This document shows positions 1-64,000 of a stretch of 64,000 nt of DNA, one piece after another. Source of the stretch: a virus (lineage: Duplodnaviria > Caudoviricetes); the IMG/VR virus record IMGVR_UViG_3300020577_002562, positions 96,001-160,000 of that record; one strand, 5' to 3'. The notes beneath the pieces were generated by a model. That model worked only from the letters and a program-made list of their open reading frames with translations. It ran no database searches and was not told where the DNA came from. The position numbers and the translations under genes were made by a program. Positions within the stretch are counted from its first letter, which is position 1; every line of letters starts with the position of its first letter.

Positions 1-1072
1 CTTGTCCATAGCCGATTAGATTCTGCGCGTTGCCAGAACCAGTAACCTGTGTGATAGAACCCCCGACGGAGAAGTTGAACGCCGAAGACCCCGGACCAGC
101 AGTAAACAACGTTCCTACTGTAGTAGTCGTCATCACTACCCAATACCAACCTGATGGCACCGCGGGTGTTGTGCCGGCAGCGGCTGCGCCCCACCACACC
201 CAAAGACCAGATGTGTAGGCAACTGGTAGAGCTGTAGCGAACGTAAGATGTCCAGATGAACCAGTACCGATGGTCACGTTGCACCCAACCATACGGAAGT
301 CTGGATCCCTAAACGTCACAACACCAGATACCGGCAACCACATTGTTCCATTCGACTGGAACTGCTGGTAGATTCTGTAGGTGTTGTCATGAATCGAGAT
401 GATCGCCCCAGTGCCAGCGGCCGCTGCGCTTGGCTTGCTGGACCAGGTGTATGTCACTGGCTGCGGGTCTCCACGCATGACATATTGAGATCCTGTCCAC
501 TGGAACTCAATCATCACGGTGCTGGAAGCTGGCACCAGCATTGTACTGACCGTTGCCTGCCTCTTCTCGCTGTAAACAGACGCAGGCAATGTCACTGTAC
601 GGGCTGTACCGTCAGTGGTCAACCTCCAGTAGAAGAATTGCGGTGAAGATGCGGGGGCGCCGCTGAAGGTGACCGTCGTGTCGGCTGCGATGGACTGCAC
701 ATTCAGTGCTTGGCTCAACGTACTCAGAACATTGCCTGACACGTTGTTCTGAATCAATGCCCCACCAAACGGAATGTATCCACCAACACCATCTGCTTGA
801 CCATAGACACCGTAGGTCGGATCAGTCAGTAGCGTTCCTAGAGTCTTGCCAGCAGTAGAGGTACCTCTAGTTACCGCCGCAGTAGACGCCGAACGTCCCT
901 GGACCAAGCCAGCCAACTTGATAACACCCGCAGTAATAGCGCTAGCAACCGCCACTTCGTCTGCTGTACCTTCCAACACGGTAATGTTGGTTACCTTGTC
1001 CGGGTGAACTTGCTGACCGGCAATTGCAAGATTGCTAGCTGCTGTTATAACTGGATAGACTAGAAGTCCCAT
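1..1072 (-). CDS. Virion fibre/receptor-binding-type protein, runs off the left window edge (partial)
   Basis: Absent from the ORF track because it has no stop in the window. My translation from ATG 1072 (MGLLVYPVITAASNLAIAGQQVHPDKVTNITVLEGTADE...) stays open to base 1. G/S/T-rich; N-terminus resembles that of 3920..4537. Confidence 0.75.
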   Translation of the reverse strand, partial: MGLLVYPVITAASNLAIAGQQVHPDKVTNITVLEGTADEVAVASAITAGVIKLAGLVQGRSASTAAVTRGTSTAGKTLGTLLTDPTYGVYGQADGVGGYIPFGGALIQNNVSGNVLSTLSQALNVQSIAADTTVTFSGAPASSPQFFYWRLTTDGTARTVTLPASVYSEKRQATVSTMLVPASSTVMIEFQWTGSQYVMRGDPQPVTYTWSSKPSAAAAGTGAIISIHDNTYRIYQQFQSNGTMWLPVSGVVTFRDPDFRMVGCNVTIGTGSSGHLTFATALPVAYTSGLWVWWGAAAAGTTPAVPSGWYWVVMTTTTVGTLFTAGPGSSAFNFSVGGSITQVTGSGNAQNLIGYGQ

Positions 1073-1120
1073 GATTCGTTCCTGTGAAGTGGAGACAGTA
1101 GAGCGTTTGCTGTCAGAGTG

Positions 1121-1127
1121 AAATTAG
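1121..1127 (-). promoter_or_regulatory. CTAATTT motif, putative late promoter
   Basis: Intergenic, 48 nt upstream of ATG 1072; the same motif recurs at five other gene starts. Confidence 0.55.
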
Positions 1128-1148
1128 AGTGCACACGTAATCATGTAA

Positions 1149-3908
1149 TCACCGAACAAGCAGACGGGGATGTTGCGGTTGCACATACAGAAAGCCGCCA
1201 GAGAAGCTATCACCAGGGGCTACCAATTGTTGCGTAACTCCGTTAACCTGTTGGTAAACTCCTTGGCCAGAAGTCATAGCTAACTTGACCTCTAGACCGT
1301 CTCGCAAGACAAATCCAGGCTGAACTTCAGCAGACAAGCTAGAACTGTACCCTTGATCCAACAGATGCTGTCTAGTTGTGGTCAGCATGGCGAACTGCTG
1401 ATTTTCATCTCGTGGATAGCAGAATGTGTAGACCCTACTCTTTCCGATCCCAAGCGCTAGACCGTCTTCACTTGCCCACACCACTACACCGTACCAGTGA
1501 AAGCCATCTTTGACGCTGACTTGCATCTTGTTCAACGTCAAACCAGCGCCAGGTATACGCCCCAACACCATATGGAAGGTTGGAGTCTCTACTGTGATGT
1601 ATCCAGTGTTTCTATGAACCAGCACCTTACAAACAGCCGCGTTAGTCTTGTCGCCGGCCGTCTGCCCAGCACCTGCCAATGCGTAGGTAACATTGGTCTG
1701 CGCAGCCACGCTCTGGATGTCATACCGAAGTCTTGCGTGAATGTAGGACCAATACTGACCGTCCTCACCAGCAAGCTCCAAGGTACTGACTAGAGCCGAA
1801 TAACCGGGCGTCGGTTGGTATCCGGAGATGTTGTCGGCCTTCGCGTAATGGTCATACAGAATCGGTAACGTAGCAACCGTCTTGTCTTCGGTTGTCAGTT
1901 TGCTGATTCCACCATATCTGTTCATCAGGGTGATGATCTCAGCCATTAGCCAGTAGTTGTTGGCTTGGAAATTGTGATCACCCCCTGCTTGCATAGGCCA
2001 AGTAGCATTGATGAAGCAGAACCAATAGAACCCACTTGTGTTCTGCAACAGTCCATAGAGATTCACTAGGAACCAATGTTGACAGTGGCCCAACACGGAC
2101 AAGCCGTTGACCCCTGTCTCAGTACACATAGCTGGCTTGTTGGTCAGCGTGGTCCCCTTGCGGAACGTTATCGAGTATATGGATCCTAGAGAGGTTGCGT
2201 CACCAGATGCGCTTCCTGTGAAGTCAACATTCTGCATGGTGCCGTTCACATTCGCATGAACGCGTGTATTGGCAGTGTCCGACGCAAAGTTGGCATGCAA
2301 TGCGCTATAGTTAACAGCATGGGCAGGTAAAACCACGGAACAGGTCCCAGAGTACGCCGGGTCTGAAGAGGTTGCCGTAAACTGTGTGGTGGCTTGTGTA
2401 GCTATGGTAACTTGCTCGGACCAGATATACGCCCACGTCACCGTCCCGTCTGCAATACTGGCTCCAGTTCCAATTGGACCTGCACCAGTTGCTGCGGTTG
2501 TGCCGCCAGTAGTGGCCTTGTAGACGCGATTGTCATTCGTCAGGCAGAAGTTGCCTGTCGAGAAAGCCTTGTTTGGACGCCACCGGGATACGTTGGCTGA
2601 CGTGTACGTGTTGTCTTTGACCACGCGGACTGGTTGACCTACCACAAGACCGTGTGTCGTGTCAATGCCAGATATACCTGTCACAGTCAATGTGCCAGCC
2701 GCCCAACTCATGGACGTAGCAGTAGTCGTCTGCCAGTTACCGTTGCGGACTAATGAACCGTCCGATGGGTAGTGATAGCAGTGGACATCCAAGATGTCCG
2801 AAACGCTACCCGCATAGTGACCAATGTACCCACTCTGACCAGCAGAGTATAGATGATGCGGGCTCAATGTCTTCAGATAGTCCCGAAGCTCTGTATTGAG
2901 GTCTCTCTCCAGTTCTTCCCAGAACTGAGCTATACGCATGCGTTCCGTATAGTATGGCTCTGTTGTTGAGGCTGCACCTACGTTGCTCTTGAAGGATTTG
3001 GCAGATCGATCTGCTATGCCAGAGCCCGTTGTGCTTGTATACGCATACGTTGGCATATAGGTGATTGGCGTCCCGCCGTATGTCGGACCGCTACCGAAGG
3101 TAGCTGTGTGCCACGCCACGAATTTCGCATCGATGGCGGCTACATACGTGCTATTCGGGGAGCCACCTGTCTGCACCATCTTGTCAAATGTACTACTGGT
3201 GGGACTTGAGATGTTAGATGTGTTGTAGTAGAACTGGTAGACTCCCATTTCATTGAATGGGTTGATCGAGAACAGCGTGTATTCACTTCCATAAGTCCTA
3301 CCGGTGTACTTGTTGACCCGGTTAAGAAACACCGCCATATGATCTTTGACGGCCTGCTTAACGTTTGGTGTGCCGTTTGTACCGTCGAACCACCATAGAC
3401 CAATCCACTTCGAGTTGGCGCTGCCGTTCGGGGCGGTGAACCCGCGGTTCTGCATGACCAACCCCCATTGGTCAAAGCGAAGAGATATATAGAGCCCACG
3501 TTCGGTACAAGCTTTCCAGAAGTAGTCCCAACCACAAGCACCCGCCACGTCACCCGACCAAAACGCGTCTACGTATGCGGTTGCGCTGGCATCGGACCAG
3601 CAACCGGACTGTCTACCGGCTAGACTCCCGCTCGGCACAACAGACACAGCATCAAATTCCATCAAACAGATCGAGTTGATGCCGTACTTAACAAGCGAAT
3701 TCAAGGCATCGTCGACCGATGACTTGTCAGGTGTGCAGCTCATGTTACCGAAAGACTGCCCTGTCATTAGTAAGCCGTGCAGTCTAAAGGGAGATCCGTT
3801 CAGCAGAAGAGATTCACCATTGGCGACCAGTGGTGTTGTGACAGGTGACACTGACGTCAGGTCAATGCCAAGCAGTGGTTCATTGTCAAAGCGGTAACGT
3901 GTCCACAT
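1149..3908 (-). CDS. Glycoside hydrolase (clan GH-A, GH5-like), probable virion-associated depolymerase
   Basis: LLLNGSPFRLHG start, NKYTGRTYGSE, INPFNE acid/base motif, DVHCYHYP, CTETG nucleophile motif; internal W...VYKATTGGT...DGTVTW fibre/CBM-like insert. Confidence 0.7.
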   Translation of the reverse strand: MWTRYRFDNEPLLGIDLTSVSPVTTPLVANGESLLLNGSPFRLHGLLMTGQSFGNMSCTPDKSSVDDALNSLVKYGINSICLMEFDAVSVVPSGSLAGRQSGCWSDASATAYVDAFWSGDVAGACGWDYFWKACTERGLYISLRFDQWGLVMQNRGFTAPNGSANSKWIGLWWFDGTNGTPNVKQAVKDHMAVFLNRVNKYTGRTYGSEYTLFSINPFNEMGVYQFYYNTSNISSPTSSTFDKMVQTGGSPNSTYVAAIDAKFVAWHTATFGSGPTYGGTPITYMPTYAYTSTTGSGIADRSAKSFKSNVGAASTTEPYYTERMRIAQFWEELERDLNTELRDYLKTLSPHHLYSAGQSGYIGHYAGSVSDILDVHCYHYPSDGSLVRNGNWQTTTATSMSWAAGTLTVTGISGIDTTHGLVVGQPVRVVKDNTYTSANVSRWRPNKAFSTGNFCLTNDNRVYKATTGGTTAATGAGPIGTGASIADGTVTWAYIWSEQVTIATQATTQFTATSSDPAYSGTCSVVLPAHAVNYSALHANFASDTANTRVHANVNGTMQNVDFTGSASGDATSLGSIYSITFRKGTTLTNKPAMCTETGVNGLSVLGHCQHWFLVNLYGLLQNTSGFYWFCFINATWPMQAGGDHNFQANNYWLMAEIITLMNRYGGISKLTTEDKTVATLPILYDHYAKADNISGYQPTPGYSALVSTLELAGEDGQYWSYIHARLRYDIQSVAAQTNVTYALAGAGQTAGDKTNAAVCKVLVHRNTGYITVETPTFHMVLGRIPGAGLTLNKMQVSVKDGFHWYGVVVWASEDGLALGIGKSRVYTFCYPRDENQQFAMLTTTRQHLLDQGYSSSLSAEVQPGFVLRDGLEVKLAMTSGQGVYQQVNGVTQQLVAPGDSFSGGFLYVQPQHPRLLVR

Positions 3909-3919
3909 GGTTCAGGCAC

Positions 3920-4537
3920 TCACTGGTAGAAGAGGACGAATGAGCCTGTGCCACTAACGTCAGCGTACAGGCCGCTGATGGAATCCGTAGCGATTGTAGC
4001 GGCAGCATACGGTGTGTTCACACTCAAAGACAGCGCTGACCACCCTGTCAGTGCAGGAGCACCGCCGGAAGTTCCGTTCCTAAGAGTGATGGTTGCTGTG
4101 CCGCTCACCATCACCAAAGAATACACTTTTGCCGGCCCGCTCTTGATAAGCGTTGACGCCGAAAAAGACACTGTAGAGATAACGTCACTAGCCGAGGTGA
4201 GCGATCTGTACGTACTGGTCGTCAGCGGAATATAGACTGTTGAGCCTACTCGATATAACGAGTAGAGTGATAGACCGCTAGCGGCAACGAGTGCCGCTAG
4301 CTGGGCTGCTGTTACGTCTGTGATCAGCAGAGACGAAACGTTCTGAACGTTGTTCCCAGGAGTCAACCCACGAATCTGAAGACCTCCGATGGAGTTCTGA
4401 CGCAGAAGTTCTGTCTCCTCTGCTGATCCATCTACTACCGAGATCGTCTTATACCCAACGTTGGGTGCAAGTTTGTTGGTTCCGATCCAAATGATGGATT
4501 GGCCGGGATTCAGTACATCGTAGGTGGCGATTGACAT
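3920..4537 (-). CDS. Small virion structural/fibre accessory protein
   Basis: 205-aa S/T/G-rich beta protein in the fibre block. Confidence 0.55.
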   Translation of the reverse strand: MSIATYDVLNPGQSIIWIGTNKLAPNVGYKTISVVDGSAEETELLRQNSIGGLQIRGLTPGNNVQNVSSLLITDVTAAQLAALVAASGLSLYSLYRVGSTVYIPLTTSTYRSLTSASDVISTVSFSASTLIKSGPAKVYSLVMVSGTATITLRNGTSGGAPALTGWSALSLSVNTPYAAATIATDSISGLYADVSGTGSFVLFYQ

Positions 4538-4560
4538 GAGTTGGTCCTAGTGAATGTGGA

Positions 4561-5148
4561 TTACCGCTTGGTGAGGGTTACGTGAAGATCCAACACTGAG
4601 TTGTTGTAGAACTTGACCGCCTCGGTTTGGTATTGCTGGTTACGAACAGAAACATCTTGGTCCAGAATGTAGCCGTATCCGAAATCGAAATCACACGTCA
4701 TTTCGTATGTACCGTGGGTCAGACGGTTGGCAGTACGCCAATTCTTGTTGAAGTACAGGAAGCTAGACTCGCACACTGGCGGCCACTCATGATTGAAGTC
4801 CTGCACCGAACGCATGCTGCTCCAATACGGGACAATGACAACCATTTGTCCGCCCGGTTGCAACACGCGATAGGCTTCGTCCATGAATCGAGGCCGAAGC
4901 AACGCTGGGATATGCTCGAAGAAATGGGAGCAGTGAAGGAGCTTGGCACACCCCTCTGCCACCGGCCATGGGAACTGAAGCAGATCGAAAACGTGATCGG
5001 TCGAATTGGTCTTGAACTTGTCAATGCCAATGAAGCCTTCACGCTTGCTATCTCCGCAAGCCAAGTCGAGTTGAAGGTCTTTTCCTTCCAACAGAAGTCC
5101 GGCAGAGGCGCTGGGTGTATCGGCTGGAACAAGATTCTCTGTAGTCAT
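4561..5148 (-). CDS. Class I SAM-dependent methyltransferase
   Basis: LDLACGD motif I, SHFFEHI, EAYRVLQPGG. Confidence 0.85.
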   Translation of the reverse strand: MTTENLVPADTPSASAGLLLEGKDLQLDLACGDSKREGFIGIDKFKTNSTDHVFDLLQFPWPVAEGCAKLLHCSHFFEHIPALLRPRFMDEAYRVLQPGGQMVVIVPYWSSMRSVQDFNHEWPPVCESSFLYFNKNWRTANRLTHGTYEMTCDFDFGYGYILDQDVSVRNQQYQTEAVKFYNNSVLDLHVTLTKR

Positions 5149-5208
5149 GGTGCTGATTACCGTGGTTAGATTGATGGTTTTACCGTTGTCTGATTGAGTA
5201 GGCTCGGC

Positions 5209-5931
5209 CTACCACATGGTATCAGACTGAAGATCGTAGTGTCCGACTTTGATGGAACAGTCGATGGCACAACGATAGCCGTGCTTCTTGGCATCCGCCC
5301 AGAAGTACAGATCTTGGGTGGACACGCCTTCTGTAGAGCTAGCCGTAGTCTTGAACCACGGTTTACGAAGACGCTCGTCCTTGAACATCGAAAGTCTGAA
5401 TGCGGTGAACCCCATGCCGGTGCCGTTGCACTCAACTAGACCCCCATTCGGATCAGGTCGGCATGGCTTAAAGTTCAGTGGATGCTCGTGAGGGTTGCCC
5501 CAAATCTGAGGCTGTCCACCAAACCCCTTCGTAAAGTACAAGCCACCAATGGCAGCAAACTCTGGGTGGTTCTCCATCTGCGACAGCAATCGTACAACAC
5601 CATCAGGTGGTGGTGCGTTGTCGTGCTCCATCATCAGCAGATACTTGAAATTAGCCAGATCTGGGTTCGCCAGTATGGCAGTGATGGTTCTGCTGTACGC
5701 GTCACCCACTTCCATGTTCAGCGGCCAGAAGCGTGCATACTTTTGGTTGGGTGGTGTAAACAGTTGTATCCAAGCCGCCACCACTTTGGTTGGTACCTGA
5801 CCGAACGCTGGAACAATCTGGATGCAGCTCAAGTCTTTGTAGGCTGCTGTTTGTTCCAAGCGTTGCATCGTCGCATCCAAGTCTCGGTTGTGGATGCCTG
5901 GATCATATGAGCTGACGATTTGCGGTTCCAT
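5209..5931 (-). CDS. GT-A fold (family 2-like) glycosyltransferase
   Basis: YLLMMEHD (DxD position), GTGMGFTAF, QDLYFW, IDCSIKVGH pattern typical of phage GT2 proteins. Confidence 0.7.
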   Translation of the reverse strand: MEPQIVSSYDPGIHNRDLDATMQRLEQTAAYKDLSCIQIVPAFGQVPTKVVAAWIQLFTPPNQKYARFWPLNMEVGDAYSRTITAILANPDLANFKYLLMMEHDNAPPPDGVVRLLSQMENHPEFAAIGGLYFTKGFGGQPQIWGNPHEHPLNFKPCRPDPNGGLVECNGTGMGFTAFRLSMFKDERLRKPWFKTTASSTEGVSTQDLYFWADAKKHGYRCAIDCSIKVGHYDLQSDTMW

Positions 5932-5964
5932 GACTTGCGTGTTCCCGTATCTTGGGGTTGAAGA

Positions 5965-8900
5965 TTAGCCGATTGTGGCATTCAGCATCTGCATGTAGAA
6001 CAGATGTTGAGTATTAGTGCTGATAGCCGATAGAGACATTGTGCCGGTGGTTCCTGTTGCTGCTCCAGGTATTGCTCCTAAAAGAAGTTGTTTAGATGCT
6101 GCGGATGCTTGACCGAATGTACCAAAGCTCAACGAGCCTTGCTGCGTCACTATGAAGTTCGAGACGTTCAGCAAGCCTGATTGCGACGAACCACCGCCAG
6201 TTGTAGCAGCACTGGATACTCTGTGTGCCATCCAGTATTCGCCCGCCGTTAGAGTAGTCACCAACGGTATGGCAACAGCTTTGTAGCCGGTGAGAGCAGA
6301 TGCCCACGAGGTGTTGGTAGACTGGCTATTCGAGAAACCTAGAACACCGCCAGTGCTGTCGGTCACCCACTGCATCTGGAACGACGCCGACGATGACGAC
6401 TGTGACAGACTAGCAGTAACTGCCCAGCTTCCACTCGCTACAGACACTAGGTTTGAACTGTTAGCACCGTAGTCTTGTCTTGAGAAGAAGGTGACCCCGT
6501 GGAACTGAACTTGGGTAATTGAGCAGCTAGAGTTTGCTGTGGACAGTGCTGGTATCACTGCCGACATAGACTTACTTACAACCACAACCTTCATCGCCAA
6601 ATCTTCTTGGATATTGAACGGGTTGAAGTAGTAGCTGGTCGTGTGCGAGGATGTCGAGCTACCTGTGATACGCGGATACGGCTCAAAGAACTGCTGTTGC
6701 GTAGCATTCCCTTGAATGATCAGCGTATCATTGCTCACGCCTACTGACACACCGCTCTGTCCAGAGATGATCTGGCTCAGGTGCGATACTGTGCCGCTGG
6801 TGTTCTTACCAGCAACCGTGTTGGCGCCTGTCGCATACCAGGTGCTGTTGGCAAGCGCTGCGGTAACGATGCTAGAGTTCGACATCCCAAACGAGATGTT
6901 GTTGCTGTTACTAAAGACAATCGTACCACTGGTAGCAGTCTGCGTGCCTGCCGCAATGTTCGGCCCCGTCTGATTTATGACGCCACCGCCACCGCTGATT
7001 ATCAGCGTATTGCTGCTGACACCTACCGATACGCCACCAGCACCACTGATGATGTACTGATCATTATTGAAGGCTCCAGAAGTGTTCGTACCTGCAATGG
7101 TGTTGGCGCCAGTCGCAAACCACGAGTCACTACCCTCAGATATGGAGAGTGCCAAGTTCAGGCCGTTGCTGTTTAGCGTAGCAGAGGCATTTATGTTGGT
7201 TAGCCCAAGCGTTGTTCCAGTACCAGCATAGCCTCTAGCGTCTAGAGAAATACCACCACTGTTGACCGACCAGGTGACATTAGACTGAGCAGTATTCAAG
7301 CCAACGGCATCAGTCGATGCGCGTGCCGTAGTCAACCATGCCGGATGCTGGAACCAAACAGTGTTGGGACCACCAACCGCCGTGGATTGAGACAGAGTGA
7401 TGGATTGAGATCCTGCCAGAACCCAGTCAACCCCCGTGCTTACACCTGTATTACCGGCGGTCTGTCCTGTATTCGATACGCCTAATGCTTTGATAGCAGA
7501 TTGATTGCTCTGCGCAACCGTGTTGGGTCCACTGATGGTCAGCGACACAGAGCTGCCATTTGAGGACTGGCGCAAAGTGATGTTGTTGCCGCCGATCAGG
7601 ATGTACCGAAGTCCGGCTCCGTCGAATGTTCCTGTAGTACCAGCGGTGTTGCCATTGGTACTCATGCCGATGTTGATCGGATCGAATGAGGCAGTTATCA
7701 CACTGCTATTCGACATCCCAAACGTGATTTTGTTGCTGTTGCTAAAGACAACAGTACCACTGGTAGCGGTTTGTGTACCCGCTGCAGCGCTCGGCCCACC
7801 TCCAGCGCCACCAGTCTGTGAAATAACAACCGACCCCCCAGACATACCGACACTGATGTTGCCAGCACCACTGAAACTCAGTGATCGGGCATCAACAGTG
7901 GAGCTACTTGACTGCCCAGTCGTGTTACCGACGTGGTACAGCCCAACTGTTTGATTAGTTTGTGCTGCGTAAGAAGCACTGGCAGTAATGACACCTGCGG
8001 CCAACCCAAAGCTAACGTTGTTGCCGTCAGACAGAGTGAGTGTTGTCGAAACAGTAGATACACCCCCATTAACCGCCAGCGCGTTCACACCATCCGCCGC
8101 CCCTGCCGCCCCTCCGCTAATGGTGATGGCATTACCGTTCTGACTCAGAGTGATATTGTTGCCACCTGCCAATGACAGTACGCCACTAGAGACCTGCGCC
8201 ATTACGCCAGCAGTGTTGCCACTTAGCGTGAGGTTGAAGCGATCTTGGGTCTGTACGGTCTGTGCCGCAGTGGTTGCCGAGATGCGCAACGACCCATTAG
8301 ACATACCCACGGACACAATACCCGCGCCATCATAACTGATGGACCTGGCGTCAACTGTGGAACTAGAAGACTGTCCGGTGGTGTTCCCTACTTGGTACAG
8401 CCCTACCGTCTGGTTGGTTTGAGCTACTGTATTGGGACCACTGATCGTGACGGCATTACCATTCTGCGACAGGGTGATGTTGTTACCACCCGCCAAAGAC
8501 ATGGTCCCAGAACTGATCTGAGCCATCACCCCAGCCGTGTTGCCACTCAACGTGACATTGTGCAGGTTCTGGGTCTGGACTGTTTGTGCAGCAGTGCTAA
8601 CGGACAGCACCACTGATCCGCCAGACATACCGACACTAATGTTGCCAGTGCCTTGAAAGCTCAAGCTACGCGCATCTACGGTGGAGCTACTGGATTGTCC
8701 TGTGGTGTTACCGACACCATAAACCCCAACGGTTTGTGCTGTTTGCGCCGGGACCGTCGCAGAAATTCTGAGCGACCCGGCAGACATGCCGACCGACACA
8801 ATACCTGCGCCATCGTAACTGATCGAACGAGCATCAACTGTACTGCTACTGGATTGTCCTGTTGTGTTTCCTACACCATACAGTCCAACTGTTTGATTGG

Positions 8901-11145
8901 TCTGATCACTACCTGTAGCAGAGATGACGAAACTGCCATTGGAGTGCCCAACCGAGATGATGCCCGAACCTCTAATCGACAGGGTTCTAGCATCTACTGT
9001 TGAACTACTAGACACACCTGTAGTGTTACCAACACCATACAAGCCGATGGTCTGATTTGTCTGAGGTACATGGCTGGCACCACTGATAGTGACAGCATTG
9101 CCGACCTGGCTCAGGGTGATGTTATTGCCACCGGCAAGTGTGAGTGTTCCACTCGATACAGCAGCAAGTGTACCTGAGGTGTTTCCACTAAGCGTGACGT
9201 TGTGTAGGTTTTGTGTTTGAACGGTTTGCGCTACAGTGTTCGGACCGCTGATAGTGACAGCGTTACCGACCTGACTCAGGGTGATGTTATTGCCACCGGC
9301 CAAGGACAGCGTTCCGCTAGAGACTTGAGCCAATGTTCCCGACGTGTTACCACTCAACGTCAGATTGAATCGACTTTGGGTCTGTACCGTTTGCGCTGCA
9401 CTTGTGGCAGACACAACCACAGATCCTCCGGACATGCCGACTGACACCAGCCCAGCACCACTGAAGGACAAACTGCGGGCATCAACTGTGCTACTGCTAG
9501 ACTGTCCTGTGGTGTTACCGACTTCGTAGAGGCCGATTGTCTGGTTGGACTGCACTGCGGCCGATGGCCCACTGATGGTGACAGCGTTACCAACCTGGCT
9601 CAGGGTGATGTTCGGACCACCCGCTAAAGACAGTGTTCCGCTAGAAATCTGAGCCAATGTACCGGAGGTGTTACCGCCCAGAGTGACGTTGTGCAGATTC
9701 TGGGTTTGGACAGTTTGCGATGCAGTAGTGACTGAAACGACTAGCTGCCCACCAGACATGCCAACAGATGCAATACCCGCCCCGCTGACACTAAGACTGC
9801 GAGCATCAATCGTACTAGAGCTGGACTGCCCAGTAGTGTTGCCGACCTGGTACAGACCTACAGTCTGATTGGTCTGTGCCACAGTGTTAGGACCACTGAT
9901 AGTGACAGCATTGCCTGCTTGGCTCAACGTGATGTTGTTTCCACCAGCCAAGGACAGTACACCGGAGCTAACAAGTGCCAGCGTGCCAGAAGTATTGCCG
10001 CTCAGTGACAGGTTGAATCGACTCTGTGTTTGTAGGGTCTGCGCCGCAGTGGTGGCAGATACAACCACCTGATTGTTGGTCATGCCAACAGAGATGATTC
10101 CGGCACCACTCAATGAAATGGAACGCGCATCGAACGTCCCACTAGAGGCTTCACCGGTGGTATTACCTGCTTGGTATACGCGCAGAGACTGTACCGACTG
10201 AGCTACTGTGTTCGGACCACTGATCGTGATTGCATTGCCAACCTGCGACAGAGTGATGTTATTACCACCCGCGAGAGACAATGTGCCGCTAGATACTTGA
10301 GCCAACGTACCGGACGTGTTCCCGGCCAGCGTTACGTTATGCAGATTCTGCGTCTGAACGGTCTGTGCCACAGTGTTAGGACCACTGATAGTGACAGCAT
10401 TGCCTGCTTGGCTCAACGTGATGTTGTTTCCACCAGCTAGCACCAGGGTTCCGCTCGATACTTGTGCCAGTGTTCCTGACGTGTTCCCGGCCAGAGCAAC
10501 ATCCAGAGCATGTTGAGTCTGTACCGTTTGCGCTACTGTGTTAGGGCCACTGATCGTTACCGCGTTACCATTCTGCGACAGGGTGATGTTGTTACCGCCA
10601 GCAAGCGTGAGCGTTCCGCTTGATACCTGCGCTACCACCCCAGCAGTGTTGCCACTCAGGGACAGGTTGAATCGATCCTGAGTTTGCGCTGACTGCGCAA
10701 CGGTATTAGCACCACTGATCGTGACGTTGTTGCCTGCTTGGCTCAACGTGATGTTGTTGCCGCCTATCAACACCAGCGTACCGCTGGAAACCAAAGACAA
10801 TGTGCCTGAGGTATTGCCTGCTAGACTTACGTCGTGCACGTGCTGGGTCTGAACTGTCTGCGACGGGAATGTGGCTGTTGCCGTAATCACACCGCCAGCC
10901 ATCCCAAAGCTGACGTTGTTCGAGTTTGACAGAGTGAGTGTTGTGGCGGAGGTGCTAACCCCAGCGTTCACCACCAGAGCGTTGGCACCGTCTGTTGGTA
11001 CGGTAGTCCAAACACCGTCACCCCGAAGGAAATTGGACGTAGCTGGTGTTCCGGTTCCAAGAACAGCCGGGTCTACAGTATTCGGCGGTAGCAGCCGCTC
11101 CGGGTCGCCTTGCGTATTCAGAAAGATAGGCTTTTCAGCCATCAC
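5965..11145 (-). CDS. Giant repetitive fibre protein (1726 aa)
   Basis: N-terminal LGTGTPATSNFLRGDGVW fibre motif; ten ~55-aa and eight ~53-aa repeats (GGNNITLSQxGN; GNTTGQSSSSTVDARS); non-repetitive C-terminal head. Confidence 0.8.
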   Translation of the reverse strand: MMAEKPIFLNTQGDPERLLPPNTVDPAVLGTGTPATSNFLRGDGVWTTVPTDGANALVVNAGVSTSATTLTLSNSNNVSFGMAGGVITATATFPSQTVQTQHVHDVSLAGNTSGTLSLVSSGTLVLIGGNNITLSQAGNNVTISGANTVAQSAQTQDRFNLSLSGNTAGVVAQVSSGTLTLAGGNNITLSQNGNAVTISGPNTVAQTVQTQHALDVALAGNTSGTLAQVSSGTLVLAGGNNITLSQAGNAVTISGPNTVAQTVQTQNLHNVTLAGNTSGTLAQVSSGTLSLAGGNNITLSQVGNAITISGPNTVAQSVQSLRVYQAGNTTGEASSGTFDARSISLSGAGIISVGMTNNQVVVSATTAAQTLQTQSRFNLSLSGNTSGTLALVSSGVLSLAGGNNITLSQAGNAVTISGPNTVAQTNQTVGLYQVGNTTGQSSSSTIDARSLSVSGAGIASVGMSGGQLVVSVTTASQTVQTQNLHNVTLGGNTSGTLAQISSGTLSLAGGPNITLSQVGNAVTISGPSAAVQSNQTIGLYEVGNTTGQSSSSTVDARSLSFSGAGLVSVGMSGGSVVVSATSAAQTVQTQSRFNLTLSGNTSGTLAQVSSGTLSLAGGNNITLSQVGNAVTISGPNTVAQTVQTQNLHNVTLSGNTSGTLAAVSSGTLTLAGGNNITLSQVGNAVTISGASHVPQTNQTIGLYGVGNTTGVSSSSTVDARTLSIRGSGIISVGHSNGSFVISATGSDQTNQTVGLYGVGNTTGQSSSSTVDARSISYDGAGIVSVGMSAGSLRISATVPAQTAQTVGVYGVGNTTGQSSSSTVDARSLSFQGTGNISVGMSGGSVVLSVSTAAQTVQTQNLHNVTLSGNTAGVMAQISSGTMSLAGGNNITLSQNGNAVTISGPNTVAQTNQTVGLYQVGNTTGQSSSSTVDARSISYDGAGIVSVGMSNGSLRISATTAAQTVQTQDRFNLTLSGNTAGVMAQVSSGVLSLAGGNNITLSQNGNAITISGGAAGAADGVNALAVNGGVSTVSTTLTLSDGNNVSFGLAAGVITASASYAAQTNQTVGLYHVGNTTGQSSSSTVDARSLSFSGAGNISVGMSGGSVVISQTGGAGGGPSAAAGTQTATSGTVVFSNSNKITFGMSNSSVITASFDPINIGMSTNGNTAGTTGTFDGAGLRYILIGGNNITLRQSSNGSSVSLTISGPNTVAQSNQSAIKALGVSNTGQTAGNTGVSTGVDWVLAGSQSITLSQSTAVGGPNTVWFQHPAWLTTARASTDAVGLNTAQSNVTWSVNSGGISLDARGYAGTGTTLGLTNINASATLNSNGLNLALSISEGSDSWFATGANTIAGTNTSGAFNNDQYIISGAGGVSVGVSSNTLIISGGGGVINQTGPNIAAGTQTATSGTIVFSNSNNISFGMSNSSIVTAALANSTWYATGANTVAGKNTSGTVSHLSQIISGQSGVSVGVSNDTLIIQGNATQQQFFEPYPRITGSSTSSHTTSYYFNPFNIQEDLAMKVVVVSKSMSAVIPALSTANSSCSITQVQFHGVTFFSRQDYGANSSNLVSVASGSWAVTASLSQSSSSASFQMQWVTDSTGGVLGFSNSQSTNTSWASALTGYKAVAIPLVTTLTAGEYWMAHRVSSAATTGGGSSQSGLLNVSNFIVTQQGSLSFGTFGQASAASKQLLLGAIPGAATGTTGTMSLSAISTNTQHLFYMQMLNATIG

Positions 11146-11155
11146 GCTCTCCAGG

Positions 11156-11704
11156 TCATGTCAGACGGATAGGAAGAGTGTCCAGCATCAGTTGAAGATG
11201 CGTGGTCGAAATAGCTTTTCCTACACGTACTTGCCATCCAGTTGTTGGGAGTGTTGACGTAATAGAGCCTGCTACCGTTGTGCTCAGGTAGTAGAATGCG
11301 TTGGGTGCAAGACCACCGCTTCCACCTGTTACTGTATCCCACTGACCAGTGGTTGCGGACATTGTGCCATCGATGGCTATTGTTGCGCTTGCATTGTTTA
11401 GTACAGACACGTCAGTCACAAAACCTGTCGGGCGACGAGTGCCGTCCGCATTGGCCTGTGCCAACCCGACTGTGCCGTTACCGTTGGTGTAGACAATTTG
11501 CCCGATCACCATAGTCGAACCGCTCGTATTCAGCAGCGACTCGGTGTTTGTGTTGCTACCCATTGGTCCAGGCGGGCCAGCGGGTCCTTGTTCATTGACA
11601 CTGGTCAAAGTCACCACCTGCTCAGTGGTATCTACGCTGACTACAGTGTCACTGACTTCGACGATGGTGGTCGGTGCTGTAGGCACCAGTACAACGTCAA
11701 CCAT
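11156..11704 (-). CDS. Structural protein with short collagen stretch and DUF2190/cement-like C-terminal domain
   Basis: GPAGPPGP; GQIVY...GLAQANA...GFV...VRVGKAISTT. Start moved to ATG 11704, which is coupled to the upstream stop. Confidence 0.6.
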   Translation of the reverse strand: MVDVVLVPTAPTTIVEVSDTVVSVDTTEQVVTLTSVNEQGPAGPPGPMGSNTNTESLLNTSGSTMVIGQIVYTNGNGTVGLAQANADGTRRPTGFVTDVSVLNNASATIAIDGTMSATTGQWDTVTGGSGGLAPNAFYYLSTTVAGSITSTLPTTGWQVRVGKAISTTHLQLMLDTLPIRLT

Positions 11705-12050
11705 GTACGGCTCCAGGCACAATCGTCATCACACCCTCTATAAGAGACAGTGTATCTCCTTGAGTGTCAACTACATGCAGACCGTAGTGATAGTGATCCT
11801 CAGTAAGTGCTAGCATCTGAACGTCTGTTGCCAGCATCGTCAGTGAGCCAGTCAAGTTCACAATGAGAATGCCAGATGGGCTCGTCAACTCAAGCGCAAC
11901 CGGAGCAGTCAATGCCGTCGATATGCGGAATTGAGCCTTAGCCGTGTAACCAGTCAAGTTGACAGGAGTTCCGTTGGAAGTCCAAAGGAACGTCTTGCGG
12001 AGAGTAGCACCACGATAGATGCTAAAGTTGTGGATGCCTGGCGTGATCAT
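11697..12050 (-). CDS. BppU-N-like Ig-fold fibre adaptor protein
   Basis: IYRGAT...PVNLTGYTAKAQFR...YHYGL pattern. Confidence 0.6.
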   Translation of the reverse strand: MITPGIHNFSIYRGATLRKTFLWTSNGTPVNLTGYTAKAQFRISTALTAPVALELTSPSGILIVNLTGSLTMLATDVQMLALTEDHYHYGLHVVDTQGDTLSLIEGVMTIVPGAVHG

Positions 12051-12062
12051 CAGATCCTCACT

Positions 12063-13184
12063 TCAACGGCCCCAAGGTAGCAAGCCTTTTCTCAGAGCAC
12101 TGCGGTCTTTTCTGCGTTGCAGTCTCTCTTCATTTTGACGGAAGGCATCGATGGCAGCTTTCAAAAGGTTCTGATCCATCTTCTCTGGGTTTGGATGCTT
12201 GAACAACTTGTCCAACTGTACAACCTTCATCTGCCTTTGGTATGGCCATTCCATCACTGTCCAACCGCGACCATAAGGGTACGCCAACGCTCCGTCAATC
12301 TGCTCACCATTCCATACACCCTTGACAAACATGCCAGCAGTTGGGTTGTAGACAGGAGATAGCGTCTGAAGCTTCTTCATGTTCTGGTGCTCGCCCTCAC
12401 GAATCTTCTGCACCTTCTGCTCGTGGGCTTTCCGTTCACCCTCTTTCATGTATACGGTGTTAGGATTCGGATCGTAGCGTAGTGGATTCAGACCGACCTT
12501 ACGCATCCACTTTTGCCACGTAGGTCCGTGCCCCTTATTCACATTTTCGATCACACGGTCAATCTCGCTCACAGCCTGATGGCACATCTCATGAAGAAGG
12601 ATCTCAACAAAGAAGTTCTGATGCCCGTTGAACAGGCGAGGCGACAGCCCAATGACACGGCGACTTGCACTCCAGTAGCCACGCCGACGCATGTTCTCGC
12701 CCATATCCTTGGTCAAGAGAAAGTTCGGTGCCTTCATCCGGCTCTGGAACTTCTCACGATTCAAGTAGTCCCACAACTTGCGGACGAATCGGCCAGCTTC
12801 TGGGCTGTTGCGAACGTTGTTCGTTGGCACCTCAGCATACATCTCTTCCAGATGCACGGGGATGCGAACGACCGGTACATTCTTGTCGTCGTTCTCCCGC
12901 GAAGTGCGGATCTTAGGTGGTTTGGGAGCTATTGATGGCTTACCGACCGTGATGGCCTTGATCGATACGTCCGTGTAGATCTTCTTGCTCAATGGGACGT
13001 TGACTTTGACCAGTATACGCCCAACATCGCCTACCGGATAACGTTCCACGTCACCGTCTGCATGCTTGACCTGTACCGCACCTGACGGAAAGACTTTGGT
13101 GACTACGCCCAAATGCCAAGGGCCGCTGAATCGTCCAGCTACTACATCGTTGATGTTGAGTTTGATGGTCTGCATTGTTGACAT
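12063..13184 (-). CDS. SprT-like zinc metalloprotease
   Basis: ILLHEMCHQ (HExxH), GHGPTWQKWM; AGGAG RBS upstream. Confidence 0.8.
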   Translation of the reverse strand: MSTMQTIKLNINDVVAGRFSGPWHLGVVTKVFPSGAVQVKHADGDVERYPVGDVGRILVKVNVPLSKKIYTDVSIKAITVGKPSIAPKPPKIRTSRENDDKNVPVVRIPVHLEEMYAEVPTNNVRNSPEAGRFVRKLWDYLNREKFQSRMKAPNFLLTKDMGENMRRRGYWSASRRVIGLSPRLFNGHQNFFVEILLHEMCHQAVSEIDRVIENVNKGHGPTWQKWMRKVGLNPLRYDPNPNTVYMKEGERKAHEQKVQKIREGEHQNMKKLQTLSPVYNPTAGMFVKGVWNGEQIDGALAYPYGRGWTVMEWPYQRQMKVVQLDKLFKHPNPEKMDQNLLKAAIDAFRQNEERLQRRKDRSALRKGLLPWGR

Positions 13185-13214
13185 CTTGCTTCTCCTTTTA
13201 GCTACCCAACCGGG

Positions 13215-14006
13215 TTACTTACCGCGCCAGATAATCAGTTGATCTGACAGTGCCGTTGTGAACGCAGGCGTAGCCACGCTGCTAGTCTCGAAGAACACGA
13301 GGTTGTGTACGTTCTTGAACACCAGGATACCATTACGGATCTCGAACTGTCCGATGGCATTGATGTCCAAGTGAGAGCACTTACCTACTTCAGAACCGCA
13401 GTAGCTGCAGGAGTAACCAGGCTCTTCTTCAATAGTGCCGACCCAGGCGCCCATCGAGTACGAGTTCTGCTCACCGGTCAGAATCCTGTTCGCCAGTACA
13501 CTGTTCTTGGTGCGGTCCAGCGCCAGCAATGCAATCAACTTGTAGACCGGGCGGCCGTTACCATATCCGTGCACCAAACGTAGAGCACAGTCAACGATGA
13601 CCCCAATTGCCTTGGTTGGATCTTGGTTGTCATGCTCTACGTGCATCGGTTTGCCGATCAGAGTACGATAGGCCAAACAACCGTGCTCCAAGTTGAACTT
13701 GACCAGTTCCTTGAGCGGGAATGCCACTGCGTTCCGATTCGGCAAATCGGCTGGCATAATGACAACTGGCACTAGAACATAGTCTTCTAGTGCCGAGCTG
13801 ATTTGATACCTAGGAGCAGCAAACGGGAGCCACTGGCTGAACTCGACCTCGATACCAGCGCCCTTGGAGAAGCCGAGGTCCGAAGCGGCGGTCACAAGTG
13901 AAGCCGTGGCCTTCCGACGCAAACCGTATACGTCGATAGGCTTGGCGTATTGTTCACAGTCGGAGTAGACTGCGAATCCTCGATGAGAGAGCAACTTGCT
14001 AGTCAT
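13215..14006 (-). CDS. Prohead (capsid maturation) protease
   Basis: PNRNAVAF, GKPMHVEH...AIGVIVD, SYSMG catalytic Ser, CSYCG..CSH, FFETSSVATPA; close to the portal gene. Confidence 0.7.
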   Translation of the reverse strand: MTSKLLSHRGFAVYSDCEQYAKPIDVYGLRRKATASLVTAASDLGFSKGAGIEVEFSQWLPFAAPRYQISSALEDYVLVPVVIMPADLPNRNAVAFPLKELVKFNLEHGCLAYRTLIGKPMHVEHDNQDPTKAIGVIVDCALRLVHGYGNGRPVYKLIALLALDRTKNSVLANRILTGEQNSYSMGAWVGTIEEEPGYSCSYCGSEVGKCSHLDINAIGQFEIRNGILVFKNVHNLVFFETSSVATPAFTTALSDQLIIWRGK

Positions 14007-14538
14007 TCGGATTCCTTGGTGGACGGAAGTCTACGCGCAGACGAGTTTGCAGTCCTTGATTCGGCATATGCACCATCTTACGCTCTACCTTCTCAAGAGC
14101 ATGGAACCACTTGTTCGCCAGCGGTTCATATGCCAGAGGGTCTTCACGCTTGCCTGGATCTTCGATAGAGCGTTCGATCCACTCTTTGTCTGTCTCAAGC
14201 ATCATGTCCTGTACGAACGTGTGGTCTTCTTCTGGCCTAACGTACAACACTGCTAGATCACACGCAGCAACCGCTTCCTTAGTCGGCGACACAGTGAACT
14301 TCTGAATCACACCTCGAGTTTCTGGAAGGGTGCGCAGCGTGTAGTGCCACACAACCGAACTGACGGGCTGCACCATCGAACTGAGAACTGGAAGTAGCCA
14401 CAGGCTGCTGTCCAGAATGATCGGCTCGATGCGTCTACGTAGTGACAAGCTCTTCAAGTCCTGAATGACCAAAGCCTTAACACGTTCCGAGACTACATCT
14501 GAGCTTTGCTTATAGCAACAGATGAGTACCTTCATCAT
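13999..14538 (-). CDS. Hypothetical protein
   Basis: 179-aa ORF coupled between portal and protease. Confidence 0.55.
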   Translation of the reverse strand: MMKVLICCYKQSSDVVSERVKALVIQDLKSLSLRRRIEPIILDSSLWLLPVLSSMVQPVSSVVWHYTLRTLPETRGVIQKFTVSPTKEAVAACDLAVLYVRPEEDHTFVQDMMLETDKEWIERSIEDPGKREDPLAYEPLANKWFHALEKVERKMVHMPNQGLQTRLRVDFRPPRNPND

Positions 14539-16352
14539 AGCCTCAAAGGTTTGATTCCAGCCGCCATAGCACGCTTCGCAACTTCATTCGCGTACTTAGG
14601 ATCGGAGTGCAAGCGTGCTGCCGCTGCGGCAATGGCAATGTCTGCCTTCTCATTTGCCATGCGTTGATTGTGGATGTACTTGAGCTTTCCGGTGCGTGTT
14701 GTGCCTACAACTTCTTGCTGCTCGTGTTTACGACCCAAGAAGCTTCGACGGTGCGATGTCAGTTGTTGCGCTGAACTGAACTCGCCCATATTGGATTCGT
14801 CGTCTGCTGCATCGGCGCCGTCACCTGACTCGCCTTGGATCTGTTTCCAAGCCGCTTTCATCTTCTGCTCACGACGCAGGTCATCTTCTAGCCCATCCAG
14901 CGATACACCAGCAGAGGCTGCAAGCATGCGCATGGTAATCGGAACACCAAGATCACGAAGCTCCTTCAGCAAATCGAACGTATCGCGATCCAGATCACGA
15001 CCCAGTGGTCGATGCCACTGCACTTCAGGAATGTCCCACTTCGACGTATCGTTCAGTTGTTGCAACAGAGTGCGTGTCGAATTGGCTACGAACGCATGCT
15101 CCTTGTCATGCTTGCCGCTCAAGAATCCTTTGGATGCCGCGACCAGCGGAAATATCTTATTGATCAAGGCTGCTTGCGTCATGCGGTTGCGATGAGCACG
15201 CAGACCTTGAATGAACACAGAGATGGCAGCGTCCGCGTTGGCAAACGAGGCGTCACCAGACAAGAATGCTTCGCTGATGCCGAGAGCGCGAAGCTTCATG
15301 GCACCTGTGACATCGGACAAGTCTGTGAACTTCCAAAAGTCACCACCCTGCCGCACTTCGCTAGGCGTCACGCCTTGACGTGTGGCAACGATAGCTCCTA
15401 GAGGATCTAGATCAGCTTGCTGCATCAGACTGACAACAGCAGCTAACTCGTCGTTCGTTGGTTCCCAAGTGTCATTGCCGCACTCCAGGTGCAGCATAGC
15501 TCGTTGGCGTCTGGCAGCTTCCGTCATCGTCCCTTTGTACAGCGCCTTCTCCAAGAAGTAGATGGGCAGAATACGCTTGAAGATCGATGTGCCGAGTTGA
15601 TCGTAGGAGAATGTGCGTCGTGCTACGTACAATGTGAGCAGCGGTTCCAGCTCTACGTTTCCGCCCGACAGCACTCGAATGATGTCCATACCAAGCTTCT
15701 TACGAAGCTTCTGGGCAGCTTGACTGTTGTTCGACACGAACTGCTCAATCGCTTGACTCCGCTTCACTGTGATAAGCGGGTCTGCAGACCTCATCGGAAC
15801 AGATTGCCGTGTGACGTTGGTGGGCTCGTGACTGATGCAGTCCGTAAACTGCGTCAAGTTCCTGTCATAGATTAGGCTACAAACCGAGTAGCCATTTGCC
15901 AGTACATCAACTGTGAGTTCCGGGAACAATGCGCCTATGTTCAACTGCGCAGTGGCAGAATTGTAGACCTGCAGACGTTCAGCAGATACGCCCGACAGAG
16001 TGAATTCGCCGAATGGCATGGCCGCGATCAAGTCAACTGCGGAGCCTGCTGTTGTATCGTACCAGTAGATGTCTCGGTAGAAGCGTTGATTCGCCTCGTC
16101 CGTATCACCGGCAAAGCCAGTGAGCAACGTATCGTAAAAGACAGGGCTCGCCCCCATCTGTGATGCGGAGAACGAATTGAGCCCTTGCGGCTCACCCCAG
16201 TAATCAGCACGCTCTTGTCTGCCTACTCTACTAGACGCAGCCGCATACACTGATTGAAGACCCACCGCTGCCATAGCATCGCGAGTAGCTGCGGGTGCTC
16301 CGGCTACGATCTGAGAGTCTACAACTCGGATGTGGTTTCGGGTGCGAATCAT
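14535..16352 (-). CDS. Portal protein
   Basis: 605 aa, downstream of terminase; GTSIFKRILP, ALGISEAFLSGDASFANA portal-like motifs. Confidence 0.7.
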   Translation of the reverse strand: MIRTRNHIRVVDSQIVAGAPAATRDAMAAVGLQSVYAAASSRVGRQERADYWGEPQGLNSFSASQMGASPVFYDTLLTGFAGDTDEANQRFYRDIYWYDTTAGSAVDLIAAMPFGEFTLSGVSAERLQVYNSATAQLNIGALFPELTVDVLANGYSVCSLIYDRNLTQFTDCISHEPTNVTRQSVPMRSADPLITVKRSQAIEQFVSNNSQAAQKLRKKLGMDIIRVLSGGNVELEPLLTLYVARRTFSYDQLGTSIFKRILPIYFLEKALYKGTMTEAARRQRAMLHLECGNDTWEPTNDELAAVVSLMQQADLDPLGAIVATRQGVTPSEVRQGGDFWKFTDLSDVTGAMKLRALGISEAFLSGDASFANADAAISVFIQGLRAHRNRMTQAALINKIFPLVAASKGFLSGKHDKEHAFVANSTRTLLQQLNDTSKWDIPEVQWHRPLGRDLDRDTFDLLKELRDLGVPITMRMLAASAGVSLDGLEDDLRREQKMKAAWKQIQGESGDGADAADDESNMGEFSSAQQLTSHRRSFLGRKHEQQEVVGTTRTGKLKYIHNQRMANEKADIAIAAAAARLHSDPKYANEVAKRAMAAGIKPLRL

Positions 16353-16567
16353 TGACGTGCCACGCGATCTTCAATTGGGAGGGCCACACGATGCTCAAGA
16401 CAGGCGTATGACGGAATACCGTTGGCCTGTACTTCTTTCATTCTGCTGTTGCACACCGGACACAATCCAGTTGGACTTGGCTCCCAACGTGCGGACTCTT
16501 GCCTCGATGTTTTCGCCGTTTCAGTTTTCGAGCCTGACGCAGTTTCAAATGGGTCGATCAACTTCAT
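16349..16567 (-). CDS. Small zinc-ribbon protein
   Basis: CPVC...CLEHR; stop overlaps the portal start. Confidence 0.6.
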   Translation of the reverse strand: MKLIDPFETASGSKTETAKTSRQESARWEPSPTGLCPVCNSRMKEVQANGIPSYACLEHRVALPIEDRVARQ

Positions 16568-16594
16568 GTCTATTCCAATCCAGTGCGTGTCTTG

Positions 16595-16601
16595 AAATTA
16601 G
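16595..16601 (-). promoter_or_regulatory. CTAATTT motif, putative late promoter of the portal/protease operon
   Basis: Intergenic, 27 nt upstream of ATG 16567. Confidence 0.55.
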
Positions 16602-16619
16602 TGGATGCGTGCGTAGGTT

Positions 16620-18983
16620 CTACTTAGAAGCAGCTCCTAAACCAGCCGGATTAGATGCTGGACCCCCGCCAATCGATCCAATATTCGACGGAACGGGATT
16701 ACTACTAAATCGTAATCCCGAAGCGGTCGGTACTGCAATGCCCATCGTGGAAGAACCTGCGCCAATACCAGCAGAAATTCCACGTTGACGTGGAGGTTTG
16801 ATGTGCTTCTTGCACCACTCATCGTCCAACAAGAACTTGGTACCGAGTGCCCATGCTCTCCAAATATCATCTGTAAGCCCAGGTGCCTTTTCGATTGTAC
16901 GGCCTCCATCGCGAATGGTAGCCAACTGAAGCAAGAAGTGTTCCACAGGTAGATACTGGAAACACTGTGGATAGTTGTCCTGCATCAACAGTATCTCTTG
17001 AAGAGGAATTCCAGAGGCTGGAATCCTGAATGACCGGTCCAGAATGTGATTCTGCACCAGTAGCATATCATCCCTCTTCAATGAGTATCGTTCCGCTGGA
17101 ATACCAAGAGCCTGTGACAAATCATGCAACAACTTGATGCTATTCCACTGATCAGCAAACACGTAGCACACGTTGAAAGCCTTAGCTAACGGAAGCAATA
17201 CATGCTCATAGACCAGAGAGAAGTTCACCACGGAGTTACCAATAGAGGGCGCAATCTCAAGCATCACATCTGTGATGACTTTGATAGGGTCTCTTCTATT
17301 AGGGTTGCGATGAGAGATGGTGCAGGTAAATGAGTTGTTAGACAAGCCTGCGTCGATGGTCATTACCGATGAGATAACCAGAGCCGGCGGATTGCATGCC
17401 ACTTTGGCGTAACGATACTTGACTCCGTGCCGTTCGACCTTATGGTAGTTGTACACCACTCTGTTAGGCACTTTGCCAGGCAGCGCCGATATTGCATCGT
17501 GATCCTGAATAAACGCAGAGTCTACGAGAGGTGGTTGTGCACCAAAGTCACGCATTGCCTTGGCTTCACTACTTTGGAAGTAGGAGTCCAGAGCTTTGCG
17601 GCTGAGTTTAGGGTGAATGTCCCAAGTAGCCAGATGCAACGCCAATATCTTCCGACTGTTGGCGTTGGACTTTACGTGACGCATCATCACGTCACGTCTA
17701 TGCTGAGGGCTAGAGCCTATGATGAACACGGCATTCGGAACATCGTAGTACCCGGATTTCACTCGGTCTTTCCAACCGACGCGCACGTTCAGCATGCTGT
17801 TGTCGAGTGAGGTATAGACTTCACTACCGTTCATGCGAACGGTCTGATCTTCCTCATTACCGTCAGAGAAAAATGCCCACTCGTCCAACAGACAGTTGTG
17901 AACCAGAATGCCGTTGGCAGAGAACATATGGATGTCCTCCACCTCGATGTCATATACGTCGTGCTCTCCTTCCAGTTCTTCGCTGCGCCACAGACGATCA
18001 CGGACGATGTGATTGTTGTCTCGCACCTGGTAGTCGAACGGATTGTCAAGTAGGACGCGAAATGCAGTTGTAGAGTTGCGGTGAATCTGAAGTGTACTGG
18101 GGCGTCGGACAGACAAAACACCAAGGCTCAGCAGCAGAATCTGAGTCTGCTGCATGCGCTTGTCTTCACCGAACAAGACAAAGCTATCCTGGAACAGCGC
18201 AGATAGATAGGCACTGACATGGATCAAAGATGACCGTAGAATCACCCATGGTACTTCGCCTCTAGGAAAGCCCCATTCGGATTCTGCGTATTCGTCATCT
18301 GCTAGCTGTGAGGCTAATTCGCTGGTCATGCGATGTCTAGTTCCATCCTTTTTTCGGAACTGGTCCAAGTTCTTTCTGGAAGCCCCGTTCGCACCGGCTA
18401 CAATGACCACATCGCTAGGTTTGATGTGCTGTGCTTGACGCCACACCATATCATTGTGCTCATCCGAACACATCACCAGATGAGCAGGAGTCAGATCCAA
18501 ACTGAACCCAAATGTGGTTGTCAAACGTATCAGCTTCTTCGCACCTGTACGCATAGCTCTAAGTACAGTAGCTGGAGCCCCAGCTACGCACACACGATTT
18601 TGGTCTGGTATGATACGTTGCATCTCTATGAGACCCAAGTCCGTTTGGACAAGTGCATCACCTCGAATGCATAGCCAACGTGTCTTACCACGCAGCAGCT
18701 TACGGTTTGGACCTGCTGGATACAGCATCAATTGCCGATGAGGATAGTGAAGCATCTGTGTCTGAAACTTCAGAAGCTCCTCGCCATTGCGATTACCCTC
18801 ATGCTTGAGCATGTCGTGATAGCCGCAATTATGTACATTCATGCCACCTGCGTAGTAGTTGTGCGTCCCTGCTACCTCGAAATCGTACACCTTGTGCTTA
18901 CTCAAGTCCGTTACCGACCTGACCTTAACCGCCTTGATAGTCTTACCATTAACGGTAATGATCTTACTTGATTCGGTTTCCAT
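16620..18983 (-). CDS. Terminase large subunit, C-terminal part (split-intein C half plus one cis intein)
   Basis: Begins with IntC (VYDFEV..HNYYAGGMNVHN/C). After intein removal reads LRGKTRWL-CLLDEWAFF (Walker B); nuclease motifs IDAG and DD. Confidence 0.85.
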   Translation of the reverse strand: METESSKIITVNGKTIKAVKVRSVTDLSKHKVYDFEVAGTHNYYAGGMNVHNCGYHDMLKHEGNRNGEELLKFQTQMLHYPHRQLMLYPAGPNRKLLRGKTRWLCIRGDALVQTDLGLIEMQRIIPDQNRVCVAGAPATVLRAMRTGAKKLIRLTTTFGFSLDLTPAHLVMCSDEHNDMVWRQAQHIKPSDVVIVAGANGASRKNLDQFRKKDGTRHRMTSELASQLADDEYAESEWGFPRGEVPWVILRSSLIHVSAYLSALFQDSFVLFGEDKRMQQTQILLLSLGVLSVRRPSTLQIHRNSTTAFRVLLDNPFDYQVRDNNHIVRDRLWRSEELEGEHDVYDIEVEDIHMFSANGILVHNCLLDEWAFFSDGNEEDQTVRMNGSEVYTSLDNSMLNVRVGWKDRVKSGYYDVPNAVFIIGSSPQHRRDVMMRHVKSNANSRKILALHLATWDIHPKLSRKALDSYFQSSEAKAMRDFGAQPPLVDSAFIQDHDAISALPGKVPNRVVYNYHKVERHGVKYRYAKVACNPPALVISSVMTIDAGLSNNSFTCTISHRNPNRRDPIKVITDVMLEIAPSIGNSVVNFSLVYEHVLLPLAKAFNVCYVFADQWNSIKLLHDLSQALGIPAERYSLKRDDMLLVQNHILDRSFRIPASGIPLQEILLMQDNYPQCFQYLPVEHFLLQLATIRDGGRTIEKAPGLTDDIWRAWALGTKFLLDDEWCKKHIKPPRQRGISAGIGAGSSTMGIAVPTASGLRFSSNPVPSNIGSIGGGPASNPAGLGAASK
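17895..18671 (-). mobile_element. Cis intein (259 aa) with degenerate LAGLIDADG remnant
   Basis: CIRGDALV block A, LTPAH block B, VYDIEV...NGILVHN/C end; YLSALF and LLLSLGV remnants. Confidence 0.85.
18828..18983 (-). mobile_element. Split intein C-fragment of terminase (52 aa)
   Basis: Blocks F/G ending VHN followed by Cys+1. Confidence 0.9.
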
Positions 18984-19845
18984 ATTTGTCCATTACTAAG
19001 AAGGAAAATTTGAAGCCTTGCGCTCGACACGCACGTCGTTTAGCTCGATTCACTTCCTTGCTTGCTTTGAGTGTGTAATCACTCTTGACCTCGTAGATTT
19101 TATTCCAACGAGGTACGTAAATGTCCGGATGGTATATCCTTCGCTTGCCATCAAAAACATATTCAATACTGGGCAATTGTTTGTCACCGATGCCGCAACG
19201 AATGTCTGATGGCTGTAGTCTCGTGTTCGACAAAAGCCACTCAATAGCCTGAGGCTCATAACCTTGGACTTGAACCATTCGCTGACCGAGTTTGATTCGT
19301 TTGCATTTATAGGCAGTAGCCAGATTTTTGTCGAACAATTCCTTACTCTGAAGTGCGTGAATCACTCCATATCGTTTACGCATTGTACGTCTAATCTTAC
19401 TCTGAATTTCAGTACGTTGCGTGGAGTATTCGACTCCGTACTTGCGTAAGTTGTATTGCTTAAGCTTCTCTTGAGAACACGGCGGACAGCCACTTCCTTT
19501 TCGCACATTGCCCAAGTATGGCGACCACTCGTGTTTGCACACTAAACATTTCACACGAGTGCGCGTGTTCATGTTAACGAACTCACCTACGCGCTTTATA
19601 TTCTGTTGTCGCAGAAACTTGTCTAGCTCATTCAGGTCGAAGCGTTTACTCTGACTTATGTTGCGATTCCGGGTACAGGCACATCCATATCTGAGCCAAT
19701 AACTGAAATGTTGGGAGGACTGCCGATCACAATCTTGGCAGCGCACTACCAGTTTGTACTGGTGCTGTGGGTCAACACCAACTACTAACAATGACGAACC
19801 GCTACTTTTCAGGTAGGACTTCACAATTTTTAGATTATCACTCAT
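18964..19845 (-). CDS. Free-standing homing endonuclease (Zn-ribbon repeats plus PD-(D/E)XK domain) between the terminase halves
   Basis: CLVCKHEW..GSGCPPC, KYGV repeats, QGYEPQA, HPDIY...EVKS; visibly more AT-rich than flanks. Start ATG 19845 (GTG 19854 is the alternative). Confidence 0.8.
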   Translation of the reverse strand: MSDNLKIVKSYLKSSGSSLLVVGVDPQHQYKLVVRCQDCDRQSSQHFSYWLRYGCACTRNRNISQSKRFDLNELDKFLRQQNIKRVGEFVNMNTRTRVKCLVCKHEWSPYLGNVRKGSGCPPCSQEKLKQYNLRKYGVEYSTQRTEIQSKIRRTMRKRYGVIHALQSKELFDKNLATAYKCKRIKLGQRMVQVQGYEPQAIEWLLSNTRLQPSDIRCGIGDKQLPSIEYVFDGKRRIYHPDIYVPRWNKIYEVKSDYTLKASKEVNRAKRRACRAQGFKFSFLVMDKYGNRIK

Positions 19846-19890
19846 GGTACTCACCGAATCACATACATCAAATTAGTCGGAGTACCATGA
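19842..19890 (-). promoter_or_regulatory. Start-codon-sequestering hairpin with CTAATTT in its loop
   Basis: TCATGGTACTC (19842-19852) and GAGTACCATGA (19880-19890) form a perfect 11-bp inverted repeat; motif at 19870-19876. Confidence 0.7.
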
Positions 19891-19895
19891 CATGC

Positions 19896-20891
19896 TTAAT
19901 CTTCTGTCACCACGTAATCATCTTCCGTTAGCAGATGGATTTCCTTCCACATAATAGCCATACCATCCGGTGTGAGAACGCGAATGCAGTGATCTCCTGT
20001 GGCGACCAGCTTCTTATCGTCTTCCAGAGTTATCTCCTTACAACTGCGCACGCCATTGTCAAAATGACACAGGACTTTGCTTGATCCTTCAAATGTTTTG
20101 ACCATATCACCCGGCTTTATCTGCTCGATTGGAACAGTATTGCCGTTCTCCAGTGTGATCGGTGTACCCTCAGCAATACAGAACCATTGACAGCCCTCAA
20201 TGTAAGTCTTGATCGGTAGCCACTGCTGCTCGTAGGCGTTTGCGAACGTCTGAGCTACTGCCGTACCGACCATAGTGGTTGGCTCAAGATCATACACCTC
20301 GTAGGGGCGTTGAAGCTTAATCATGCGATGCAACTGATAGACTGCGGCAGGCGCTTCAAACTGAGTCGTCTTACCTACTCGCTGGCCGGCTAGCAAGGCT
20401 AGCTCGTGGTACGGCATCATCTCTTTGGCACGCAATAGCTCTAGCCGCGTAGCTTTGCACTTTGGGCACTTGCCGTGTTTTAGCAGTTGGAAGTGCTCAG
20501 GGAATGCATCACTCTTGATCTTCAGTGGCACATCTAGAATGTTGCCTGTGTGGTACTTTGGATTGGAGCACCGTGGACAGATTTCGCCGAACAACATGGA
20601 CAACGCCCACAGTTGGCGTGCGAATGGGCGCAAACGCAAACCAGTGGGCGAAGTTGAGAACTCCCAGTAATTCGGGAATAGCTTAAAGTCACGGTCGTCG
20701 ATCCGCAGATCGCGAACCATCCGTGTGGTAGGATCGATTGCATCCGCTACCATACTCTCAAGATCTAACTCAAGATTCTGGTCTACAGCGAACGTTGTCT
20801 TGATCGGTGTGGGTGCTTCAACTTCACCAAACAACTCGTCGATGAACCCTCGCCTGTCTTTGAGCTTCACTTTGCAATCTCCTGAGGCCAC
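19896..20891 (-). CDS. Terminase large subunit, N-terminal part ending in the split-intein N half
   Basis: FARQ adenine-binding motif, AGQRVGKT Walker A, then WF/CIAEGTPI intein start. Confidence 0.85.
   Translation of the reverse strand: MASGDCKVKLKDRRGFIDELFGEVEAPTPIKTTFAVDQNLELDLESMVADAIDPTTRMVRDLRIDDRDFKLFPNYWEFSTSPTGLRLRPFARQLWALSMLFGEICPRCSNPKYHTGNILDVPLKIKSDAFPEHFQLLKHGKCPKCKATRLELLRAKEMMPYHELALLAGQRVGKTTQFEAPAAVYQLHRMIKLQRPYEVYDLEPTTMVGTAVAQTFANAYEQQWLPIKTYIEGCQWFCIAEGTPITLENGNTVPIEQIKPGDMVKTFEGSSKVLCHFDNGVRSCKEITLEDDKKLVATGDHCIRVLTPDGMAIMWKEIHLLTEDDYVVTED
19899..20180 (-). mobile_element. Split intein N-fragment of terminase (94 aa)
   Basis: CIAEGTPITLENG block A, ATGDH block B, then a stop with no C-terminal HN. 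Confidence 0.9.
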
Positions 20892-21373
20892 AGTCTCATC
20901 AGAACACGCTCCAGATCCTCTGGGTGCGCTTTAAGTTGTCCTGCCAAGTGTCGTATAACTGACAACTCGATAAGCTGATCTGTAGCCTTGGTTACTCGGT
21001 CACTGGTGACGTTGATCTGTCTGTTGTTCGTCAACAGTCTCAGAGTCTCCTCCATATCCGCGTAAGCGGTTGGTAGACTTAGCTCCAAGGCAGAGATACG
21101 GACCAACAGTTCATATAGCGTCTTGTGGTTCTTCTTCAGACGAGTTGTGAACTCTCCGCGCAGCTTCTTGTCTACTTCCTTGAGCGTGATGTCTGGGACT
21201 GATGACTGTGGTTGCGTCTTTACCAGTTCGACCAGTTTTCGTTTGCGCTTTCGTTTGTTCAGTAGAGCGTCAGCATCCCACCAATCATCTCGCGTTCGCT
21301 TTTCCGGCTGCGGCAGCTTAGTAGCAATCTTGGGGCTCTCTTTATGAATGACCCCGAAGATTGGGTCATTCAA
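20867..21373 (-). CDS. Hypothetical protein upstream of terL (small terminase candidate by position only)
   Basis: 3' part of the 243-aa ORF; likely TTG start at 21373 overlapping the DnaB stop. Confidence 0.45.
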   Translation of the reverse strand: MNDPIFGVIHKESPKIATKLPQPEKRTRDDWWDADALLNKRKRKRKLVELVKTQPQSSVPDITLKEVDKKLRGEFTTRLKKNHKTLYELLVRISALELSLPTAYADMEETLRLLTNNRQINVTSDRVTKATDQLIELSVIRHLAGQLKAHPEDLERVLMRLWPQEIAK

Positions 21374-22862
21374 CGTCGCTGAGGTCTTCGAGGTATTTCT
21401 CGTCTTTGTCCGTTTGGTCTTTCCGTCTTCCGTCGTTCGACCGATGCTTGTTTCTTCCATTAGCTGGGCGAACACTCTTGCCTGTTGTTCGGAAGCCAGA
21501 CTTTCCTGATCCTGCGTGTCGGCCGCTGGAACTGGAACCGGACCCTCGTTTGGTTTTACCTCTACTGGTACTGTCTTCTTCATCGTCATCTCCGCCATCA
21601 GGCAGCATATTACGGTCTACGTCCTTGTATTGCATCGGCGCGTTGATAGCCATGATTTGGAACGGGAACTTCTTCTGGTTACGCGCCTTCTGTTGCTCGA
21701 TGTCCAAGATCGATACATCGCTAATCTCGGCCGGGGCAGTCCACGACCACAGGTTGTTTGCATTCTCTTTGATGCCACCAGAGTAACGCACCAGACCCTC
21801 TTTCGATAGCTGTGCCACTAGAATGACTACAGTGTTCGTGTTCTTGGCCCAGATCTTGGCAAACCGACTGATCTTTGTCAACTGCTTCCATTGCTCATCA
21901 CCGTCCGCACCCTTCAGTAGTGAGATGTAGTCAACGATGACAACCTTGTATCCGTAGGGCTTCAACGAGAACAGCACCTCTTCGATTGATACGTCTTCAT
22001 CCGGTGACAGGATCGAGTACCGGGTGCCTATCTCTTTGAGTTCCTTGACAAAGGCTACATAACTACTCTTGATTAGCTTGCGTTCACTGTTGGACAACCG
22101 GCCCTGAGATATTCGGTTGACATCTATACCAGAGAGCACACCAAGCTCACGCGCCTTCATCTGCGTAGCGGTCATCTCCAACGGCACTATGGCAACGTCA
22201 TGCCCGCGCCGAGCCATGTTGATGCCAAGTTGGTTTGCCACTGCTGACTTACCGCCTCCGGAATCCGCAGCCAGCACTACCAACGAACCTTCTAGAAAAC
22301 CGCCATTCTCTCGGTCAAAGTCATCAAAGCCAGTTGGTACTACTTTGGGCTTCTTGGCTGACAGCAAGTCCTTAACCAACTTGACCGAGTTGTTGCCCTT
22401 TCCAGTGTGGAATAGACTCTGGGTCAAGTCGACCTTGGTCTGGCTCTTGACTAACTTGGTGTGCAAGGCTTCGGTCAGCTTCTCGACATCTAGTTGATCG
22501 CCCTCAATCTCGTTGTAGATCTGTTCAGCAATCGAATAGAGCCCCCGTACTCTCCGCATCTTGTCCAGCGTGCGGATCATGCTTCGGGCATCACGCCTCG
22601 AATCTGTGGTTTCAGCGTCTGACCCCTTCAATAGCTTCCGGTACTTCTCCGATAGCTTGGGGTCTGAACACAGTTCAGTCCACGAGGGTATCTCACCTGA
22701 CTGACGAACGCTTGCCATCACTGCTTCATAGGCCGCTTTCGTTGGCGGGTGGAAGAAGCAGTCTTCGTTCAATGAAGCAAGCACCAGACTTCGCAGCTTG
22801 TCAGAGGCATCGCATATCGTGCGCAATGCCTGGTACTCTAACCTGGTACTAACGATTTTCAT
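21366..22862 (-). CDS. dnaB: Replicative DnaB-like helicase
   Basis: PTGFDDFD, AADSGGGKS Walker A, PLEM, VIVDYI, VAQL, KARN. Confidence 0.9.
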   Translation of the reverse strand: MKIVSTRLEYQALRTICDASDKLRSLVLASLNEDCFFHPPTKAAYEAVMASVRQSGEIPSWTELCSDPKLSEKYRKLLKGSDAETTDSRRDARSMIRTLDKMRRVRGLYSIAEQIYNEIEGDQLDVEKLTEALHTKLVKSQTKVDLTQSLFHTGKGNNSVKLVKDLLSAKKPKVVPTGFDDFDRENGGFLEGSLVVLAADSGGGKSAVANQLGINMARRGHDVAIVPLEMTATQMKARELGVLSGIDVNRISQGRLSNSERKLIKSSYVAFVKELKEIGTRYSILSPDEDVSIEEVLFSLKPYGYKVVIVDYISLLKGADGDEQWKQLTKISRFAKIWAKNTNTVVILVAQLSKEGLVRYSGGIKENANNLWSWTAPAEISDVSILDIEQQKARNQKKFPFQIMAINAPMQYKDVDRNMLPDGGDDDEEDSTSRGKTKRGSGSSSSGRHAGSGKSGFRTTGKSVRPANGRNKHRSNDGRRKDQTDKDEKYLEDLSDVE

Positions 22863-23428
22863 AGGACTTGTACAGTCTCAACGTGACCTAGATTCATGCA
22901 GTATTGAATAGCCATGTGCAGCTTGCTATTGGCTATCGTTAGTGGATCACATCCACTACAAACCACGATGCGAGGGATGTTGCTGTATTGGGTTAGCAAG
23001 TCTCTCACCTTCTCAAACTTAACGGCTGTGCTATCAACCACCAGATTGCTCAAGACCAACATGCTAGGCCTGAACTCTGCTGGCTTGTCGCGGAGCTTGT
23101 CTGCGAACGAACCGTTGACCCAATGCCATAGAGGCGGCTCGAAGCCCGGGCGCCGAAGTTTGAATGCCAGCCCCATCATGTGAGCGGCCAAAAGTCTAGC
23201 TCGCTGGTCGTTAGGATTCGATGCGATGACCATGATGTACGGGTCAGCATCTTTGACACAGTGTTCATAGCGCATCAACTGCGCTGCCCTAGTAATACGC
23301 TTGTCAGCGTGGCGGAACGATTTGGCTGCACGATCAAGCACAAAAGGCCGCACACGAAACAAGTCTCGTGGCAGCCCTCTGTTCAGCATCTGCTGCTGTA
23401 ACGTCGTGTCTGACGGTAATTGGATCAC
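22859..23428 (-). CDS. Putative helicase loader (degenerate DnaC/IstB-like)
   Basis: Coupled to dnaB; MLVLSNL...VRDLL...PRIVV pattern but no intact Walker A. Confidence 0.4.
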   Translation of the reverse strand: MIQLPSDTTLQQQMLNRGLPRDLFRVRPFVLDRAAKSFRHADKRITRAAQLMRYEHCVKDADPYIMVIASNPNDQRARLLAAHMMGLAFKLRRPGFEPPLWHWVNGSFADKLRDKPAEFRPSMLVLSNLVVDSTAVKFEKVRDLLTQYSNIPRIVVCSGCDPLTIANSKLHMAIQYCMNLGHVETVQVL

Positions 23429-23453
23429 ACGCCTCTCCGGCTTTGAAGTCTAC

Positions 23454-23461
23454 TACTTTAC
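23454..23461 (-). promoter_or_regulatory. GTAAAGTA motif, putative replication-gene promoter element
   Basis: Intergenic, 25 nt upstream of the loader/dnaB unit; recurs before clamp and polymerase. Confidence 0.45.
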
Positions 23462-23486
23462 CGATTCGTCAGTCAGACTAATCGGT

Positions 23487-24293
23487 TCACTTGGATCCTT
23501 TTTCTGGTCGCATACCCATGCGCTTATACCGAATCTCCATCAGCAATTTTCCAAGTTGATTCTCGCCACGACCGTTGCACACACCCCAGAAAATGTCACC
23601 CCAATGGTTGCCCTCAATGAGCTTGTCTGGGTACGTTTCAATCAACCGCCTGGTCAGCGTCTTGCCTGGAGCAAATTTCTGCCCCAACAATTGCCGCATC
23701 ACATCTATCTTGATGCGCTCCCAGTTTGGCGAAAGCCGAACTCGGCTGCCCTTTCTCTTGGCCTGTCCGGCAGTGCAAGTCTCGTAGATCTCTCGTTCCG
23801 TTGTTGGCGACTTGGCTGCTTGGTAGGCGTTCTCTACAGTCGGGTACGTCTTGCCGTCTAACACAACCTCACTAGCCCAGAAGTTACTGAGCCAAGCATA
23901 TTCACCGTCAAAGCGTGTTATGGCCGTAGTTGGTTTCATCTCTCGAGGCTTTCTGTCTCTTCGGTCAGTCGAATCTAGCAATCCGCTGCCTACTGTGTTA
24001 CCGTCACTATCCAATTTCAGGTTGTAGACTGAGGTGAGCGCAGCTATTGCCAACAATTCTGCTCTAGAGAATACGGTCAATGGCTTACCGCAGTACCCTA
24101 GTTGCTGTGCTATCATCAGACCAGTTTTTAACAGGTCTAATGGTAGTCTACTTTCTGTGCTACCCTGACACCCTTCTATGTTGCATAGATCGGTTAGTGT
24201 GCAAGCGTCGCATGGGATCTTGACTTCTTTTTTTGGCTCTGTGGACTCCTCTTTGTTAAAGTCTGGTGTTGGCGATACCAAAGGCTTGTCCAT
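23487..24293 (-). CDS. NADAR (YbiA-like) domain protein
   Basis: WLSNFW, YPTVENAYQAAK, KF, LIEGNHWGDIFWG, GENQLGKLLMEIR. Domain starts near ATG 23939; the N-terminal part may be an extension. Confidence 0.9.
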   Translation of the reverse strand: MDKPLVSPTPDFNKEESTEPKKEVKIPCDACTLTDLCNIEGCQGSTESRLPLDLLKTGLMIAQQLGYCGKPLTVFSRAELLAIAALTSVYNLKLDSDGNTVGSGLLDSTDRRDRKPREMKPTTAITRFDGEYAWLSNFWASEVVLDGKTYPTVENAYQAAKSPTTEREIYETCTAGQAKRKGSRVRLSPNWERIKIDVMRQLLGQKFAPGKTLTRRLIETYPDKLIEGNHWGDIFWGVCNGRGENQLGKLLMEIRYKRMGMRPEKGSK

Positions 24294-24300
24294 CAGAGTC

Positions 24301-24717
24301 TCAGTAGTTTGGGTTAGTCTCGAATGAGATTGGAGATGGTTTTGCGAGGTCGCTCGCTAACTTGAAGCCAAGCAACGGCCAAATCTTACTGACTGCATGC
24401 TGCCGCGCCACTTTGCGGCCAAACTCTGGGTCAAAGTTCTCAGCACTTACGCAAGCACTTTCTCCGGTCACGGTGTACCCATTCTGCAAGACCAGCACAC
24501 AGATCGTTAGCCTATCCAATGAACTAGGAAAATCTAATGAGACTCTTGTGCCTTCATTTACGGCATCTGGACCATCCCTGGCCGCTTCTCCTGCAGTGAA
24601 GTAGTGCTCAGATACAATTGCGTTCTCTATGTCACGCAGCGTCACTCGTGGAGCGTTCAGCCCACGGGCAAGAATCTCTTGTTCAACGTTGGTTACAGCC
24701 ACAATCCACTCCTTCAA
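24301..24717 (-). CDS. N4 gp49/Sf6 gp66 family protein
   Basis: PRVT..I, LTICVLVLQNGYTVTGESACVSAENFDPEFG, IWPLLGF. Confidence 0.85.
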   Translation of the reverse strand: MKEWIVAVTNVEQEILARGLNAPRVTLRDIENAIVSEHYFTAGEAARDGPDAVNEGTRVSLDFPSSLDRLTICVLVLQNGYTVTGESACVSAENFDPEFGRKVARQHAVSKIWPLLGFKLASDLAKPSPISFETNPNY

Positions 24718-25175
24718 CGTAGAGTATTGGCATCGCGCATAGCGCGGTACTTGTTCAGTTCTTCAACCACCAGATCTAGGTCAGAGACATCGATACTAAG
24801 CTCCTTTCCACTCAACTGAAGTTTGACTTGATCATCCACGAAGCCTGTACCACGCAGCAGATAGCTTCCGATTTGATATGTACGCACCATCTCTTTCATC
24901 ATCGGACTGAGCCCCCATCGACGTTCTCGTCCGGAACCCCCAAACTCTGTGGCATTCTTCTTGACCAATAAACCAGCATCCATTGCCTGTTCCAAGCAAG
25001 TACGAAGTCCGACTATAGGTCCGAAGAGATCTTGCATGAACTCGGTGCTGATCCAATCATTCGGGTGCATAGCCAAGTACATCATGATCTTGACACGAGG
25101 GGCAACTTCATAGCGTTGCCTAGTCTTTGATGTAGATTCGCTTTCGCGCACGGCGCGTCCGTTTTGATAGATCAC
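24714..25175 (-). CDS. Hypothetical protein, possible winged helix
   Basis: 153-aa ORF in operon; start uncertain. Confidence 0.45.
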   Translation of the reverse strand: MIYQNGRAVRESESTSKTRQRYEVAPRVKIMMYLAMHPNDWISTEFMQDLFGPIVGLRTCLEQAMDAGLLVKKNATEFGGSGRERRWGLSPMMKEMVRTYQIGSYLLRGTGFVDDQVKLQLSGKELSIDVSDLDLVVEELNKYRAMRDANTLR

Positions 25176-25608
25176 CTGACCTCCATGCTAGTCTAGCCAG
25201 AATGGTAACTCGTACCTCTAGATCCATCGGACGCGAACGGGCTTTCGTGCGTATTCGACAGTAGCCAGTGTCGTCCAATACCAGTACGCCACAGTCTCCT
25301 AATCTTCGTTGGGTCAGTAGTTTAGCCGTCTGTGCCTTCTCGTACACTTTCTTGGTAACGCACAAGTACATGCGGTCGCAGAAAGGGCGGTACTCATGCA
25401 TCTTGTTGTCGGTGCGCAGATCCGCCAATGAGGACTTGACTTCAACAATGACGATCTGACCGCTGATCTTGTTGCCGATTACGTCTACGCGCCGGCGACC
25501 CCACGGCATCACTCCGACCTCGAAGTGACAACTGAAGCGGTACTTGAAGAAGAGGTACGCCGCAGCTTGCTTGAGCGCATCAGCTACTTGCTTACGTGAC
25601 GCTGCCAC
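25120..25608 (-). CDS. MmcB-like PD-(D/E)XK nuclease
   Basis: RRVDVIG, IVEVKSSLADLRTDNKMHEYRPFCDRMY. Confidence 0.8.
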   Translation of the reverse strand: MAASRKQVADALKQAAAYLFFKYRFSCHFEVGVMPWGRRRVDVIGNKISGQIVIVEVKSSLADLRTDNKMHEYRPFCDRMYLCVTKKVYEKAQTAKLLTQRRLGDCGVLVLDDTGYCRIRTKARSRPMDLEVRVTILARLAWRSGDLSKRTRRARKRIYIKD

Positions 25609-25612
25609 GCAT

Positions 25613-26020
25613 TTATCCCTTATACTCCAATAGTCTCAGATCTTTCTCGCGCAGTATGAACTGATGTCTACTGTCACCTTGTAGGAGATTGATAGTACCG
25701 CTTCTATCATCAATCCATGACTCATCATCGAACAGCACAGCGAAGCGAAATCCCTTCTCAGTGAACTCCACCTCTTGCACAGTCGCTTTAGCACCCGGCA
25801 CCAGGAAATGTGCGCAGTGTCTCCAGCCCGGCGCTTTGTTGTAGTCCGGGGCGGCAACCAGAGCTACACGATCACCAACCTTGAATGGTGCGTGTTTCTC
25901 GATCAGATGATTGTAGGCGGCTACAAGCTTACGCAAGTAGTAATCAAGAGGACCGCTGTTCAGGAGCCTTATCGCATCCGACATGAGCGATATTGCTTTC
26001 TCCACTTTCTCAATTCCCAT
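25613..26020 (-). CDS. Hypothetical protein
   Basis: 135-aa ORF in operon. Confidence 0.55.
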   Translation of the reverse strand: MGIEKVEKAISLMSDAIRLLNSGPLDYYLRKLVAAYNHLIEKHAPFKVGDRVALVAAPDYNKAPGWRHCAHFLVPGAKATVQEVEFTEKGFRFAVLFDDESWIDDRSGTINLLQGDSRHQFILREKDLRLLEYKG

Positions 26021-26270
26021 GGAAGTCCTTAAATAGCGTCAAGCTGATATTACGATTGACGTCGTGTGTTTTAAGAGAATCTACCGAAGCAATCTCTTTG
26101 TCAGTAGCTAGCCTCCAGTAACGCGGCAGTATCATAGACCCAAACAACGGATCAATAACACAGCATCCACGATTACACGTCTTTACGATACGTTCGGAAT
26201 CCAGTACACTGTAGCGAACAGCAATCCAGGTCTGTTTAGGCGGTAGCTCCTCGTCAAACGATTTGAGCAT
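26010..26270 (-). CDS. Hypothetical protein
   Basis: 86 aa, GGAG RBS. Confidence 0.5.
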   Translation of the reverse strand: MLKSFDEELPPKQTWIAVRYSVLDSERIVKTCNRGCCVIDPLFGSMILPRYWRLATDKEIASVDSLKTHDVNRNISLTLFKDFHGN

Positions 26271-26286
26271 TCTTCACTCCAGTATC

Positions 26287-26736
26287 TCACGCAACGCCAG
26301 TGGAGCCGATGCCGCCCTGACCGCGCTCAGTCTGGTCGAACTGGTCAACCACTGTGAATTGAGCTTGCATTACAGGTACGATGATCATCTGAGCTACGCG
26401 ATCCATAGGGGTGATGAAGAAGGGTACATTGGATCGGTTCCACATGCTGACCATCAAGGGTCCTTGGTAGTCACTATCGATCAGACCTACCAAGTTACCG
26501 AGCACGATTCCATTTCGGGCACCGAGTCCTGACCTAGGCAACAACATGGCGGCATAGCTTGGATCGCGGATGTAGATGGAGAGTCCAGTTGAAATTAGCT
26601 TAGATGCTCCTGGGTCCAAACAAGTCGGAAGATCGATGCATGCACGTAGATCGAGCCCCGCCGAACCGACAGTTGCGTATGTAGGCAACTGGTCACGCAT
26701 ACGCTCGTCCAGTATCTTCACTTCAACGTTGATCAT
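26287..26736 (-). CDS. dut: Trimeric dUTPase
   Basis: All five motifs: [37 protein letters not shown]. Confidence 0.95.
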
Positions 26737-27482
26737 GATTGGTCCTTGTCACATAGGGTAGTATTTCCAGAGCACTCACACTGGTTTCGTGGCAGACAAC
26801 TGTCTCGCCACATTACGTCAGAACACTTGTCGCAGGATACTGAACGGTCACCTCTCGTGACTAGCGTTGGTTCACGCTGCTCCTTAGTCGTCGCGTGCTC
26901 ACGGCAGTGGACCACGTAGTGCTTGTCTGTTCCGTAGTCACCAAAAGTCGAGCACCCGCAACTGCTAGTACCAGCATACCCCACGACGCGCTCTTGAAAT
27001 GAGCAGTCCGACAACTCATTCCACAAGGTCACACGACGGCCATCGTCCATCTTGACCTCATAGCGTCCGGCTCGAATCGTTACCGAGACAGGCAATGCTT
27101 GCTTGGCAGGTGGTGTTAGTGTGTGTGCTGCCACAGCTCTAGCTGCGTGGTTCTTTCCAAAGTGTTCTTTGGCGCAGACCTCGCACATGATGGCCCTACA
27201 ATCCAAGCATCGGATCACCGTGTTGAATGACAGTGCGGTCTTGCATTGGTAACAAACCTGTACAGTCTTGGTGAGCAGGTCGATTGCGTGCTGATAGACC
27301 AATGCGCCAATGTTCCAATCCCTCAAATTGATCTGTTGACCGCCTTCAGTCTTTTCCTTCTCAAAGCCGAATTGTGCATATGCCTTCTCAATGGCTTCCG
27401 CCAACTGCCGCCAATCGAATGTGGGTATGATGCGTTCCATGTCAACTGTCCCCTTCGTTGAATAGCTAGGCGTATTCATCAC
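26733..27482 (-). CDS. Cys-rich hypothetical protein
   Basis: CYQC..CLDC..CEVC..HF zinc finger. Confidence 0.55.
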
Positions 27483-27571
27483 CTACTAATTGATTCATCA
27501 TTTCCTTCACCTAGAGGCGAACCACGCCAGAGCCGCGATCAAACAAAACGCGAGAAAGGCGATGAAGTACA

Positions 27572-28561
27572 TCATGTTTGCACCTCTCGCAGCATCACCA
27601 TCGTAGCTACAGGGCGCGAATGGATGGTAATGATCCGTAGCGAATAGTACACACGAATCACTCGCCATGTCCTGCAATGCAAACTCTTGACATGCTCAAG
27701 TGCCTCACTGTTCCACGCCTCTTCGTCATGGAGACTGCTATCAACACTAATATGCTCATCCGCACGCGGGACTGCCTTCCCTAGATTAGTTGACGTGACC
27801 AACTCCTCTACACTACGTTCATGCAGTTTAGCCATATCCTCTACCAGCTTGGTCATCTCTAGATCAGGCTCAACCAGTGCAGGGCCAATCTTGGTCTTGA
27901 TACAGTCTGTGCAGTACAGAGCATACATCGTGTCTTGCGTACTGGTCTTTCCACACTCGGAGCACCTGTGTTTCGGTTCATGACCTTCAGCTGTAGTCTC
28001 TACCTTTGGCTGTCGTGGCAAGATCGATAGGTCTACGAAACGAGGATCGGCAAATGTTTTGAACACGAACGTCCACGCCAGCCTACCATGTGGCTTTGTA
28101 CCTGGATTTGACGACAAACTCCTCAGATCAGTTGCGTCCACAATGCGGTTGATCAAGTGCTGGGGTTCACACGCATGCTCCGTCCACGGCACTGCCATCA
28201 GGTCCAAGTCTCTGGTGAACGAACCGTGTAGACCAACAGCATAGCCCTCATCCCAAGCGAGCTTGCGGATGATGGTGTAGACGCGACCGTAATCTGGGTC
28301 AATTATGCCATACACTTGACCATTGGTGTTAGGTGCTGGTTCTCGCCGATTCCAGTTGGCAATGGCATCTTGCTCGGTGATACTTATCACTTCAGCGCCG
28401 CAACCACCTTGAACTTCTGGGCACTGCGCGCACCAGTCTTGGTTGCCCAGTTCATCTGGTCGTGTGGTTGGATAGCAGAAGTCTGGGTCAGTCGTGTCGA
28501 TCACATGACCGCAGAAAGGACACGGTTTAGCTCGGTTCGGTGCTAGTTCTCGATCAGTCAT
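27572..28561 (-). CDS. Multidomain protein with N-terminal Lar-like (restriction alleviation) zinc finger
   Basis: KPCPFCG...CGA...AIANWNRR, followed by LHGSFTRDLDL nucleotidyltransferase-like motif. Confidence 0.6.
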   Translation of the reverse strand: MTDRELAPNRAKPCPFCGHVIDTTDPDFCYPTTRPDELGNQDWCAQCPEVQGGCGAEVISITEQDAIANWNRREPAPNTNGQVYGIIDPDYGRVYTIIRKLAWDEGYAVGLHGSFTRDLDLMAVPWTEHACEPQHLINRIVDATDLRSLSSNPGTKPHGRLAWTFVFKTFADPRFVDLSILPRQPKVETTAEGHEPKHRCSECGKTSTQDTMYALYCTDCIKTKIGPALVEPDLEMTKLVEDMAKLHERSVEELVTSTNLGKAVPRADEHISVDSSLHDEEAWNSEALEHVKSLHCRTWRVIRVYYSLRIITIHSRPVATMVMLREVQT

Positions 28562-28609
28562 AGTTTCTATCTCCTACCATAGAGACCCCACGCGCTTGAC
28601 GTTCCCTGG

Positions 28610-28858
28610 CTAACGTCTTTTCAACTTTGCTGTAGCCTCGCTGCTCATAGACCGAGCCTTGGTTTGAAGAGCCTTCATCCAAGCAACCCCAATTTCCTCA
28701 AGCTGTTCGTCGGTGAACATATAGATTGGCCTGCCATTACCATCTAGCTGTAAAATAGAGGTCGGCACTTTCGGAATGAGGTATTCAGTGGCGTATGTAC
28801 TATGGACTTTCACAACAGGCGGTGATTCTTTGATCTGCTTCATACATGCCCTTGTCAA
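28610..28858 (-). CDS. Hypothetical protein
   Basis: Short ORF in operon. Confidence 0.45.
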   Translation of the reverse strand: MTRACMKQIKESPPVVKVHSTYATEYLIPKVPTSILQLDGNGRPIYMFTDEQLEEIGVAWMKALQTKARSMSSEATAKLKRR

Positions 28859-29140
28859 CTAGACTTGTGGTTGAAGGTGGCGGGTCTGCTCCATCAAGCA
28901 GTCAAGACACAAACCTGTAGAATTACATCCACCTTCATTAAAGACGACGATAACTCGTGGACATACCCAAAGAGTTTCAGACCAGGTAGTACCATCACCT
29001 CTGGTGTGTGTCTTGTTGTGTAAACCGTGGCAATGTTTGCACGGCGTTCCTCCACCATACTCTGAAACCTCCTCATTTTCATGAACAAACCAGTCTCCAC
29101 CTTCCCACATACTTCCAGAACTGAACGCATGCTTAGTCAT
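28859..29140 (-). CDS. Hypothetical zinc-binding protein
   Basis: CKHC...CLDC. Confidence 0.5.
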   Translation of the reverse strand: MTKHAFSSGSMWEGGDWFVHENEEVSEYGGGTPCKHCHGLHNKTHTRGDGTTWSETLWVCPRVIVVFNEGGCNSTGLCLDCLMEQTRHLQPQV

Positions 29141-29153
29141 CTGTACACCTTAC

Positions 29154-30116
29154 CTACCACTTGATTCCGATGGTTGGACTGTCGTCAACTACTCTACGCC
29201 CCTTGTTCATGTACTTCATGGCGACTTGTACCTGCTCTCGGTCGATCTTGAATCTCTCAGGCTTGTAGGTCTGCCAGAAGCAAGTGCGCAGACAGCCACG
29301 ACTAGGGCCGTAGTCCTCTATGAAATGCTTGATCAACGGTTGTTGCTTGCCGTCCACCACTGTCCGTATACGTGCAGTCTCTTGCGCCAGCTTAGGTGGA
29401 TTGGAAATCGGTATGACCTCGTAGATGGTGTCCCATCGCGGGATGTTCAAGCCGACTTGCACGATCCGTCGGATACCAACGATGATGCGAATGCGGCCGC
29501 TTCGCGCATCTTGCAGTATCTTAGGACGCTGCGTGTTCCGTTCGACCTGACCAGTGAATGCGGCAGCAATGTCGCGGTCTTTCCCAGTCATACGTCGGTA
29601 TGCCTTGTTCAGCACGTTGGTCAGCAGCATCGCGTGCTTCACTCGATCCACCGGGATGACGATTGACCGGTCGTGCTTGATAACGTCCTTCAGCGCGTGC
29701 TTGACTATCAGTGTGTTACGTTGCTCGTTGTTGGACAACCAAGTGATAGCACCCGGCCATGTCTTGTGACCGGCGTGCGTAACCCCAGTCTCTACGAACT
29801 GAACACTAGGCACCAGCGTATTGGCTTGCCCCTCGGCACGTACAGGACCGATCACCAACTGAGAGAGTATGATCTTGCCATCTTTGCGATCATACGTCCC
29901 CGTCAGTCCGATCATGTACAACGAGTTCAACTGAGCCACTACTTTGAGGTACTCATCCGCCGCAGTGTCGTGGCAATTATGAACGAGCACACCTTTGTCT
30001 GAGTCTGGGCCATAGACAAAGTAGTTGTGATGCTGCTCCACTCCTATATCGTACACATCTACAGGCGCATCCAGTTTGATATGCTCTACTGATGACACTC
30101 TCACTAATTTTGTCAT
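29154..30116 (-). CDS. SF2 (UvsW/XPB-like DExH) helicase, C-terminal part beginning with the split-intein C half
   Basis: VYDIGVEQHHNYF...VLVHN/CH, then GLTGT..RKDG (motif III), GLNIPRWD (V), QETARIR (VI). Confidence 0.9.
   Translation of the reverse strand: MTKLVRVSSVEHIKLDAPVDVYDIGVEQHHNYFVYGPDSDKGVLVHNCHDTAADEYLKVVAQLNSLYMIGLTGTYDRKDGKIILSQLVIGPVRAEGQANTLVPSVQFVETGVTHAGHKTWPGAITWLSNNEQRNTLIVKHALKDVIKHDRSIVIPVDRVKHAMLLTNVLNKAYRRMTGKDRDIAAAFTGQVERNTQRPKILQDARSGRIRIIVGIRRIVQVGLNIPRWDTIYEVIPISNPPKLAQETARIRTVVDGKQQPLIKHFIEDYGPSRGCLRTCFWQTYKPERFKIDREQVQVAMKYMNKGRRVVDDSPTIGIKW
29976..30116 (-). mobile_element. Split intein C-fragment of helicase (47 aa)
   Basis: Blocks F/G ending VHN, Cys+1. 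Confidence 0.9.
30104..30110 (+). promoter_or_regulatory. CTAATTT motif upstream of the antisense endonuclease
   Basis: 36 nt upstream of ATG 30147, overlapping the first codons of helicase IntC on the other strand. Confidence 0.5.
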
Positions 30117-30146
30117 ACTGGTGAATCATGTATTGGAGTTAAGGGC

Positions 30147-31175
30147 ATGTTACGTCAAGATCATCCGCGATTTCATCAAATGGTGTCCCGACATAGAGCC
30201 CTGTGCTCAGTAAGAAAGATAAAATTCACTGCCAAGATTGTTGACTTGAGCACTACACGTTATTTACATCGTTGTCACTGTGGTCATGCTTGGAAGCAAA
30301 CTATATCGAACTTTGTTGGCCGTACTGGATGTCCTGCTTGTGCGATGCGGCGTTTTCAACTAGCTGGAGCAGCTTCCGCGCGTGGAAAACCTGCGCATAC
30401 GAGACTAACAAAAGGGGAGTTTCTGAAGCGGCTTCCTAAAGGCTATCGTCTAATCGGATCTTACTCAGGACAACGCGAACTAGTCTCATTGAAATGCCCA
30501 CAAGGTCACATAAGACGAACTACAGCGGACAACGCCCATCGTTATGGCTGTGGTGTATGCTCGGGAGTTGAAGTTTCACTTGACTCCCACAACAAGCAAT
30601 TGGCTGCTCTGAATGACCGTGTTCGTTGCCTGCAGTATTTTGGGGCACGCACAGCATCCAGATACCATTGTCTACAGTGTAAGTTTCGCTGGTCTTGCAT
30701 CCCTACAAACATTTTGAAGACTAAACGATGTCATTGTCCGAGCTGTCAACCACCTGGCGTAACTGTCAGATGCGTCAAGCTTGGGCGTCGCAAAGTGCTT
30801 GTTCGTGGATACGAGCCACAAGCTCTAAACTATTTGATACAAGTGAAGGGGTACAAACCTAACCAGATTCGTACAGAGCTTGAGGGAACTGTCCCAAGAA
30901 TCAAAGTCAATGGGCGACTTCATAAACCCGACTTTTTCATCCCAAGCGATAACCGTCTGGTAGAAGTCAAGTCGATTTTCACTCTCGGACTCAACGGTGA
31001 GCTATATTTCAAAAGAGCATTCCAGAAGTTGAAGACTAACCACGCAAAAGCCCGGGAGGCAGGGTACCGATACAACTTGCTAGTTTTTCTCAAAGACGGA
31101 ACGCGAGTAGACATACCTAGTAAGTGGTATCTATTGAGCACTGAACAAATGCGACAGTTACTTCGACAACAATAG
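30147..31175 (+). CDS. Free-standing homing endonuclease (Zn-ribbon repeats plus PD-(D/E)XK) between the helicase halves, antisense
   Basis: Three Cys/His ribbons; VRGYEPQAL, KPDFFI..EVKS; paralogue of 18964 and 34265. Confidence 0.8.
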   Translation: MLRQDHPRFHQMVSRHRALCSVRKIKFTAKIVDLSTTRYLHRCHCGHAWKQTISNFVGRTGCPACAMRRFQLAGAASARGKPAHTRLTKGEFLKRLPKGYRLIGSYSGQRELVSLKCPQGHIRRTTADNAHRYGCGVCSGVEVSLDSHNKQLAALNDRVRCLQYFGARTASRYHCLQCKFRWSCIPTNILKTKRCHCPSCQPPGVTVRCVKLGRRKVLVRGYEPQALNYLIQVKGYKPNQIRTELEGTVPRIKVNGRLHKPDFFIPSDNRLVEVKSIFTLGLNGELYFKRAFQKLKTNHAKAREAGYRYNLLVFLKDGTRVDIPSKWYLLSTEQMRQLLRQQ

Positions 31176-32174
31176 CTCGTCATTTACCGTTAACTCCGAT
31201 GCCTTCACGTAATCTTGTCTAGTAACCGACCAAAACTTGTGGTTCGGAGTGCACAGAAGTTCTCTACCATCAATAGTGACGCGCACGAGATGGGTAACAG
31301 CTTTCTTTGTGAAGCTCTCTATGGGTTTGAATTCTCGTTTCCCAGATTGATGATTGAAGCACTCGACAGTCGTCTTGTAGCCGCTTTCTACAATATCACC
31401 TAAAGACATCAGCCCATTTTTGGTCTTTACTCTATGACCATAGGTGAAGCATTCATCTATGATGATGGTCCCAAAGTGATCCTTGATCTGTTCAAGCTTC
31501 TTCTTGCCACCAGCAGACAAGAACGTTTGATACGTACACAGCACGATGTCATACTTCAGCATATCCTTGACATCAGTGACTATGCCAGCGATCTTGCGTC
31601 CGTTGAACTTCTCTAGGTCGTCAATGTTGGTTACTGCATCCGCACCTTTGAGCGACAGCATGAACTGGCGCAACCAATCGATCTGGGCCGCAATGATCAG
31701 CGTGCGATACCCGATCTTGATCGAAGCAGCTATCGCCATCACTGTCTTGCCCGAACGCGGCGGAGACAGTAAGACACCCCGCTTCTTCTTGATGATCGTG
31801 CGTACAGGATCGCGTTGATTCTTCCAGAGCTTGCCTGTGAATTCGATGGCGTGACGAAACCGCTTGTATTCGGAAGCAGGCTTCTCTCTAGTGACAGTGA
31901 TCGGCTTACCAACTACTTCCTTGACGATTGACGGACGTCCCAACGGTAAACCAAGCATGCCATCTCGTTTGGTCCACAAGTGGTAAGTGCCCCGGAACTC
32001 AGGGCATTCGTCGCAGATGTCACAGTGACGCTCTTCTAGGTACTCACATTTGTTGCATGCTTTCTCGTTGTAGATGCGGATAGTCAGGTGTTTTTTGGCA
32101 CGCTCTACATTCTGCTTCGTAGCTGGCACCCACAGCTTGGAATTACGTACCGCCTCAACTGCTTGAGTCTTCAT
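31158..32174 (-). CDS. SF2 helicase, N-terminal part ending in the split-intein N half
   Basis: SPPRSGKT Walker A, TYQT, IIIDE/CFTYGHRV intein start. Confidence 0.9.
   Translation of the reverse strand: MKTQAVEAVRNSKLWVPATKQNVERAKKHLTIRIYNEKACNKCEYLEERHCDICDECPEFRGTYHLWTKRDGMLGLPLGRPSIVKEVVGKPITVTREKPASEYKRFRHAIEFTGKLWKNQRDPVRTIIKKKRGVLLSPPRSGKTVMAIAASIKIGYRTLIIAAQIDWLRQFMLSLKGADAVTNIDDLEKFNGRKIAGIVTDVKDMLKYDIVLCTYQTFLSAGGKKKLEQIKDHFGTIIIDECFTYGHRVKTKNGLMSLGDIVESGYKTTVECFNHQSGKREFKPIESFTKKAVTHLVRVTIDGRELLCTPNHKFWSVTRQDYVKASELTVNDELLLSK
31161..31451 (-). mobile_element. Split intein N-fragment of helicase (97 aa)
   Basis: CFTYGHRVKT block A, CTPNHKFW block B, YVKASEL..D.L end then stop. Confidence 0.9.
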
Positions 32175-32460
32175 GTCCTGTATGCCCAGCTACGATTTTC
32201 AGTGCTGCGTTTACCGTCAACGACTCTGCAAGACTCAGCCCATACTGTCGTGGCGCCCAGCTACACATCGTAGCCAACTTGCGCAGCTTGGACTTAGGGC
32301 CAAGCACTGTTCCATTATTTAGTGCAATCAACTCACCGGCGCAGGCTTTCACATGTTTCTCAGCGTATGCTATGGCGCAGGTCATTTGTTCAATCGACGA
32401 CCTGAGGGGTTTGCTGGTCTTAGTGATCTTGGTAGGCATGCTTTGAATCTCAACGTCCAT
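32155..32460 (-). CDS. Hypothetical protein
   Basis: 3' part of the 167-aa ORF; ATG 32460 preceded by GAGG. Confidence 0.45.
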   Translation of the reverse strand: MDVEIQSMPTKITKTSKPLRSSIEQMTCAIAYAEKHVKACAGELIALNNGTVLGPKSKLRKLATMCSWAPRQYGLSLAESLTVNAALKIVAGHTGHEDSSS

Positions 32461-32470
32461 TGTCTTCACC

Positions 32471-32776
32471 TCATTCTGCCGCGTGGTCTTTGGTTTCACT
32501 GCTCTCAGCGGCCGTGGTGGCATTAGCTGACACCTCGAACAACCAACCTGAAGAGAGTGTCGCTTGCTTGTGATACTGCAATGACACTTGTCCTCGACGA
32601 ATCTCTTTGATGAAGCGCTTCGATACCAGAAGCGACCCAGCGTGTATCTTCCAATCAACCCCGGGTGTCATGGTCTGCTGGTTGTTAAGCACAGCTACAG
32701 CTACCACCTCTGATGGCAACCGGGTAGTTCGCTTGTTGATGGTCTTGATCTTCAACTCTACAGGTTTGTTTGTCAC
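32471..32776 (-). CDS. Hypothetical protein
   Basis: Likely GTG start overlapping the upstream stop. Confidence 0.4.
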   Translation of the reverse strand: MTNKPVELKIKTINKRTTRLPSEVVAVAVLNNQQTMTPGVDWKIHAGSLLVSKRFIKEIRRGQVSLQYHKQATLSSGWLFEVSANATTAAESSETKDHAAE

Positions 32777-33042
32777 ATCAACCTCAGTAAACGACTTTGT
32801 GCAGCCAGCCCATCGTTCTTCCACAGCATCTTGCGCCCGTTGAATATGGCATCTGCCGTTACTGACTCATCGGAAGTCAGAATCATAAACGCCGCTTCGG
32901 CTACTTCATTTACAGTTTTGAAGACATAGAGAGCCACCTCTCCTCGGTCAATCACGCGTAAGCATACCACACCATCAGTCGGTGTGGGTACTTCGCGGGC
33001 ATTGAAGTAAGTGGCTCGTAGCCGAAGCTGGTCATAACTCAT
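32773..33042 (-). CDS. Hypothetical protein
   Basis: ATGA-coupled ORF. Confidence 0.5.
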   Translation of the reverse strand: MSYDQLRLRATYFNAREVPTPTDGVVCLRVIDRGEVALYVFKTVNEVAEAAFMILTSDESVTADAIFNGRKMLWKNDGLAAQSRLLRLM

Positions 33043-33359
33043 GTTGGTGGGTTGTTGGTTGCGATGGGTTCCGTTGCTACAGTGGTTGTTCCGTCAGTGG
33101 TTTCATCACCTGCAGTCGTGCGTCGGTAATCGGGCTCGATTGGACTCGGTGTGGGCGCCTCACGCCACGGTTGTACCTGCCTAGTGGGTGCATACCACTG
33201 TTCTCTTTTGGCAACTGTTTGGTCAAACAGTTCCAAGCACTTGGCTAGATATTCTGCCAGTATGAAGTCCGGGGTGTTGGACCCGTTCTCTCTAGAGTGT
33301 TGATTGATCAGTGCGCGAAGCTCTTGTTCAAAGGTCGGTCGTTCAACTGTGTCTGTCAT
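33039..33359 (-). CDS. Conserved phage hypothetical protein
   Basis: INQHSRENGSNTPDFILAEYL motif, AGGAG RBS. Confidence 0.65.
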   Translation of the reverse strand: MTDTVERPTFEQELRALINQHSRENGSNTPDFILAEYLAKCLELFDQTVAKREQWYAPTRQVQPWREAPTPSPIEPDYRRTTAGDETTDGTTTVATEPIATNNPPT

Positions 33360-33498
33360 ACCATTCTCCTAATTGAGTTAGGACTCAAAGAAAATACCCT
33401 ACCACCGCCAACAAGACCAGAGTGACTAATACTCCGATCCATATCCGTTCAGTCGTTCGCTTGATGCCCACTCACATCTCCTGCACTTACTGTCTAGA

Positions 33499-33753
33499 TC
33501 AACGCAACCGAAGGGTCGCGTACTTGTTACTGCGGTTATCCGAGTAACGGAGGTACATATGCAGTCTGCGATGAGACTGCTGGATCTTCTGGCACAACAA
33601 GCGAGCGGCGCAGCTTATGTGGGTGATTGATCGGAGTACCGATCCGTCACCTGCAGCTGGATACGCTGCTCGCCACAGACAACGTCCCAGCTTACGTCTG
33701 TTTGACCAGACGAATCGGTACCGTCGCTTATTTCCCTTGAGCTTGACTTTCAC
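33499..33753 (-). CDS. Hypothetical basic protein
   Basis: Coupled ORF. Confidence 0.35.
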   Translation of the reverse strand: MKVKLKGNKRRYRFVWSNRRKLGRCLWRAAYPAAGDGSVLRSITHISCAARLLCQKIQQSHRRLHMYLRYSDNRSNKYATLRLR

Positions 33754-34214
33754 AGCACACCCTCCATCATCCAGGCCAATCGAACAATAGCTCGTTGAAC
33801 GCGGGTCTTGTAGTCCGAAAACTCCGCCATGCTAGGTCCACTACGCGGTATCGTAGCCACTTTTTCGCAGCCTGGTCTGGATACAACTGTACCTTCATCT
33901 GTATGGTTAACGTTTATGCCTTTGAGCAAAGCAAGCTCCAAAGCTTGATCCCCATCTAGTATGGGGTTCCACAGCGCAGTTAATGTTGGAGCAAGATGGA
34001 TCTGGATACCCCATCTATTCGTACCTTGTAAGAAAGTGGTCTTCCACCCAAACGATTTGGCTATATGCTCTAGACATACGCGATCACCGGGTCTCTGCAT
34101 TCGTGGGTCGCCGTTGTTGACCTGCATCGCAACATCGTTCAGTTCTGCAATCATGTAGCATGCTCCCGTTTGGTGGCAATCTCCAACGCAGACAAGCTGT
34201 TCTTCACTGCCCAC
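33750..34214 (-). CDS. NinX-like hypothetical protein
   Basis: WNPILDGDQALELA...RAIV pattern. Confidence 0.5.
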   Translation of the reverse strand: MGSEEQLVCVGDCHQTGACYMIAELNDVAMQVNNGDPRMQRPGDRVCLEHIAKSFGWKTTFLQGTNRWGIQIHLAPTLTALWNPILDGDQALELALLKGINVNHTDEGTVVSRPGCEKVATIPRSGPSMAEFSDYKTRVQRAIVRLAWMMEGVL

Positions 34215-34234
34215 GCTGCTTTATCCGAAAGTCA

Positions 34235-34241
34235 CTAATTT
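34235..34241 (+). promoter_or_regulatory. CTAATTT motif upstream of the third endonuclease
   Basis: 23 nt upstream of ATG 34265, GGAG RBS between. Confidence 0.55.
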
Positions 34242-34264
34242 GCACGTAGACACCGGAGAAATAT

Positions 34265-35104
34265 ATGCCTCCAGTTTTGCGTTCACAAGTTGAAGTTACT
34301 CGTCTACTAAATAGTAACAATCCAACTATACGATCTATATCCGAGTATAGAGGATGTAGAAGTGAAGGACAATTCGAGTGCTTAGAGTGTAAGCATGTTT
34401 GGTCAGCTCAATGGAGACGCATAATACAAGGCGCAACAAAATGTCCTCGATGCGTATCTGTAAGACTTGGAGGCAAAAACAAGAAAACGCACCAAGTCTA
34501 TTGTGAAGAACTTGCGTTGGTCGATCCTTCTATCCAGCCTCTAGAAAAATACGTCAATAGCTACACGGCTATTTTGCATAGACATGAGTGTGGGCATGAG
34601 TGGAGACTAATGCCGTTAAACTCACTCCGCGGTAGAGGCTGTCCTAAGTGTAAGCTTCGTTTGCGCACCGTCAAATTGGGGGCCCGAAAGGTTAACGTGC
34701 GTGGATATGAAGCCATAGCTTTAAAGTGGCTTGTTCGTAACAAGAAAGTCAAACCGTCTGAAATACAAACACACAACGAGAAAACGGTACCTAATTTTCT
34801 ATATCACCACAGAGGTAGGCGAACATATTTCCCAGACTTTTACATACCCAAAACGAATTGTATAGTCGAAGTCAAGTCTTTATCAACCGTAGGCATTCTT
34901 GGTAACTTCTTTAATCTTAAACCTAGAACTCTGTTCTCGCTCACACAAGCCAAGGCTAAAGCTGTACTGAACGCAGGCTATCGTTTTAGACTATTGATCA
35001 TGGGCAGCGATGGCAATAGAATACCGACTCCGAAAGGATGGCTTCGTATGACACACAAAGAATTTTGCGCGTCTATCGGACCTGAGCATACCAGCAAACA
35101 TTAA
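34265..35104 (+). CDS. Free-standing intergenic homing endonuclease (Zn-ribbon plus PD-(D/E)XK)
   Basis: CLECKHVW..KCPRC, VRGYEAIAL, FPDFYI..EVKS; AT-rich, antisense to neighbours. Confidence 0.8.
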   Translation: MPPVLRSQVEVTRLLNSNNPTIRSISEYRGCRSEGQFECLECKHVWSAQWRRIIQGATKCPRCVSVRLGGKNKKTHQVYCEELALVDPSIQPLEKYVNSYTAILHRHECGHEWRLMPLNSLRGRGCPKCKLRLRTVKLGARKVNVRGYEAIALKWLVRNKKVKPSEIQTHNEKTVPNFLYHHRGRRTYFPDFYIPKTNCIVEVKSLSTVGILGNFFNLKPRTLFSLTQAKAKAVLNAGYRFRLLIMGSDGNRIPTPKGWLRMTHKEFCASIGPEHTSKH

Positions 35105-35634
35105 GCGGAGTGTTCTCTTTTTGTGACTATCTCAAGAGCGTTTAGACTATTTTTGATTGCCCAAGAAGCTTTGTCGAGGTCTTCCACCACCAAGTTGACC
35201 ATCTCAAGCAGAGAGTCTAGGTGATCTACACTTTCTTGAGCCCGCTGTGTCAGCAAATTGATCAGTGCTCGCTGACCGGTCTTGGTACGAACGCCCATAT
35301 TCGATAGCTGGGACTGGTACTCGGATTCGATGTATCGTTGAATGCCGAACAGTACAGAGGCCAAGTAGTTCCTGTTGCGTGTGATCAGCAGTATGATTTC
35401 AATGCACCGGCTGCGATAGGACTGGTCTTGAAGCCCAGCCTCTGACAATTTGCGAGCACCGGATTTGCTGGACAAGAGGCGCACACCCCGAGCCTTGTGC
35501 AGCTTGATCACCTCTTCCAGCCAAGTCTCGAACTGAGGGTCCACTGCACGCTTGGCTACTACTCTGAATGCCTTGTACCGTGTGTCTTGTCTTAACAGCT
35601 TACGCAGCTTGAGCAAGGAGCTAGTTGGCGCCAT
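35101..35634 (-). CDS. Helical hypothetical protein (UvsY-like candidate)
   Basis: 177-aa coiled-coil pattern in the replication block; function is a guess. Confidence 0.5.
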   Translation of the reverse strand: MAPTSSLLKLRKLLRQDTRYKAFRVVAKRAVDPQFETWLEEVIKLHKARGVRLLSSKSGARKLSEAGLQDQSYRSRCIEIILLITRNRNYLASVLFGIQRYIESEYQSQLSNMGVRTKTGQRALINLLTQRAQESVDHLDSLLEMVNLVVEDLDKASWAIKNSLNALEIVTKREHSA

Positions 35635-35636
35635 CT

Positions 35637-36137
35637 TTACGTTTCCAGGTAGTCAGAGGTTTCATCTTGGGTTATTGCCTTCGACACCAAGACACCAAGG
35701 TCTTCCACCGAGTAGATTAGAAGGCCACCGACCCTGTACTTACATTCGCTACCGATCTGCTCCAATGCACTACTGATAGCGTCCATGTTTCTTCGGCACG
35801 CTATCAGATACTCAGGCTCTATCACCACTTGAAGTGGCGTGCGAAACATAAACCCTAGTCGAATGCCATTCGCCACGCTATGCCTAACATCATACACTTG
35901 AACTGCCGGCAAGTTCATCGCGTTTGGCACCAACAGCACAGGCTCTTTGCCTGGAATCCATCTGTTCAACCACAGATAGCAATGTAGCATCTGCTCCACC
36001 CGATGGAACTGATGAAGTTTCGCGCTGTAGATGGTGCAGGTCAAACGGTGATCCAACCCAGACCAGTCCACAGAACGCAACGGTACTTCCGTTGCGTCGA
36101 ACAGGAGTTTACTGTCAGTTGGAGTAGAGGAAGCCAT
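35637..36137 (-). CDS. Hypothetical protein
   Basis: 166-aa ORF in operon. Confidence 0.55.
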   Translation of the reverse strand: MASSTPTDSKLLFDATEVPLRSVDWSGLDHRLTCTIYSAKLHQFHRVEQMLHCYLWLNRWIPGKEPVLLVPNAMNLPAVQVYDVRHSVANGIRLGFMFRTPLQVVIEPEYLIACRRNMDAISSALEQIGSECKYRVGGLLIYSVEDLGVLVSKAITQDETSDYLET

Positions 36138-37149
36138 AGTGATAGTCGATGTCCTCGTCCGTGATACGTAGCCAGCAGATGTTCTCCGTGAACATCAGTT
36201 GAGCTTTCTTGCCTTTCATGTTCTGCAACGTGTCATACGCCAGCATTGGGTTGATCTTGGTCTTGAACATCATCGTCTTGGTTGCTGAGCACACGGCACT
36301 ATATTTGCCAAACTCATTACTGGCCTTCAAGCTGATGCCGTCGTCAGTTACGGCCAAGTCAAGCCCTCCCGCTTTGTCGAACAGGTGGAAGCTTTGGTAT
36401 AGCAAGGCCAGCAGTTCATCAATGTTGACAGTAGCCAACCCAATCGGCTTTGTCTTCTGTAGCGCAAGCTCCAACGGCACGTCGATAGCTACTTGCGGTG
36501 GGGCCAGCGCAGGAGACTGATACTCCAGCATGTCCGATCTGATTTGCGTGCCAGAGTCCTGAATGTTCAACTCAATGGCAGACTCGGACCAGGATGATAC
36601 TTGTGCCAGCAGATAGCTGCTGATCTGAGTGCTCATCCGCGCCTTGATAGGCTTTGTTACGGCCAACGCCATGTGATACATATCGTAGCGGCCTACTACC
36701 AAATGACTCTTGGTACTGTGTATGTGGAGCATAGGCTCGACGCCTACACCGTATACGTCAGACAGCATAGTCTTGCGACCCATCTCTAGCACTCGTTTTT
36801 GCTCCTTAGCAGTCATCTTGTCTCCGCCCTCCATCTTGAACTTGACGGAAGGGTCGTAATCAACTGCATTCAGAGTGGCTTTAGCTCGGGCCGATTGCAC
36901 CAGCAAAGTCTTCGTTGTCGGGGTCAACTCTACGTCGCCCGCCGACAACAACGGAATTAGAGTTTCCATCCCTATCCAACACGTCTTGCTTTCTCCTGTG
37001 GCAGATGCCCCAGGCACCAAAAACTTAGCATACGTGCCTTCCATCTCAGCACGGATCGATCCATCATTCTTGATGCCGATTATGGTTGCACCCGTCAATC
37101 CACTGACCGTGTTGATGGTCTGTTTCAGGTCTTTTGCTTTGGCTTTCAT
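36115..37149 (-). CDS. Putative DNA sliding clamp (beta-clamp-like)
   Basis: 344 aa; KDLKQTINTV start, VNIDELLALL and INPMLAYDTL clamp-like patterns; near the polymerase. Confidence 0.55.
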   Translation of the reverse strand: MKAKAKDLKQTINTVSGLTGATIIGIKNDGSIRAEMEGTYAKFLVPGASATGESKTCWIGMETLIPLLSAGDVELTPTTKTLLVQSARAKATLNAVDYDPSVKFKMEGGDKMTAKEQKRVLEMGRKTMLSDVYGVGVEPMLHIHSTKSHLVVGRYDMYHMALAVTKPIKARMSTQISSYLLAQVSSWSESAIELNIQDSGTQIRSDMLEYQSPALAPPQVAIDVPLELALQKTKPIGLATVNIDELLALLYQSFHLFDKAGGLDLAVTDDGISLKASNEFGKYSAVCSATKTMMFKTKINPMLAYDTLQNMKGKKAQLMFTENICWLRITDEDIDYHYGFLYSN

Positions 37150-37172
37150 TCTGTTCTACCAATCACTTGGCT

Positions 37173-37180
37173 TACTTTAC
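37173..37180 (-). promoter_or_regulatory. GTAAAGTA motif
   Basis: Intergenic, 23 nt upstream of the clamp ATG. Confidence 0.45.
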
Positions 37181-37187
37181 ACATCAG

Positions 37188-37973
37188 TCAACCGCCCGCA
37201 ATCACCGAGTTGCGAATACGATTGCTGATGTACTGCATTACGTACATGTACTTGTCAGGTCCAGGGCCGTAGTTCTTGATGTACTTGTGAAACTTGTGTA
37301 CTAGATGAAGGGGCTGCAAAGCAACCACCATGCTCGGCGGCAATTCGATAGGAACAGTCAGCAGGTGGTTCTTCTCTTCACTGTCAAACACAGGCTCAAA
37401 CAGGTTGTCCAGCGTGGACCACACAATCATGTAGTTGCCTTGTACGTACACCAACCACATATTGATGCGCTTCAAATGCGACGACAAGATGAAAGACGTG
37501 CTGCCTGGAGCCGGCCCAGCGTACACCATGCTCACACTTCTAGGGATCGGAGGCAACTGTGAAAACACCCGAGCAGCCACGCGTTTGCCGTAGTTTGAGG
37601 TATCTTCTCCCCACGGCTCCTGATTCAGTTGCAACAGATTGGTGGTGCAGATGCGAGCACACGACTCATCATTGGTGGAGGACCATACCGTGATACTGCT
37701 GTTCCGTTGCGGAATCAGTGTATGCAACGGTGCAGTGCCCCAGGCAGTATAAGCATATGACTCGAAGCGAAAATCGCTAACCATCTTGAATAGCATCTCA
37801 GAGACAGCAGTGTCACCTGAAATCTCGAACATCGAGTGCTGCGTGTGCTTGACGTTCCCGATCGTGAAGGCTGCGGTATCTTGTCTTACGATATAGCGCC
37901 ACAACCAATCCACACGGTCGTTGCCCTCTTTGTTGGTCGAACCGCGCAGAATGAATGCTCCCGTGAAATTCAT
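37188..37973 (-). CDS. Hypothetical protein, possibly degenerate Ntn-hydrolase/GATase-II fold
   Basis: 261 aa; weak pattern only, lacks the N-terminal Cys. Confidence 0.45.
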   Translation of the reverse strand: MNFTGAFILRGSTNKEGNDRVDWLWRYIVRQDTAAFTIGNVKHTQHSMFEISGDTAVSEMLFKMVSDFRFESYAYTAWGTAPLHTLIPQRNSSITVWSSTNDESCARICTTNLLQLNQEPWGEDTSNYGKRVAARVFSQLPPIPRSVSMVYAGPAPGSTSFILSSHLKRINMWLVYVQGNYMIVWSTLDNLFEPVFDSEEKNHLLTVPIELPPSMVVALQPLHLVHKFHKYIKNYGPGPDKYMYVMQYISNRIRNSVIAGG

Positions 37974-40900
37974 GATGTTACCTTCGGCATGATAGGGTAG
38001 TGTTTGTCCAAGTAGCTTTTCATACTTGGGGTCTGAGAGTACACACGCTTGTAACAGGCTTCAACTTCTACAGCCGGTAGCCGCTTCGCTTGCTCCTCTA
38101 ATGCGGAGCGCACAATCTTCTTCATCGAGGAGTCTGACCAATCCCACTTGATCAGAGTAGAGCTATCAGATCCAAGCTCAAATTCTACCTCGAGCGGTGT
38201 AGTGAACTTGACCCCAAAGTGCTCGGCGTAATACTCCATGCAACCAATGGTCGCGCACCATTGCAGAATCTGGATAGCCGACAGATACAGTTCATACGGG
38301 CTGTCCGCTTCCAGAGCATCATGCACCATCAGTTCGATGTTGCCAAGGTCTACGCTACCATCTTCAAGCTCCCACTTCATCGGCACATGCTTGAAGCCAA
38401 ACTTCTTGCAGAAGCGTTCCAGGTGGTAGCCAAACAAGTAGGCCGCGGTGTGCCCGATGTCACTGGCTACGCTTTGGATCGGGGAGTTTGCGCCGCGACG
38501 CTCCACGGCAGACTCGAACTGTTCTATGCCGAACAGGTGAGCATACATATGACGCCGACGACCGATCAACGACACTACAAAGTTGTGGAGCAGAGGCATC
38601 TTCTTCGCAGCTTCCAACCATGAGCTTGCTCTGGGGAATCGCTTGAAGAACTGCTTGAGCAGCTTCTCGATGAACTCCTTGGTCTTGTTCACTTGACCGG
38701 CGATTGAACGAGCACTACGTCCATAGATTGCACCGAAGACGATACTCTTCACCGCGTCCCGATATGCAGCAATGTTGGAGGGCAGCCCTAGCTTATTCTT
38801 TATCTTGTCCATCACGGGCTTGATCTTGTCCATCGAGATGGAAAAGAAGAAGCTCACATTCTGAACGTGAACGTCGCCTTCCGTCAGCATACGTTCCAGA
38901 TACTTCGGGTCTTCAGTCTTGCGAAACTTGCGGCGAAGCTCTCGACCAAAGTCAAACAGCTTCGACAGGATGGTGTCTTGTGATGTGATGGCCCACATTC
39001 GCACTTCGTGGGCGTTGTAGTCAACCTTGATCTTCAATCGGCCAAAGACGGTGGCGAAGGTTCGCTTCATGGTCTTGGCAAACTTGCCGCGACTCGGCAG
39101 ATTCTGGAAGTTGGGCTCGTATGAGTTGCTTCGACCTGAGACTACATCAACAAAACCAAATGAAGGGAATAGCCGCTGCGTGGCTTTGAAGTCCGGGTTG
39201 GTTCGGAAGTTGAACAACCACGGCTTGACGTAGGTAGACAGAAGCTTGTCTACCTCACTAATGCTAGTGTAGTGCTTGACCTCTTCTACATCAGCATAGT
39301 GTTTGCAAAATGCCTTGTCTATGGAGGGGCCACTCTTACCGAATGTCAACGGTTCGAGCTTCAACACGTCGAAGAACAACATCGCCTTGTGCTCTGGCTT
39401 GTTGATCTTGAACATCCACGCATTGTACTGTGACCCGTACATTGACGTGGCAGGAGCTCCGGTCAACTTGACCAGACGTTCATTGGCTTTACGTACAGCC
39501 TTTGTCTTGTATAGGGTTGAGCGTGTTTCATTGACTATGCTCTGCAACGGTCCATTGTTCCGACGCAGGTAGTGCAACCACTCCAAGTCAACCGCCACGC
39601 CACGGCCTTCCATCGTGGCGTGTACGTTGATCATGTTGTTGAGTTGCGTCACCATCAACCGCTGATAGTCCTTACGGTAGGACATATCGAGCACACGGCT
39701 GGTCCAGCTACGAGTATGTCGGGTATGCTTGGCTCTTAACTGCTGTTGCTCATGTATGGCGAACGGAGCCTGGACATCCATTGCGGCATAATTGAGCACC
39801 TTCTTGGTCAACTTGACCGATCCGATGGTAGCACGTTCCGCCTTAGAGAATTCGGCCCTACGATACCAGTCGCATCCATAGTTGACACACACCTGCATCA
39901 AACCGTACTGTGGCGTGCCGTACTTCTTGAGCGTCTTGACGTTTTCGTCAAGCAGAAACTCCCCCGCCATCAAATCCCAGACTCGACGCTTAAACAGGAA
40001 GAGCTTCAGATTCAAGCGCGACACGATCATGTCGAACTTGATGTTGTGTCCTATCGCATACTCGTCATACTCTGTGTCCATTGGATCTGGACCAGAATCA
40101 AACAGTTCATACAAGTCCTGCTCGATACTAGCTAGATCGCTTCTGGAGAACTTGCTGTCTTTGTGGTATAGAGGGACAACATAGCCACGCTTAGAGTCGA
40201 ACGCGAACTGAAGTAACAGCAGTCTGTTGTCAACTGCACGGTTGAGGTTATCTGTCTCAGTATCGAACGCCCACACTTTACGTCGCATCAATGCTGAGTG
40301 TAGCTTGCGCCACTTGCGCATTGTGTCGATCAGCACTGGTCTTGGCTTGACCTCAATCTTGTAAAGCAGGTCTCCGTGCAATGCCGATGCTACGTTACGT
40401 GATTGATACCCCAACAGATTGGCGTGATCTAGTGCCGCGTCATCTACATCGCCTTCGCCACCATCATCTAGTTGCTTCTTCGAGTACGCCTTGTGAAGCG
40501 ACACTGTGCTGAACCACAGCATCTTGGTCTTTGGATGCTTGTGGGGCCAACCACGATACACTTCAGGGTCTTCTATCCACGGGAGTAATGCTCGTGCAGC
40601 GTTGTCGCCAATCACCAGCACCTTGTGCGGCTTTGCTTTCTCTATGAATGCGTTGACCCGTTCAGCCGCCGCTGTGTCGCATAGATCTTGCGTTTCGCGA
40701 GATAGATCGTAGGTCTTGACAAAGTTGAAGTTTATGAAGGCAAATGCTGGTACCGTCAGTTCGTGGCCCGCGTTTCTGACTTGATCCACAGCCATCTTGT
40801 AGGCATTGGAAAAGCTAGTGCTGAACGGACCCGACAAAAGTCGTCCACTCTCAAGATCCTGAGTGTCTACGTGCTCAATGACTACCAAAATGCGGTGCTT

Positions 40901-41017
40901 GCTGATCTTCCAGCTAGGATCGACCGCAATGGATAGGTTGTATGGTTCTCGCTCTTTCAGTTCGGGAACTCGCAGCAAAGAGCGCGGCAAGTCCGATTGA
41001 AACTTCATGTAGCGCAT
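37970..41017 (-). CDS. polA: Family A DNA polymerase with N-terminal UDG-like and 3'-5' exonuclease domains
   Basis: Exo motifs AFDTET, GHNIKFD, YAAMD; PNFQNLP; motifs A (DYNAHEVR), B (RDAVKSIVFGAIYG), C (VHD). Confidence 0.92.
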   Translation of the reverse strand: MRYMKFQSDLPRSLLRVPELKEREPYNLSIAVDPSWKISKHRILVVIEHVDTQDLESGRLLSGPFSTSFSNAYKMAVDQVRNAGHELTVPAFAFINFNFVKTYDLSRETQDLCDTAAAERVNAFIEKAKPHKVLVIGDNAARALLPWIEDPEVYRGWPHKHPKTKMLWFSTVSLHKAYSKKQLDDGGEGDVDDAALDHANLLGYQSRNVASALHGDLLYKIEVKPRPVLIDTMRKWRKLHSALMRRKVWAFDTETDNLNRAVDNRLLLLQFAFDSKRGYVVPLYHKDSKFSRSDLASIEQDLYELFDSGPDPMDTEYDEYAIGHNIKFDMIVSRLNLKLFLFKRRVWDLMAGEFLLDENVKTLKKYGTPQYGLMQVCVNYGCDWYRRAEFSKAERATIGSVKLTKKVLNYAAMDVQAPFAIHEQQQLRAKHTRHTRSWTSRVLDMSYRKDYQRLMVTQLNNMINVHATMEGRGVAVDLEWLHYLRRNNGPLQSIVNETRSTLYKTKAVRKANERLVKLTGAPATSMYGSQYNAWMFKINKPEHKAMLFFDVLKLEPLTFGKSGPSIDKAFCKHYADVEEVKHYTSISEVDKLLSTYVKPWLFNFRTNPDFKATQRLFPSFGFVDVVSGRSNSYEPNFQNLPSRGKFAKTMKRTFATVFGRLKIKVDYNAHEVRMWAITSQDTILSKLFDFGRELRRKFRKTEDPKYLERMLTEGDVHVQNVSFFFSISMDKIKPVMDKIKNKLGLPSNIAAYRDAVKSIVFGAIYGRSARSIAGQVNKTKEFIEKLLKQFFKRFPRASSWLEAAKKMPLLHNFVVSLIGRRRHMYAHLFGIEQFESAVERRGANSPIQSVASDIGHTAAYLFGYHLERFCKKFGFKHVPMKWELEDGSVDLGNIELMVHDALEADSPYELYLSAIQILQWCATIGCMEYYAEHFGVKFTTPLEVEFELGSDSSTLIKWDWSDSSMKKIVRSALEEQAKRLPAVEVEACYKRVYSQTPSMKSYLDKHYPIMPKVTS

Positions 41018-41034
41018 TATTGAGAGACAAAGAG

Positions 41035-41066
41035 TAAGGGCCGATGAGTTACCCCATCGGCCCTTA
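41035..41066 (-). terminator. 12-bp stem hairpin just upstream of polA (terminator or operator)
   Basis: TAAGGGCCGATG / CATCGGCCCTTA arms with 8-nt loop, followed by CTCTTTG on the minus strand. Confidence 0.6.
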
Positions 41067-41097
41067 GCTCTTGATACCTTGATGGTGGTGGATTGGC

Positions 41098-41105
41098 TAC
41101 TTTAC
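41098..41105 (-). promoter_or_regulatory. GTAAAGTA motif
   Basis: Intergenic, 80 nt upstream of polA; extended TGTAAAGTA(A)GCCAA shared with the 37173 site. Confidence 0.45.
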
Positions 41106-41139
41106 AGTCCGTATGTGACGCGGACTTGCATTTGCAACA

Positions 41140-41559
41140 TCACGGAGCAGGCGTGTCTACCGGTTCTTCTTGCGGCTGCTGTGGTTGCACTTGGTCTTCT
41201 ACTACAGGAGCATCTGGCACGACCGGCGTATCAACAGGGTCGACTGCTACAACTGGTTCCACAGGTGCTTCCGGTGCTTCAGGTGCTGCCGGTGCTTCAG
41301 GTGCTGCCGATGCTTCAGGTGCTGCAGGAGCTTCCGCAGCGAATAGCGCTTGCAGTTCATCCGGCAATCCTTGCATGTAGATAGGCTGCTGACAGTCGAG
41401 TGCAGTAGATCGGCCGGCGCGACGGCAGCAATCTTCGTATGCCGATTGCAGATACTGATCGTAGCCACCTTCTTCAGAAGCATACAGCACGCCCTTGTTG
41501 AAGAAATAGCTGCGAATCGTTTGCCAGTGCTCGGGTGTCAGGTGTACGTATCCAGTCAT
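41140..41559 (-). CDS. Hypothetical protein with acidic A/P/E low-complexity tail
   Basis: APEAxA repeats encoded by ~18-bp tandem repeats at about 41265-41330. Confidence 0.6.
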   Translation of the reverse strand: MTGYVHLTPEHWQTIRSYFFNKGVLYASEEGGYDQYLQSAYEDCCRRAGRSTALDCQQPIYMQGLPDELQALFAAEAPAAPEASAAPEAPAAPEAPEAPVEPVVAVDPVDTPVVPDAPVVEDQVQPQQPQEEPVDTPAP

Positions 41560-41566
41560 TTGAGTC

Positions 41567-44500
41567 TCACTTTCCTATGGTTCGGAGTTCATCGATGCGC
41601 TTCGAGGTCTTCAGCGCGTTAGTGATGGTATAGCTCTTAGTCAGTTCAACAAGTTTCCTCTTTGCGTCTTGGCGGTTGGCACAGAACAGGAACATCTCAT
41701 GCTCGGCTTCTTCCCATGCAATGCCGGGTACGATGATGCGACGAATGGCAGACCAAGATTGCTTGTGCGCCGTCTGATCAATGCACAAGTACACATCACC
41801 GTTGTCCACCATCACATATGGCCTAGCCTCCTTTGCGCCTACTGGCTTGATGGCGGCTCGCAGAAAGTCCTTCAACACCGTCGGTGTCAGCACCTTCATA
41901 AAATTGTCCAGATCCTTGGCACGCTTCCAAAGCTCCAGAGTCTCTTGTAGCCGTTTCAGATGCGCCTCGTTGATTTCCAACTTGGCTTGTGCCAAATCAA
42001 GCCACTTAGCAAGATGACGCCAGGTCTTCAGTTCTGTGTAGTAGTACGGACGGTTCGGGACGAAGCCTAGTCTCCTCAACTCTGTCACTGGTACGTCCGG
42101 ATCTTCTGCGTCTACGCCCAGAGCAATCCACTCGTTGTAGTTGATGGCGAACACGCTGAACTGCTGGTTCACCGTCTTGTCAACGTTTGGCACCGGCTTG
42201 TTTGGAATGACCTTTGGAAGTTCCTTCTTACTACGACCTGGGTCCACAGCGCGAGTCGAATCTGCACCAGCAATGCGTGCCATTGTCTCGCGCACGTTCA
42301 CTGTCTTACGTTGAACCACGAACGCAGTGTCCTTGTTGTATGCTTGCACCTTTCCATTGATGCGAACACGTACACTGCGGTCACTCATACCAGTGCATTC
42401 ACCCTCGCCATCTTCGGTGTGAATGATTAAGCCAGTTGGATCGAACTCCTTCTTACGCCTGTTCTCACTCTCGTAGGTCGTGAACTTGACCAGGCCAAGC
42501 TCTTCCATGCCATATAGATCGATGCCGGGAATGTACGGCACCTTCTTCAACATGGCACTGCCAGGCAACACACCGCCGTCCTCAAGCTTATACGGTTTGG
42601 AGAACCGCGTCTTGTCTTTCAGGAAGTCTTCATACGCTTCTTCTTCCAAGTTACGATACTGTTGGTACGTATCGATGTAGTTTGCAAGACTATTCTCCCC
42701 ACCGTCAGTAAAGGAGTTCGACGCCGAAATGTTGGTCAATGACATTGACACCGGAGGGAGAGAAGGAAGATTCTGGAAGCGCGGGTCTTCCGATTCATAC
42801 CACTTCAAGGTCTCTACGAGTTTCGCAACCATGCGACTCGTCTTGGTAACGTCAATCGAGTTGTTGACGATCACCATGTCAATGAAGATTTCCTTGCGGA
42901 ACTCGCTTGCCACATTTGGTCGAAGCACACGAGCTTCGCCTTGCTCCATAGCACCCCAGTTCCACACGGCTTGGATTCGGATGAGCCGCGAACAGAACTG
43001 TAGGTTACGCCCGGTGTTCAACGAATCTTCAACGCCGACCAGTGCCCAGATCTCCGGGTTCTTCTCGAACTCGTCAAGATACTGGTCCTTGGTCATCTCA
43101 CCACCGCTTGCACGGTACAGCAATATGTGCTTCTTCAACTCAGGTGGAGCATACTTGTAGACTGCGTTGGCACCGATATGGTTTTTGGCGAAGATCAGTA
43201 CCTTACCAGGGTATTGTTTGATCTGTGCTTGGTGCTTGGTGATCAGTTCGTGAACCTTCTTGATCTTGGGACTGATGGCTTTCCGCTCATCAGTGATGGC
43301 AAACCCCGCTTCATCTGCCATCGGATCACATAGGAATTCTTCCAGACGGGCGATGTGGATAGATCCGTCGAGGAAATTCTCCAACTCGTCTTCTTCATCT
43401 TCCGTCATCTTACCCGTCTCAAGCGCCTTCTTGAGTTTGGGATTCTTCTCGGCGATTTCTTCTCGGATAGCCTCGATCTGTTCTTCAACCAAGCGGTTAT
43501 AAATGATCTGAACATCCTGGTCCATCGGTACAACGAAATACTCGTCTGTGACCTTCGGCAACAGTGCTTTCCACTCACGACGCTTGATCGTGATGACGTT
43601 GGAGTGTTGCTCTTGTCTGCGACGAATGGCACGACCAGCATTCGGAATCCAAGCTCCACGGCCCTTGTTGGGATCTTTGAACTCCTCATTGAATCGCTTG
43701 AGGTCACCAAACACAGTGGGCTCGATTTGAGCGAACAACGCCACCACGTCTTCGTTAGTGTCTGGCAAGTATGTGCCCGACATTTGGCGAATGACTTTGA
43801 TGGTACTAGCTAGTTGCATAGCCATGCGGGTACGGACGGAGTACACATTCTTCAGCTTGTGCACTTCATCTACCCACAAACCATCCCACTCGAACTCGCG
43901 TAGAAACTCCAGGTTGTTGCTGGTGGTAACACGCGATGTTCCGTAACCATAGTCTTCTGACCTACCACTGAGAAACTCGAAGCCTGTGATGCAGATGGTG
44001 TTTGGTGGTGCAGACTGAATCAACTCACGCAGCTTGTCATAGCCCCAGCTATTGACTGTGACAGTCGAGATGGCGATGATGTTGACTCGACCCCCAAATA
44101 CCTTGTTCGCATCGATAAAGTAGTTCTTCATCAAGTCCGCGGGACACATGATGAGCGGACGCTTAACTCTACCGACCTTCATGTTCAGGGCAATATCTAT
44201 CAGGGCAACAATGGTTTTACCACCACCAGCCTGAACATCGATCACTGCAGCAGGTGGGAGATTCTTAAGCCACGAGAATATCTTGCCCTGATGAGCGAGA
44301 AGTGTTGCGTTCTTTACGAACGGCACCTTCGGCATCGTGAAAGTTTCAGCCGTTTCCAACTGTGGATTGACATAAACGGCACGTAGCTTCTCGTCTTGTG
44401 CTCGAATCTCGGCCTTCTTTGGGGCGTACTTGGAAATGACAACGCAGATGGCGATAGCCAGAGTAGCTCCGTGAACACCACAGGCTTCACAGATGTCGCT

Positions 44501-46216
44501 CAGACGCTTCTCGTAGTTCTTGGCCAGGTAATCAGCGGCCTCTGCCAGCAGACGTAGAGGCAGCACTGGGCTTTTATCTGTGATGTCTGCCAGCACGAAT
44601 CCGTACCGTGCAGCCCACTCCTCTGAGAAATACTTGTATAGGGCTGGATTCGAGTCTTCAGACAGTGTACGGCCCATGCGGGCCAAGTCTGCATTGATGA
44701 TGTTCAACAGCGTCTTGGTCGAACCCTCATTCAACGCAGCAATCACGCCGGTACGCGAGTCTGGCAGGAACCATTCGGTGTACTTAAGGCCTGCATGTTG
44801 CGTCAACTTGTAGCCGATTGCCGCCAGCGCTTTGCCCAAATGACTGAACGCGGTTCCTGCTGCACCGCGTTGTGGATCAGACTCTAGCAACTGACGGATG
44901 TGGGTCGCCGTGGCTGGACGGCAAGAGTTCAGATCATCAACCTTGAGTGTTCCGCTGTCGGTGGTGTAGGTGAACTTGCCTTGGTACCAGTCAGTGAACA
45001 CTGGCTCATTTCGACCCGCACGCTTACGCAGCATCGTGGCTTGACCAGCAGCGTTCAAGCCCTCTCTGTAGTGGGTCTTCTCTGGCGTGATCACATCGAC
45101 GGCCGCAAACTCGCCGCCTTCTGTTGTAGAACCTAGTTCAATCTCGTTCTCAACGCGCACAGCATTGTCTATTCCGACTTCTGGGATGAATCGGAAGTGA
45201 CCACGTTGCGTTACCAGCAGACCATCATCATTGGTGCGCTTGACGGGAACGAGCCGTGAATCTTTGGTAGCACGAGCAATGGTGCTGATAGGGTTCAGAG
45301 TCTCTGTATAGTTGGTGGCGCCACCTTCACCTTCATCAGTCTCGTCGCCTTTGTCGTCTTTCAGAGTGATGTTGATCAGACTCTGCAGGAACGCCGAGAA
45401 GTATTGAAGCCGAACCTTCGACAGTTCAGTCTGAGTGACGTATTCAACGACTTCAGTCGGGAAGTCATAGACGCCCGCAACATACACTTCCGCCAAGCGG
45501 AAGACGTGCTGACGTGCGTAGCCTACGAACTCACCGTCAGGCAGCTTCATCAATTGGTTGAATGGCACACCATCTTTGGTAGCACGCCCCATGAAGCGCA
45601 CGCTCCGTGTTGCTTCAAGAAGCATCTCAGCCGGATCTTGAGAGTCCTCGTCTACCAGTTCAAGCTTATCCCAATCCGGCTTGAATCCCTTGTGGTTCTT
45701 GAAGACTCGCGCGGCTGGGATCTCAAAGTCGATTGGACCTGGTTCACTGAGGGCTGGATGAATCAGCCGAAGACCCTGCATGAACGCTTTGAGCGCGGGG
45801 ACGTCACCCCCAAGACGACGACTCAGCAGTTCAGGAGTGCGTTGGATTCTGGTCAGTTGACCCAACGGAACTGTAGCTTGAACACCCTCGTCGGTACGCT
45901 TGAGTCTGATGCCTGCAGCTGCCTTCTTGACGATTGGAAACTGCAACGCATCTTGAAAGCCGATGAGGAAGTCGTCATCTCGAAGATCCAGATTGAGCTT
46001 GGATGTTGCTGTCGCCGCCACAAAGGCATGCGTGAACATCGCGGTGAAGATGATGACGCCTTTGAAGTCTTCGACCAGAATTGAATACTGGTGGTAGTCC
46101 GTCAGGTCCACTTTCGGTACGTCACTGAACCGACCTGCCAACTCTCGGACCGGCGTGTACTCGGCAAGGGTAGCAGCAGACGCGGCTGCGGCAGCCGTGG
46201 TTGTAAGTTCAAACAT
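41567..46216 (-). CDS. Large SNF2-family helicase/ATPase
   Basis: LLAHQ, QAGGGKT, LIMCPADL, WVDEVHKLKN, MSGT, KVLIF, GRNLQ, QGEARVLR; start set to ATG 46216 coupled to the upstream stop. Confidence 0.85.
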   Translation of the reverse strand: MFELTTTAAAAASAATLAEYTPVRELAGRFSDVPKVDLTDYHQYSILVEDFKGVIIFTAMFTHAFVAATATSKLNLDLRDDDFLIGFQDALQFPIVKKAAAGIRLKRTDEGVQATVPLGQLTRIQRTPELLSRRLGGDVPALKAFMQGLRLIHPALSEPGPIDFEIPAARVFKNHKGFKPDWDKLELVDEDSQDPAEMLLEATRSVRFMGRATKDGVPFNQLMKLPDGEFVGYARQHVFRLAEVYVAGVYDFPTEVVEYVTQTELSKVRLQYFSAFLQSLINITLKDDKGDETDEGEGGATNYTETLNPISTIARATKDSRLVPVKRTNDDGLLVTQRGHFRFIPEVGIDNAVRVENEIELGSTTEGGEFAAVDVITPEKTHYREGLNAAGQATMLRKRAGRNEPVFTDWYQGKFTYTTDSGTLKVDDLNSCRPATATHIRQLLESDPQRGAAGTAFSHLGKALAAIGYKLTQHAGLKYTEWFLPDSRTGVIAALNEGSTKTLLNIINADLARMGRTLSEDSNPALYKYFSEEWAARYGFVLADITDKSPVLPLRLLAEAADYLAKNYEKRLSDICEACGVHGATLAIAICVVISKYAPKKAEIRAQDEKLRAVYVNPQLETAETFTMPKVPFVKNATLLAHQGKIFSWLKNLPPAAVIDVQAGGGKTIVALIDIALNMKVGRVKRPLIMCPADLMKNYFIDANKVFGGRVNIIAISTVTVNSWGYDKLRELIQSAPPNTICITGFEFLSGRSEDYGYGTSRVTTSNNLEFLREFEWDGLWVDEVHKLKNVYSVRTRMAMQLASTIKVIRQMSGTYLPDTNEDVVALFAQIEPTVFGDLKRFNEEFKDPNKGRGAWIPNAGRAIRRRQEQHSNVITIKRREWKALLPKVTDEYFVVPMDQDVQIIYNRLVEEQIEAIREEIAEKNPKLKKALETGKMTEDEEDELENFLDGSIHIARLEEFLCDPMADEAGFAITDERKAISPKIKKVHELITKHQAQIKQYPGKVLIFAKNHIGANAVYKYAPPELKKHILLYRASGGEMTKDQYLDEFEKNPEIWALVGVEDSLNTGRNLQFCSRLIRIQAVWNWGAMEQGEARVLRPNVASEFRKEIFIDMVIVNNSIDVTKTSRMVAKLVETLKWYESEDPRFQNLPSLPPVSMSLTNISASNSFTDGGENSLANYIDTYQQYRNLEEEAYEDFLKDKTRFSKPYKLEDGGVLPGSAMLKKVPYIPGIDLYGMEELGLVKFTTYESENRRKKEFDPTGLIIHTEDGEGECTGMSDRSVRVRINGKVQAYNKDTAFVVQRKTVNVRETMARIAGADSTRAVDPGRSKKELPKVIPNKPVPNVDKTVNQQFSVFAINYNEWIALGVDAEDPDVPVTELRRLGFVPNRPYYYTELKTWRHLAKWLDLAQAKLEINEAHLKRLQETLELWKRAKDLDNFMKVLTPTVLKDFLRAAIKPVGAKEARPYVMVDNGDVYLCIDQTAHKQSWSAIRRIIVPGIAWEEAEHEMFLFCANRQDAKRKLVELTKSYTITNALKTSKRIDELRTIGK

Positions 46217-46640
46217 TGGACATCTCTGCATAGTGGGACCAAACACTCGGAGCACCGAGCCCCGCACTTGGATAACGATTCAGCAGTTCCTTGGCCAATA
46301 GACGAGCCAGTTCGCGGTCTGGTTCTCTCTTGAACCATTCCTCAGTGTATTCAGTTGCTGCCAGCTTTGAGGCTTCAGCATCATGGAAACCGCTAAGACC
46401 ATCTAGGATTCGGTTCAGCACGTCACGACGATCTGCGTCAGTCAATGCAGGCCGACGCAATTCGTCAATGACTGAGCGTAGCTCGACGATTCTCTCCTGC
46501 AGCATTCGCTTGGTTTCCGTGGATCGTCCGGCTGTCAGCACGGGTGTAGATGCTCCCGTGTTTGGCAACCGATCAATCTGATCGTCTATCTCCGCAAGAA
46601 TGCGGTCCATGCGTGCGACTGTTTGATTAAGGTGTTTCAT
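46209..46640 (-). CDS. Hypothetical helical protein
   Basis: 143 aa, coupled. Confidence 0.55.
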   Translation of the reverse strand: MKHLNQTVARMDRILAEIDDQIDRLPNTGASTPVLTAGRSTETKRMLQERIVELRSVIDELRRPALTDADRRDVLNRILDGLSGFHDAEASKLAATEYTEEWFKREPDRELARLLAKELLNRYPSAGLGAPSVWSHYAEMSNV

Positions 46641-47314
46641 CAGAACTTGGCCCTTGTAGTGCGTAACCGCTGAGTCAAAATTACTGGTAACCAGAGGCGG
46701 CGAATGACGAATTCTGCAAATGCCATCTCAGGTTCAGTGTGCATCACTTCCGACACGTATGGGGTTTCATCGAACCTCATCGTATACCAGACGAAGGTCT
46801 CAAAGTTGTTCGCTGCACTCACGCCGATTTCGTAGGGCTTGCTGGGGAACTTACGATGCCAGTCCCACTTACCAAGCTTGTAAGGACCGTTGTACTGGAA
46901 GAAGTTGTTGGCACTAAGCCACTTGCGCAATGGTTCCAGTGGTTCCTGTCTCAGCATCAGCATGCCATGCAGTTCAAAGCCTTGCTCGAAACGTTTGACC
47001 TTGAACGTGACTGGAGGCATACGCTCGTTCAGTGTTCGAGCAAGTATGCCCCATTCATCTACATACTTTACAAGTTCGCGTCTGATCTTACGCATGGCGA
47101 ACGTCAGAACCAAGTTGTTCTGGGAGCCGTTAGCGTGCCGGAAGGGATTGCGACCCAAGCTGTTGCACAAGCGCAGATACGCTCCGACTCGTTGAGATTC
47201 TGGCTCCTTGTACGCGCGTGACCACAGTTCCGCATTGCGCGGATCGAACTGTCGTGGCATCGTCCTAGACTTCGGATCAATGCCTAGTATCTCAGCGGAG
47301 TCAACAGGCTTCAT
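46640..47314 (-). CDS. Hypothetical protein
   Basis: 224 aa. Confidence 0.55.
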   Translation of the reverse strand: MKPVDSAEILGIDPKSRTMPRQFDPRNAELWSRAYKEPESQRVGAYLRLCNSLGRNPFRHANGSQNNLVLTFAMRKIRRELVKYVDEWGILARTLNERMPPVTFKVKRFEQGFELHGMLMLRQEPLEPLRKWLSANNFFQYNGPYKLGKWDWHRKFPSKPYEIGVSAANNFETFVWYTMRFDETPYVSEVMHTEPEMAFAEFVIRRLWLPVILTQRLRTTRAKF

Positions 47315-47353
47315 TCTACGATCTCGTATACCAGTATGGTTTTGTCACCGCGC

Positions 47354-47915
47354 TTAGCCTCGTTTGTACACTTCTTGTTCCTTGAGTAGTTCATCTAGGT
47401 ATTCTTTGGCAACTTTTACAGCGCGTGCGCCCCACTTCTCTCGACGAGTCATATCCAGATTACGCTTCGCCGACCGGATAGCTTCTTTTAGAGCCTCGGG
47501 GGACACCGCTGCCCATAGGCTTAGTCTTAGCCGATGCTGACGCCGCAAGCCGGGCAGTTGCTTCGCGGATGATGCGAGAACTGTTGCTAGTAACCGCATC
47601 CTTACCGTAATAGTTCTTTTGCGCCCCATCACGTAGAGCTACCGTGTACGGGGTCTTCCTATCATCTCGGTCCCACTCAAGAACAAGCCAACGCCTGTTG
47701 CCAAGATCCCAAGTCCAGTGCTTACCACCAGCGGTACCACCCTCAATACGTGGTCTGCCAAACTTGGCAGTGAGTGCTGGAATGTAGTCATCAATGTGAG
47801 TGAATCGATCAAGATGAAAGCGAATGTAGCCGTTGAGAGCACTAGGTGGGTACTTGGCTAGTTTGAGGCCAAGGCTTGCCAGATACTTGCGTGCCGCATC
47901 AATTGAGATTGCCAT
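47354..47915 (-). CDS. Hypothetical two-domain protein, apparently frameshifted near 47513
   Basis: ORFs 47460..47915 and 47354..47632 join if one G is removed from ATGGGC. Confidence 0.45.
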
Positions 47916-47935
47916 GATGGTCCTGGTAGTTGTTG

Positions 47936-48268
47936 TCAGGCCCGTTGAAACCGCTTCATGAAGTCCTCGGCAATCTTATGTACCCTATCTTCTGGTAGAC
48001 CAGGCTTCAAGAACTTCTTTTCCACGTTTCGGTTCTTGTACTGAGGCAGCAATTTCACACGCCCTACGTGTAGATTGTCGATGAAATTCTTGTCGAATGG
48101 TCCGATAATCGTCCAACCTGATGTTGGATCCGGGTCGCACACTATCCAACAGTATGGTGACATGCCACAATTTGGAATCTCGCCCACCGTCATCTGAGAG
48201 TCGTCCCAGTACGGCTTACCGATCTTGCGCCACTTAACTGTAGTGGCCGTTTGTGTCAGTCGCTTCAT
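47936..48268 (-). CDS. Small protein with MKRLTQTA leader
   Basis: AGGAG RBS, 110 aa. Confidence 0.65.
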   Translation of the reverse strand: MKRLTQTATTVKWRKIGKPYWDDSQMTVGEIPNCGMSPYCWIVCDPDPTSGWTIIGPFDKNFIDNLHVGRVKLLPQYKNRNVEKKFLKPGLPEDRVHKIAEDFMKRFQRA

Positions 48269-48283
48269 GGTCTGCTCCTAAGA

Positions 48284-48583
48284 TCAACCAACGTCAACAG
48301 CCAGGATGCCCGAGTACACCAAGTAATAGACGGTTATCCCGATACCAATTGATTGCGGAGGACTGAATTCCCACATCATCAAACCATAGTGGCCCGGTAT
48401 CTTCATCCGCTTGAATCCGCTTGACAACAGTTTCTTGTCAATCGCGCCGGATTTGTCTGCTTGGGTTAACCACAGCAAAGTTGTAGCTGTCCCCGTTTCA
48501 TTGATTCTTTTCGGTACCCCAAGCTTGAACGGAAATATCTTCACGAATCCGTCAACAACATCTTGGAAAAGCTTACTGTCCAT
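48284..48583 (-). CDS. Hypothetical protein
   Basis: 99 aa, GAGG RBS. Confidence 0.55.
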   Translation of the reverse strand: MDSKLFQDVVDGFVKIFPFKLGVPKRINETGTATTLLWLTQADKSGAIDKKLLSSGFKRMKIPGHYGLMMWEFSPPQSIGIGITVYYLVYSGILAVDVG

Positions 48584-48586
48584 GAT

Positions 48587-48919
48587 TCACCTCAAGTGAC
48601 GATGCTTAGAAACGTGGCATTTGCCACAAACTGTCATTTGGTTGTGAGCCGCGTCGGCTCCACCTCGTGACAACGAAATGATGTGATGTGCTGCTCGCTC
48701 TGGATCACCCACTACGGAGCAACCACAACGTCTACATCTGTAGCCATCACGCTGAAACACCTTTTGCGCGGCCGCTCGTCGGTCTGACCCGTAGTCTTGC
48801 TCCCACGGCTTTCGGCTACGAACAGCAACACCATACTTGTTACGCTGGGTAAGTCCGGCCTTCACAGTCATCTGTGAGCACCCCGTTTTGAATGAATCCG
48901 TGATACACACCGACGACAT
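48587..48919 (-). CDS. HNH endonuclease
   Basis: RDGYRCRRCG...HHII..SRGG....NQMTVCGKCH; true start probably the downstream ATG (MTVKAG). Confidence 0.8.
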   Translation of the reverse strand: MSSVCITDSFKTGCSQMTVKAGLTQRNKYGVAVRSRKPWEQDYGSDRRAAAQKVFQRDGYRCRRCGCSVVGDPERAAHHIISLSRGGADAAHNQMTVCGKCHVSKHRHLR

Positions 48920-49238
48920 TGATCGACGGGCTTACTGTAATCAAGGGTGCTGTACCAGTAACGGTCCAACCACCATGCATGCCATTCTGATCCCAACATT
49001 TGCTGTCTACGCAGAACACACCTGCTTTGGGCAACATCACCAGGAGCGGCAGTCGATGTGTGTTGTTGGTCAGGTAGTAGTCACTCAAGCGTTTGCGGCT
49101 GGCGAAGAAGTCAGGCCAATCTAGATGGTCATCAGATTCTTCGGATAAGACCTTTGCGTCGGCATACCAGATCGAACCTACAGGAATCGTTCTAGCGTCT
49201 TGCCCGGTGTACTCGATCAACTTTAGTTGCCAACTCAT
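48840..49238 (-). CDS. DUF6527-like protein
   Basis: GWTVTG..P..TVSPSI...YHGFIQNG. Confidence 0.55.
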   Translation of the reverse strand: MSWQLKLIEYTGQDARTIPVGSIWYADAKVLSEESDDHLDWPDFFASRKRLSDYYLTNNTHRLPLLVMLPKAGVFCVDSKCWDQNGMHGGWTVTGTAPLITVSPSINVVGVYHGFIQNGVLTDDCEGRTYPA

Positions 49239-50098
49239 GTCGCACCTGTCATCATTGCAAGCAGTCCAGGCTTATTGGTCCACTTGTCATTGAACACGGA
49301 CTTGATCTGACTGCTGTAGAACACACCCCAAACACGCACTTTAGCCGGGTCACGACCGTCATCGTCCATCTGATTGAACGCACTGCTTGAACCCTCATAG
49401 CTGAGAAAGCCATCGAAACCCTGGTGCTTGGCTGCTTCCACGAATCCAGGATACGCTTCTTTGACTTCCCAACGACCGTTCAAGAACAGAGTACGGCACC
49501 GCTCCATCAACGCTTGCTGACCAGGACCACGAGTGGATCGAACGTAGAACTGCTCCATCTTCTTCCAGTGCGGCTCCGTCGGCAGCATTGGGTTCAACAC
49601 TCGCAGGTAGCACTTGTATAGCACCCCTCGATTGTCTTCGGTCTTGTCTTCACTGTGCCAAGTGGAAAAGCCATGCGCGTATCTGGATTCCTCTGAGAAG
49701 AAGAACACGCGGAAGCCCGCAGCGACACGCTCACTAACTGGCATGTAGGGATTGATGTAGAGCGCAGCTTCTCGTCTAGCGTCCCTCTCGTTGTTGGCGT
49801 CGAGTCGTTCCAACTGACCGAACTGGTGCAGGATCCACAAGTTACCAAGATGCCACAGTTCGCCTTCTAGAGTCTTGGAACCATCGTACCGAAGACCCAA
49901 CACGTTCCACTTGTGGTCCTCGAACGATACAAAGTCCAGCCGCTTGTACTGGCGCGGTTGAAAGGCAAACTGGTGGATGTCTGCGCGAGAAGCGTGATAC
50001 ACAGGCAACGGATTACCTGCTCGGTCAACCACTTTAGAACCGCGTATCCACTTGGCTAGACTTGAATCGTCAGATCTAGCTGTCAACGTGCGTCGCAT
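49235..50098 (-). CDS. ADP-ribosyltransferase-fold protein (ART-PolyVal-like)
   Basis: SKVVD..GNPLPVYHAS, FFFSE...YA, YLRVLNP, GFDG, VFYSSQIKS; start set to ATG 50098. Confidence 0.7.
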   Translation of the reverse strand: MRRTLTARSDDSSLAKWIRGSKVVDRAGNPLPVYHASRADIHQFAFQPRQYKRLDFVSFEDHKWNVLGLRYDGSKTLEGELWHLGNLWILHQFGQLERLDANNERDARREAALYINPYMPVSERVAAGFRVFFFSEESRYAHGFSTWHSEDKTEDNRGVLYKCYLRVLNPMLPTEPHWKKMEQFYVRSTRGPGQQALMERCRTLFLNGRWEVKEAYPGFVEAAKHQGFDGFLSYEGSSSAFNQMDDDGRDPAKVRVWGVFYSSQIKSVFNDKWTNKPGLLAMMTGAT

Positions 50099-50102
50099 TC
50101 CG

Positions 50103-50882
50103 TCACTCTTCCGCGGGCTCTTCTTCCGATTCTGATTCAGGCTTAGATTTCTTGGACTCCTTCTTGGCGAAAGCATCGCGCAGATACTTCACCTTCTTGG
50201 TGGTGCTCTTGTCGAAGATGAAGAGGAAGACACCCCAATCCGGCAGCATCTCGATCTGGATGTCAATCCCATTGGCGTATGGTGCAGCCATCCAGATGCT
50301 CTGGTTCTTCTTGAGAACTTGCACGTAGCAGTGCTTGGGGTCCGCCACTTTCTTGACCTGCTTGGCAGCCGCTACCGCAGCTAGCCACTGTACGTTCTTC
50401 GATGTGAAGCCACAGACCACGCGACCGAACTTGAGGAACTTCCAACCAGCAGTGATGCCCAACCAACGCATCAACGTCTGGATCTCTTTGATCTGGTTGA
50501 TGGCGGCAGTCTCCTGCAATCTTACAGCAGCGGACTCCATCACCCTATCGACATGAGATTCGATTTTGCCTTTGCTCATGACAGCCTTCTTCAGAAGTTC
50601 AAGCACCGCCTCTACGGGCTCGAATAGATTGTCCACTTCAGACGGCGGACCACCAACTGTTCGCCCGATGAATCTATCAAAGTGCGTGTATGCTCTGGTG
50701 ATTTGCGCTCCAGGAACACCATCCTTGCGGATGAAGCGCACACCGAGCGTCAATGCGGCGGAGTGTGGAACAGTATCATCACCGAACTTAATGAAGACGC
50801 CCCAGTCTGGGTTCTTGCCTGGCTTCATGCCAAGTCGCTTGGCGCCCGCCAACAACTTTTTCTTGTACTGTTCTGGCGACAT
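50103..50882 (-). CDS. Two-domain hypothetical protein with internal RLQETAA linker
   Basis: 259 aa. Confidence 0.6.
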   Translation of the reverse strand: MSPEQYKKKLLAGAKRLGMKPGKNPDWGVFIKFGDDTVPHSAALTLGVRFIRKDGVPGAQITRAYTHFDRFIGRTVGGPPSEVDNLFEPVEAVLELLKKAVMSKGKIESHVDRVMESAAVRLQETAAINQIKEIQTLMRWLGITAGWKFLKFGRVVCGFTSKNVQWLAAVAAAKQVKKVADPKHCYVQVLKKNQSIWMAAPYANGIDIQIEMLPDWGVFLFIFDKSTTKKVKYLRDAFAKKESKKSKPESESEEEPAEE

Positions 50883-50888
50883 GGGTCT

Positions 50889-51611
50889 TCACTTCCAGTT
50901 CAAGTCGATGAGTGGGTCTACAAACGTGTTCACCACTTGCTGCCACGCTTCAAGTTCCTTCTGACAACGAGCGATGTCTTGCGTACTCACCTTGTACAGG
51001 TGAAACTCGGGTGGTTCGATCCATCCAAACTTCCAGTGAGCCGGAGTATCCGTCCGACTGAACCACAGCTCAAAGTCCGGCACGCTCGCATTGCCAGGGC
51101 TGAACTGACCTCCGGCACGCAACACAGCAAAGTTCGCACCCGGCTGTTCGATCATATCCATACGTGCGGCCGCGCCCAGATCAACGCCGAGCCGGTAGGC
51201 AAACTGCCTTTCGTCGCCGAGATAGAGTTCCTTGAACCGCTGAACGCGATCCAGAATCTGTTGCTTGAGGCGCGCTTCAGACACTGCCGCAGTCAGCAAC
51301 GATGCGAAGAACAGCTTGGGGTGATCCAGATTCATTCGCACCCTGAACATATTGTCAGTGGTGCAGTCCCAATCACCTTCAGTCTGCTTGTAGACCAGCG
51401 TAAACGAACCAGAGTCGTCAAACGGTTGGCCCACCAGAGTGCTGCGATCACTCTTGAAGGTCAACGTGTGGACGTTGTTCAACGAAACGATTTCACAGTC
51501 ATCGTAACGACGCAACCAGTTACGAGCCTTCGACAACGCAGCTAGCGGATCGCTATCCTGGTTAACGATGGTTGTGCGGTACTGCTGTAGGGCTTCCGAG
51601 AAGTAACTCAT
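50889..51611 (-). CDS. Hypothetical protein
   Basis: 240 aa, coupled. Confidence 0.55.
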   Translation of the reverse strand: MSYFSEALQQYRTTIVNQDSDPLAALSKARNWLRRYDDCEIVSLNNVHTLTFKSDRSTLVGQPFDDSGSFTLVYKQTEGDWDCTTDNMFRVRMNLDHPKLFFASLLTAAVSEARLKQQILDRVQRFKELYLGDERQFAYRLGVDLGAAARMDMIEQPGANFAVLRAGGQFSPGNASVPDFELWFSRTDTPAHWKFGWIEPPEFHLYKVSTQDIARCQKELEAWQQVVNTFVDPLIDLNWK

Positions 51612-52273
51612 CGAATGATCACCTCGTTGATCTGCATTACTGCGGTCTTGTACTGCTCCGCTGCGTGGCGAGCAATGGTTGCGCCTGCTGAGTCGATCAA
51701 GTCCATTGCACGTCGTCGCTCTTCAGGCAGAATCTTCTCATCCAGCCGCCGACGCAACGAATGGTGCTCGTCCACCAGAATCTGAGCGACTGCGCGAAAG
51801 GCTGGCATAAGTATCTCGCGGGACAGAGTGGCAGCCAACTTCTGACGGTCACCCGTGTTCTGCAAGTCTGATGCTAGTTCGCGTGCTTGGGATACCAGTG
51901 CGTTCAGCGCATACGCATAGCTTTGCGTTGGGTTGCGACGGTATTGCTTCTCGGCGATTGGGATGATGCGCGTCACAGCATCAAGCATCTGCTTCTGGAA
52001 GTGTCCAATCGCTTTGTCTACGTTGCCCTCTTGGATCATCTGCGTGATCTGTTTGGCGGGCAACGAGAAGCGACTTCCGATCTTCTGAATCTCAGCCCCA
52101 GTCTTACGCAGCTTGGAGGCTTTGGCCTTGATCACACGCACTGGCGTAGCTTTGGGCGCTGACAGACGAAGCAAGTCAGCCGAAGCCCGGGAGCTGGATT
52201 TACCTGGCTTACCTGATTTGCTTGGCTTACCAGACCTACTGTGCGTTATCGTGATTGACTTGGCAGTCTTCAT
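51608..52273 (-). CDS. Hypothetical helical protein with basic N-terminus
   Basis: Likely ATG 52273 (MKTAKS). Confidence 0.55.
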   Translation of the reverse strand: MKTAKSITITHSRSGKPSKSGKPGKSSSRASADLLRLSAPKATPVRVIKAKASKLRKTGAEIQKIGSRFSLPAKQITQMIQEGNVDKAIGHFQKQMLDAVTRIIPIAEKQYRRNPTQSYAYALNALVSQARELASDLQNTGDRQKLAATLSREILMPAFRAVAQILVDEHHSLRRRLDEKILPEERRRAMDLIDSAGATIARHAAEQYKTAVMQINEVIIR

Positions 52274-52301
52274 GTTACCGTTCTCGGTACGGAGGGTGAC
52301 T

Positions 52302-52805
52302 TCAGATGTGGACCAGAGTGAACTCGACATTGCCTTTGCGAGCAATGCATACTTCGGGCTTTGGACAGTCGATCCGCCAACCCATCAATTTGACTGCTTG
52401 GCAAAAGTCGGTGAACTCGCAGTCGCTGATTTCAAACAGGTTCTTGCCTCGACCATCTAGCACGCATTGAATAGTGCAGTGTCCTGCGTGAGCCATGCGT
52501 TCCAGCATCTCAACGACGGCAAGATCAGGCAACTGGTTCAGAGGCACTGCATCGTACTTGTTATATGCCAGCACCGCTTGAACTTTCTCCGGCTGGACTG
52601 CCAGAGAGAACAGACGGTAGATGTGGCCTTCAAGCTCTTCTGGGCTGATGCCAAGCTGGCCGGCCAGTTCGTGAACGTCTACGTCCTTGATGTCAGGATG
52701 ATCACGAAACCACTCGACGATCATCCGGTCGAACTGAGCAGTTGTGGCAAACTGCCGCCGTGCTTTGGCCTTGACGGCCTTGAATGGTTTACGTGATCGT
52801 TTCAT
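52302..52805 (-). CDS. Hypothetical protein (possible head-internal protein)
   Basis: D.DVHELA..LGISPEELE..IY helical motif. Confidence 0.55.
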   Translation of the reverse strand: MKRSRKPFKAVKAKARRQFATTAQFDRMIVEWFRDHPDIKDVDVHELAGQLGISPEELEGHIYRLFSLAVQPEKVQAVLAYNKYDAVPLNQLPDLAVVEMLERMAHAGHCTIQCVLDGRGKNLFEISDCEFTDFCQAVKLMGWRIDCPKPEVCIARKGNVEFTLVHI

Positions 52806-52806
52806 G

Positions 52807-53223
52807 TTACTTCTTCTTGACAGCGTACATATACTCCATATAAGACAGAGGGTCTGTACCGCCTTCCCACTTGTTACGCAACTTGGCTAGCTTAAACATA
52901 TCAGACAAAGATCCGTAGAAAGCCACTTCTGGGTTACCACCGCCCGGACCTTGTTGGTTAACGATTTGAAAACCTGCGGTGTCTGGGTCCATGCGAGCTT
53001 CTTTCATGGTTTTCTTCGCAGCTTTGATGATGTCATCTACATCGAGGCCAGCATCATTCTCGTAATCCTCAATATACAGATCCACTGTGACAGCATACGT
53101 TTCTATGATGGGGTAGGCAAGGGAAGCCCACTTGTATTTCCCAGAGCCAGGAGTAACCTTAAGTCTAATAGAAGCTGCGCTTTCTTGCAAACGTTGATGG
53201 GCGGCAGTGATTACTTGCTTCAT
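52807..53223 (-). CDS. Small protein with MKQVITAAHQRLQESAA leader
   Basis: ATG 53223; the ORF-track extension upstream is only the tandem repeat. Confidence 0.6.
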   Translation of the reverse strand: MKQVITAAHQRLQESAASIRLKVTPGSGKYKWASLAYPIIETYAVTVDLYIEDYENDAGLDVDDIIKAAKKTMKEARMDPDTAGFQIVNQQGPGGGNPEVAFYGSLSDMFKLAKLRNKWEGGTDPLSYMEYMYAVKKK

Positions 53224-53234
53224 GGTGGTCTTTC

Positions 53235-53302
53235 GGTGGTTGAGGGTGGTTGAGGGTGGTTGAGGGTGGTTGAGGGTGGTTGACAAGAATCAACCACCCT
53301 CA
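53235..53302. repeat. Tandem 10-mer (TGAGGGTGGT)x4 plus one inverted copy
   Basis: Exact units at 53241-53280; TCAACCACCCTCA at 53290-53302 is the reverse complement. Confidence 0.95.
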
Positions 53303-53308
53303 GCTGCA

Positions 53309-54241
53309 TCACAGAGCGGCGTGCTGATCGATCTGATCAGCGATCATCTGATAGTACGCCTTCGCTTCTGGACTGTACGAGTACAGCTTCTGGAAGTAAT
53401 ACTTCAGCTTGTCACCTTCCGTGGTGTTCGGGATCTGGAAGTCCTTGAACATATCGGCATCGTTCTCTGCCACGTATGCCGACTCGATCAACATAGCAGT
53501 GTCCAGCACCACTTGTTCCTTGCCGCTAGCACCCTTGGTGTCGCGGTTGTGCTTCTCTTCAGGCGAGTCGTTGACGCCTTCGGTAGCACCAGGATCTTGC
53601 TCGACCGTAACGCCAGCATCCGCATACACACCATCCAGCGCCGTGTTCGGAACCACAGTGATCTTGCCTTGGTCAGCAGCCACCACGTAACCGAAGCGCA
53701 CAGCTTGCTTTTCTGGGTCCATGAATGCGGCGAACTCGCGAACGGCCGGAGCGGTGCTGATCGACGCCAACACCGGAGCACCGCGAACGCTGTAGACCTT
53801 GGCAGTCTGCAACAGTTGCGTCAGATCATCGCGCGTCTTGCGGGCCAGCATCTTCTGCCCGTTCGGACCAGCCGTGACTTCCCAAAGACTCTGATCGTCC
53901 TTGTCCATCAGCAGATTGCTTGCCAGTGCCTTCATGTGCTTGCCGTCGTCTTCGGTCATCGCACGAACTTGACGGTTCAGCTTGACGTAACCGTAGTAGG
54001 CCGGAGAGCCAGACGACTGCACACGACGGAACGAACCAGGTACTGCCATCGCCTTGCCGTCCAAGACTTTGGCAACTGCGCGAGACAGGTCTTCACGCGT
54101 GGATTCGACGGAGGTCGAGATGACTACGCGAGCCAGCGTCGGAGTGACGGCCTGATAGTCGGTGATCGCTGCAACAACCTTCATGTTCTGGCTCATGCGA
54201 TTGAGAACACGAGCTACAGCTTGTTGGGACAAACGGGTCAT
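53309..54241 (-). CDS. Probable virion structural protein
   Basis: 310 aa, AAGGA RBS, C/G-ending codon bias, position in late block. Confidence 0.6.
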   Translation of the reverse strand: MTRLSQQAVARVLNRMSQNMKVVAAITDYQAVTPTLARVVISTSVESTREDLSRAVAKVLDGKAMAVPGSFRRVQSSGSPAYYGYVKLNRQVRAMTEDDGKHMKALASNLLMDKDDQSLWEVTAGPNGQKMLARKTRDDLTQLLQTAKVYSVRGAPVLASISTAPAVREFAAFMDPEKQAVRFGYVVAADQGKITVVPNTALDGVYADAGVTVEQDPGATEGVNDSPEEKHNRDTKGASGKEQVVLDTAMLIESAYVAENDADMFKDFQIPNTTEGDKLKYYFQKLYSYSPEAKAYYQMIADQIDQHAAL

Positions 54242-54307
54242 GGTGCTTCCTTTGTGCGGATATCTACCGCGTTACTAGTTGCGAATGGATACTCTACCGC
54301 GAGGGTT

Positions 54308-54616
54308 CTACTTGCTCAGATACCAATCGAGTGCCTGATCAATTTCACGTTGCTGACCAGGCGTTGCTACAGACACCCTGCCGTTCACTCTGAACGACAC
54401 GAGTGATTCTTTGACTTGAGCTTCAGTCAAGCCATAGACATACGGGCCGTAGTGCGTACCGATGAACACATCGTAGGTCTTGTCGGCTCGTCTACGGCAC
54501 CAATAGGTGAAATGTTGGTGCAGTCGGTACCGTGTAGCCAACGGCCCCTTCTTGACATAGACCTTGAACCACGCACCATCTGCCACCGCTGAGAACTCAG
54601 GCACTAGCCGTTTCAT
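54308..54616 (-). CDS. Hypothetical protein (MKRL leader)
   Basis: 102 aa, AAGGA RBS. Confidence 0.55.
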   Translation of the reverse strand: MKRLVPEFSAVADGAWFKVYVKKGPLATRYRLHQHFTYWCRRRADKTYDVFIGTHYGPYVYGLTEAQVKESLVSFRVNGRVSVATPGQQREIDQALDWYLSK

Positions 54617-54634
54617 GTCCAGTCCTTGAGTTGA

Positions 54635-55801
54635 TTACCACGAGAAGAGTGCCCCAGGATTACGATACTGACCGCCACGCAGCGGAGTCAGGTTGTTCAG
54701 TCTGATGCCGATTGCGCCAATCGATCCCATTGTCGGGTTGATCAGAGCACCGTCACCACCGAAGATGCCATACTTGTTCAGCATGTCCTTGAACGGCTTG
54801 ATCTGCTGATCCAGATCGTTGAGCGTGGCGCTAGCCATCTGTTCCCAGTATTGCGTGCGATCTACGTCTAGACTGATCGACTGTCCGGCAAAGTTGAACG
54901 CTCTCATGCCTTCAGCCAGTTGCTGGGCACGGCATGCGTTGACAATCGAGTAGCCAATCCAGAACTGACGAATCGCACCTGCCGCATTGGTCATGGTGAA
55001 ATTAGTCGGTCGGACTGCGCCGTTGAACTGATCCATGCCCTTGCGCAGATACTGCAGGAGTGTGGGTTGATCCAGTGTTGCGAACGGTTGCAAGCCCATA
55101 TCCTGGTACGCTTGATTCAGCACTTGCTCAAGCATTCGCGCGGCTTGAAGAATCGACGGGTTCACCACGTACATCTGACCCATCTCAGTACGTACTTGGC
55201 TCGTGTCATCTGGATACTGAAACATCACGGTCAGCGCGTCCATAGACGCTACGATACCCGCACTTGTGTTGTGACTCCAATCGTAGTAGTATTGCCAACC
55301 ATCGGTTGTTTCAATAGGTTCAGCCACTACTGCGGTGTTCACCTGTTCAGTGTTGTTCTTGTAGATCTTGATGGTCAGTGACAGATCTTCTAGTGCAGAG
55401 CGATAGGACAGTCGTGTAGTGGAATTTTCCATGTCCACCACGTCCACTACACCTTCGCGGTCGATCTCTTGGCTGCGTACAGTGATCGCATCGTACACGG
55501 TGTGCTCGTAGCCTTCGTGCAGCAGCACCCACTTGATTCTGTACTTGGTGCCCAGCGAATTGACTGGAACATTGGCAGGCACATCAACTTGCGCATCAGC
55601 GCGGAACTTGTAGAAACCTGGTTTGAACTGGTGCGGCGCTACGGTCAACGAAATGACTGGCCCTTGAGCGTAGACCAGTCCGTCCTCATCGATGAACGAC
55701 CAGTTGGCAGTGGCGGTCGTGACGGTCGTGCGCAGTTCCCAATCAGCGTAAGCCGAATTGGTGGAGCCAGCTACGATCACGTTGATAGAGGCTTGAGTCA
55801 C
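54635..55801 (-). CDS. Putative neck/head-tail adaptor protein
   Basis: C-terminal FNFAGQSISLDVDRTQY pattern resembling adaptor proteins; N-terminal Ig-like domains. Confidence 0.5.
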   Translation of the reverse strand: MTQASINVIVAGSTNSAYADWELRTTVTTATANWSFIDEDGLVYAQGPVISLTVAPHQFKPGFYKFRADAQVDVPANVPVNSLGTKYRIKWVLLHEGYEHTVYDAITVRSQEIDREGVVDVVDMENSTTRLSYRSALEDLSLTIKIYKNNTEQVNTAVVAEPIETTDGWQYYYDWSHNTSAGIVASMDALTVMFQYPDDTSQVRTEMGQMYVVNPSILQAARMLEQVLNQAYQDMGLQPFATLDQPTLLQYLRKGMDQFNGAVRPTNFTMTNAAGAIRQFWIGYSIVNACRAQQLAEGMRAFNFAGQSISLDVDRTQYWEQMASATLNDLDQQIKPFKDMLNKYGIFGGDGALINPTMGSIGAIGIRLNNLTPLRGGQYRNPGALFSW

Positions 55802-55802
55802 T

Positions 55803-56060
55803 TCAATCCTCCAAGTGGAGTTGCAAAGCCTGATTGATGCAGTCGATCACGTCAGGCGTCTTCCAGCGGATATGGCGGTGAACGTCCTTGAAATCGTCAT
55901 GGTGAAGCAATGCACGCTTCAGCAGTTCTGGGTTCTTGCGGAAACGCGCCACCGTTGCAGGGTCGCACTCTTGCAGATACGAAGTTACACGCGGATGCAG
56001 GTGTCGTCCGATAGAGGATGCGTGGAGTCGTTCAGCAGTTGCTAGCAGGATATGTTTCAT
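55803..56060 (-). CDS. Small protein with MKHILLATAERLHASS leader
   Basis: 85 aa, coupled. Confidence 0.55.
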   Translation of the reverse strand: MKHILLATAERLHASSIGRHLHPRVTSYLQECDPATVARFRKNPELLKRALLHHDDFKDVHRHIRWKTPDVIDCINQALQLHLED

Positions 56061-56398
56061 GGCATCGCTTTCAGGTCTTTGACGGAAATCCGTCGCAGCA
56101 GTTCATAGCTGCCATCATCACGATCATACCGTATCCAGGGTTGACGTTGAGGAACACCGTAACCGTCTACCAGTACCATGTTGTTTGGCGTCAGCAACGT
56201 TGCGTGCGCTACGTACTCGAAGTTCGCCCCGGGCATTCCGTACAGATGGATGAACCCGCTAGTACTAGGGTGCTTGTACAAGTACAAGCCGACTTTGTGA
56301 TAGCAAGTGCTCGGGCTAGCCGATTGTCCTGTCAGCATCAACCGACGAATCTTAGTCAACACATGCTTTACGTCGTTGGTTGAGGCTAAATGCTTCAC
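56057..56398 (-). CDS. Hypothetical protein
   Basis: 113 aa, coupled. Confidence 0.5.
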   Translation of the reverse strand: MKHLASTNDVKHVLTKIRRLMLTGQSASPSTCYHKVGLYLYKHPSTSGFIHLYGMPGANFEYVAHATLLTPNNMVLVDGYGVPQRQPWIRYDRDDGSYELLRRISVKDLKAMP

Positions 56399-56652
56399 GT
56401 TCTAGCCAAACGAGTAGAGGTAGCCATCAACACACTAGCCAGCGCAGATTCAACGGCAGGGTGCGGCACCAAGTGATCGTAGTCATCCATCGTCAGGGTT
56501 CGCTTGGCCTTGATCAGGTTCTCCGCCAAGTTGTGCAGGTCCATGTCAGTCTTGGCATCCTCTCGGGCATACTCCAACAGACGGATCAACAGAGGCACGT
56601 CCACTGTCACTGTGTCTACTTGGTCTGCGGCAATCACTTGGCTGCGTTTCAT
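56395..56652 (-). CDS. Conserved phage protein (DVPLLIRLLEYAREDAKTDMDLH family)
   Basis: Motif I recognise from uncultured phage proteins; function unknown. Confidence 0.65.
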   Translation of the reverse strand: MKRSQVIAADQVDTVTVDVPLLIRLLEYAREDAKTDMDLHNLAENLIKAKRTLTMDDYDHLVPHPAVESALASVLMATSTRLART

Positions 56653-56661
56653 GGTGTGCCC

Positions 56662-57054
56662 TCAACTAACTGTTCGGCCTACTGGTTCACCAGTGTTCGG
56701 GATGACTTGGACTGCTTTGTCGTCCCAGAATTCGACCATTGCCATGTCTTTCTCGCACGTCACCGGCAATACTTGGCCCAGATGCGTCTTGCACCACTGT
56801 TGAATGGCGGACCTAGCGCGCTCGGCCTTCATCATGTGGTCGTGACTACCATCATGGCTTACTCTAGCAGTGAAGATGCGAACGTCACGCCCAGCAGCCA
56901 GCCAAGCTCGCACACGTTCGACCATGGGCATGACTGGTTCGCCAATGTGCGTGTGGCTGACCCAACCATCGTATCGAGCCAGTGTAGCATCCAAGTCCAC
57001 CCCGATCCAGCTCATATTGTTGGTCGCCGTTTGCTTTAACCGTTGCACGATCAA
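56662..57054 (-). CDS. HAD-superfamily phosphatase (PNKP 3'-phosphatase-like)
   Basis: VDLDATLA motif I, IFTAR motif II, K, WDD motif IV. Confidence 0.85.
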   Translation of the reverse strand: MIVQRLKQTATNNMSWIGVDLDATLARYDGWVSHTHIGEPVMPMVERVRAWLAAGRDVRIFTARVSHDGSHDHMMKAERARSAIQQWCKTHLGQVLPVTCEKDMAMVEFWDDKAVQVIPNTGEPVGRTVS

Positions 57055-58337
57055 TGGCCCCGTTGACGAATAGACCGAATGGCCTTCAGATCGTCGTCGT
57101 CAAAACCGAAGTCTTCCCTCAAGCTGTCAAGTTGCTGCGGGGTCAGTGCTTCTGGGTCCGCTTCTGGTGGCAGCACCACAACGAACTCCAACGTGTACTG
57201 ATCGGCACGATTGCGCTTGGGCGCACGGTACTTGATCTTTCCCCCGGTCTTACCGGACAGCAAACGGTGGATGTCCTCCAACACCTTCTTGGCTACCAGA
57301 TCCTTGTTCTTGTCAGTCACTGCTTTGGTCAGAGTGATCTTGATCACTTGATCGTCAGTGACCTTGACGTCCTCAATGACTTCACGCGCCGCAAAGTGCT
57401 TGACATCGAGAGAGTCCTCAGGAACGCGAGAGCGTTCCAGCACGTCTACAAAGTCATCGGCAGCTAGCAGACCAGCCAATCGGCTGATACCTTGCTTGAC
57501 CGAGTTGAACTGGCTGCCAAGCTTGAACGTACCTGGCGACTTGAACTTGTGCAGTGTCTGAATGAACGTGCGCATCAGCCCCTTCGAGTTGATCGTGGCG
57601 CTGAACACCATGAAGTATTTGGGGTACGTGAAGTCCTGCGAGTCGTTACGCAGCCCCGTGAATTCGATGTAGTGGTTGAACACCAAGATCGTACCGTCAG
57701 ACCCTGGGATGTCCGTCTTCTTCGTGGTCACATACACGTACTGTTCCGCAGCGTCGAACTTGTCCTTGAGCTGAGAGTAAAACGAGTTCATCACCTCTTG
57801 AATCATCTCGCTCAGTTCAGGCGGCTCGTGTGCTTTGGCGATCTTGCGCAAAACTGCCAGCGCCTTCTTGAGTTGGCTCTCGTACTTGCGACGCAGTTCT
57901 TTCAGCGACGGGCCGATCCTGTTGCGCTCGTTGCCGAACGCCTCCTGATACTGAACCTCAAGGCTGTCGATCACTTGTAGTCGCTTGTCCAGATCCTTGA
58001 TGATGTCAAAGTTGGACTGGAGTTGTTTGATGTTCTTGATGTCCACAGGCTCAATTCGGTCGCCATCTTGATTACGCACCGTCTTACCTGCAGGCTTAGC
58101 ACCACGATTGAACGTGATGACGAACTCTTCGGCCGCAGTTGCCTTGGCTGCAGGGAACAACCGCTCCAACTTCTTTAGGCGTGTCTCCGTGCTCTTGAGT
58201 TGTTCACTCATCTGGTCAATGAGCGTTTGCACCTCATCTGGGCTCCGGAAGTTGAAACCGCTGACCTTGTCAACCGACAAGTCTTGCGCCAGCGCCATGA
58301 TGTCTCGCATCGAAGTGCGTGTCTTGAGAGTTTTCAT
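57051..58337 (-). CDS. Hypothetical coiled-coil virion protein
   Basis: 428 aa in the late operon. Confidence 0.6.
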   Translation of the reverse strand: MKTLKTRTSMRDIMALAQDLSVDKVSGFNFRSPDEVQTLIDQMSEQLKSTETRLKKLERLFPAAKATAAEEFVITFNRGAKPAGKTVRNQDGDRIEPVDIKNIKQLQSNFDIIKDLDKRLQVIDSLEVQYQEAFGNERNRIGPSLKELRRKYESQLKKALAVLRKIAKAHEPPELSEMIQEVMNSFYSQLKDKFDAAEQYVYVTTKKTDIPGSDGTILVFNHYIEFTGLRNDSQDFTYPKYFMVFSATINSKGLMRTFIQTLHKFKSPGTFKLGSQFNSVKQGISRLAGLLAADDFVDVLERSRVPEDSLDVKHFAAREVIEDVKVTDDQVIKITLTKAVTDKNKDLVAKKVLEDIHRLLSGKTGGKIKYRAPKRNRADQYTLEFVVVLPPEADPEALTPQQLDSLREDFGFDDDDLKAIRSIRQRGH

Positions 58338-59623
58338 CGTACTTTGCTCGTGTAACCAGATGGGTATGGAACGTATGGGTCAACTGTTGCTCGGAGTGGG
58401 TGTGGTTGAACGCGAGTGAATGTATGCAGTGATGTTGGTACGTACAGCAGATACTGGTACTCGTAGTTCTGTACCAGACGGCAGGATGCTTCCCATGGCG
58501 CAACGATTCTACGCTCACGATCACGGCGCCCTACCACGTTGGTCAGCATCCATTGTCTGTTGTACACGGGTTCGGCGATCACGTCACCAACTCGAACATC
58601 GGCCAGATACGGACTCAGGAACACTTGCACCGAGTCAAAGTTCTCTGGCAGTGCTGGGTTCTGAGTCTCCGAGAGCGAAGGCCACTCGGCGTAGATTGGA
58701 GTAGTCGGTACCCGCATCTGAATCTCAAGATGCGTGAATGTCAACCCTGTGTCCACATTCAACCGCATTGTCACGGGCTGGCCTGTGGCGTAATCAGCAA
58801 GATACTGAGCAGCGTCCTGCCACTCGTTACCACTCCATAGATCAAGGCGCCAACCGTTAGGCACTTGCACCTTGTTGTTCCAAAGCTTGATGCAATCCAC
58901 TGACGTAGCACCAATCGGCACCGTAATTTCAAACTGTGTGCGGCCATGAATGCCTGTCGAAGTCAATGTGTTCGGATGCTGCTGTTGATCCACCCCAATG
59001 TCAAGAATTGACCACGGAGTCTGGGCATCCAATACAACGCGCCACGCGCCGACGGGACTGTAGCCACCAACGTATCCAGTGCCCATGCAAACACCGCATC
59101 CGAGAGATGCGGTACCTAGCAACAAGGACGCATCGTAGTTGTCGTCAGTGAGTCCTGCAGCTTCCAGTGTCTGCTGTGTCAGGTTCTCAACGAACGGATC
59201 GTCAATGTCTGCCGAGTTATTGACTTCGTCACCTTGTGGAAGATCGGATGAACTGCGTGTAGTAGATGAAGGATCAAGGGCGCGAGCGCCGTATCGAGCC
59301 ACACGAATTGTGATCTCCTGATCATCGACGGTAGTGTCACCAGAAGGCAAAACAGCCGACTTTCCAGATTCCAGATTCTTGAATGTGGAGGTCGGCGTCG
59401 GCGCTGGCTGAATTGAAAGTCCCTGACTGCAAGTACACGTCAAACCGGAACCCGCACGGTACCTTCTGTAAAGTAGAATTGGATAGCCGTCCACGCTCAA
59501 TGCATTGTTGTTCTGTTCTGCCGCAGCGGGAGCCAAACGGTCGATAGCAGTTCTCGCGGAGCGGTTTGCTCCACGATTTTTGGGACCAATTGGATGTGTG
59601 GTGCGACGATTGACTATAGGCAT
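58334..59623 (-). CDS. Putative head-closure/neck protein
   Basis: CTC...CGVCMGTGYVGGY motif and C-terminal GDVIAE...W beta barrel. Confidence 0.5.
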   Translation of the reverse strand: MPIVNRRTTHPIGPKNRGANRSARTAIDRLAPAAAEQNNNALSVDGYPILLYRRYRAGSGLTCTCSQGLSIQPAPTPTSTFKNLESGKSAVLPSGDTTVDDQEITIRVARYGARALDPSSTTRSSSDLPQGDEVNNSADIDDPFVENLTQQTLEAAGLTDDNYDASLLLGTASLGCGVCMGTGYVGGYSPVGAWRVVLDAQTPWSILDIGVDQQQHPNTLTSTGIHGRTQFEITVPIGATSVDCIKLWNNKVQVPNGWRLDLWSGNEWQDAAQYLADYATGQPVTMRLNVDTGLTFTHLEIQMRVPTTPIYAEWPSLSETQNPALPENFDSVQVFLSPYLADVRVGDVIAEPVYNRQWMLTNVVGRRDRERRIVAPWEASCRLVQNYEYQYLLYVPTSLHTFTRVQPHPLRATVDPYVPYPSGYTSKVR

Positions 59624-59649
59624 AGGCCACTAGCTTTCCGAGTTGACTG

Positions 59650-59656
59650 AAATTAG
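59650..59656 (-). promoter_or_regulatory. CTAATTT motif at the head of the long structural operon
   Basis: In the divergent intergenic region, 26 nt upstream of ATG 59623. Confidence 0.55.
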
Positions 59657-59666
59657 TGAAAATCAC

Positions 59667-60200
59667 ATGCGAGTTCTAGCGTTAGATGCCGGTTCCGTGA
59701 ATTTTGGATACGTAGGTTTCGATACCGGCGTTGCCACTCCTCGCATCATTCAGTGTGGAATGCTCAACAGCCCGTTGAAGATACTAACAGGCGACAACAT
59801 ACTGGATGACTTTCTGTTGTACCGAAAAGAGATAGGTCGATTGATAACTCAGTTGGATCCTGATCTGCTGGCAGCCGAACGGTACACCACACGCATACGC
59901 GGCACCACCACTGAAGCCGTCAACATGATGTTGGGGGCCGCTGCCGACATTCTGATGCGCTTCAACAAGCAGCAGAAACGTGATCCGCCCGCTACAATGA
60001 AGGTGGTAATGGCTGCGAACTGGAAAGTACCGGTGAAGAAACGCTTAGACCTTGACGCATTGTACAAGAGTGTGGGCGTACCAGATCACGTAGTAGACGC
60101 AACGTTCATGGGACTACACTGCTCACCAACAAATTGGAATCGGCTGTCTGTGAACAGCCTTTTGCGACAACTACAACGAACGTACATCGACGGTGCTTGA
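59667..60200 (+). CDS. ruvC: RuvC-like Holliday junction resolvase
   Basis: MRVLALDAGSVNFG, LAAERY, NWK, DHVVDA. Confidence 0.75.
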   Translation: MRVLALDAGSVNFGYVGFDTGVATPRIIQCGMLNSPLKILTGDNILDDFLLYRKEIGRLITQLDPDLLAAERYTTRIRGTTTEAVNMMLGAAADILMRFNKQQKRDPPATMKVVMAANWKVPVKKRLDLDALYKSVGVPDHVVDATFMGLHCSPTNWNRLSVNSLLRQLQRTYIDGA

Positions 60201-60734
60201 ATGTTAACCTGTCCTCTGACCGATATACAAGTCAACAAGTGTCCTGTTCGCACTTGCATGTACTGGACGAAGAAGCGTCCAGGCAATTGTCTAGGACCAG
60301 ATGCTGTTGGTGAGCCCTTAGATTCAGATGATCCGCTGCTACGAATGTCTCGTGGGTACACTACCAAGCTGGGTAAAGAGAGTGTCGAACGCATCAAGCA
60401 AGCTCTACTGGTCAATAACTACTTAGAGTGGTGCGCAGAGAAATTCACCTGGCAAGACTATCCGTTTGTCATAGGATATCGTAACAAGCGACTGAGGGCC
60501 TACGTCAGTGAATTGGCTAGCACTACGTTCCCTTACACACTGACTTCATTGCCGTGGAACATCGGCCTTGTGTGTGCCACGGTCTACCCAAAATGGCTAA
60601 CCAAGTGGAACCGACCACTTGACAACTGGCCTATTAGCGAAGAGCTATCTCAAGAGATACGCTCACACTTCAGAAGAGCGGCCGAAAAGGCAGCGAGTCG
60701 AAAATGGAATGCAACGGACAGTCGTCCACGATAG
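60201..60734 (+). CDS. Hypothetical protein with Cys-rich N-terminus
   Basis: CP...CPVRTCMYW...CL. Confidence 0.55.
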   Translation: MLTCPLTDIQVNKCPVRTCMYWTKKRPGNCLGPDAVGEPLDSDDPLLRMSRGYTTKLGKESVERIKQALLVNNYLEWCAEKFTWQDYPFVIGYRNKRLRAYVSELASTTFPYTLTSLPWNIGLVCATVYPKWLTKWNRPLDNWPISEELSQEIRSHFRRAAEKAASRKWNATDSRPR

Positions 60735-60750
60735 AAGGAAAGCACTAATC

Positions 60751-61359
60751 ATGCCAATGTCAATCAATGAACTTGAACGCGAACCTATCGGCCCGATCTG
60801 GGTACGTAACACTTCCGGTCCCAAAACCGGCGGTCGCGGGGTAGTATGCTTGCTGGTGCAGTACCAAGATCGGAGTGTAGCAGTCGCTGTACCGATGACT
60901 TGGGTTCCAGTGAACTTGACAGAACAACTACCGAAGGCTGCTCTACTGCAAAGTGCCGAATTTCGACGTGCGCTGCGCAACGGTCAACTAGAACTGCTCG
61001 ATGACTCCGAGGCGGAAGGTGAACTGCGTCGTCCAGGTGCTGCTGAGGAAAGTCAGCGCATTGCGCGATTCACTATGGCCGGAGGAGCACAGCAACAACG
61101 CAGTGAGGCTTCACAGACGCCGAACGACGAACCAGGGCGCAATGCTCTGCTGAGTACGCCGGTACAGGGCATCATCCATACCATGTCACTGTCGGAACCC
61201 CCGCCAGAGATTGAAGTCATCAACTCACTGCGTAACCTCGGAAGTTTGAGCATCGATGAGATCCGAGCCGTTGGTCTTAAAGCAAAGGAGGTCAACTTCG
61301 GTGAAGTCAGACGCTACTGCAAGTCTGAGTTGGCCCGACTTGACCCAGGCCAGAACTGA
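60751..61359 (+). CDS. Hypothetical protein
   Basis: ATG 60751 with AAGGA RBS. Confidence 0.6.
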   Translation: MPMSINELEREPIGPIWVRNTSGPKTGGRGVVCLLVQYQDRSVAVAVPMTWVPVNLTEQLPKAALLQSAEFRRALRNGQLELLDDSEAEGELRRPGAAEESQRIARFTMAGGAQQQRSEASQTPNDEPGRNALLSTPVQGIIHTMSLSEPPPEIEVINSLRNLGSLSIDEIRAVGLKAKEVNFGEVRRYCKSELARLDPGQN

Positions 61360-61388
61360 TCTCGTAAGCTGAATCTCAGCCAGACGCA

Positions 61389-61424
61389 AGAAGGGGGCAA
61401 CGGAATATTCCGTTGCCCCCTTCT
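61389..61424. terminator. Perfect 36-bp palindrome between convergent genes (bidirectional terminator candidate)
   Basis: AGAAGGGGGCAACGGAAT/ATTCCGTTGCCCCCTTCT. Confidence 0.75.
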
Positions 61425-61435
61425 CTTTGTGCAGT

Positions 61436-62413
61436 TCATTGTTCTAGAGTCGAGTACACCAACTTGGCTTTCGCTATGAAACGGGTAACCTTCGAGTACG
61501 GGACGCTTGCGTACTTGGCGTATAGCTTTGCCCTCTGCTCTACCACCAGCTTGGTGAACTTGTCCGGTGTGCCAAGCTCCCTCTTGATCCAAGCTCCGAA
61601 CTCTGGGGTAAAGTTCCCGCCCAGTGCATGTAGCAACTCCATTTGACGATCAGAGCACTTGGCTATGAACCGGGTCATATCGATATTCTGCGGTTCAACC
61701 TTCAACTGTTCAGATGCGTAGCCAGAATCCATGTTGAAGGTTCGACTAGTGAAACTGCCGTTGCTTTCCATCAACTCGGATCTCTTCCCGGCGGTGCTGC
61801 TTTGAATCAAGTTGATGCCAGCGTTATGCACACTCCTCTTGTAGCAGTTTAACAGATGCTCTGCACTATCGAACCTAGGGTACATCAGGTAGACACATCG
61901 TATACCAGAGTGCCGCAAATCCGATCTAATCGTGGAGAAGGTCTTACCGTAGCTTTGCTGCAGGAACTTCATCTTGTGGTTGATGAACTTACCGATCCAG
62001 TCCTTAGCTTGCGTATCCGCCCACATTACGTAGTTGTCTAGCTGCTCCGGCGTCATAGCAGGCGTGCGAATCTTCTGCAAGCTCTTGAACAAAGGCTGCG
62101 CGATGACTGACAGCCGCATATCTCCAGGCTCGATTTGGAATTGCTTGGCAACGGTGGCGCTAAATGTACCTCCGTTCTTGGCACACCAGTACAACCACAG
62201 CTTGAGGTTCTTAATGACGTACCCATTGTTCGTAAGGGAACCACGCATACGATGGAACCGTACTTCTGCAGGTAGCCGTTTGCGCAGAGTCTTCAAATCA
62301 ATGATGCGGAATAGGTACTGAATGATGCGCAGCACATGCTCGGTGGCATGCTGATCCTTCAGACCATACTCCCGTAGAATTTTCTCCAACGTGTTCTGCG
62401 CCCTCATGTTCAC
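61436..62413 (-). CDS. Possible divergent RNA polymerase sigma factor
   Basis: Region-2-like DLRHSG...MYPRFD..HLLNCYKRSVHNAGINLI and C-terminal HTH-like segment; weak. Confidence 0.4.
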   Translation of the reverse strand: MNMRAQNTLEKILREYGLKDQHATEHVLRIIQYLFRIIDLKTLRKRLPAEVRFHRMRGSLTNNGYVIKNLKLWLYWCAKNGGTFSATVAKQFQIEPGDMRLSVIAQPLFKSLQKIRTPAMTPEQLDNYVMWADTQAKDWIGKFINHKMKFLQQSYGKTFSTIRSDLRHSGIRCVYLMYPRFDSAEHLLNCYKRSVHNAGINLIQSSTAGKRSELMESNGSFTSRTFNMDSGYASEQLKVEPQNIDMTRFIAKCSDRQMELLHALGGNFTPEFGAWIKRELGTPDKFTKLVVEQRAKLYAKYASVPYSKVTRFIAKAKLVYSTLEQ

Positions 62414-63195
62414 CCCTCGATATGAACACGAACTTGGCGTGCTGTCTTGGACTTCTTGGCCTTCTTGACAGTCTTCACTTCGCGGGGATCAACCAACTTG
62501 GTCAGCACACGACGGTCCAACCATTTGCTCGGTACTGTATCTATGGTTGGAGGTTGATATGTCTCAGGGGACTTCTCAAGAGACTTGTGGAACGCACGCA
62601 GCTCCTTCTTGGTCATGCGAAGTTGCTCAAGTACGCTCGGTATGTTTCGTGAGCCGGGGTCGAATACTCGATCTGCTTTGATCAGAGCAACCCTCAACTT
62701 GTTGTACTGCTGCTCGGTCAGCACAGAGTTTCTATACAGGCGCGCAGTGGCTTGCTGCTTCTGCAAGCCTTCCATCGTGGAAACCAGCACAACTTGCTCA
62801 CCATCTCGGGTGATGGACACAAGTCGTCCGTGAACAATGTTTGACAGGTAGTTGTCTCCGACAACAAAGTACAGCTTCTGCCCAAACGTCAAGCCGGCAT
62901 TGTCGAACCAGGTTCGACGCATCAGCACATGGCTCAGTATCCGGCATTGCTGTGAATTGCACTCGGTCACTAACTCGGACAGTTTTACCAACGCCCCCTC
63001 GGTTACCGACTTGAGGGCGGTGACATCTGGTGCAAAGTAGTCGCATATCGGACTGTATACCTTCTTTCCGTGATCTCTGCACAGCCCAGCGTATGCCGGA
63101 TGTGCTGGACCTGTCTTGAAGTGAATACAGTCTCCGCAGCGAAGTTCGGTTCCGTGTTTACGGTCTGAGGACTTTGAATGCTCTATGAGGGCCAT
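62410..63195 (-). CDS. Hypothetical protein with N-terminal Cys cluster
   Basis: CGDCIHF...C...C. Confidence 0.6.
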   Translation of the reverse strand: MALIEHSKSSDRKHGTELRCGDCIHFKTGPAHPAYAGLCRDHGKKVYSPICDYFAPDVTALKSVTEGALVKLSELVTECNSQQCRILSHVLMRRTWFDNAGLTFGQKLYFVVGDNYLSNIVHGRLVSITRDGEQVVLVSTMEGLQKQQATARLYRNSVLTEQQYNKLRVALIKADRVFDPGSRNIPSVLEQLRMTKKELRAFHKSLEKSPETYQPPTIDTVPSKWLDRRVLTKLVDPREVKTVKKAKKSKTARQVRVHIEG

Positions 63196-63200
63196 GATCT

Positions 63201-63668
63201 CTACTTGTGGGTAGGTTGTAGAGGTGCTATCAATTGGTACGCTACGTCAATAGCATGCTCAACTGCCGCCTGCTGTGATCCGGCGTTTCTGACATGCTGA
63301 ATGGCACGCAGCTTGATACCGTAAGCAGGGGAAAGCGTTAGTGAGAGCTGAAGTGGTTTGCTTCGTTGTGAATGCGCCCAGCGCTCACGGGCCATCACAA
63401 CTACTGTGGTCAGGTATTCTAAACGTCTCCTCTCTTCTTCGTCAAGTGTCTGGAACACCCATGGTTGGGATGCTCTAGCCAAGCTATGCAACTCGGTGTG
63501 ATGAGCACCACATAGCGTTACTTGGGGACCATCGGTTCCGCCGTATGCTTCAGGTATGACATGGTGTTCGTGAAGACCGCTGCGCGAACTACAGACCCAG
63601 CAGCGATCCAGCTTGATGATTGCGGTGATAGGTGGATCAGGACCGAAGATCACGAGTTCACCCAACAC
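63201..63668 (-). CDS. HNH-fold protein
   Basis: CWVC...HEHHVIP...GG....VTLCGAHH..LH. Confidence 0.7.
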   Translation of the reverse strand: MLGELVIFGPDPPITAIIKLDRCWVCSSRSGLHEHHVIPEAYGGTDGPQVTLCGAHHTELHSLARASQPWVFQTLDEEERRRLEYLTTVVVMARERWAHSQRSKPLQLSLTLSPAYGIKLRAIQHVRNAGSQQAAVEHAIDVAYQLIAPLQPTHK

Positions 63669-63853
63669 ACACTCAAAACAGAGCCATCATACGAATTGCC
63701 TTCTACTTCCAGAGACCTTCCGTTCGACAACTCCAGTATCAAACGATACTCGTAAGCTCTTACACCTACGATAGATAACCCTAGAAGTTCTCTAGCCTCT
63801 TCTATTGTGATGGAGGACAAATCTGAGACTTCTACCGATGTTGGTTGGTTCAT
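63650..63853 (-). CDS. Hypothetical protein
   Basis: 67-aa ORF. Confidence 0.4.
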   Translation of the reverse strand: MNQPTSVEVSDLSSITIEEARELLGLSIVGVRAYEYRLILELSNGRSLEVEGNSYDGSVLSVCWVNS

Positions 63854-63859
63854 CTGCTA

Positions 63860-63946
63860 GCTGCCGTGGTGTGGAGCCATCAAAGGCCGTTGCCCCACAA
63901 TTGCCGTACCCCGTTGACGCGAGTGATGGCTCCACACCACGGCAGC
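63860..63946. repeat. Perfect 23-bp inverted repeat with 41-nt spacer
   Basis: GCTGCCGTGGTGTGGAGCCATCA (63860-63882) / TGATGGCTCCACACCACGGCAGC (63924-63946). Confidence 0.95.
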
Positions 63947-64000
63947 CTCTAGTTCAGTGCAAGTTAAATGGGAATGCCCATCCAGTAGCACCACCATGGG

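Follow-up and report, generated by a model that had tools for sequence, protein, structure and literature searches.

Fractured genes, in which split inteins flank free-standing endonuclease genes, were described by Dassa, London, Stoddard, Schueler-Furman and Pietrokovski in 2009 (PMC2677866), with gp41-1, NrdJ-1 and IMPDH-1 as examples and phage terminase among the listed hosts. Their endonucleases are of the GIY-YIG or Vsr-like (EDxHD) type, and I-Bth0305I (PMC3239194, PDB 3R3P) is the prototype of the EDxHD (Vsr-like) homing endonuclease family. Among inteins of the terminase large subunit (TerL), AceL-TerL and GOS-TerL are naturally split inteins of metagenomic phages, with an IntN of 25-37 aa and an IntC of 104-115 aa (PMC11766414), and the mycobacteriophage TerL inteins include TerL1-e at Walker B and TerL1-a/b in the P-loop (Kelley et al. 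2016, PMC5050341). The jumbo phage vB_PaeM_MIJ3 carries a split PolB intein with an HNH endonuclease gene (PMC6892783). The original prediction for the locus analysed here, that it follows a fractured-gene layout known from phage metagenomes, thus has a real precedent in the work of Dassa et al.

The window is a stretch of 64,000 nt (positions 96,001 to 160,000 of IMG/VR record IMGVR_UViG_3300020577_002562). Its source, known from a single metagenomic contig with a completeness estimate of 75%, is an uncultured PaBG/Yoloswag-like large phage in which the TerL gene is fractured. The locus consists of three minus-strand ORFs at 16620-20891, with coordinates unchanged from the original prediction, in the order TerL-N, DUF7487 nuclease gene (in another frame) and TerL-C. 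TerL-N and TerL-C are co-oriented, share a frame and are separated by 912 nt; read-through is excluded, since more than 20 in-frame stop codons separate the TerL-N stop from the TerL-C ATG. The order DnaB, hypothetical gene, TerL, small gene and portal is the same as in PaBG. GC content is 44-47% in the cassette of IntN, endonuclease and IntC, versus 49-52% in the exteins. The predicted layout was recovered in every part: the Walker A gene ends in a 94-aa IntN (residue-exact, after 237 aa of extein), it is followed by the separate endonuclease gene, which occupies another frame and matches Pfam DUF7487, and the lengths in the C-gene are as predicted (52-aa IntC, 52 aa of extein, 259-aa cis intein before Walker B). 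We consider it very likely that TerL is a fractured gene, its mini-intein having been invaded by a free-standing DUF7487 endonuclease gene, and that its product is reunited by trans- and cis-splicing.

TerL-N (19896-20891, minus strand; 331 aa) matches PHROG 17415, 'terminase large subunit' (E=4.9e-44). Its 237-aa N-extein (20181-20891) ends in ...GCQWF and contains Zn-ribbon CxxC pairs and the Walker A motif GQRVGKT, of which G169, Q170, R171, G173 and K174 are invariant in 16 aligned N-halves. The last 94 aa of the gene (19899-20180), from CIAEG to VVTED and the stop, hold intein blocks A and B, with Cys1 and T-G-D-H in block B. C238, T298 and H301 of this IntN are invariant in 16 N-halves with 34-49% identity. 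IntN has a net charge of -9 and a GC content of 46.5%, versus 52% in the extein. Its Pfam matches to Hint, Vint and Intein_splicing are all sub-threshold.

TerL-C (16620-18983, minus strand; 787 aa) comprises IntC, a short extein segment, a cis intein and the C-extein, and matches both PHROG 17415 (E=1.4e-104) and Pfam Intein_splicing (E=1.5e-21). IntC (18828-18983; 52 aa, METESS...GGMNVHN) contains blocks F and G, followed by a +1 Cys, and has a net charge of +2. V32, D34, E36, V37, H41, A45, N52 and C53 do not vary among 10 IntC or contiguous relatives, and H51 is almost invariant. With Cys1, block B TxxH, block F Asp/His, a terminal Asn and the +1 Cys, the split intein belongs to class 1. 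The extein segment between the two inteins (18672-18827; 52 aa, CGYHD...TRWL) aligns without gaps to PaBG, Voja-6, PhiXhv-12 and P0025.

The cis intein (17895-18671, minus strand; 259 aa, CIRGD...ILVHN) lies immediately before Walker B. It is a contiguous class 1 intein with C1, TPAH, a terminal HN and a +1 Cys (CLLDEW), after which the host sequence resumes in frame. The Pfam Intein_splicing match is above its cut-off (E=6.9e-16), and the intein at the same site in P0025 is 44% identical. The stretch LSALFQDSF aligns with LRGLFDGDG of a full LAGLIDADG intein (E=0.001); Pfam LAGLIDADG gave no match in the cis intein even at E<=10, and a single degenerate motif is present instead of two. The centre of the cis intein is probably the decayed half of a LAGLIDADG domain. 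Since the AF2 model has a pLDDT of 42, both the fold of the cis intein and this relic are read from the sequence alone. The C-extein (16620-17894; 424 aa and stop) starts with CLLDEW at Walker B (LLDE) and contains the rest of the ATPase and the nuclease domain. TerL was found by tblastn in 95 phage records at 33-36% identity. The gene is assigned as a terminase large subunit on its Walker A and B ATPase, its C-terminal domain, its similarity to annotated TerLs and its position next to the portal gene.

Splicing in silico gives a TerL of 237+52+424 = 713 aa. Alignment to intein-free TerLs had been set beforehand as the check, and the spliced sequence is colinear with those of PaBG (720 aa) and Voja-6 (793 aa), the alignment being ungapped at both junctions; the joined exteins are likewise colinear with the unbroken homologues of PhiXhv-12 and P0025. 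Structure prediction of IntN with IntC gave an ipSAE of 0.77, versus 0.00 for the best of three controls; 58 of 80 solved complexes pass the mark applied, as do 2 of 110 mismatched pairs. At least 91% of contacts are shared between the runs, and the partner pLDDT is 73. As split-intein complexes have already been solved, this pass may reflect likeness to known structures. From the intact catalytic motifs, their conservation and the predicted complex, we infer that TerL matures by both trans- and cis-splicing.

The endonuclease gene (18964-19845, minus strand) encodes 293 aa from its ATG, or 296 aa from an upstream GTG at 19854, and its last 20 nt, stop included, are also the first 20 nt of TerL-C. 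The match to DUF7487 (E=3.6e-30) scores 106 bits against a gathering cut-off of 27. N-terminal Zn-ribbon modules and KYGV-type repeats precede a C-terminal PD-(D/E)xK catalytic domain. In a 19-sequence alignment the full invariant set is Y196, E197, P240, D241, E252, K254, T258 and G277, and includes the catalytic E197, D241, E252 and K254. The AF2 model (pLDDT 90.7) matches the fold of TnsA with Z=9.1 (rmsd 3.2 Å over 113 residues), Vsr with Z=6.2 and I-Bth0305I with Z=5.7; in Foldseek the best match was I-Bth0305I (probability 0.97, E=0.026). A Pfam TnsA-like N match (E=1.5e-4) is below its cut-off. The enzyme can be placed in the PD-(D/E)xK superfamily by its E...(P)D...(D/E)xK residues on a TnsA-like restriction-endonuclease fold. 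An EDxHD or Vsr-like homing endonuclease was rejected, since the 19 sequences have no invariant His or later Asp. The family profile matched neither 3R3P nor Vsr (1CW0) by sequence at E<=10. The genome has three copies of DUF7487, two of them inside split inteins. Between loci, identity is 32-57% for the intein, 40-55% for the endonuclease and 24-53% for the exteins; these similar values give no sign of recent homing, and mobility of the nuclease is presumed.

Related TerLs were surveyed in the best 150 cluster representatives, from clusters at 50% identity. Thirty-three of these, about one fifth, are N-halves ending in this IntN, 3-4 have a contiguous mini-intein at or near the split site, and in 98 the site is empty. 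Six independent types of metagenomic contig (L005/L006, L007, L009, L010, L011 and L012), which come from different samples, also have the layout of N-half, DUF7487 gene and C-half, one of them with the endonuclease on the opposite strand. The trans-plus-cis architecture is not special to the source phage: the split intein and a cis intein at Walker B also occur in L009 and L010. A cis intein at Walker A is found in L007, P0041 and PhiXhv-12. P0025, the closest full-length relative (51% identity), has an empty split-intein site and the same 52-aa stretch. The fractured arrangement appears to be old and stable.

Under the mechanism that we propose, TerL would originally have had a class-1 mini-intein between its Walker A and Walker B motifs. 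This mini-intein would have been invaded, at the usual position of the endonuclease domain, by a free-standing gene for a DUF7487 PD-(D/E)xK homing-type endonuclease, so that IntN now ends the first TerL gene and IntC begins the second. IntN (94 aa, acidic) and IntC (52 aa) would associate into one Hint fold, in which Cys1 would form a thioester, the +1 Cys of TerL-C would take over the N-extein and cyclisation of Asn52 would leave a QWF-CGY peptide bond. The 259-aa cis intein would excise itself independently, joining TRWL to CLLDEW and restoring Walker B, and the end product of both events would be the 713-aa TerL. Expression of the endonuclease gene would be governed by a promoter-like CTAATTT motif of its own and by a hairpin that covers the ribosome-binding site, and TerL-C translation is probably coupled to this gene.

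The two halves might instead work as a non-covalent two-chain enzyme, with the intein halves merely acting as a tether or with splicing lost. Split-intein halves bind tightly, the complex prediction speaks for association rather than for chemistry, and Walker A and Walker B could in principle meet without ligation. However, Cys1, TxxH, the block F Asp/His, the terminal Asn and the +1 Cys are all invariant among relatives of 34-49% identity, and a mere dimerisation module is not expected to retain every chemistry residue. With a Hint domain of ~146 aa in the ATPase core and the 259-aa cis intein still unspliced at Walker B, the active site would also probably be blocked, and we regard a non-covalent enzyme as improbable. 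The single contig and its completeness estimate of 75% might point to a contiguous intein with an internal endonuclease that was split artificially, by assembly or by a frameshift, or to a dead or decaying TerL. We give this almost no credence. Against it are the three-gene layout of six other independent contig types, one with an opposite-strand endonuclease, the separate frame of the nuclease gene with a start codon, Shine-Dalgarno sequence and promoter-like motif of its own, the stops between the halves (>20 in the TerL frame), the intactness of all ORFs and the absence of a second TerL copy from the 187-kb record.

The control elements around the endonuclease gene bear on a further possibility, that the fracture was co-opted as a timing device giving active terminase only at a set stage of infection. 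An 11-bp perfect inverted repeat (TCATGGTACTC / GAGTACCATGA; 19842-19890, minus strand) has its 3' arm over the GGTGAG Shine-Dalgarno region and the endonuclease ATG. The folded RNA, at -18.7 kcal/mol, has z=-2.2, a modest gain over shuffled sequence. Its loop holds the promoter-like CTAATTT at 19870-19876, a motif that occurs 10 times in the window versus 3.6 expected and recurs ahead of the endonuclease gene in related loci. At L005 (z=-5.4), L010 and L011 a similar hairpin lies ahead of the endonuclease gene; that of L009 precedes an extra gene directly downstream of TerL-N, and no hairpin was found at L007. Because the TerL-C ATG lies 20 nt inside the endonuclease gene and its Shine-Dalgarno sequence is weak, TerL-C translation is probably coupled to the endonuclease gene, and terminase could be timed by such coupling if the promoter of that gene is its own and perhaps late. 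The overlapping start and the hairpin over the ribosome-binding site would suit such a device, as would an arrangement that seems old and stable. In the window, L005, L007 and L009, CTAATTT lies 16-39 nt before the endonuclease gene (before the extra gene in L009), and in all four also before the small head-module gene after TerL-C. Against this, CTAATTT is promoter-like by sequence only, hairpin geometry varies among loci, 98 of the 150 relatives lack the fracture, and Dassa et al. 2009 (PMC2677866) read the same features as control elements of a selfish endonuclease gene. We hold a timing role to be very unlikely, and favour invasion of a mini-intein with splicing of both inteins.

A broader proposal, to which we give about even credence, is that the canonical PD-(D/E)xK enzymes of DUF7487 may form an undescribed family of homing endonucleases, specialised in the invasion of mini-inteins and thus making split inteins. 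Within this phage clade, the family would account for fractures at two different ATPase sites of TerL and in an SF2 helicase. The obligate trans-spliced terminase would then be no transient parasitic state but one inherited stably for a long time (33/150 best TerL clusters), and one lineage would display all the gene-breaking stages of Dassa et al., namely empty site, mini-intein, fractured gene, site switch and antisense endonuclease.

Compared with the known systems, the locus shares with the genes of Dassa et al. two adjacent, co-oriented ORFs in the original order, the first ending in IntN and the second starting with IntC, a free-standing endonuclease in its own frame between them, hairpin and control elements upstream, and a phage or metagenome setting. 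Their model of a free-standing endonuclease gene invading a mini-intein fits the empty, contiguous and fractured TerL alleles. Unlike the endonucleases that they described, the one found here is a DUF7487 enzyme with a canonical E...PD...ExK, and a second, cis intein is present. As in AceL-TerL and GOS-TerL, a TerL intein from a metagenome is naturally split and has Cys at +1, but an atypical split of their type was rejected, the split here being canonical (94/52 aa). The mycobacteriophage TerL inteins resemble ours in that cis inteins cluster at the ATPase motifs (Walker B here, Walker A in relatives). However, those TerLs belong to the terminase_1 and terminase_6 families, and their inteins are all contiguous, several with active endonuclease domains, whereas the endonuclease region of the cis intein here looks decayed. 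Like I-Bth0305I, the DUF7487 enzyme is a modular phage nuclease with a C-terminal restriction-endonuclease-like catalytic domain, but the His and second Asp of EDxHD are not conserved and TnsA is the better structural match. In vB_PaeM_MIJ3 the host gene, the intein and the endonuclease family all differ from those of the TerL locus. The arrangement itself has been known since 2009, and this TerL locus is a well-supported new example of it. What is new is that a TerL intein of PaBG-like large phages is split at the canonical position, that the endonuclease (DUF7487) is a canonical PD-(D/E)xK enzyme instead of a GIY-YIG or EDxHD one, and that a trans and a cis intein are combined.

The source of the window is a linear, 187-kb IMG/VR virus record with an estimated completeness of 75%. 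Positions 16620-20891 are filled by three co-oriented ORFs on the minus strand. TerL-N (19896-20891, 331 aa) consists of a 237-aa extein ending in ...GCQWF, followed from CIAEG by IntN, the 94-aa N-terminal half of a split intein. TerL-C (16620-18983, 787 aa) begins with the 52-aa IntC (terminus ...MNVHN) and continues with 52 aa of extein (CGYHD...TRWL), a 259-aa cis intein (CIRGD...ILVHN) and a 424-aa C-extein starting with CLLDEW. Walker A (GQRVGKT) lies within TerL-N and Walker B (LLDE) immediately after the cis intein. With lengths derived by script, the layout of TerL halves, inteins and endonuclease gene in the original prediction proved correct to the residue. Both TerL genes match PHROG 17415 "terminase large subunit" (E = 4.9e-44 for TerL-N and 1.4e-104 for TerL-C); TerL-C also matches Pfam Intein_splicing (E = 1.5e-21), and IntN gives weak matches to Hint-type families. 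The middle ORF (18964-19845) matches Pfam DUF7487 (E = 3.6e-30) in a frame that differs from that of TerL. Fusion of the three ORFs into a single product, by read-through or by frameshift, was ruled out, because the TerL frame contains more than 20 stops between TerL-N and TerL-C. The GC content is 44-47% in the IntN/nuclease/IntC cassette, 49-52% in the exteins and 50% in the cis intein. Upstream of Walker A, TerL-N carries two CxxC pairs, C105/C108 and C142/C145 (residues ~105-145; window 20400-20600), that are invariant in 16/16 N-halves and in intein-free relatives; this Zn-ribbon-like insert is an unusual trait of the TerL lineage.

Splicing in silico gave a 713-aa protein. The original prediction called for colinearity of this product with intein-free TerL homologues, and this was borne out, since it aligns without a gap at either junction to the TerLs of PaBG (720 aa) and Voja-6 (793 aa). 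At the trans junction, QWF|CGYHDML is aligned with QWFREYHGML and GWFKEYNALL, and at the cis junction TRWL|CLLDEW with TRYFTAIDEI and TRIWTGTDEI. A tblastn search with the C-extein retrieved TerL, 33-36% identical, from 95 phage records, including PaBG, Yoloswag, the Dickeya JA phages, Pseudomonas putida Voja-6 and its relatives, and Xanthomonas PhiXhv-12; nearly all genomes of the matches listed are ~200-270 kb. PaBG shares the gene order DnaB-like helicase, hypothetical gene, TerL, small gene and portal. No additional TerL copy was found in the record.

In the mechanism that we propose, TerL-N and TerL-C would be translated as separate chains, IntN and IntC would co-fold into a Hint domain, and QWF would be ligated to CGY via the class-1 pathway. 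The cis intein would excise itself and restore Walker B, so that a complete ATPase would exist only after both trans- and cis-splicing. Complex prediction for IntN and IntC, each with 10 extein residues, gave an ipSAE of 0.77 (best of three controls, 0.00). Of 80 solved complexes, 58 reach this mark of 0.77, as do 2 of 110 mismatched pairs; at least 91% of contacts agreed between runs, and the partner pLDDT was 73. Because split-intein complexes have already been solved, this predicted interface shows likeness to them and is not proof that this pair binds.

The split intein is recurrent. A phmmer search with TerL-N of 1.84 billion cluster representatives was performed and the best 150 matches were sorted by BLAST. 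Among these, 33 are N-halves terminating in the same IntN type, with a strikingly conserved tail (type ...LTEDDYVVVE), and the site is empty in 98. It is empty in P0025, the closest relative (51% identity; ...CKWF-NEIADFLKYHEN...). In the same set, P0030, P0041 and P0061 carry a contiguous IntN+IntC mini-intein at the site or at most 4 residues away, and P0048 has a longer contiguous intein there. The P0061 mini-intein, of the same split-intein family, lies 4 residues upstream of the window's site, and the IntN of P0049 lies 4 residues downstream of it. Plain full-length N-halves measure 302-388 aa, but 13 of the 33 reach 508-1054 aa, an excess of more than 150 aa. We read the extra length as probable further cis inteins, and one is present in P0028 (the N-half of contig locus L007), the sole long N-half inspected.

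Genomic context was retrieved for six independent contig types. The order TerL-N, DUF7487 gene, TerL-C was found in L005/L006 (216-kb and 25-kb contigs), L007, L009, L010 and L011; in L012, TerL is fractured at Walker B by the same split-intein family, with the DUF7487 gene antisense (L012:342-3944). Cys1 of the intein and the Thr and His of block B do not vary among 16/16 N-halves (34-49% identity). Likewise invariant, in 10 relatives with an IntC or a contiguous intein, are Asp and His of block F, the terminal Asn and the +1 Cys. Across seven loci, IntN is acidic (net charge -5 to -12) and IntC near neutral or slightly basic (+3 to -3). Pairwise comparison of the loci gives similar identities of 43-57% for IntN, 32-57% for IntC, 40-55% for the catalytic domain of the nuclease and 24-53% for the exteins, so the cassette looks old and without sign of recent transfer. 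The 6-kb region had no megablast match among 50,697 phage records, and tblastn with IntN alone returned weak matches to UvsX/RecA inteins of T4-like phages and no TerL; thus no cultured phage with this split intein was found in that collection. The C-extein as query for related loci in IMG/VR found nothing, and a word index queried with the cis intein, or with IntC together with the 52-aa extein, yielded essentially the window's own protein alone.

The cis intein is inserted at the same kind of site as TerL1-e, a known TerL intein at Walker B (Kelley et al. 2016, PMC5050341). Its nearest relative is the P0025 intein at the same site (44% identity), and P0064 and P0094 carry larger, LAGLIDADG-bearing inteins there. 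As in the window, the split intein and the Walker B cis intein occur together in L009 and L010; in L007, a LAGLIDADG intein is inserted at Walker A. Neither LAGLIDADG nor another family was found by a Pfam scan of the centre of the cis intein, and a BLAST comparison with the LAGLIDADG region of P0064 was negative. A single comparison of the centre with the second LAGLIDADG region of another P0025 intein placed LSALFQDSF over LRGLFDGDG (E = 0.001). From its sequence, we read the element as an intein whose endonuclease has probably decayed to a relic; an AF2 model from a two-row alignment was unusable (pLDDT 42). In P0025 (1402 aa), residues 289-975 comprise two inteins back to back at Walker B with 0 extein residues between them (...VVHN|CVDED......VISN|SAVDEW), the first homologous to the window's 259-aa intein and the second a full LAGLIDADG intein. 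The 1193-aa "terminase large subunit" of the cultured phage PhiXhv-12 (PV764601.1; L001:679-4260) holds a large LAGLIDADG-type intein, annotated without mention of an intein, immediately before Walker A (...GYA|CLTGDT......VVHN|CVGQRAGKS).

For the DUF7487 nuclease, a 19-member alignment shows Y196, E197, P240, D241, E252, K254, T258 and G277 to be invariant, and the predicted catalytic constellation is the canonical E...PD...ExK. The AF2 model (pLDDT 90.7) has a C-terminal domain (~residues 165-293) whose best match by VIA is TnsA (Z = 9.1, rmsd 3.2 A over 113 residues), followed at lower scores by Vsr (Z = 6.2) and the I-Bth0305I catalytic domain (Z = 5.7). Foldseek of the model against the PDB placed I-Bth0305I on top (probability 0.97, E = 0.026), with no match at E <= 0.001. 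The endonucleases reported from fractured genes are GIY-YIG or "Vsr-like" (Dassa et al. 2009, PMC2677866), the latter type later renamed EDxHD for the Glu, Asp, His and Asp that form its catalytic motif (PMC3239194). In contrast to EDxHD, DUF7487 lacks the conserved His and second Asp. Because of this, and because the family profile returned two chance-level rows from PDB sequences and missed 3R3P and Vsr at E <= 10, we file DUF7487 as a putative separate family within a common fold superfamily. Its members differ N-terminally in how many Zn-ribbon modules they carry, which is expected of modular DNA-binding arms. L009 has an additional 254-aa gene (L009:2187-2951) that separates TerL-N from a DUF7487 gene shortened to 196 aa. 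No paper in the literature searched mentions DUF7487.

The genome carries three DUF7487 copies: the minus-strand gene between TerL-N and TerL-C (18964-19845), a plus-strand copy at 30147-31175, and a free-standing plus-strand copy at 34265-35104 with unrelated neighbours, preceded by CTAATTT at 34235-34241. The second copy is antisense between the halves of another gene fractured by a split intein, an SF2 helicase (29154-32174) on the minus strand. Its N-half (31158-32174) ends in ...IIIDE followed by IntN, and its C-half (29154-30116) opens with an IntC ending in VLVHN, followed by CHD. Cleavage of mini-intein or empty alleles by the nuclease is probably how the cassette spread in the past. 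The P0041 mini-intein reads uninterrupted through the cassette position (...VVID-GVEVK...), and such contiguous alleles fit the model of Dassa et al. (2009), in which an endonuclease gene invades a mini-intein.

Upstream of the nuclease gene, an 11-bp perfect inverted repeat has one arm in the leader (19880-19890) and the other over the GGTGAG Shine-Dalgarno region and the ATG (19842-19852); the predicted fold has -18.7 kcal/mol (z = -2.2). Hairpins are also found there in L005 (z = -5.4), L010 and L011; there is none before the nuclease gene in L007, and in L009 a hairpin with CTAATTT instead precedes the extra gene downstream of TerL-N. The CTAATTT heptamer sits in the hairpin loop and is usually preceded by A/G-C. 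It occurs 10 times in the window (1121, 5648, 16595, 19870, 26592, 30104, 34235, 34791, 54999 and 59650) against 3.6 expected, and 0/100 shuffles reach 10. It lies 24-37 nt upstream of the start in 3/3 window DUF7487 genes; the small gene that comes after TerL-C also has it, at a distance of 25 nt upstream. It was found at both equivalent places in L005 (4969, 7799), L007 (4978, 7473) and L009 (2144, 6698) and before the nuclease gene in L010 (6116), 16-39 nt upstream of the start codon wherever measured in the window and related loci. CTAATTT looks like a conserved promoter-like element of this phage group; scans for sigma-70 promoters and terminators gave counts not above shuffles. The end of the nuclease gene overlaps the TerL-C ATG by 20 nt, the TerL-C Shine-Dalgarno is weak, and overlap or close abutment is the rule in related loci, which suggests that TerL-C is translationally coupled to the nuclease gene.

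The natural split-intein repertoire gains a well-documented, canonically split TerL intein with an acidic 94-aa IntN, a 52-aa IntC and Cys at both Cys1 and the +1 position. Dozens of diverged natural variants exist, and the same genome holds a differently charged second split intein; the set is therefore a useful starting point for orthogonal protein-ligation tools. Pfam DUF7487 gains a functional context as an intein-associated free-standing nuclease, and the lineage allows gene breaking by endonuclease genes to be tested by comparative genomics. For phage biology, the ATPase core of an essential packaging motor would be assembled only after two splicing events. Three aspects are new: a canonically split TerL intein family, widespread among PaBG-like large phages of metagenomic origin and absent, by megablast and IntN tblastn, from the 50,697 deposited phage genomes; a DUF7487 PD-(D/E)xK nuclease as split-intein partner; and trans and cis inteins recurring together, 52 residues apart. 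Cis inteins and a split intein are found in one gene in the dnaE of Trichodesmium. The precedent cited in the original prediction for the fractured-gene layout is real, such genes having been described in 2009 with terminase named among the hosts (Dassa et al. 2009, PMC2677866). The jumbo phage vB_PaeM_MIJ3 has a split PolB intein with an HNH gene (PMC6892783). Finally, AceL-TerL and GOS-TerL are characterised natural split TerL inteins (PMC11766414), but these are atypically split, whereas the TerL intein of the window is canonically split.

Follow-up and report, generated by a model that had tools for sequence, protein, structure and literature searches.

Two fractured genes in a jumbo phage carry split inteins of mirror-image charge: a probable difference between lineages and not a pairing code

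Introduction

The fractured genes of phage origin described by Dassa et al. (2009; PMC2677866) consist of three ORFs at one locus, and their inteins are split at the canonical endonuclease-insertion loop into halves that are complementary in charge, with both polarity classes represented. In the cyanobacterial DnaE split inteins (Npu/Ssp), the IntN is acidic and the IntC basic, assembly proceeds by ‘capture and collapse’, and the two halves come from distant loci that are not separated by an endonuclease gene of the intein. The gp41-1 intein (6QAZ) combines a basic IntN strand with an acidic IntC strand (Beyer et al., 2019; 10.1101/546465), and NrdJ-1 has the polarity opposite to the gp41-1 type (Dassa et al., 2009). 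Electrostatic steering of split-intein halves, on which a preliminary description of the DNA considered here drew, is well established (Dassa et al., 2009; Beyer et al., 2019).

Both polarity classes, as well as orthogonality through charge swaps, have already been published. Mutual orthogonality of natural split inteins was found by experiment for 15 of 16, and orthogonal pairs of the same polarity are known, viz., gp41-1/gp41-8 and NrdJ-1/IMPDH-1. On the engineering side, in the charge-swapped Npu DnaE and the charge-engineered NpuDnaB mini-intein, reversed charges suppress the cross-reaction of inteins that are near-identical and would otherwise cross-react. Npu remained cross-reactive after a charge swap at the level of strands; a swap over the whole fragments reduced its cross-reactivity, and charge can therefore create orthogonality. 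A search of the literature on orthogonality among natural co-resident split inteins found nothing specific.

We analyzed a window of 64,000 nucleotides (positions 96,001 to 160,000 of the IMG/VR record IMGVR_UViG_3300020577_002562), which is one stretch of a 187-kb jumbo-phage contig whose record is about 75% complete. Two split inteins, one in a terminase large subunit and the other in a superfamily-2 (SF2) helicase, are genuinely co-resident in this phage, and the charge signs of their halves are reversed, as the preliminary description had held. We favor, with a probability of roughly three in four, a reading in which these are two independent fractured genes, their mirror-image charges are a difference between lineages, and charge is neither a dedicated nor a necessary code for pairing.

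The fractured terminase and helicase genes

Each host gene is present as two ORFs at one locus, in the original order and orientation, and all four pieces are on the minus strand. Both loci display IntN and IntC ends, an intervening endonuclease ORF and colinear exteins, the same layout as in the fractured genes of Dassa et al. The inteins are likewise split at the canonical endonuclease-insertion loop, here into IntN of 94–97 aa and IntC of 47–52 aa, with the IntN abutting a stop codon and the IntC opening at a start codon in both. The region first singled out for attention, 18828–31451, runs from the end of the terminase IntC to the start of the helicase IntN.

The N-piece of the terminase large subunit (19896–20891, minus strand) has a 237-aa N-extein with a zinc-ribbon region and Walker A, followed by the 94-aa IntN (19899–20180, minus strand); it can be aligned with TerL from Xanthomonas phage PhiXhv-16, and homologous N-pieces share one common end point. 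The C-piece (16620–18983, minus strand) opens with the 52-aa IntC (18828–18983, minus strand) and continues through a 52-aa extein and a contiguous intein into a 424-aa C-extein that bears Walker B and the nuclease. The contiguous intein (17895–18671, minus strand; 259 aa, with Cys1 and Cys+1), a third Hint domain that was absent from the preliminary description, matches Pfam Intein_splicing (1.5e-21) and lies directly before Walker B. Once it is taken out, the terminase alignment is gap-free over that junction, and the TerL spliced in silico (713 aa) shows no gaps over both intein junctions against an annotated phage TerL. The terminase intein of Dassa et al. (2009) has an atypical split that leaves an IntC of 122 aa, whereas the one described here is split canonically and lies between Walker A and Walker B. 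Between the halves lies a free-standing putative homing endonuclease of the DUF7487 family (18964–19854, minus strand; Pfam 3.6e-30, with matches in PHROGs), the 3' end of which extends 20 nt into the beginning of the C-piece.

The N-piece of the helicase (31158–32174, minus strand) spans the ResIII/DEAD region up to the ‘DE’ of motif II and ends in the 97-aa IntN (31161–31451, minus strand; alleles P0010, P0013, P0014 and P0015). The C-piece (29154–30116, minus strand) starts with the 47-aa IntC (29976–30116, minus strand), after which the C-extein opens with ‘CH’ and goes on to Helicase_C. The motif thus reads DE-intein-CH, yielding DECH, where the intein-free homologues have an uninterrupted ‘DEVH’, and the junction is colinear and gap-free with them. 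The host protein, an SF2 DECH helicase, differs from the gp41/DnaB helicase of Dassa et al. A second free-standing putative homing endonuclease, in which DUF7487 is combined with treble-clef zinc fingers, separates the halves (30147–31175, plus strand). A pattern search of viral contigs using the neighboring DnaB gene returned nothing. Neither locus was matched by Megablast among 50,697 phage records, and tblastn recovered as relatives only terminases of about 35% identity from jumbo phages of Xanthomonas, Erwinia, Dickeya, and Pseudomonas.

The DUF7487 ORFs match endonuclease families of PHROGs and possess an invariant E...PD...ExK motif, in contrast to the endonucleases of Dassa et al., which have a Vsr-like EDxHD motif or are of the GIY-YIG type. 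In structural comparisons, the C-terminal domain of the DUF7487 model has a nuclease fold that is related to the Vsr-like one, aligning with I-Bth0305I (3R3P; Z 7.0, rmsd 3.6, 80 aligned) and Vsr (Z 6.9), but it scores higher against TnsA (Z 9.1, rmsd 2.7, 104 aligned). A sequence search of solved structures gave no real match for DUF7487 and none to 3R3P, and Foldseek with the model retrieved nothing at E <= 0.001. The endonuclease genes sit in low-GC islands (0.47 versus 0.51–0.53) and group by insertion site; around a third DUF7487 gene (34265–35104), flanking intein halves were searched for and none was seen. Rfam detected no intron and no other RNA family in 16–36 kb. A promoter and terminator scan of 16–33 kb found sites no more numerous than in shuffles, leaving co-transcription neither supported nor contradicted.

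We propose that the terminase large subunit once held an ancestral intein, which a DUF7487-type PD-(D/E)xK homing-endonuclease gene broke, and that a separate ancestral intein at motif II of the SF2 helicase was likewise broken by a gene of this type; each host protein would therefore be made as two polypeptides. Once paired, the IntN and IntC would adopt the Hint fold and splice in trans, thereby restoring the ATPase core of the terminase and the DECH box of the helicase, and the terminase would afterwards need cis-splicing to lose its contiguous intein.

Integrity and predicted assembly of the split inteins

All four split-intein halves are matched by the Pfam Hint/intein models and by our own HMMs. 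The catalytic set is complete in all three inteins, the two split ones and the contiguous one, comprising Cys1, TxxH in block B, Asp in block F, the HN at the end of the IntC part, and Cys+1; the use of Cys+1 by both split inteins had been noted in the preliminary description, with positions that prove to be correct. The terminase IntN is kept in 8 metagenomic alleles of 40–57% identity with invariant Cys1, Thr, and His, and, more generally, the catalytic residues of the split inteins do not vary among alleles whose identity is otherwise just 34–57%.

We modeled a complex of the helicase IntN, the terminase IntN, and the helicase IntC, with the last as the scored partner. It scored 0.88, with 0.41 for the best of three controls, and passed a mark that is attained by 58 of 80 solved complexes as against 2 of 110 mismatched pairs; since solved structures of similar intein complexes exist, this pass shows likeness to them. 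The runs share at least 98% of contacts, the partner has a pLDDT of at least 80, and the listed interface of the helicase IntC in the model is with the cognate helicase IntN only. However, in the control where the terminase IntN was the sole intein-like chain, the score was still 0.41 with 213 confident contacts, which were not assigned to a chain; judged by shape alone, non-cognate docking is therefore conceivable.

These observations bear on the alternative that one or both split inteins have decayed and do not trans-splice, their pieces being non-functional or forming non-covalent two-chain proteins. Such decay would fit the finding of no clear Shine-Dalgarno sequence upstream of either C-piece start, and a second gene copy could lie in the missing quarter of the record. 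Nevertheless, no other copy of the terminase or the helicase was found in the 187 kb, the fractured terminase is common to at least seven divergent phage contigs, the nucleophiles and conserved blocks are intact throughout and withstand considerable allelic divergence, and the cognate complex is predicted with confidence. Decay is accordingly highly improbable.

Charge patterns of the intein halves

The net charge is -9 in the terminase IntN (9 K/R versus 18 D/E) and +2 in its IntC (7 versus 5), and +4 in the helicase IntN (15 versus 11) and -3 in its IntC (4 versus 7), exactly reproducing the earlier hand counts. The split of charge signs between the halves of one pair is not significant by label permutation in either case (terminase, p=0.17; helicase, p=0.29). 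The terminase pattern gains weight from its conservation among alleles, and this is true of the terminase only: homologous terminase IntNs lie at -8 to -15 in 9/9 cases, and in seven paired alleles the IntN ranges from -5 to -11, with six of the seven IntCs at +1 to +3. The terminase intein therefore has the DnaE-type polarity, and it further resembles DnaE in its acidic IntN tail, Lys-rich IntC strand, Cys1, and Cys+1, but differs in having an endonuclease gene between its halves. In sequence, the best PDB match of its IntN is gp41-1 (E 0.007), and no close relation to DnaE is detectable.

In contrast, the reverse pattern of the helicase intein is weak and is not kept by its relatives. Pairs of this lineage show +4/-3, -4/-4, 0/-6, -4/0, and -5/-4, the second of these being the allele of the helicase intein in L010, and the IntNs of helicase-intein relatives span -5 to +6, with +20 in a more distant IMG/VR homologue. 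The helicase intein agrees in sign with gp41-1, though with a much weaker charge bias, and by sequence its IntN comes closest to NrdJ-1 (8UBS; E 3.7e-4). Whole-fragment net charge was considered as a pairing descriptor and rejected, because 5 of the 10 non-terminase cognate pairs collected are like-charged.

At a finer scale, the terminase IntN tail is clearly acidic near the split site, whereas there is little net charge in the helicase tail or at the start of either IntC; the local strands of the helicase intein carry only +2/+1 and -1, within +/-2. Hence, polarity at the hairpin adjoining the split site is not reversed. At one strand contact, a Lys-Lys of the helicase IntN faces an Asp of its IntC, a reversal that is conserved in the lineage, and at the corresponding contact the Asp of the terminase IntN ‘FDNG’ faces Lys/His/Lys of the IntC. 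Resting partly on alignment, a local reversal of charge at this contact is plausible.

Charge reversal and the pairing of halves

The preliminary description interpreted the inverted polarity as a possible built-in code that would make non-cognate pairs like-charged and so prevent terminase-helicase chimeras. On this reading, the reversal would have been selected because an infected cell contains both sets of precursors, and non-cognate halves would repel each other. In the window, both cross-pairs are indeed like-charged by net charge (-9 with -3 and +4 with +2). Furthermore, the presence of Cys+1 in both inteins could render a mixed complex chemically competent, electrostatic capture is the accepted first step of assembly, the above strand contact appears locally reversed, and, as a weaker point, the loci share a strand, are separated by 10 kb and have no convincing terminator in between.

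Several observations nonetheless count against such a code. The two inteins share only 18% (IntN) and 34% (IntC) identity, a degree of divergence at which natural split inteins are orthogonal irrespective of polarity; hence, they require no charge-based device for discrimination. The helicase side of the reversal is also statistically weak and is absent from its allele in L010, there is no reversal close to the split site, and the two polarity classes are about equally common (2 versus 3), such that one of each would be expected in a genome about half the time.

Related phages reinforce this. In three of them, a second split intein accompanies the same terminase intein, and none is fully reversed: the terminase and second inteins are, respectively, -11/+3 and 0/-6 in L009, -9/+3 and -4/0 in L007/L013, and -9/+1 and -5/-4 in G006, the last being the one further co-resident case in a scan of ten large records. 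In L007/L013 and G006, the second IntN has a charge opposite to that of the terminase IntC, and, among the window and these three phages, both cross-pairs are like-charged by net charge in the window only. At the same time, all four phages have a basic terminase IntC, and in none is the IntC of the second intein basic, making some electrostatic discrimination plausible. Split-intein pairs of one lineage in the same genome were sought in 61 viral contigs with helicase-type IntN relatives, which appear twice in none.

Taken as an explanation of the reversal, a selected code is unlikely, and the claim that the two inteins depend on one is not supported, given the orthogonality of natural inteins that share a polarity. 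Unlike the near-identical inteins of the engineered charge-swap pairs, these are not otherwise closely similar, and, judged by sequence, an orthogonal pair created by charge inversion would not be supported. We also consider it quite unlikely that the reversal acts as a kinetic filter among three Hint-domain precursors present together in the cell, deflecting each IntC from a non-cognate IntN ahead of folding; were this so, the inteins would constitute a co-evolved, fast, and strictly orthogonal Cys+1 pair for one-pot three-piece ligation.

We therefore return to the difference between lineages, where the mirror-image charges would reflect two anciently diverged intein lineages: that of the terminase, in which a DnaE-like acidic-N/basic-C pattern is conserved, and one of helicase/PolA type, in which charges drift. 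Correct pairing would then come mainly from the overall sequence and shape complementarity of cognate halves, to which charge may add some kinetic steering. The anatomy of the genes, the catalytic motifs, the colinear junctions, the charge counts, their conservation, and the comparison with relatives are directly observed; splicing activity, orthogonality, and this limited role of charge are what we infer for both inteins.

Implications

The suggestion that opposite polarities and charge swaps could serve protein engineering is not new; since both the polarities and charge-swap orthogonality have been published and tested, the charge-code claim is only modestly interesting to engineers. If both pairs are active and orthogonal, they would provide two uncharacterised natural split inteins for the protein-ligation toolbox, one of a terminase type kept in a jumbo-phage clade and the other in a helicase DECH box. 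DUF7487, a Pfam family of unknown function, has a likely role as the homing endonuclease of fractured genes. Finally, the terminase presents a compact natural case of an essential protein that putatively needs both trans- and cis-splicing.

Architecture of the two fractured genes

The window (positions 96001-160000 of an IMG/VR virus record 187 kb long, with a completeness estimate of 75%) has every long gene between 16.6 and 32.2 kb on the minus strand, and two of these are in pieces. The terminase large subunit is encoded by an N-piece (19896-20891) and a C-piece (16620-18983), between which lies a gene on the same strand for a 296-aa DUF7487 protein (18964-19854). Similarly, an SF2 helicase (ResIII/DEAD plus Helicase_C) is divided into minus-strand N- and C-pieces (31158-32174 and 29154-30116), with the gene for a 342-aa DUF7487 protein (30147-31175) between them on the opposite strand. 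Both N-pieces carry a C-terminal Hint N-half with Cys as its first residue and a TxxH motif, and both C-pieces open with a Hint C-half that has HN as its last two residues and Cys directly after them. Scanned in full with HMMs, the window yielded these four split halves and one contiguous intein, with no further match. The layout is that of the ‘fractured genes’ reported in 2009 (Dassa 2009, PMC2677866), the window's version differing in its PD-(D/E)xK-type endonuclease. In both fractured genes the split inteins are real and well formed.

The window terminase is ~35% identical to those of 200-270-kb jumbo phages of Xanthomonas, Erwinia, Dickeya, Yersinia, and Pseudomonas, and a database search found no phage record near-identical to the window loci. 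In silico excision of both terminase inteins yields a 713-aa protein that aligns gap-free across both junctions with the terminase annotated in Xanthomonas phage PhiXhv-16. Of the two, the split intein lies ~65 residues past Walker A, and the contiguous one (17895-18671, minus strand; 259 aa, with Cys1, HN, and Cys+1) lies directly before Walker B in the C-piece; the ~120-aa middle of the latter matched no Pfam endonuclease family. With this second element in its C-piece, the terminase would need one trans- and one cis-splicing event. As for the helicase, intein-free homologues (55-58% identity over the N-extein) have DEVH where the window has DE-intein-CH. Since the 187-kb record holds no second copy of either gene and no intron model matched at these loci, the split genes are likely to be the working copies, and we infer that both are active.

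The start codon of the terminase C-piece lies inside the endonuclease gene, 20 nt from its 3' end (18964-18983). Neither C-piece start has a clear Shine-Dalgarno sequence ahead of it, and the IntC-pieces may be translated through coupling to the gene upstream. Another locus, L084, shares the position of the window's contiguous intein with one of its own. The terminase of PhiXhv-16, an isolated jumbo phage (L012:1-3582; annotated at 1193 aa), has a large contiguous intein at about residues 201-647, just ahead of the Walker A GK[ST], bringing the intein sites of this terminase family to three.

Charge polarity of the intein halves

The preliminary description had proposed that opposite IntN/IntC charge polarity in the two inteins could serve as a code against terminase-helicase cross-splicing. 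Its counts proved exact on recounting (terminase IntN -9 and IntC +2; helicase IntN +4 and IntC -3), and the reversal in the window is real. Within a single pair, the charge asymmetry is not significant under charge-label permutation (p 0.17 for the terminase, 0.29 for the helicase). On the predicted contact strand, a Lys-Lys of the helicase IntN would face an Asp of its IntC, and at the aligned positions of the terminase an IntN Asp is opposite a basic IntC triplet. The split-site hairpin, by contrast, shows no reversal of polarity: the terminase IntN tail is clearly acidic (-5) and the rest is near neutral (helicase tail 0; IntC starts +1 and -1). The charge reversal is thus non-uniform at the sub-interface level.

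Allelic forms of both inteins were gathered through metagenomic searches and their contigs retrieved. At least seven divergent contigs carry the fractured terminase with a DUF7487 gene on its strand. Homologous terminase IntNs carry net charges of -8 to -15 in all nine found; where both halves are available (seven alleles), IntN ranges from -5 to -11 and IntC from +1 to +3 in six, the one exception having an uncertain start codon. DnaE-like polarity is thus a stable trait of the family.

The helicase intein belongs to a different lineage, which occupies four sites, always with an opposite-strand DUF7487 gene: helicase motif II (the window and the related contigs L010 and L011), a second helicase site (L009), and two PolA sites (L013 and G006). 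The DUF7487 endonucleases of this lineage group by insertion site, and the cassette of intein and endonuclease seems to have colonised new sites. Polarity in this lineage is labile: IntN/IntC charges are +4/-3 in the window, -4/-4 in L010, 0/-6 in L009, -4/0 in L013, and -5/-4 in G006, and among farther IMG/VR relatives of the helicase IntN there are split forms that are strongly basic and others that are clearly acidic. Of the 10 non-terminase split pairs collected, only three combine net charges of cleanly opposite sign, and in five the halves have charges of like sign; hence, whole-fragment net charge describes even cognate pairing poorly.

Loci with the helicase-lineage intein and the opposite-strand DUF7487 gene were delimited at L009:4107-7368, L013:6001-10474, L100:343-4878, and L010:2182-5345. 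A gp41-1-like split intein (+5/-4, Ser+1) was also encountered in a 326-kb viral record (G001; L081:3746-4248). A gap of only 96 nt, free of any endonuclease gene, separates its halves, and the locus looks like a fractured gene minus its endonuclease.

Is a charge code required for faithful pairing?

In four related phages the terminase intein is accompanied by a second split intein. In the window (-9/+2 with +4/-3) both non-cognate pairs are like-charged; in L009 (-11/+3 with 0/-6) one is repulsive and one neutral; in L007/L013 (-9/+3 with -4/0) one is neutral and one oppositely charged; and in G006 (-9/+1 with -5/-4) one is repulsive and one oppositely charged. Only the window therefore shows full reversal, which is no rule of the group, though the four cases, each combining the same two lineages, are not independent. 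With two known polarity classes, about one combination in two is expected to be of opposite polarity. The best reading of the reversed polarity is a chance pairing of two lineages that differ in charge habit, with at most an auxiliary kinetic benefit.

The two inteins of the window share 18% identity in IntN and 34% in IntC, the latter mostly within the universal blocks F and G. When both IntNs were offered together in a three-chain prediction, the helicase IntC scored 0.88 against 0.41 for the best of three controls, on a scale whose mark is passed by 58 of 80 solved complexes and 2 of 110 mismatched pairs; as similar intein complexes are already solved, a pass shows likeness to them. Contact agreement across runs was at least 98% and partner pLDDT at least 80, and the predicted interface of the helicase IntC, as listed, involves only its cognate IntN. 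In the 0.41 control the cognate IntN was replaced and the terminase IntN was still present, the tool not reporting which chain was contacted. In published work, natural inteins of like polarity did not cross-react; Npu cross-reactivity persisted after a charge swap on two interface strands and was curbed by a whole-fragment Npu swap, as it was by a swap in the NpuDnaB mini-intein. Charge can contribute to pairing, yet it is neither necessary nor new as an idea. The remaining value of these loci is descriptive, namely a conserved terminase split intein in a jumbo-phage clade, a terminase with a dual splicing need, and a probable function for DUF7487.

DUF7487 as a probable homing endonuclease

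The two genes between the halves, like a third, free-standing one (34265-35104, plus strand), encode Pfam DUF7487 proteins with N-terminal treble-clef zinc-finger motifs, and these genes match PHROGs endonuclease and homing-endonuclease families. An E...PD...ExK motif is invariant across nine homologues. In an AlphaFold2 model (mean pLDDT 80), the C-terminal part forms a restriction-endonuclease-like domain, which best matches TnsA (Z 9.1, rmsd 2.7, 104 aligned residues), followed by the I-Bth0305I catalytic domain (Z 7.0, rmsd 3.6, 80 residues) and Vsr (Z 6.9, rmsd 3.0, 83 residues); Foldseek alone ranks I-Bth0305I first, weakly (E 0.036). A homing-endonuclease-type function is probable. GC content dips to 0.47 at all three genes, against 0.51-0.53.

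The third gene lies between minus-strand ORFs (33750-34214 and 35101-35634), with no intein halves seen beside it, and could encode a stand-alone homing endonuclease or have split an intein-less gene. In this phage group, DUF7487 is apparently the main homing endonuclease family. Another member (L009:16271-17416) is located directly upstream of a DNA ligase gene in a related phage.

Follow-up and report, generated by a model that had tools for sequence, protein, structure and literature searches.

Genes and features of the fractured terminase locus

The window, that is, the whole stretch of 64,000 nucleotides analyzed here, covers bases 96001–160000 of a 187-kb IMG/VR virus record with an estimated completeness of about 75%. 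The portal protein is 33–39% identical to the portals of Vibrio phage GR7B, Achromobacter phage Motura, and Pseudomonas phage PaBG. Throughout, G000 denotes the genome holding the window and G001 a 216-kb relative (48% GC) whose endonuclease is 47% identical.

The terminase locus listed in Table 1 is a fractured gene: the large subunit (TerL) is interrupted by a split intein, and a free-standing endonuclease gene lies between the two halves. The ORF at 19896–20891 ends with the Hint N-terminal blocks CIAEG and GDHCIRV, and the intein insertion site is common to the TerL-N proteins that we compared. The endonuclease matched Pfam DUF7487, gave a weak match to a TnsA-like PD-(D/E)xK domain, and fell into "endonuclease" families of PHROGs. 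By Pfam and PHROGs, its family is neither Vsr-like nor GIY-YIG, a distant PD-(D/E)xK kinship to Vsr being a structural question; a PDB sequence search with the endonuclease alignment returned no significant match.

The 3′ end of the endonuclease gene overlaps the start of the IntC/TerL-C frame, by 20 nt in the window and by 8–35 nt in six relatives. Because this start lacks a clear Shine-Dalgarno (SD) sequence of its own, translation of IntC/TerL-C is probably coupled to the endonuclease ORF.

On the upstream side, the ORFs from 23428 to 19896 (the one starting at 23428, dnaB, a 243-aa ORF, and TerL-N, in this order) are contiguous or overlapping. The octamer at their head, GTAAAGTA, occurs six times in the window against 0.74 expected, and it probably represents a second promoter class, distinct from the CTAATTT motif discussed below. 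Besides the copy in Table 1, it was noted at 37173–37180, 41098–41105, and 47064–47071 on the minus strand and at 59468–59475 on the plus strand; it precedes replication genes. Akin k-mers (CTGTAAA, TAAAGTA) were also enriched upstream of gene starts in G001. The copy at the head of the dnaB operon is the likely source of transcripts reading through TerL-N.

A megablast search of positions 16500–21000 against GenBank phages yielded no match, and single-protein IMG/VR scans with the endonuclease or the TerL N-extein yielded no close relatives. The relatives described below were reached solely via protein homologues and their alignments.

Table 1. Positions, in window coordinates, of the genes, promoter-like motifs, and hairpin elements at the terminase locus
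Feature	Position	Strand	Remarks
GTAAAGTA, second promoter-like motif	23454–23461	–	Heads the replication-gene operon running into TerL-N
TerL N-extein (about 237 aa) and 94-aa IntN half of the split intein	19896–20891	–	Last gene of the operon
5′ arm of the hairpin	19877–19890	–	UCAUGGUACUCCGA; first base 5 nt past the TerL-N/IntN stop codon
Loop, 19 nt	19858–19876	–	Opens with CUAAUUU (CTAATTT in DNA, 19870–19876)
3′ arm of the hairpin	19842–19857	–	UCGG(UG)AGUACCAUGA, UG bulged; SD-like GGUGAG and AUG inside
SD, GGUGAG	19850–19855	–	Within the 3′ arm
AUG of the endonuclease	19843–19845	–	Within the 3′ arm
Free-standing endonuclease gene, 293 aa	18964–19845	–	DUF7487; N-terminal Cys-rich modules
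IntC (52 aa, ...VHN/C), short extein, second cis intein, TerL C-terminal part	16620–18983	–	
Next CTAATTT	16595–16601	–	Just past the TerL-C stop; 34 nt before a 72-aa Zn-ribbon ORF and the portal gene

The hairpin at the endonuclease start and in related loci

Between the TerL-N/IntN stop and the endonuclease, the minus strand can fold into a stem of 14 bp with a 2-nt bulge (Table 1), followed by the bases GUGAUAAUC. The initial annotation had described a hairpin whose loop contains CTAATTT and whose 3′ arm contains GAG and the AUG at 19845, and the sequence is exactly as it stated. The AUG in question is also the start in the public gene call (protein P0004, 293 aa), and an in-frame GTG at 19854 is devoid of an SD. 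A gapless inverted-repeat scan gave no hairpin match, owing to the bulge in the stem. The T4-type late element TATAAATA was absent from 19842–19900, where the motif is CTAATTT.

RNAfold, the check that the annotation had proposed, recovered the hairpin from positions 19830–19900 (minus strand) at –18.7 kcal/mol (z = –2.17); of 200 dinucleotide shuffles, 5 were equally stable. The stretch from the TerL-N stop to the endonuclease start, folded alone, gave z = –2.4 (p = 0.023). The minimum free energy rose from about –20 to –5 kcal/mol once all sequence up to 3 nt past the motif was deleted, and pairing of the SD and AUG with the sequence preceding the motif amounted to 0.80, versus 0.35 in shuffles (p = 0.01). 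Taken singly, the hairpin is real and only modestly unusual in its stability, since about 8% of all 59-nt gene-start windows in the genome are as stable.

With single-sequence statistics as modest as these (z about –2.2 to –2.4, and 8% of gene-start windows equally stable), one might suspect a chance inverted repeat of no function. Comparison with other genomes makes this very improbable, as independent, differently sequenced hairpins occur at the same place in four lineages, with z values from –3.9 to –7.4 and with motif and SD placed alike.

The orthologous loci share the order dnaB, a gene x, TerL-N/IntN, DUF7487 endonuclease, and IntC/TerL-C, with proteins that are only 37–50% identical (the locus comparison leaves out P0005 and P0016); endonuclease homologues with 42–47% identity and the same gene order were found in both metagenomic and viral contigs. 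Each lineage was folded singly and compared with shuffles, the arms not being alignable between lineages and a structure-fitted alignment being circular. In four diverged relatives, a gap of about 50 nt separates TerL-N from the endonuclease, CTAATTT stands 31–37 nt before the ATG, and each gap has a hairpin of its own: a perfect 17-bp stem in L013 (z = –7.4), 12 bp plus a bulge in L014–16 (z = –3.9), 11 bp extending to 16 bp through the SD in L018 (z = –6.1), and a still longer stem in L100, which is G001 (z = –7.0). Pairing across the SD rests on G·U pairs in L018 and L100, and in L014 the SD is only partly within the stem. Across the five lineages (the window and these four), the motif is found in the loop or atop the 5′ arm, with the SD in the 3′ base or right at it, and the arm sequences are unrelated; what is conserved is the structure, not the sequence. 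With the motif always at the apex, a transcript starting a few bases downstream of it would always be deprived of the 5′ arm.

In L014, L018, and L100 the sense folds were 3.6–7 kcal/mol more stable than the antisense folds. This gain comes from G·U pairs and thus points to RNA structure rather than duplex DNA; in the window, the sense and antisense folds are equally stable. The comparison bears on an alternative at the DNA level, namely that the inverted repeat flanking the motif is an operator, bound by a protein (possibly the endonuclease itself) that represses transcription. Such an operator could also act alongside an RNA hairpin, and it has a precedent in I-TevI, a documented autorepressor of its own late promoter through a homing-site-like operator (PMC2988022). 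In L011, L013, and L015, moreover, the bases right past the TerL-N stop (TATCACGRYATGYT) are similar to the first part of the C-extein, where it adjoins the intein insertion site; in the best 18-mers, 13–14 of 18 positions agree (p = 0.018, 0.002, and <0.001, respectively). The box so defined either overlaps the 5′ arm or lies directly against it. In the window, an extein-junction 20-mer and the reverse complement of the arm region agree at 15 of 20 positions, but the sense-orientation C-extein match reaches only 10 of 18 (p = 0.5). The box is also missing from L018 and L100 despite their strong hairpins, and the spacing of the arms, which ranges from 6 to 19 nt, speaks against an operator, as do the unrelated arm sequences across lineages and the G·U pairs favoring sense RNA in three of them. 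We consider an operator unlikely as the explanation, although the boxes of L011, L013, and L015 suggest that one may be active as well. The C-extein-like box lies at L011:3945–3975, L013:3937–3965, and L015:3943–3975, with a degenerate form at 19877–19898 of the window; it may represent either a remnant of the insertion history or an operator like that of I-TevI.

Not all relatives have the hairpin. In L011, L193, and L023 the gap is present, the motif is a variant, and the structure is weak or different. L017, L020, L024, and L101 lack gap, motif, and hairpin alike, and in them the endonuclease start overlaps or abuts the TerL-N/IntN stop (at L017:395–410, L020:535–550, L024:2230–2245, and L101:2280–2295). 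Because of these four relatives, occlusion by a hairpin must be regarded as dispensable, and two regulatory solutions appear to coexist in one gene family: coupling, or a putative promoter of its own together with a hairpin. The translational switch proposed in the initial annotation thus agrees with the anatomy, with a structure conserved in five lineages, and with a motif that is promoter-like in two genomes, but it cannot be extended to the whole family.

The gapless relatives, in which the two ORFs are joined directly via ATGA or overlapping stop and start codons, also lend some credit to the notion that the hairpin itself is a translational coupling device. According to this explanation, a ribosome ending at the TerL-N stop would melt the outer pairs holding the AUG, so that endonuclease output would track TerL-N translation. 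The AUG does sit in the outer pairs, and the stem begins 5 nt past the stop in the window and 1 nt past it in the extended stems of L018 and L100. In L013 and L014, however, the stems begin 9–13 nt past the stop, out of reach of the terminating ribosome; in the window, such a ribosome would open no more than about 5 bp, and the SD would stay paired. Coupling would also leave the constant apex position of the motif unexplained, and we deem it quite improbable.

Sequences from RNA libraries also cover the locus. Contigs of four wastewater metatranscriptome libraries, all from one study, matched the window over 16284–22509 at 95–100% identity, and contigs of three RNA-library runs from one wastewater study bridged 19682–20056, possibly through DNA carry-over. 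This material consists of contigs, which carry no information on starts, ends, strand, or level and whose gaps (e.g., 15000–16135) have no meaning. The hairpin region was identical in the wastewater RNA contigs, and the nearby coding stretches showed up to 10 differences per contig.

The crossing of the site by contigs in three runs of one study, even with DNA carry-over being possible, speaks against a further explanation, in which the hairpin serves the dnaB to TerL-N message as a 3′-end element, be it a terminator, an attenuator, a processing site, or a stabilizer, and merely adjoins the next promoter. The position of the hairpin, directly past a stop codon, would suit such an element, and the CTAATTT site at G000 40651 (L005) is indeed preceded by a strong separate hairpin. 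At the TerL locus, on the other hand, the motif is inside the hairpin and not past it, the 3′ arm extends into the SD and AUG of the next gene, and no U-tract follows the stem in the window or in any relative. We find a 3′-end element hard to credit. An intrinsic terminator in particular was rejected, as a scan of 18800–21000 found none and there is no U-tract.

CTAATTT as a promoter candidate

Against an expectation of 3.6, the window contains 10 copies of CTAATTT, a number reached in none of 100 shuffles. An unbiased k-mer count for G000 ranked it first in enrichment among the 7-mers in the 70 nt before gene starts (9 of its 19 copies), and in G001 it was again the top enriched word upstream of starts (14 of 32 copies), with the extended consensus tCACTAATTTaat. 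The motif is co-oriented with genes, and in both genomes it usually stands 30–43 nt before the ATG; in eight cases in G000 it begins 30–34 nt before it.

The genes behind the motif in G000 comprise a PKD tail-type gene, a small ORF ahead of the portal gene, three DUF7487 endonucleases, one HNH endonuclease, an HTH protein, and several genes of unknown function. Those in G001 are endonuclease genes, a RuvC-like gene, and genes of unknown function. The copy past the TerL-C stop (16595–16601; Table 1) has no occluding hairpin, and a CTAATTT after TerL recurs in several more distant relatives, 31–36 nt before a small ORF.

Within the motif, TAATTT agrees with a sigma-70-type –10 element in its A at –11 and its T at –7. 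A role of CTAATTT as a –35 element was discarded, given that the ATG is only 30–34 nt from the motif start, with the SD in between. The genome also encodes a Sigma70_r2 protein (334-aa open frame, G000:C1:30816–30983, outside the window; 33.6 bits, above the cut-off), which is a candidate reader of one of the two promoter-like motifs, and a group-specific sigma factor has been reported for PaBG-type phages. No match to an Rpb2-type RNA polymerase was found in the record, which is about 75% complete. In view of the upstream enrichment, the fit of TAATTT to a –10 element, and the Sigma70_r2 protein, CTAATTT is best interpreted as the –10-like element of a promoter that a phage sigma factor would recognize. 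Searches of the literature for CTAATTT as a phage promoter, or for promoters of PaBG-type phages, found no description. The motif, written (tCA)CTAATTT and with transcription predicted to start about 7 nt downstream, offers a testable promoter candidate for the poorly studied jumbo phages related to PaBG, Motura, and GR7B.

We examined 23 motif-bearing gene starts of G000 and G001 for pairing of the SD and AUG with the sequence preceding the motif, in comparison with shuffles. Only three of them reached p ≤ 0.01: those of the TerL endonuclease in G000 and in G001 and that of an HTH gene (L009). All three lie behind a co-oriented gene. Pairing was not significant for the divergent endonucleases and the other genes tested, identified virion genes included. 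The initial annotation had pointed to two antisense endonucleases that have the motif and no such hairpin, and this is borne out by the p values of 0.41 and 0.24 obtained for their starts at 30147 and 34265. The co-oriented, motif-bearing endonucleases at G001 54961 and G000 176101 showed no significant pre-motif hairpin either.

The HTH gene is a second case of a promoter-like motif in a hairpin within the same genome (L009, G000:164800–166000; p = 0.01). The hairpin, at about G000:165740–165790 on the minus strand, has an 11-bp stem (CCAAUGUACAC / GUGUACAUUGG), with CTAATTT in the loop and an SD (GGAG) at the 3′ base, and precedes the gene for a 257-aa multi-HTH protein.

Other repeats were noted along the way. 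A PKD/lectin tail gene has, shortly before its CTAATTT site, a 12-bp hairpin of very high stability (GAAGGGGUUGGC / GCCAACCCCUUC; L005:112–139, G000:40611–40638). This hairpin lacks a U-tract and may be a terminator-like element before a promoter. In G001, L181:8104–8148 and L184:9626–9671 each have a pair of CTAATTT motifs on opposite strands, turned toward one another at a distance of about 40 nt; these pairs form inverted repeats by themselves and resemble back-to-back divergent promoters. Elsewhere in the window, three overlapping direct copies of TGAGGGTGGTTGA with a 10-nt period, followed by one perfect inverted copy, occupy 53251–53302, and positions 61389–61424 form a perfect palindrome of 36 nt, whose 18-nt arms directly adjoin.

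A possible gate on endonuclease expression and its counterparts in known systems

With moderate confidence, and arguing from sequence features, we interpret the element as a post-transcriptional gate on the homing-endonuclease gene that lies between the split-intein halves of the TerL gene. Transcripts from upstream would begin at the GTAAAGTA-type promoter, at about 23460, and pass through dnaB and TerL-N. Such read-through transcripts would hold both arms, so that the hairpin could form, bury the SD and the AUG at 19845, and keep the endonuclease poorly translated. Translation of TerL-C from the same transcripts is probably lowered as well, because its start overlaps the 3′ end of the endonuclease gene and has no clear SD.

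The putative promoter within the hairpin would bypass this block. CTAATTT, with its –10-like TAATTT, is probably read by the host RNA polymerase carrying a phage sigma-70-family factor. From the geometry of –10 elements, we infer that initiation would occur about 7 nt downstream of the motif, that is, at about 19862–19866, within the loop. The resulting mRNA would be without the 5′ arm, leaving the SD and AUG free, and the two kinds of transcript would presumably differ in temporal class.

The gate would operate in an essential packaging gene whose product needs protein trans-splicing, and it may therefore time terminase assembly too. In the strongest version of this idea, the full two-layer control of I-TevI (a hairpin hiding the ribosome-binding site plus a homing-site-like operator) would have been assembled independently in the PaBG-like jumbo lineage, around a different sigma-dependent promoter. 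Through the probable coupling of the IntC/TerL-C start to the endonuclease ORF, the same gate would also time production of the C-terminal terminase half and, with it, trans-splicing and the onset of DNA packaging. This we regard as a rather unlikely extension.

The closest arrangements known to us from the literature are the fractured genes with split inteins described by Dassa et al. in 2009 (NAR 37:2560; PMC2677866). Hairpins were found there in 15 of 16 endonuclease 5′ UTRs, ten of them with TATAAATA, and were proposed to control translation of the endonuclease and of the downstream gene; the overlap of the endonuclease with the downstream half was also noted (PMC2677866). The locus in the window resembles those loci in having a host gene split by IntN and IntC, a free-standing endonuclease in between, a 3′ overlap with the downstream half, and a 5′ UTR hairpin holding a (here putative) promoter. 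The earlier loci, however, come from T4-like marine phage fragments and carry the TATAAATA late promoter, whereas ours belongs to a PaBG-like jumbo phage and carries CTAATTT. Their endonucleases are Vsr-like or GIY-YIG, as opposed to DUF7487 with a TnsA-like PD-(D/E)xK domain, and their host genes are gp41, DnaE, NrdA, NrdJ, and IMPDH, in place of the terminase large subunit.

The second term of comparison is provided by I-TevI of the T4 td intron and by mobE of Aeromonas phage Aeh1, located in nrdA, where the endonuclease gene is embedded in an earlier transcription unit, as may also be the case in the window. In these systems the ribosome-binding site is sequestered by a hairpin on read-through transcripts, and late-promoter transcripts are without the 5′ arm (Edgell, Gibb and Belfort 2010, PMC2988022). 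This layout has been documented for I-TevII, I-TevIII, segB, and Aeh1 mobE (PMC2988022). The I-TevI logic recounted in the initial annotation agrees with this account. For I-TevI and mobE the transcription start sites were mapped and translation was assayed, whereas the switch in the window is inferred from sequence. Their promoter is the gp55-dependent TATAAATA, while the motif here is a different, –10-like one, presumably recognized by a different phage sigma factor; moreover, I-TevI sits in a group I intron and the window endonuclease in a split intein. As to the autorepression operator of I-TevI, a sequence like the intein-insertion flank adjoins the motif in three relatives, but the sense match in the window is not significant.

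The annotation had further proposed a convergent switch using a different promoter. The motif is indeed CTAATTT and not TATAAATA, but the layout was no unnoticed novelty, since hairpins with a late promoter had already been described (PMC2677866). Control of endonucleases by a promoter in a hairpin is thus already known; what is new here is the putative promoter class, the endonuclease family, the PaBG-like jumbo lineage, and the terminase as host gene. A promoter-like element inside a hairpin that occludes the ribosome-binding site, an arrangement familiar from T4-like phages, is now seen in an unrelated transcription system, which suggests that selfish endonuclease genes repeatedly acquire this layout.

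Follow-up and report, generated by a model that had tools for sequence, protein, structure and literature searches.

In a 64,000-nt stretch of DNA from a large phage (the whole of which is hereafter called the window), a helicase gene that looks essential is divided between two open reading frames by what is likely a naturally split intein, and an endonuclease gene lies between the two halves on the opposite strand. The arrangement is read here as a split-intein helicase that was invaded by an antisense endonuclease, the intein and the endonuclease together forming a mobile cassette, and from the sequences compared this reading is given a probability of roughly 0.8. The layout itself is real and recurrent, and it represents a variant of the known fractured-gene arrangement. 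The preliminary description of this locus was right on the anatomy, and had seen neither the conservation of the layout in many phages nor its kinship with an arrangement already published, of which it is a variant.

The helicase N-gene (31158-32174, minus strand, 338 aa) ends in IIIDE followed by a 97-aa IntN, while the C-gene (29154-30116, minus strand, 320 aa) starts with a 47-aa IntC followed by CHDT. The endonuclease gene (30147-31175, plus strand, 342 aa) is located between the helicase halves and is antisense to both. Boundaries set by a script on the translated ORFs place the N-extein at 31452..32174 (241 aa, ending FGTIIIDE), IntN at 31161..31451 (starting CFTYGH), IntC at 29976..30116 and the C-extein at 29154..29975 (273 aa plus stop, starting CHDTAADE), all on the minus strand. 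The 5' end of the endonuclease gene faces the IntC start across 30 nt, its 3' end overlaps that of the N-gene convergently by 18 nt (31158..31175), and the N-gene stop codon (31158-31160, minus strand) is situated inside the endonuclease coding sequence. The ORF list and the boundary script thus confirm in every detail what had been described before, namely the lengths of the two intein parts, the residues next to them, the antisense endonuclease and the 18-nt overlap. The source record is a 187-kb IMG/VR virus contig of an uncultured large phage with an estimated completeness of 75%, and a contig of this kind might hold an artefact of assembly such as an inverted segment. That explanation deserves almost no credence, because the identical three-gene layout was encountered in three independently sequenced phage isolates and in six other metagenomic contigs from unrelated samples, which makes it neither a product of chance nor a misassembly. 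When the locus was compared by megablast with 50,697 phage records, no near-identical DNA was retrieved.

When the exteins are joined, the resulting 514-aa sequence aligns colinearly and without gaps with orthologs from BcepSauron, phiRSL1 and PhiXhv-12 that are uninterrupted and have VDEIH or VDEVH at the junction; the earlier claim that splicing rebuilds the DECH motif is supported by this alignment. The N-extein has a Cys-rich zinc ribbon at its N-terminus and also carries motif I (PPRSGKT) and, from motif II, the DE; the C-extein contributes the +1 Cys, the His that completes DECH, motif III (GLTGT) and a second RecA-like domain. As is characteristic of SF2 DExH helicases, PPRSGKT, DE/CH (the slash marking the break) and GLTGT all align with the full-length orthologs and are followed by the second RecA-like domain. 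The N-extein was matched by Pfam ResIII (E 1.1e-9, above cut-off) and by phrog_16 and phrog_16259 ('DNA helicase'), and the C-extein by phrog_16 (E 5.4e-23), phrog_9690 (E 1.4e-19) and, weakly and under the gathering cut-off, Pfam Helicase_C (E 0.0028). A UvsW/XPB-like superfamily-2 helicase of a large phage is the best explanation of the host gene. Motif I and the DE are carried by one polypeptide, the other having the second RecA domain together with motif III and the motif II His, and it is a reasonable inference that the ATPase activity would depend strictly on trans-splicing, as had been proposed.

Both intein parts were recognised by NCBIfam models, TIGR01445 covering residues 242-314 of the N-gene product (31.7 bits against a cut-off of 24.5) and TIGR01443 residues 20-48 of the C-gene product (26.2 bits against 15.6). 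The parts display the hallmarks of a class-1 intein: Cys1 and a block B Thr-x-x-His (C-T-P-N-H) in IntN, a block F (VYDIGVEQHHNYF) and a block G (VLVHN) ending in His-Asn in IntC, and then the +1 Cys. The IntN residues C1, T68 and H71 do not vary among 6 loci, and H46, N47 and the +1 C48 on the IntC side are invariant across the compared loci. Among PDB sequences, IntN matched the NrdJ-1 split intein (E 0.0024). The helicase gene is likely broken inside motif II, at DE/CH, by a class-1 intein that is naturally split. The two parts are separate ORFs, and their association is predicted by a complex model with a score of 0.87 (best control 0.00), a mark attained by 58 of 80 solved complexes and by 2 of 110 mismatched pairs; its contacts agree by at least 96% between runs and the partner pLDDT is at least 81. 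Since split-intein complexes have already been solved, this score shows likeness to them and no more. A predicted complex of the intein halves would also suit a two-subunit helicase that the intein parts hold together non-covalently, without splicing, and a phage NrdA split enzyme assembled by non-splicing interaction domains is known (PMC3045599). Such a helicase is nonetheless highly improbable, given that all splicing residues (C1, T-x-x-H, H-N and C+1) are conserved and that a 144-aa HINT domain would then sit inside motif II.

The endonuclease, a putative homing enzyme, is constructed of zinc-ribbon modules and a C-terminal PD-(D/E)XK domain at residues about 205-339. It was assigned to Pfam DUF7487 (29.9 bits against a cut-off of 27) and DUF4379 (25.7 bits against 24.5) as well as to phrog_559 (E 1.4e-21), and no variation was seen among 21 homologs at E223, P261-D262 and E273-V-K275. 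Its sequence had no match among PDB chains at E <= 1, Foldseek with the whole AF2 model (pLDDT 82.5) gave none at E <= 0.001, and usable fold matches came solely from an exhaustive structural aligner, VIA-align. In that comparison the modelled nuclease domain gave matches of middling strength to TnsA 1t0f (Z 8.7, rmsd 2.5, 101 aligned), Vsr 1cw0 (Z 7.8) and I-Bth0305I 3r3p (Z 6.4, rmsd 4.4, 88 aligned), the motif here being E...PD...EVK. The enzyme is a PD-(D/E)XK nuclease of Pfam DUF7487 with, as modelled, a restriction-endonuclease-like, TnsA/Vsr-like fold.

The antisense layout was detected in this helicase at ten loci and at two insertion sites. At the first, DE/C (site a), it is shared by the window, Yersinia phage fHe-Yen9-02, Vibrio phage GR11A and the metagenomic contigs L087, L088, L089, L090 and L177, and at the second, RKD/C, which follows motif III, by Dickeya phages JA33/JA11 and the metagenomic contig L197. 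The overlap of the endonuclease gene with the N-gene amounts to 64 nt in the Yersinia phage, 35 nt in the Vibrio phage, 69 nt in Dickeya JA33, 35 nt in L087, 74 nt in L088, 27 nt in L090 and 14 nt in L089, where the called endonuclease has just 159 aa and could be truncated. In JA33 the endonuclease ORF is unannotated, and public records label the helicase halves hypothetical proteins. [quoted passage not shown] Among other loci, L007 has no intein, and the more distant helicases L047, L058 and L066 have related inteins at DE/C with an out-of-frame, same-strand endonuclease and an unbroken host ORF.

The endonuclease family has three copies in this genome, of which one alone is free-standing outside an intein. 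This paralog (34265-35104, plus strand, 279 aa) lies antisense to the ordinary minus-strand genes on either side and shares 40% identity with the 342-aa endonuclease over the aligned part, query residues 151-331. The other (18964..19854, minus strand, 296 aa) is flanked, on the same strand, by the two split-intein halves of the gene for the terminase large subunit, and in the endonuclease tree it and the 342-aa enzyme fall into separate major clades. A survey of IMG/VR with a degenerate DNA pattern yielded 106 members, mostly free-standing. A habitual antisense orientation of the whole family was considered and rejected, as 44 of the 70 members with both neighbours called are on the same strand as both and 13 of the 70 are antisense to both. 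The seven antisense endonucleases of site a that could be placed in the tree form one clade (SH-aLRT 95), which implies shared descent, and the L008 endonuclease falls outside that clade and groups with free-standing copies.

The earlier proposal of an invasion of the intein by the endonuclease gains support from these results: the enzyme is of the PD-(D/E)XK type, its family also occurs free-standing between ordinary genes, as at 34265-35104, and the same-strand copy of L008 is no member of the antisense clade. The orientation would be uninformative on invasion if the endonuclease had originally resided in the intein in frame or on the same strand and had been inverted later, a course of events to which L008, with its same-strand enzyme of the same family in the same intein and site, lends some plausibility, as does the mention of indels or inversions between architectures in bioRxiv 10.1101/2025.01.02.630785. 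The position of the L008 enzyme in the tree, the mostly free-standing habit of the family in IMG/VR and the free-standing copy in this very genome all speak against such an inversion, which is improbable.

Regarding the mobility of the cassette, the inteins of the window and of the Yersinia phage share 50% identity, against 31% for their exteins, and L007, the closest extein relative of the window (42%), is free of the intein, which points to horizontal spread. A further comparison is provided by the Dickeya phages, of which JA33/JA11 carry the cassette and JA29/JA13 are without it. JA33 possesses 1538 bp in place of 42 bp in JA29, between flanks that are 92.5-92.8% identical, and these 1538 bp, absent from JA29, are exactly IntN, the endonuclease gene and IntC. 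The cassette has thus been gained or lost as one unit. On homing itself, this difference and the higher conservation of the intein than of the extein bear indirectly.

Signals that might govern expression of the antisense gene were sparse. A candidate promoter-like site (30092..30119, plus strand; ATGACA, 16 nt, TG-CATACT) covers the opening codons of IntC, at a distance of 28 nt upstream from where the endonuclease starts. This site is not conserved in the other loci, and the region holds 3 such sites against 3.5 expected from shuffled sequence. Terminators in the region are no more numerous than chance would give, and the aligned divergent start regions of five loci contain no shared promoter or ribosome-binding motif. 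The 5' region of the endonuclease folds no more stably as RNA than shuffles do (z +1.2), so no hairpin of the type described for fractured genes precedes it. A convincing Shine-Dalgarno sequence was not found before the C-gene start, and the want of an obvious ribosome-binding site there might suggest a decaying remnant, in which the inserted endonuclease destroyed the helicase and either the intein halves or the endonuclease are dead. This interpretation is quite improbable, for both halves are complete ORFs retaining all helicase motifs, the catalytic residues of the intein are all invariant across loci whose exteins are 31-38% identical, those of the endonuclease are invariant as well, and the layout persists in viable cultured phages.

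Under the preferred reading, a helicase gene interrupted by a mobile cassette, the two helicase halves would be made as separate proteins, and the 97-aa IntN and 47-aa IntC would dock into one HINT fold. Trans-splicing would proceed by means of Cys1, the block-B Thr and His, the terminal His-Asn and the +1 Cys, and would release a 514-aa helicase with the DECH box intact. The 3' end of the endonuclease gene provides the N-gene stop codon, and IntN, the antisense endonuclease gene and IntC constitute a single 1.5-kb mobile cassette. During co-infection the endonuclease may cut intein-less helicase alleles, whereupon repair would copy the whole cassette. In this scheme we infer the splicing, the reliance of the ATPase on it, the cleavage specificity and the transcription of both strands. 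More tentatively, the backwards orientation may have been selected for in a composite mobile element that is stable, rather than being an accident of insertion, an idea that we regard as doubtful at present. If it holds, convergent transcription would place the helicase halves on one message while the endonuclease is silenced or mistimed, and the design of the cassette would have been kept as it spread among jumbo phages and moved between DE/C and RKD/C.

Fractured genes were defined by Dassa, London, Stoddard, Schueler-Furman and Pietrokovski in 2009 (PMC2677866) from gp41-1, gp41-8, NrdJ-1, IMPDH-1, NrdA-2 and others, altogether 26 loci in eight host proteins, in all of which the three ORFs are on one strand. 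A 27-51-nt spacer and a hairpin precede the endonuclease in those loci, and the endonuclease 3' end often overlaps the IntC start. One of the features defining a fractured gene in that sense was found in this locus from the ORF list, the boundaries and the ortholog alignment. The present case resembles those genes in its phage origin, in that the intein is split where endonucleases usually insert, and in a restriction-endonuclease-like fold that may be related to that of their Vsr-like family. It differs from them in that the endonuclease runs antisense and overlaps with the end of IntN, instead of being on the same strand and abutting or overlapping the IntC start, and no significant hairpin precedes it; moreover, the host is an SF2 DExH helicase, outside their eight hosts, and the nuclease belongs to DUF7487 with the motif E...PD...EVK.

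Antisense endonuclease ORFs of the LAGLIDADG or VSR-like type have been reported in non-canonical inteins of actinobacteriophages (bioRxiv 10.1101/2025.01.02.630785). The endonuclease gene is likewise on the opposite strand there, and the authors infer invasion by a free-standing endonuclease, with intein and endonuclease moving as a unit. Those inteins are contiguous, the host frame being open through the antisense gene, whereas the intein here consists of two genes, and they involve another endonuclease family and another host protein. Out-of-frame endonuclease ORFs are also known from a cyanobacterial dnaX intein (bioRxiv 10.64898/2026.09.14.751524) and from the ShiLan element of a phage methylase (PMC11855218). 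In both, as in the present locus, the endonuclease has a coding sequence of its own in the intein region, separate from that of the splicing domain; unlike here, it lies on the same strand in an overlapping frame, and the host ORF is unbroken. [quoted passage not shown] Antisense endonucleases have been published only for contiguous inteins, and the fractured genes of the 2009 paper are all same-strand; no antisense endonuclease inside a split intein was found in the literature, where subscription journals were little covered.

The fractured-gene model is extended by this locus, in that a free-standing endonuclease can lodge in an intein either way round, the backwards form being able both to persist stably and to move. 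The cultured carriers, Dickeya JA33/JA11, Yersinia fHe-Yen9-02 and Vibrio GR11A, together with the cassette-free Dickeya phages JA29/JA13, offer a system for studying the homing of a split-intein cassette and the expression of an antisense endonuclease. In addition, the natural split inteins gain a further family, with an IntN of about 95-105 aa, an IntC of 42-47 aa and Cys at +1, which may serve in protein ligation.

The fractured helicase locus consists of an N-gene (31158-32174, minus strand, 338 aa), a C-gene (29154-30116, minus strand, 320 aa) and, between them, a plus-strand endonuclease gene (30147-31175, 342 aa), which overlaps the terminal 18 nt of the N-gene (31158-31175) and starts 30 nt from the C-gene start. 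By the scripted boundaries, the N-gene encodes 241 aa of helicase up to FGTIIIDE and then a 97-aa IntN beginning CFTYGH, and the C-gene encodes a 47-aa IntC ending in VLVHN and then 273 aa of helicase beginning CHDTAADE. The coordinates, intein lengths and overlap reported in the preliminary description all agree with the ORF list and the boundary script.

The N-half was matched by Pfam ResIII and both halves by PHROG helicase families, PHROGs 16259 and 9690 being existing models of a half-helicase together with its intein part. A faint XPB match was returned by NCBIfam, and the ortholog of PaBG has been named a uvsW-like repair/recombination helicase (PMC7412058). The exteins, when joined by script, give 514 aa that align end to end, at 32-37% identity, with the uninterrupted orthologs of Burkholderia phage BcepSauron, Ralstonia phage phiRSL1 and Xanthomonas phage PhiXhv-12, with motif I as PPRSGKT and motif III as GLTGT or GLSGT. 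At the junction position these orthologs carry VDEIH or VDEVH, which places the intein between the E and the x of the DExH motif with the +1 Cys becoming x, and the earlier proposal that splicing would rebuild DECH is thereby supported.

Both IntN and IntC exceed the thresholds of curated NCBIfam intein models, with weaker matches to Pfam Intein_splicing and PT-HINT, and alignment to five and three related loci showed no variation at Cys1, the block-B Thr and His, the terminal His-Asn or the +1 Cys. The NrdJ-1 split intein is the sole sequence match among solved structures (E 0.0024). Complex prediction for the IntN-IntC pair gave 0.87, a mark that 58 of the 80 solved complexes attained, as did 2 of the 110 mismatched pairs, and the best of three controls gave 0.00; at least 96% of the contacts agreed among runs, with a partner pLDDT of at least 81. 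The predicted model shows a resemblance to solved split-intein complexes, and since such complexes have already been solved, its passing indicates likeness to them rather than proof of binding by this pair.

The endonuclease carries a treble-clef zinc-finger domain, DUF4379, and DUF7487, each just over the Pfam cut-off. E223, P261-D262 and E273-V-K275 are invariant in 21 homologs and constitute a PD-(D/E)XK signature. The protein was modelled by AlphaFold at a mean pLDDT of 82.5, exceeding 90 over most of the C-terminal domain, whose residues 205-339 were best matched by the TnsA catalytic domain (Z 8.7, rmsd 2.5 Å, 101 residues aligned), with Vsr (Z 7.8) and the homing endonuclease I-Bth0305I (Z 6.4) also matched; these Z values are middling, and the top matches are nearly all nucleases of the same fold. 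The HNH endonuclease label attached to PHROG 559 is not supported by the residues and the fold matches.

Protein searches of phage records revealed the same three-gene layout, with an antisense middle gene overlapping the 3' end of the N-gene, in three isolates, namely Yersinia phage fHe-Yen9-02 (64 nt overlap), Vibrio phage vB_VcorM_GR11A (35 nt) and Dickeya phage JA33/JA11 (69 nt), the middle gene of GR11A having a different C-terminal nuclease motif without a Pfam match. Database and IMG/VR searches added six metagenomic loci (L087, L088, L089, L090, L177 and L197). Eight antisense loci have the DE/C site in common (the slash marks the insertion point), and a second cassette site after motif III, TATPKRKD/C, is occupied in Dickeya JA33 and L197. 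The 375-aa antisense endonuclease ORF of JA33 (L003:1953-3080, plus strand, MH460462.1) is absent from the GenBank annotation. The N-gene of GR11A (L002:3045-5384, minus strand, MT366761.1) also bears a second, contiguous 442-aa intein in its Walker A motif (PPRSGK/C...VHN/T), so that this helicase would need one cis-splicing and one trans-splicing event.

In the fractured genes of Dassa et al., all three coding regions lie on the same strand in 26 of 26 loci (PMC2677866), whereas the endonuclease of the window is antisense. Locus L008, which has the same intein at DE/C and a member of the window's endonuclease family on the same strand, exactly reproduces the layout of Dassa's genes. Antisense LAGLIDADG and VSR-like endonuclease ORFs have been described in inteins, and invasion by free-standing endonucleases has been argued (10.1101/2025.01.02.630785), but those inteins are contiguous and that of the window is split. 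No description of a split intein containing an antisense endonuclease was found in the literature searched, most subscription journals lying outside the search. The observation at the locus is confirmed and its interpretation is supported.

Most helicase orthologs are intein-less, including L007, the closest extein relative of the window (42%), and several contiguous inteins at DE/C were found in unbroken host ORFs in IMG/VR. The latter belong to a set of related inteins (L047/L048/L049, L054, L055, L058, L063, L066, L068, L072, L078, L079 and L082) with an inner same-strand endonuclease ORF of 210-320 aa, always in the +1 frame, as in L047:4405-6858 (inner ORF 5315-6019); L047 and L079 have a DUF559/Vsr-like version and L072 an HNH one, and no Pfam match was found in the host-frame linker of the set. 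Out-of-frame endonucleases within inteins are known from 2025-2026 work (10.64898/2026.09.14.751524; PMC11855218), and the set, being alike, provides about a dozen new examples of this rare architecture.

With regard to mobility, the inteins of the window and the Yersinia phage are 50% identical and their exteins 31%, while the Yersinia and Dickeya phages share 66% extein identity but have their inteins at different sites. JA33 and JA29 share 92.5-92.8% identity in either flank of the cassette site, where 42 bp of JA29 are replaced in JA33 by 1538 bp corresponding exactly to IntN, the antisense gene and IntC, and the flanking codons differ (ARKD-GLSYRVTS in JA29, KRKD-CLHYRVES in JA33). This difference, as read from the sequences, would be the expected trace of homing by a composite element, or of precise loss.

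A pattern scan of IMG/VR yielded 106 members of the endonuclease family. Of the 70 members whose two neighbours were called, 44 run in the same direction as both neighbours and 13 run against both, so the antisense state is not a habit of this family. A quickly built maximum-likelihood tree of 103 nuclease-domain columns, and hence of limited resolution, places all helicase-intein endonucleases in one 17-sequence subfamily (SH-aLRT 99) and unites the seven placeable antisense ones at DE/C in one clade (SH-aLRT 95); the L008 endonuclease lies outside this clade among free-standing copies, and the terminase-intein endonuclease of the window's genome belongs to the other major clade. The antisense DE/C cassettes therefore look like a single lineage along which orientation was inherited, and the L008 endonuclease seems to have been acquired separately.

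Three copies of the family reside in the window's genome. Besides the helicase copy, a same-strand paralog (18964-19854) lies between the halves of a split intein (IntN 94 aa, IntC 52 aa) that fractures the terminase large-subunit gene (16620-20891, minus strand), whose C-gene carries one further contiguous intein. The third copy (34265-35104, plus strand, 279 aa) is free-standing, antisense to ordinary minus-strand neighbours, and shares 4 nt with the 3' end of the 35101-35634 gene. Two metagenomic members are likewise antisense, L091:4001-5248, which separates a DNA polymerase A gene from the next gene, and L093:4001-5200, which separates a PTPS gene from a phosphoribosyltransferase gene; as at the helicase loci, there is an overlap, here of 35-50 nt, with the convergent gene's 3' end, and no intein motifs were seen in products flanking free-standing metagenomic members. 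Same-strand fractured genes with this endonuclease family also occur for other host proteins in IMG/VR, which, judged from short motifs, look like a RecA/UvsX-type recombinase (L116 and L129) and a ribonucleotide reductase (L205). Free-standing relatives between non-intein genes, including the copy at 34265-35104, support the earlier view of an intein invaded by a free-standing endonuclease, which Dassa's model shares.

Concerning expression, a candidate sigma-70-like site (30092-30119) lies just upstream of the endonuclease start; shuffled sequence yields such sites at least as often, and the other loci do not conserve it. Neither a terminator-like site on the minus strand between the helicase halves nor a hairpin before the endonuclease was found, and the halves may plausibly be co-transcribed through the antisense gene.

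The main value of these results lies in an antisense cassette conserved at two positions of a single helicase family, and in cultured phage pairs that could serve to test homing.
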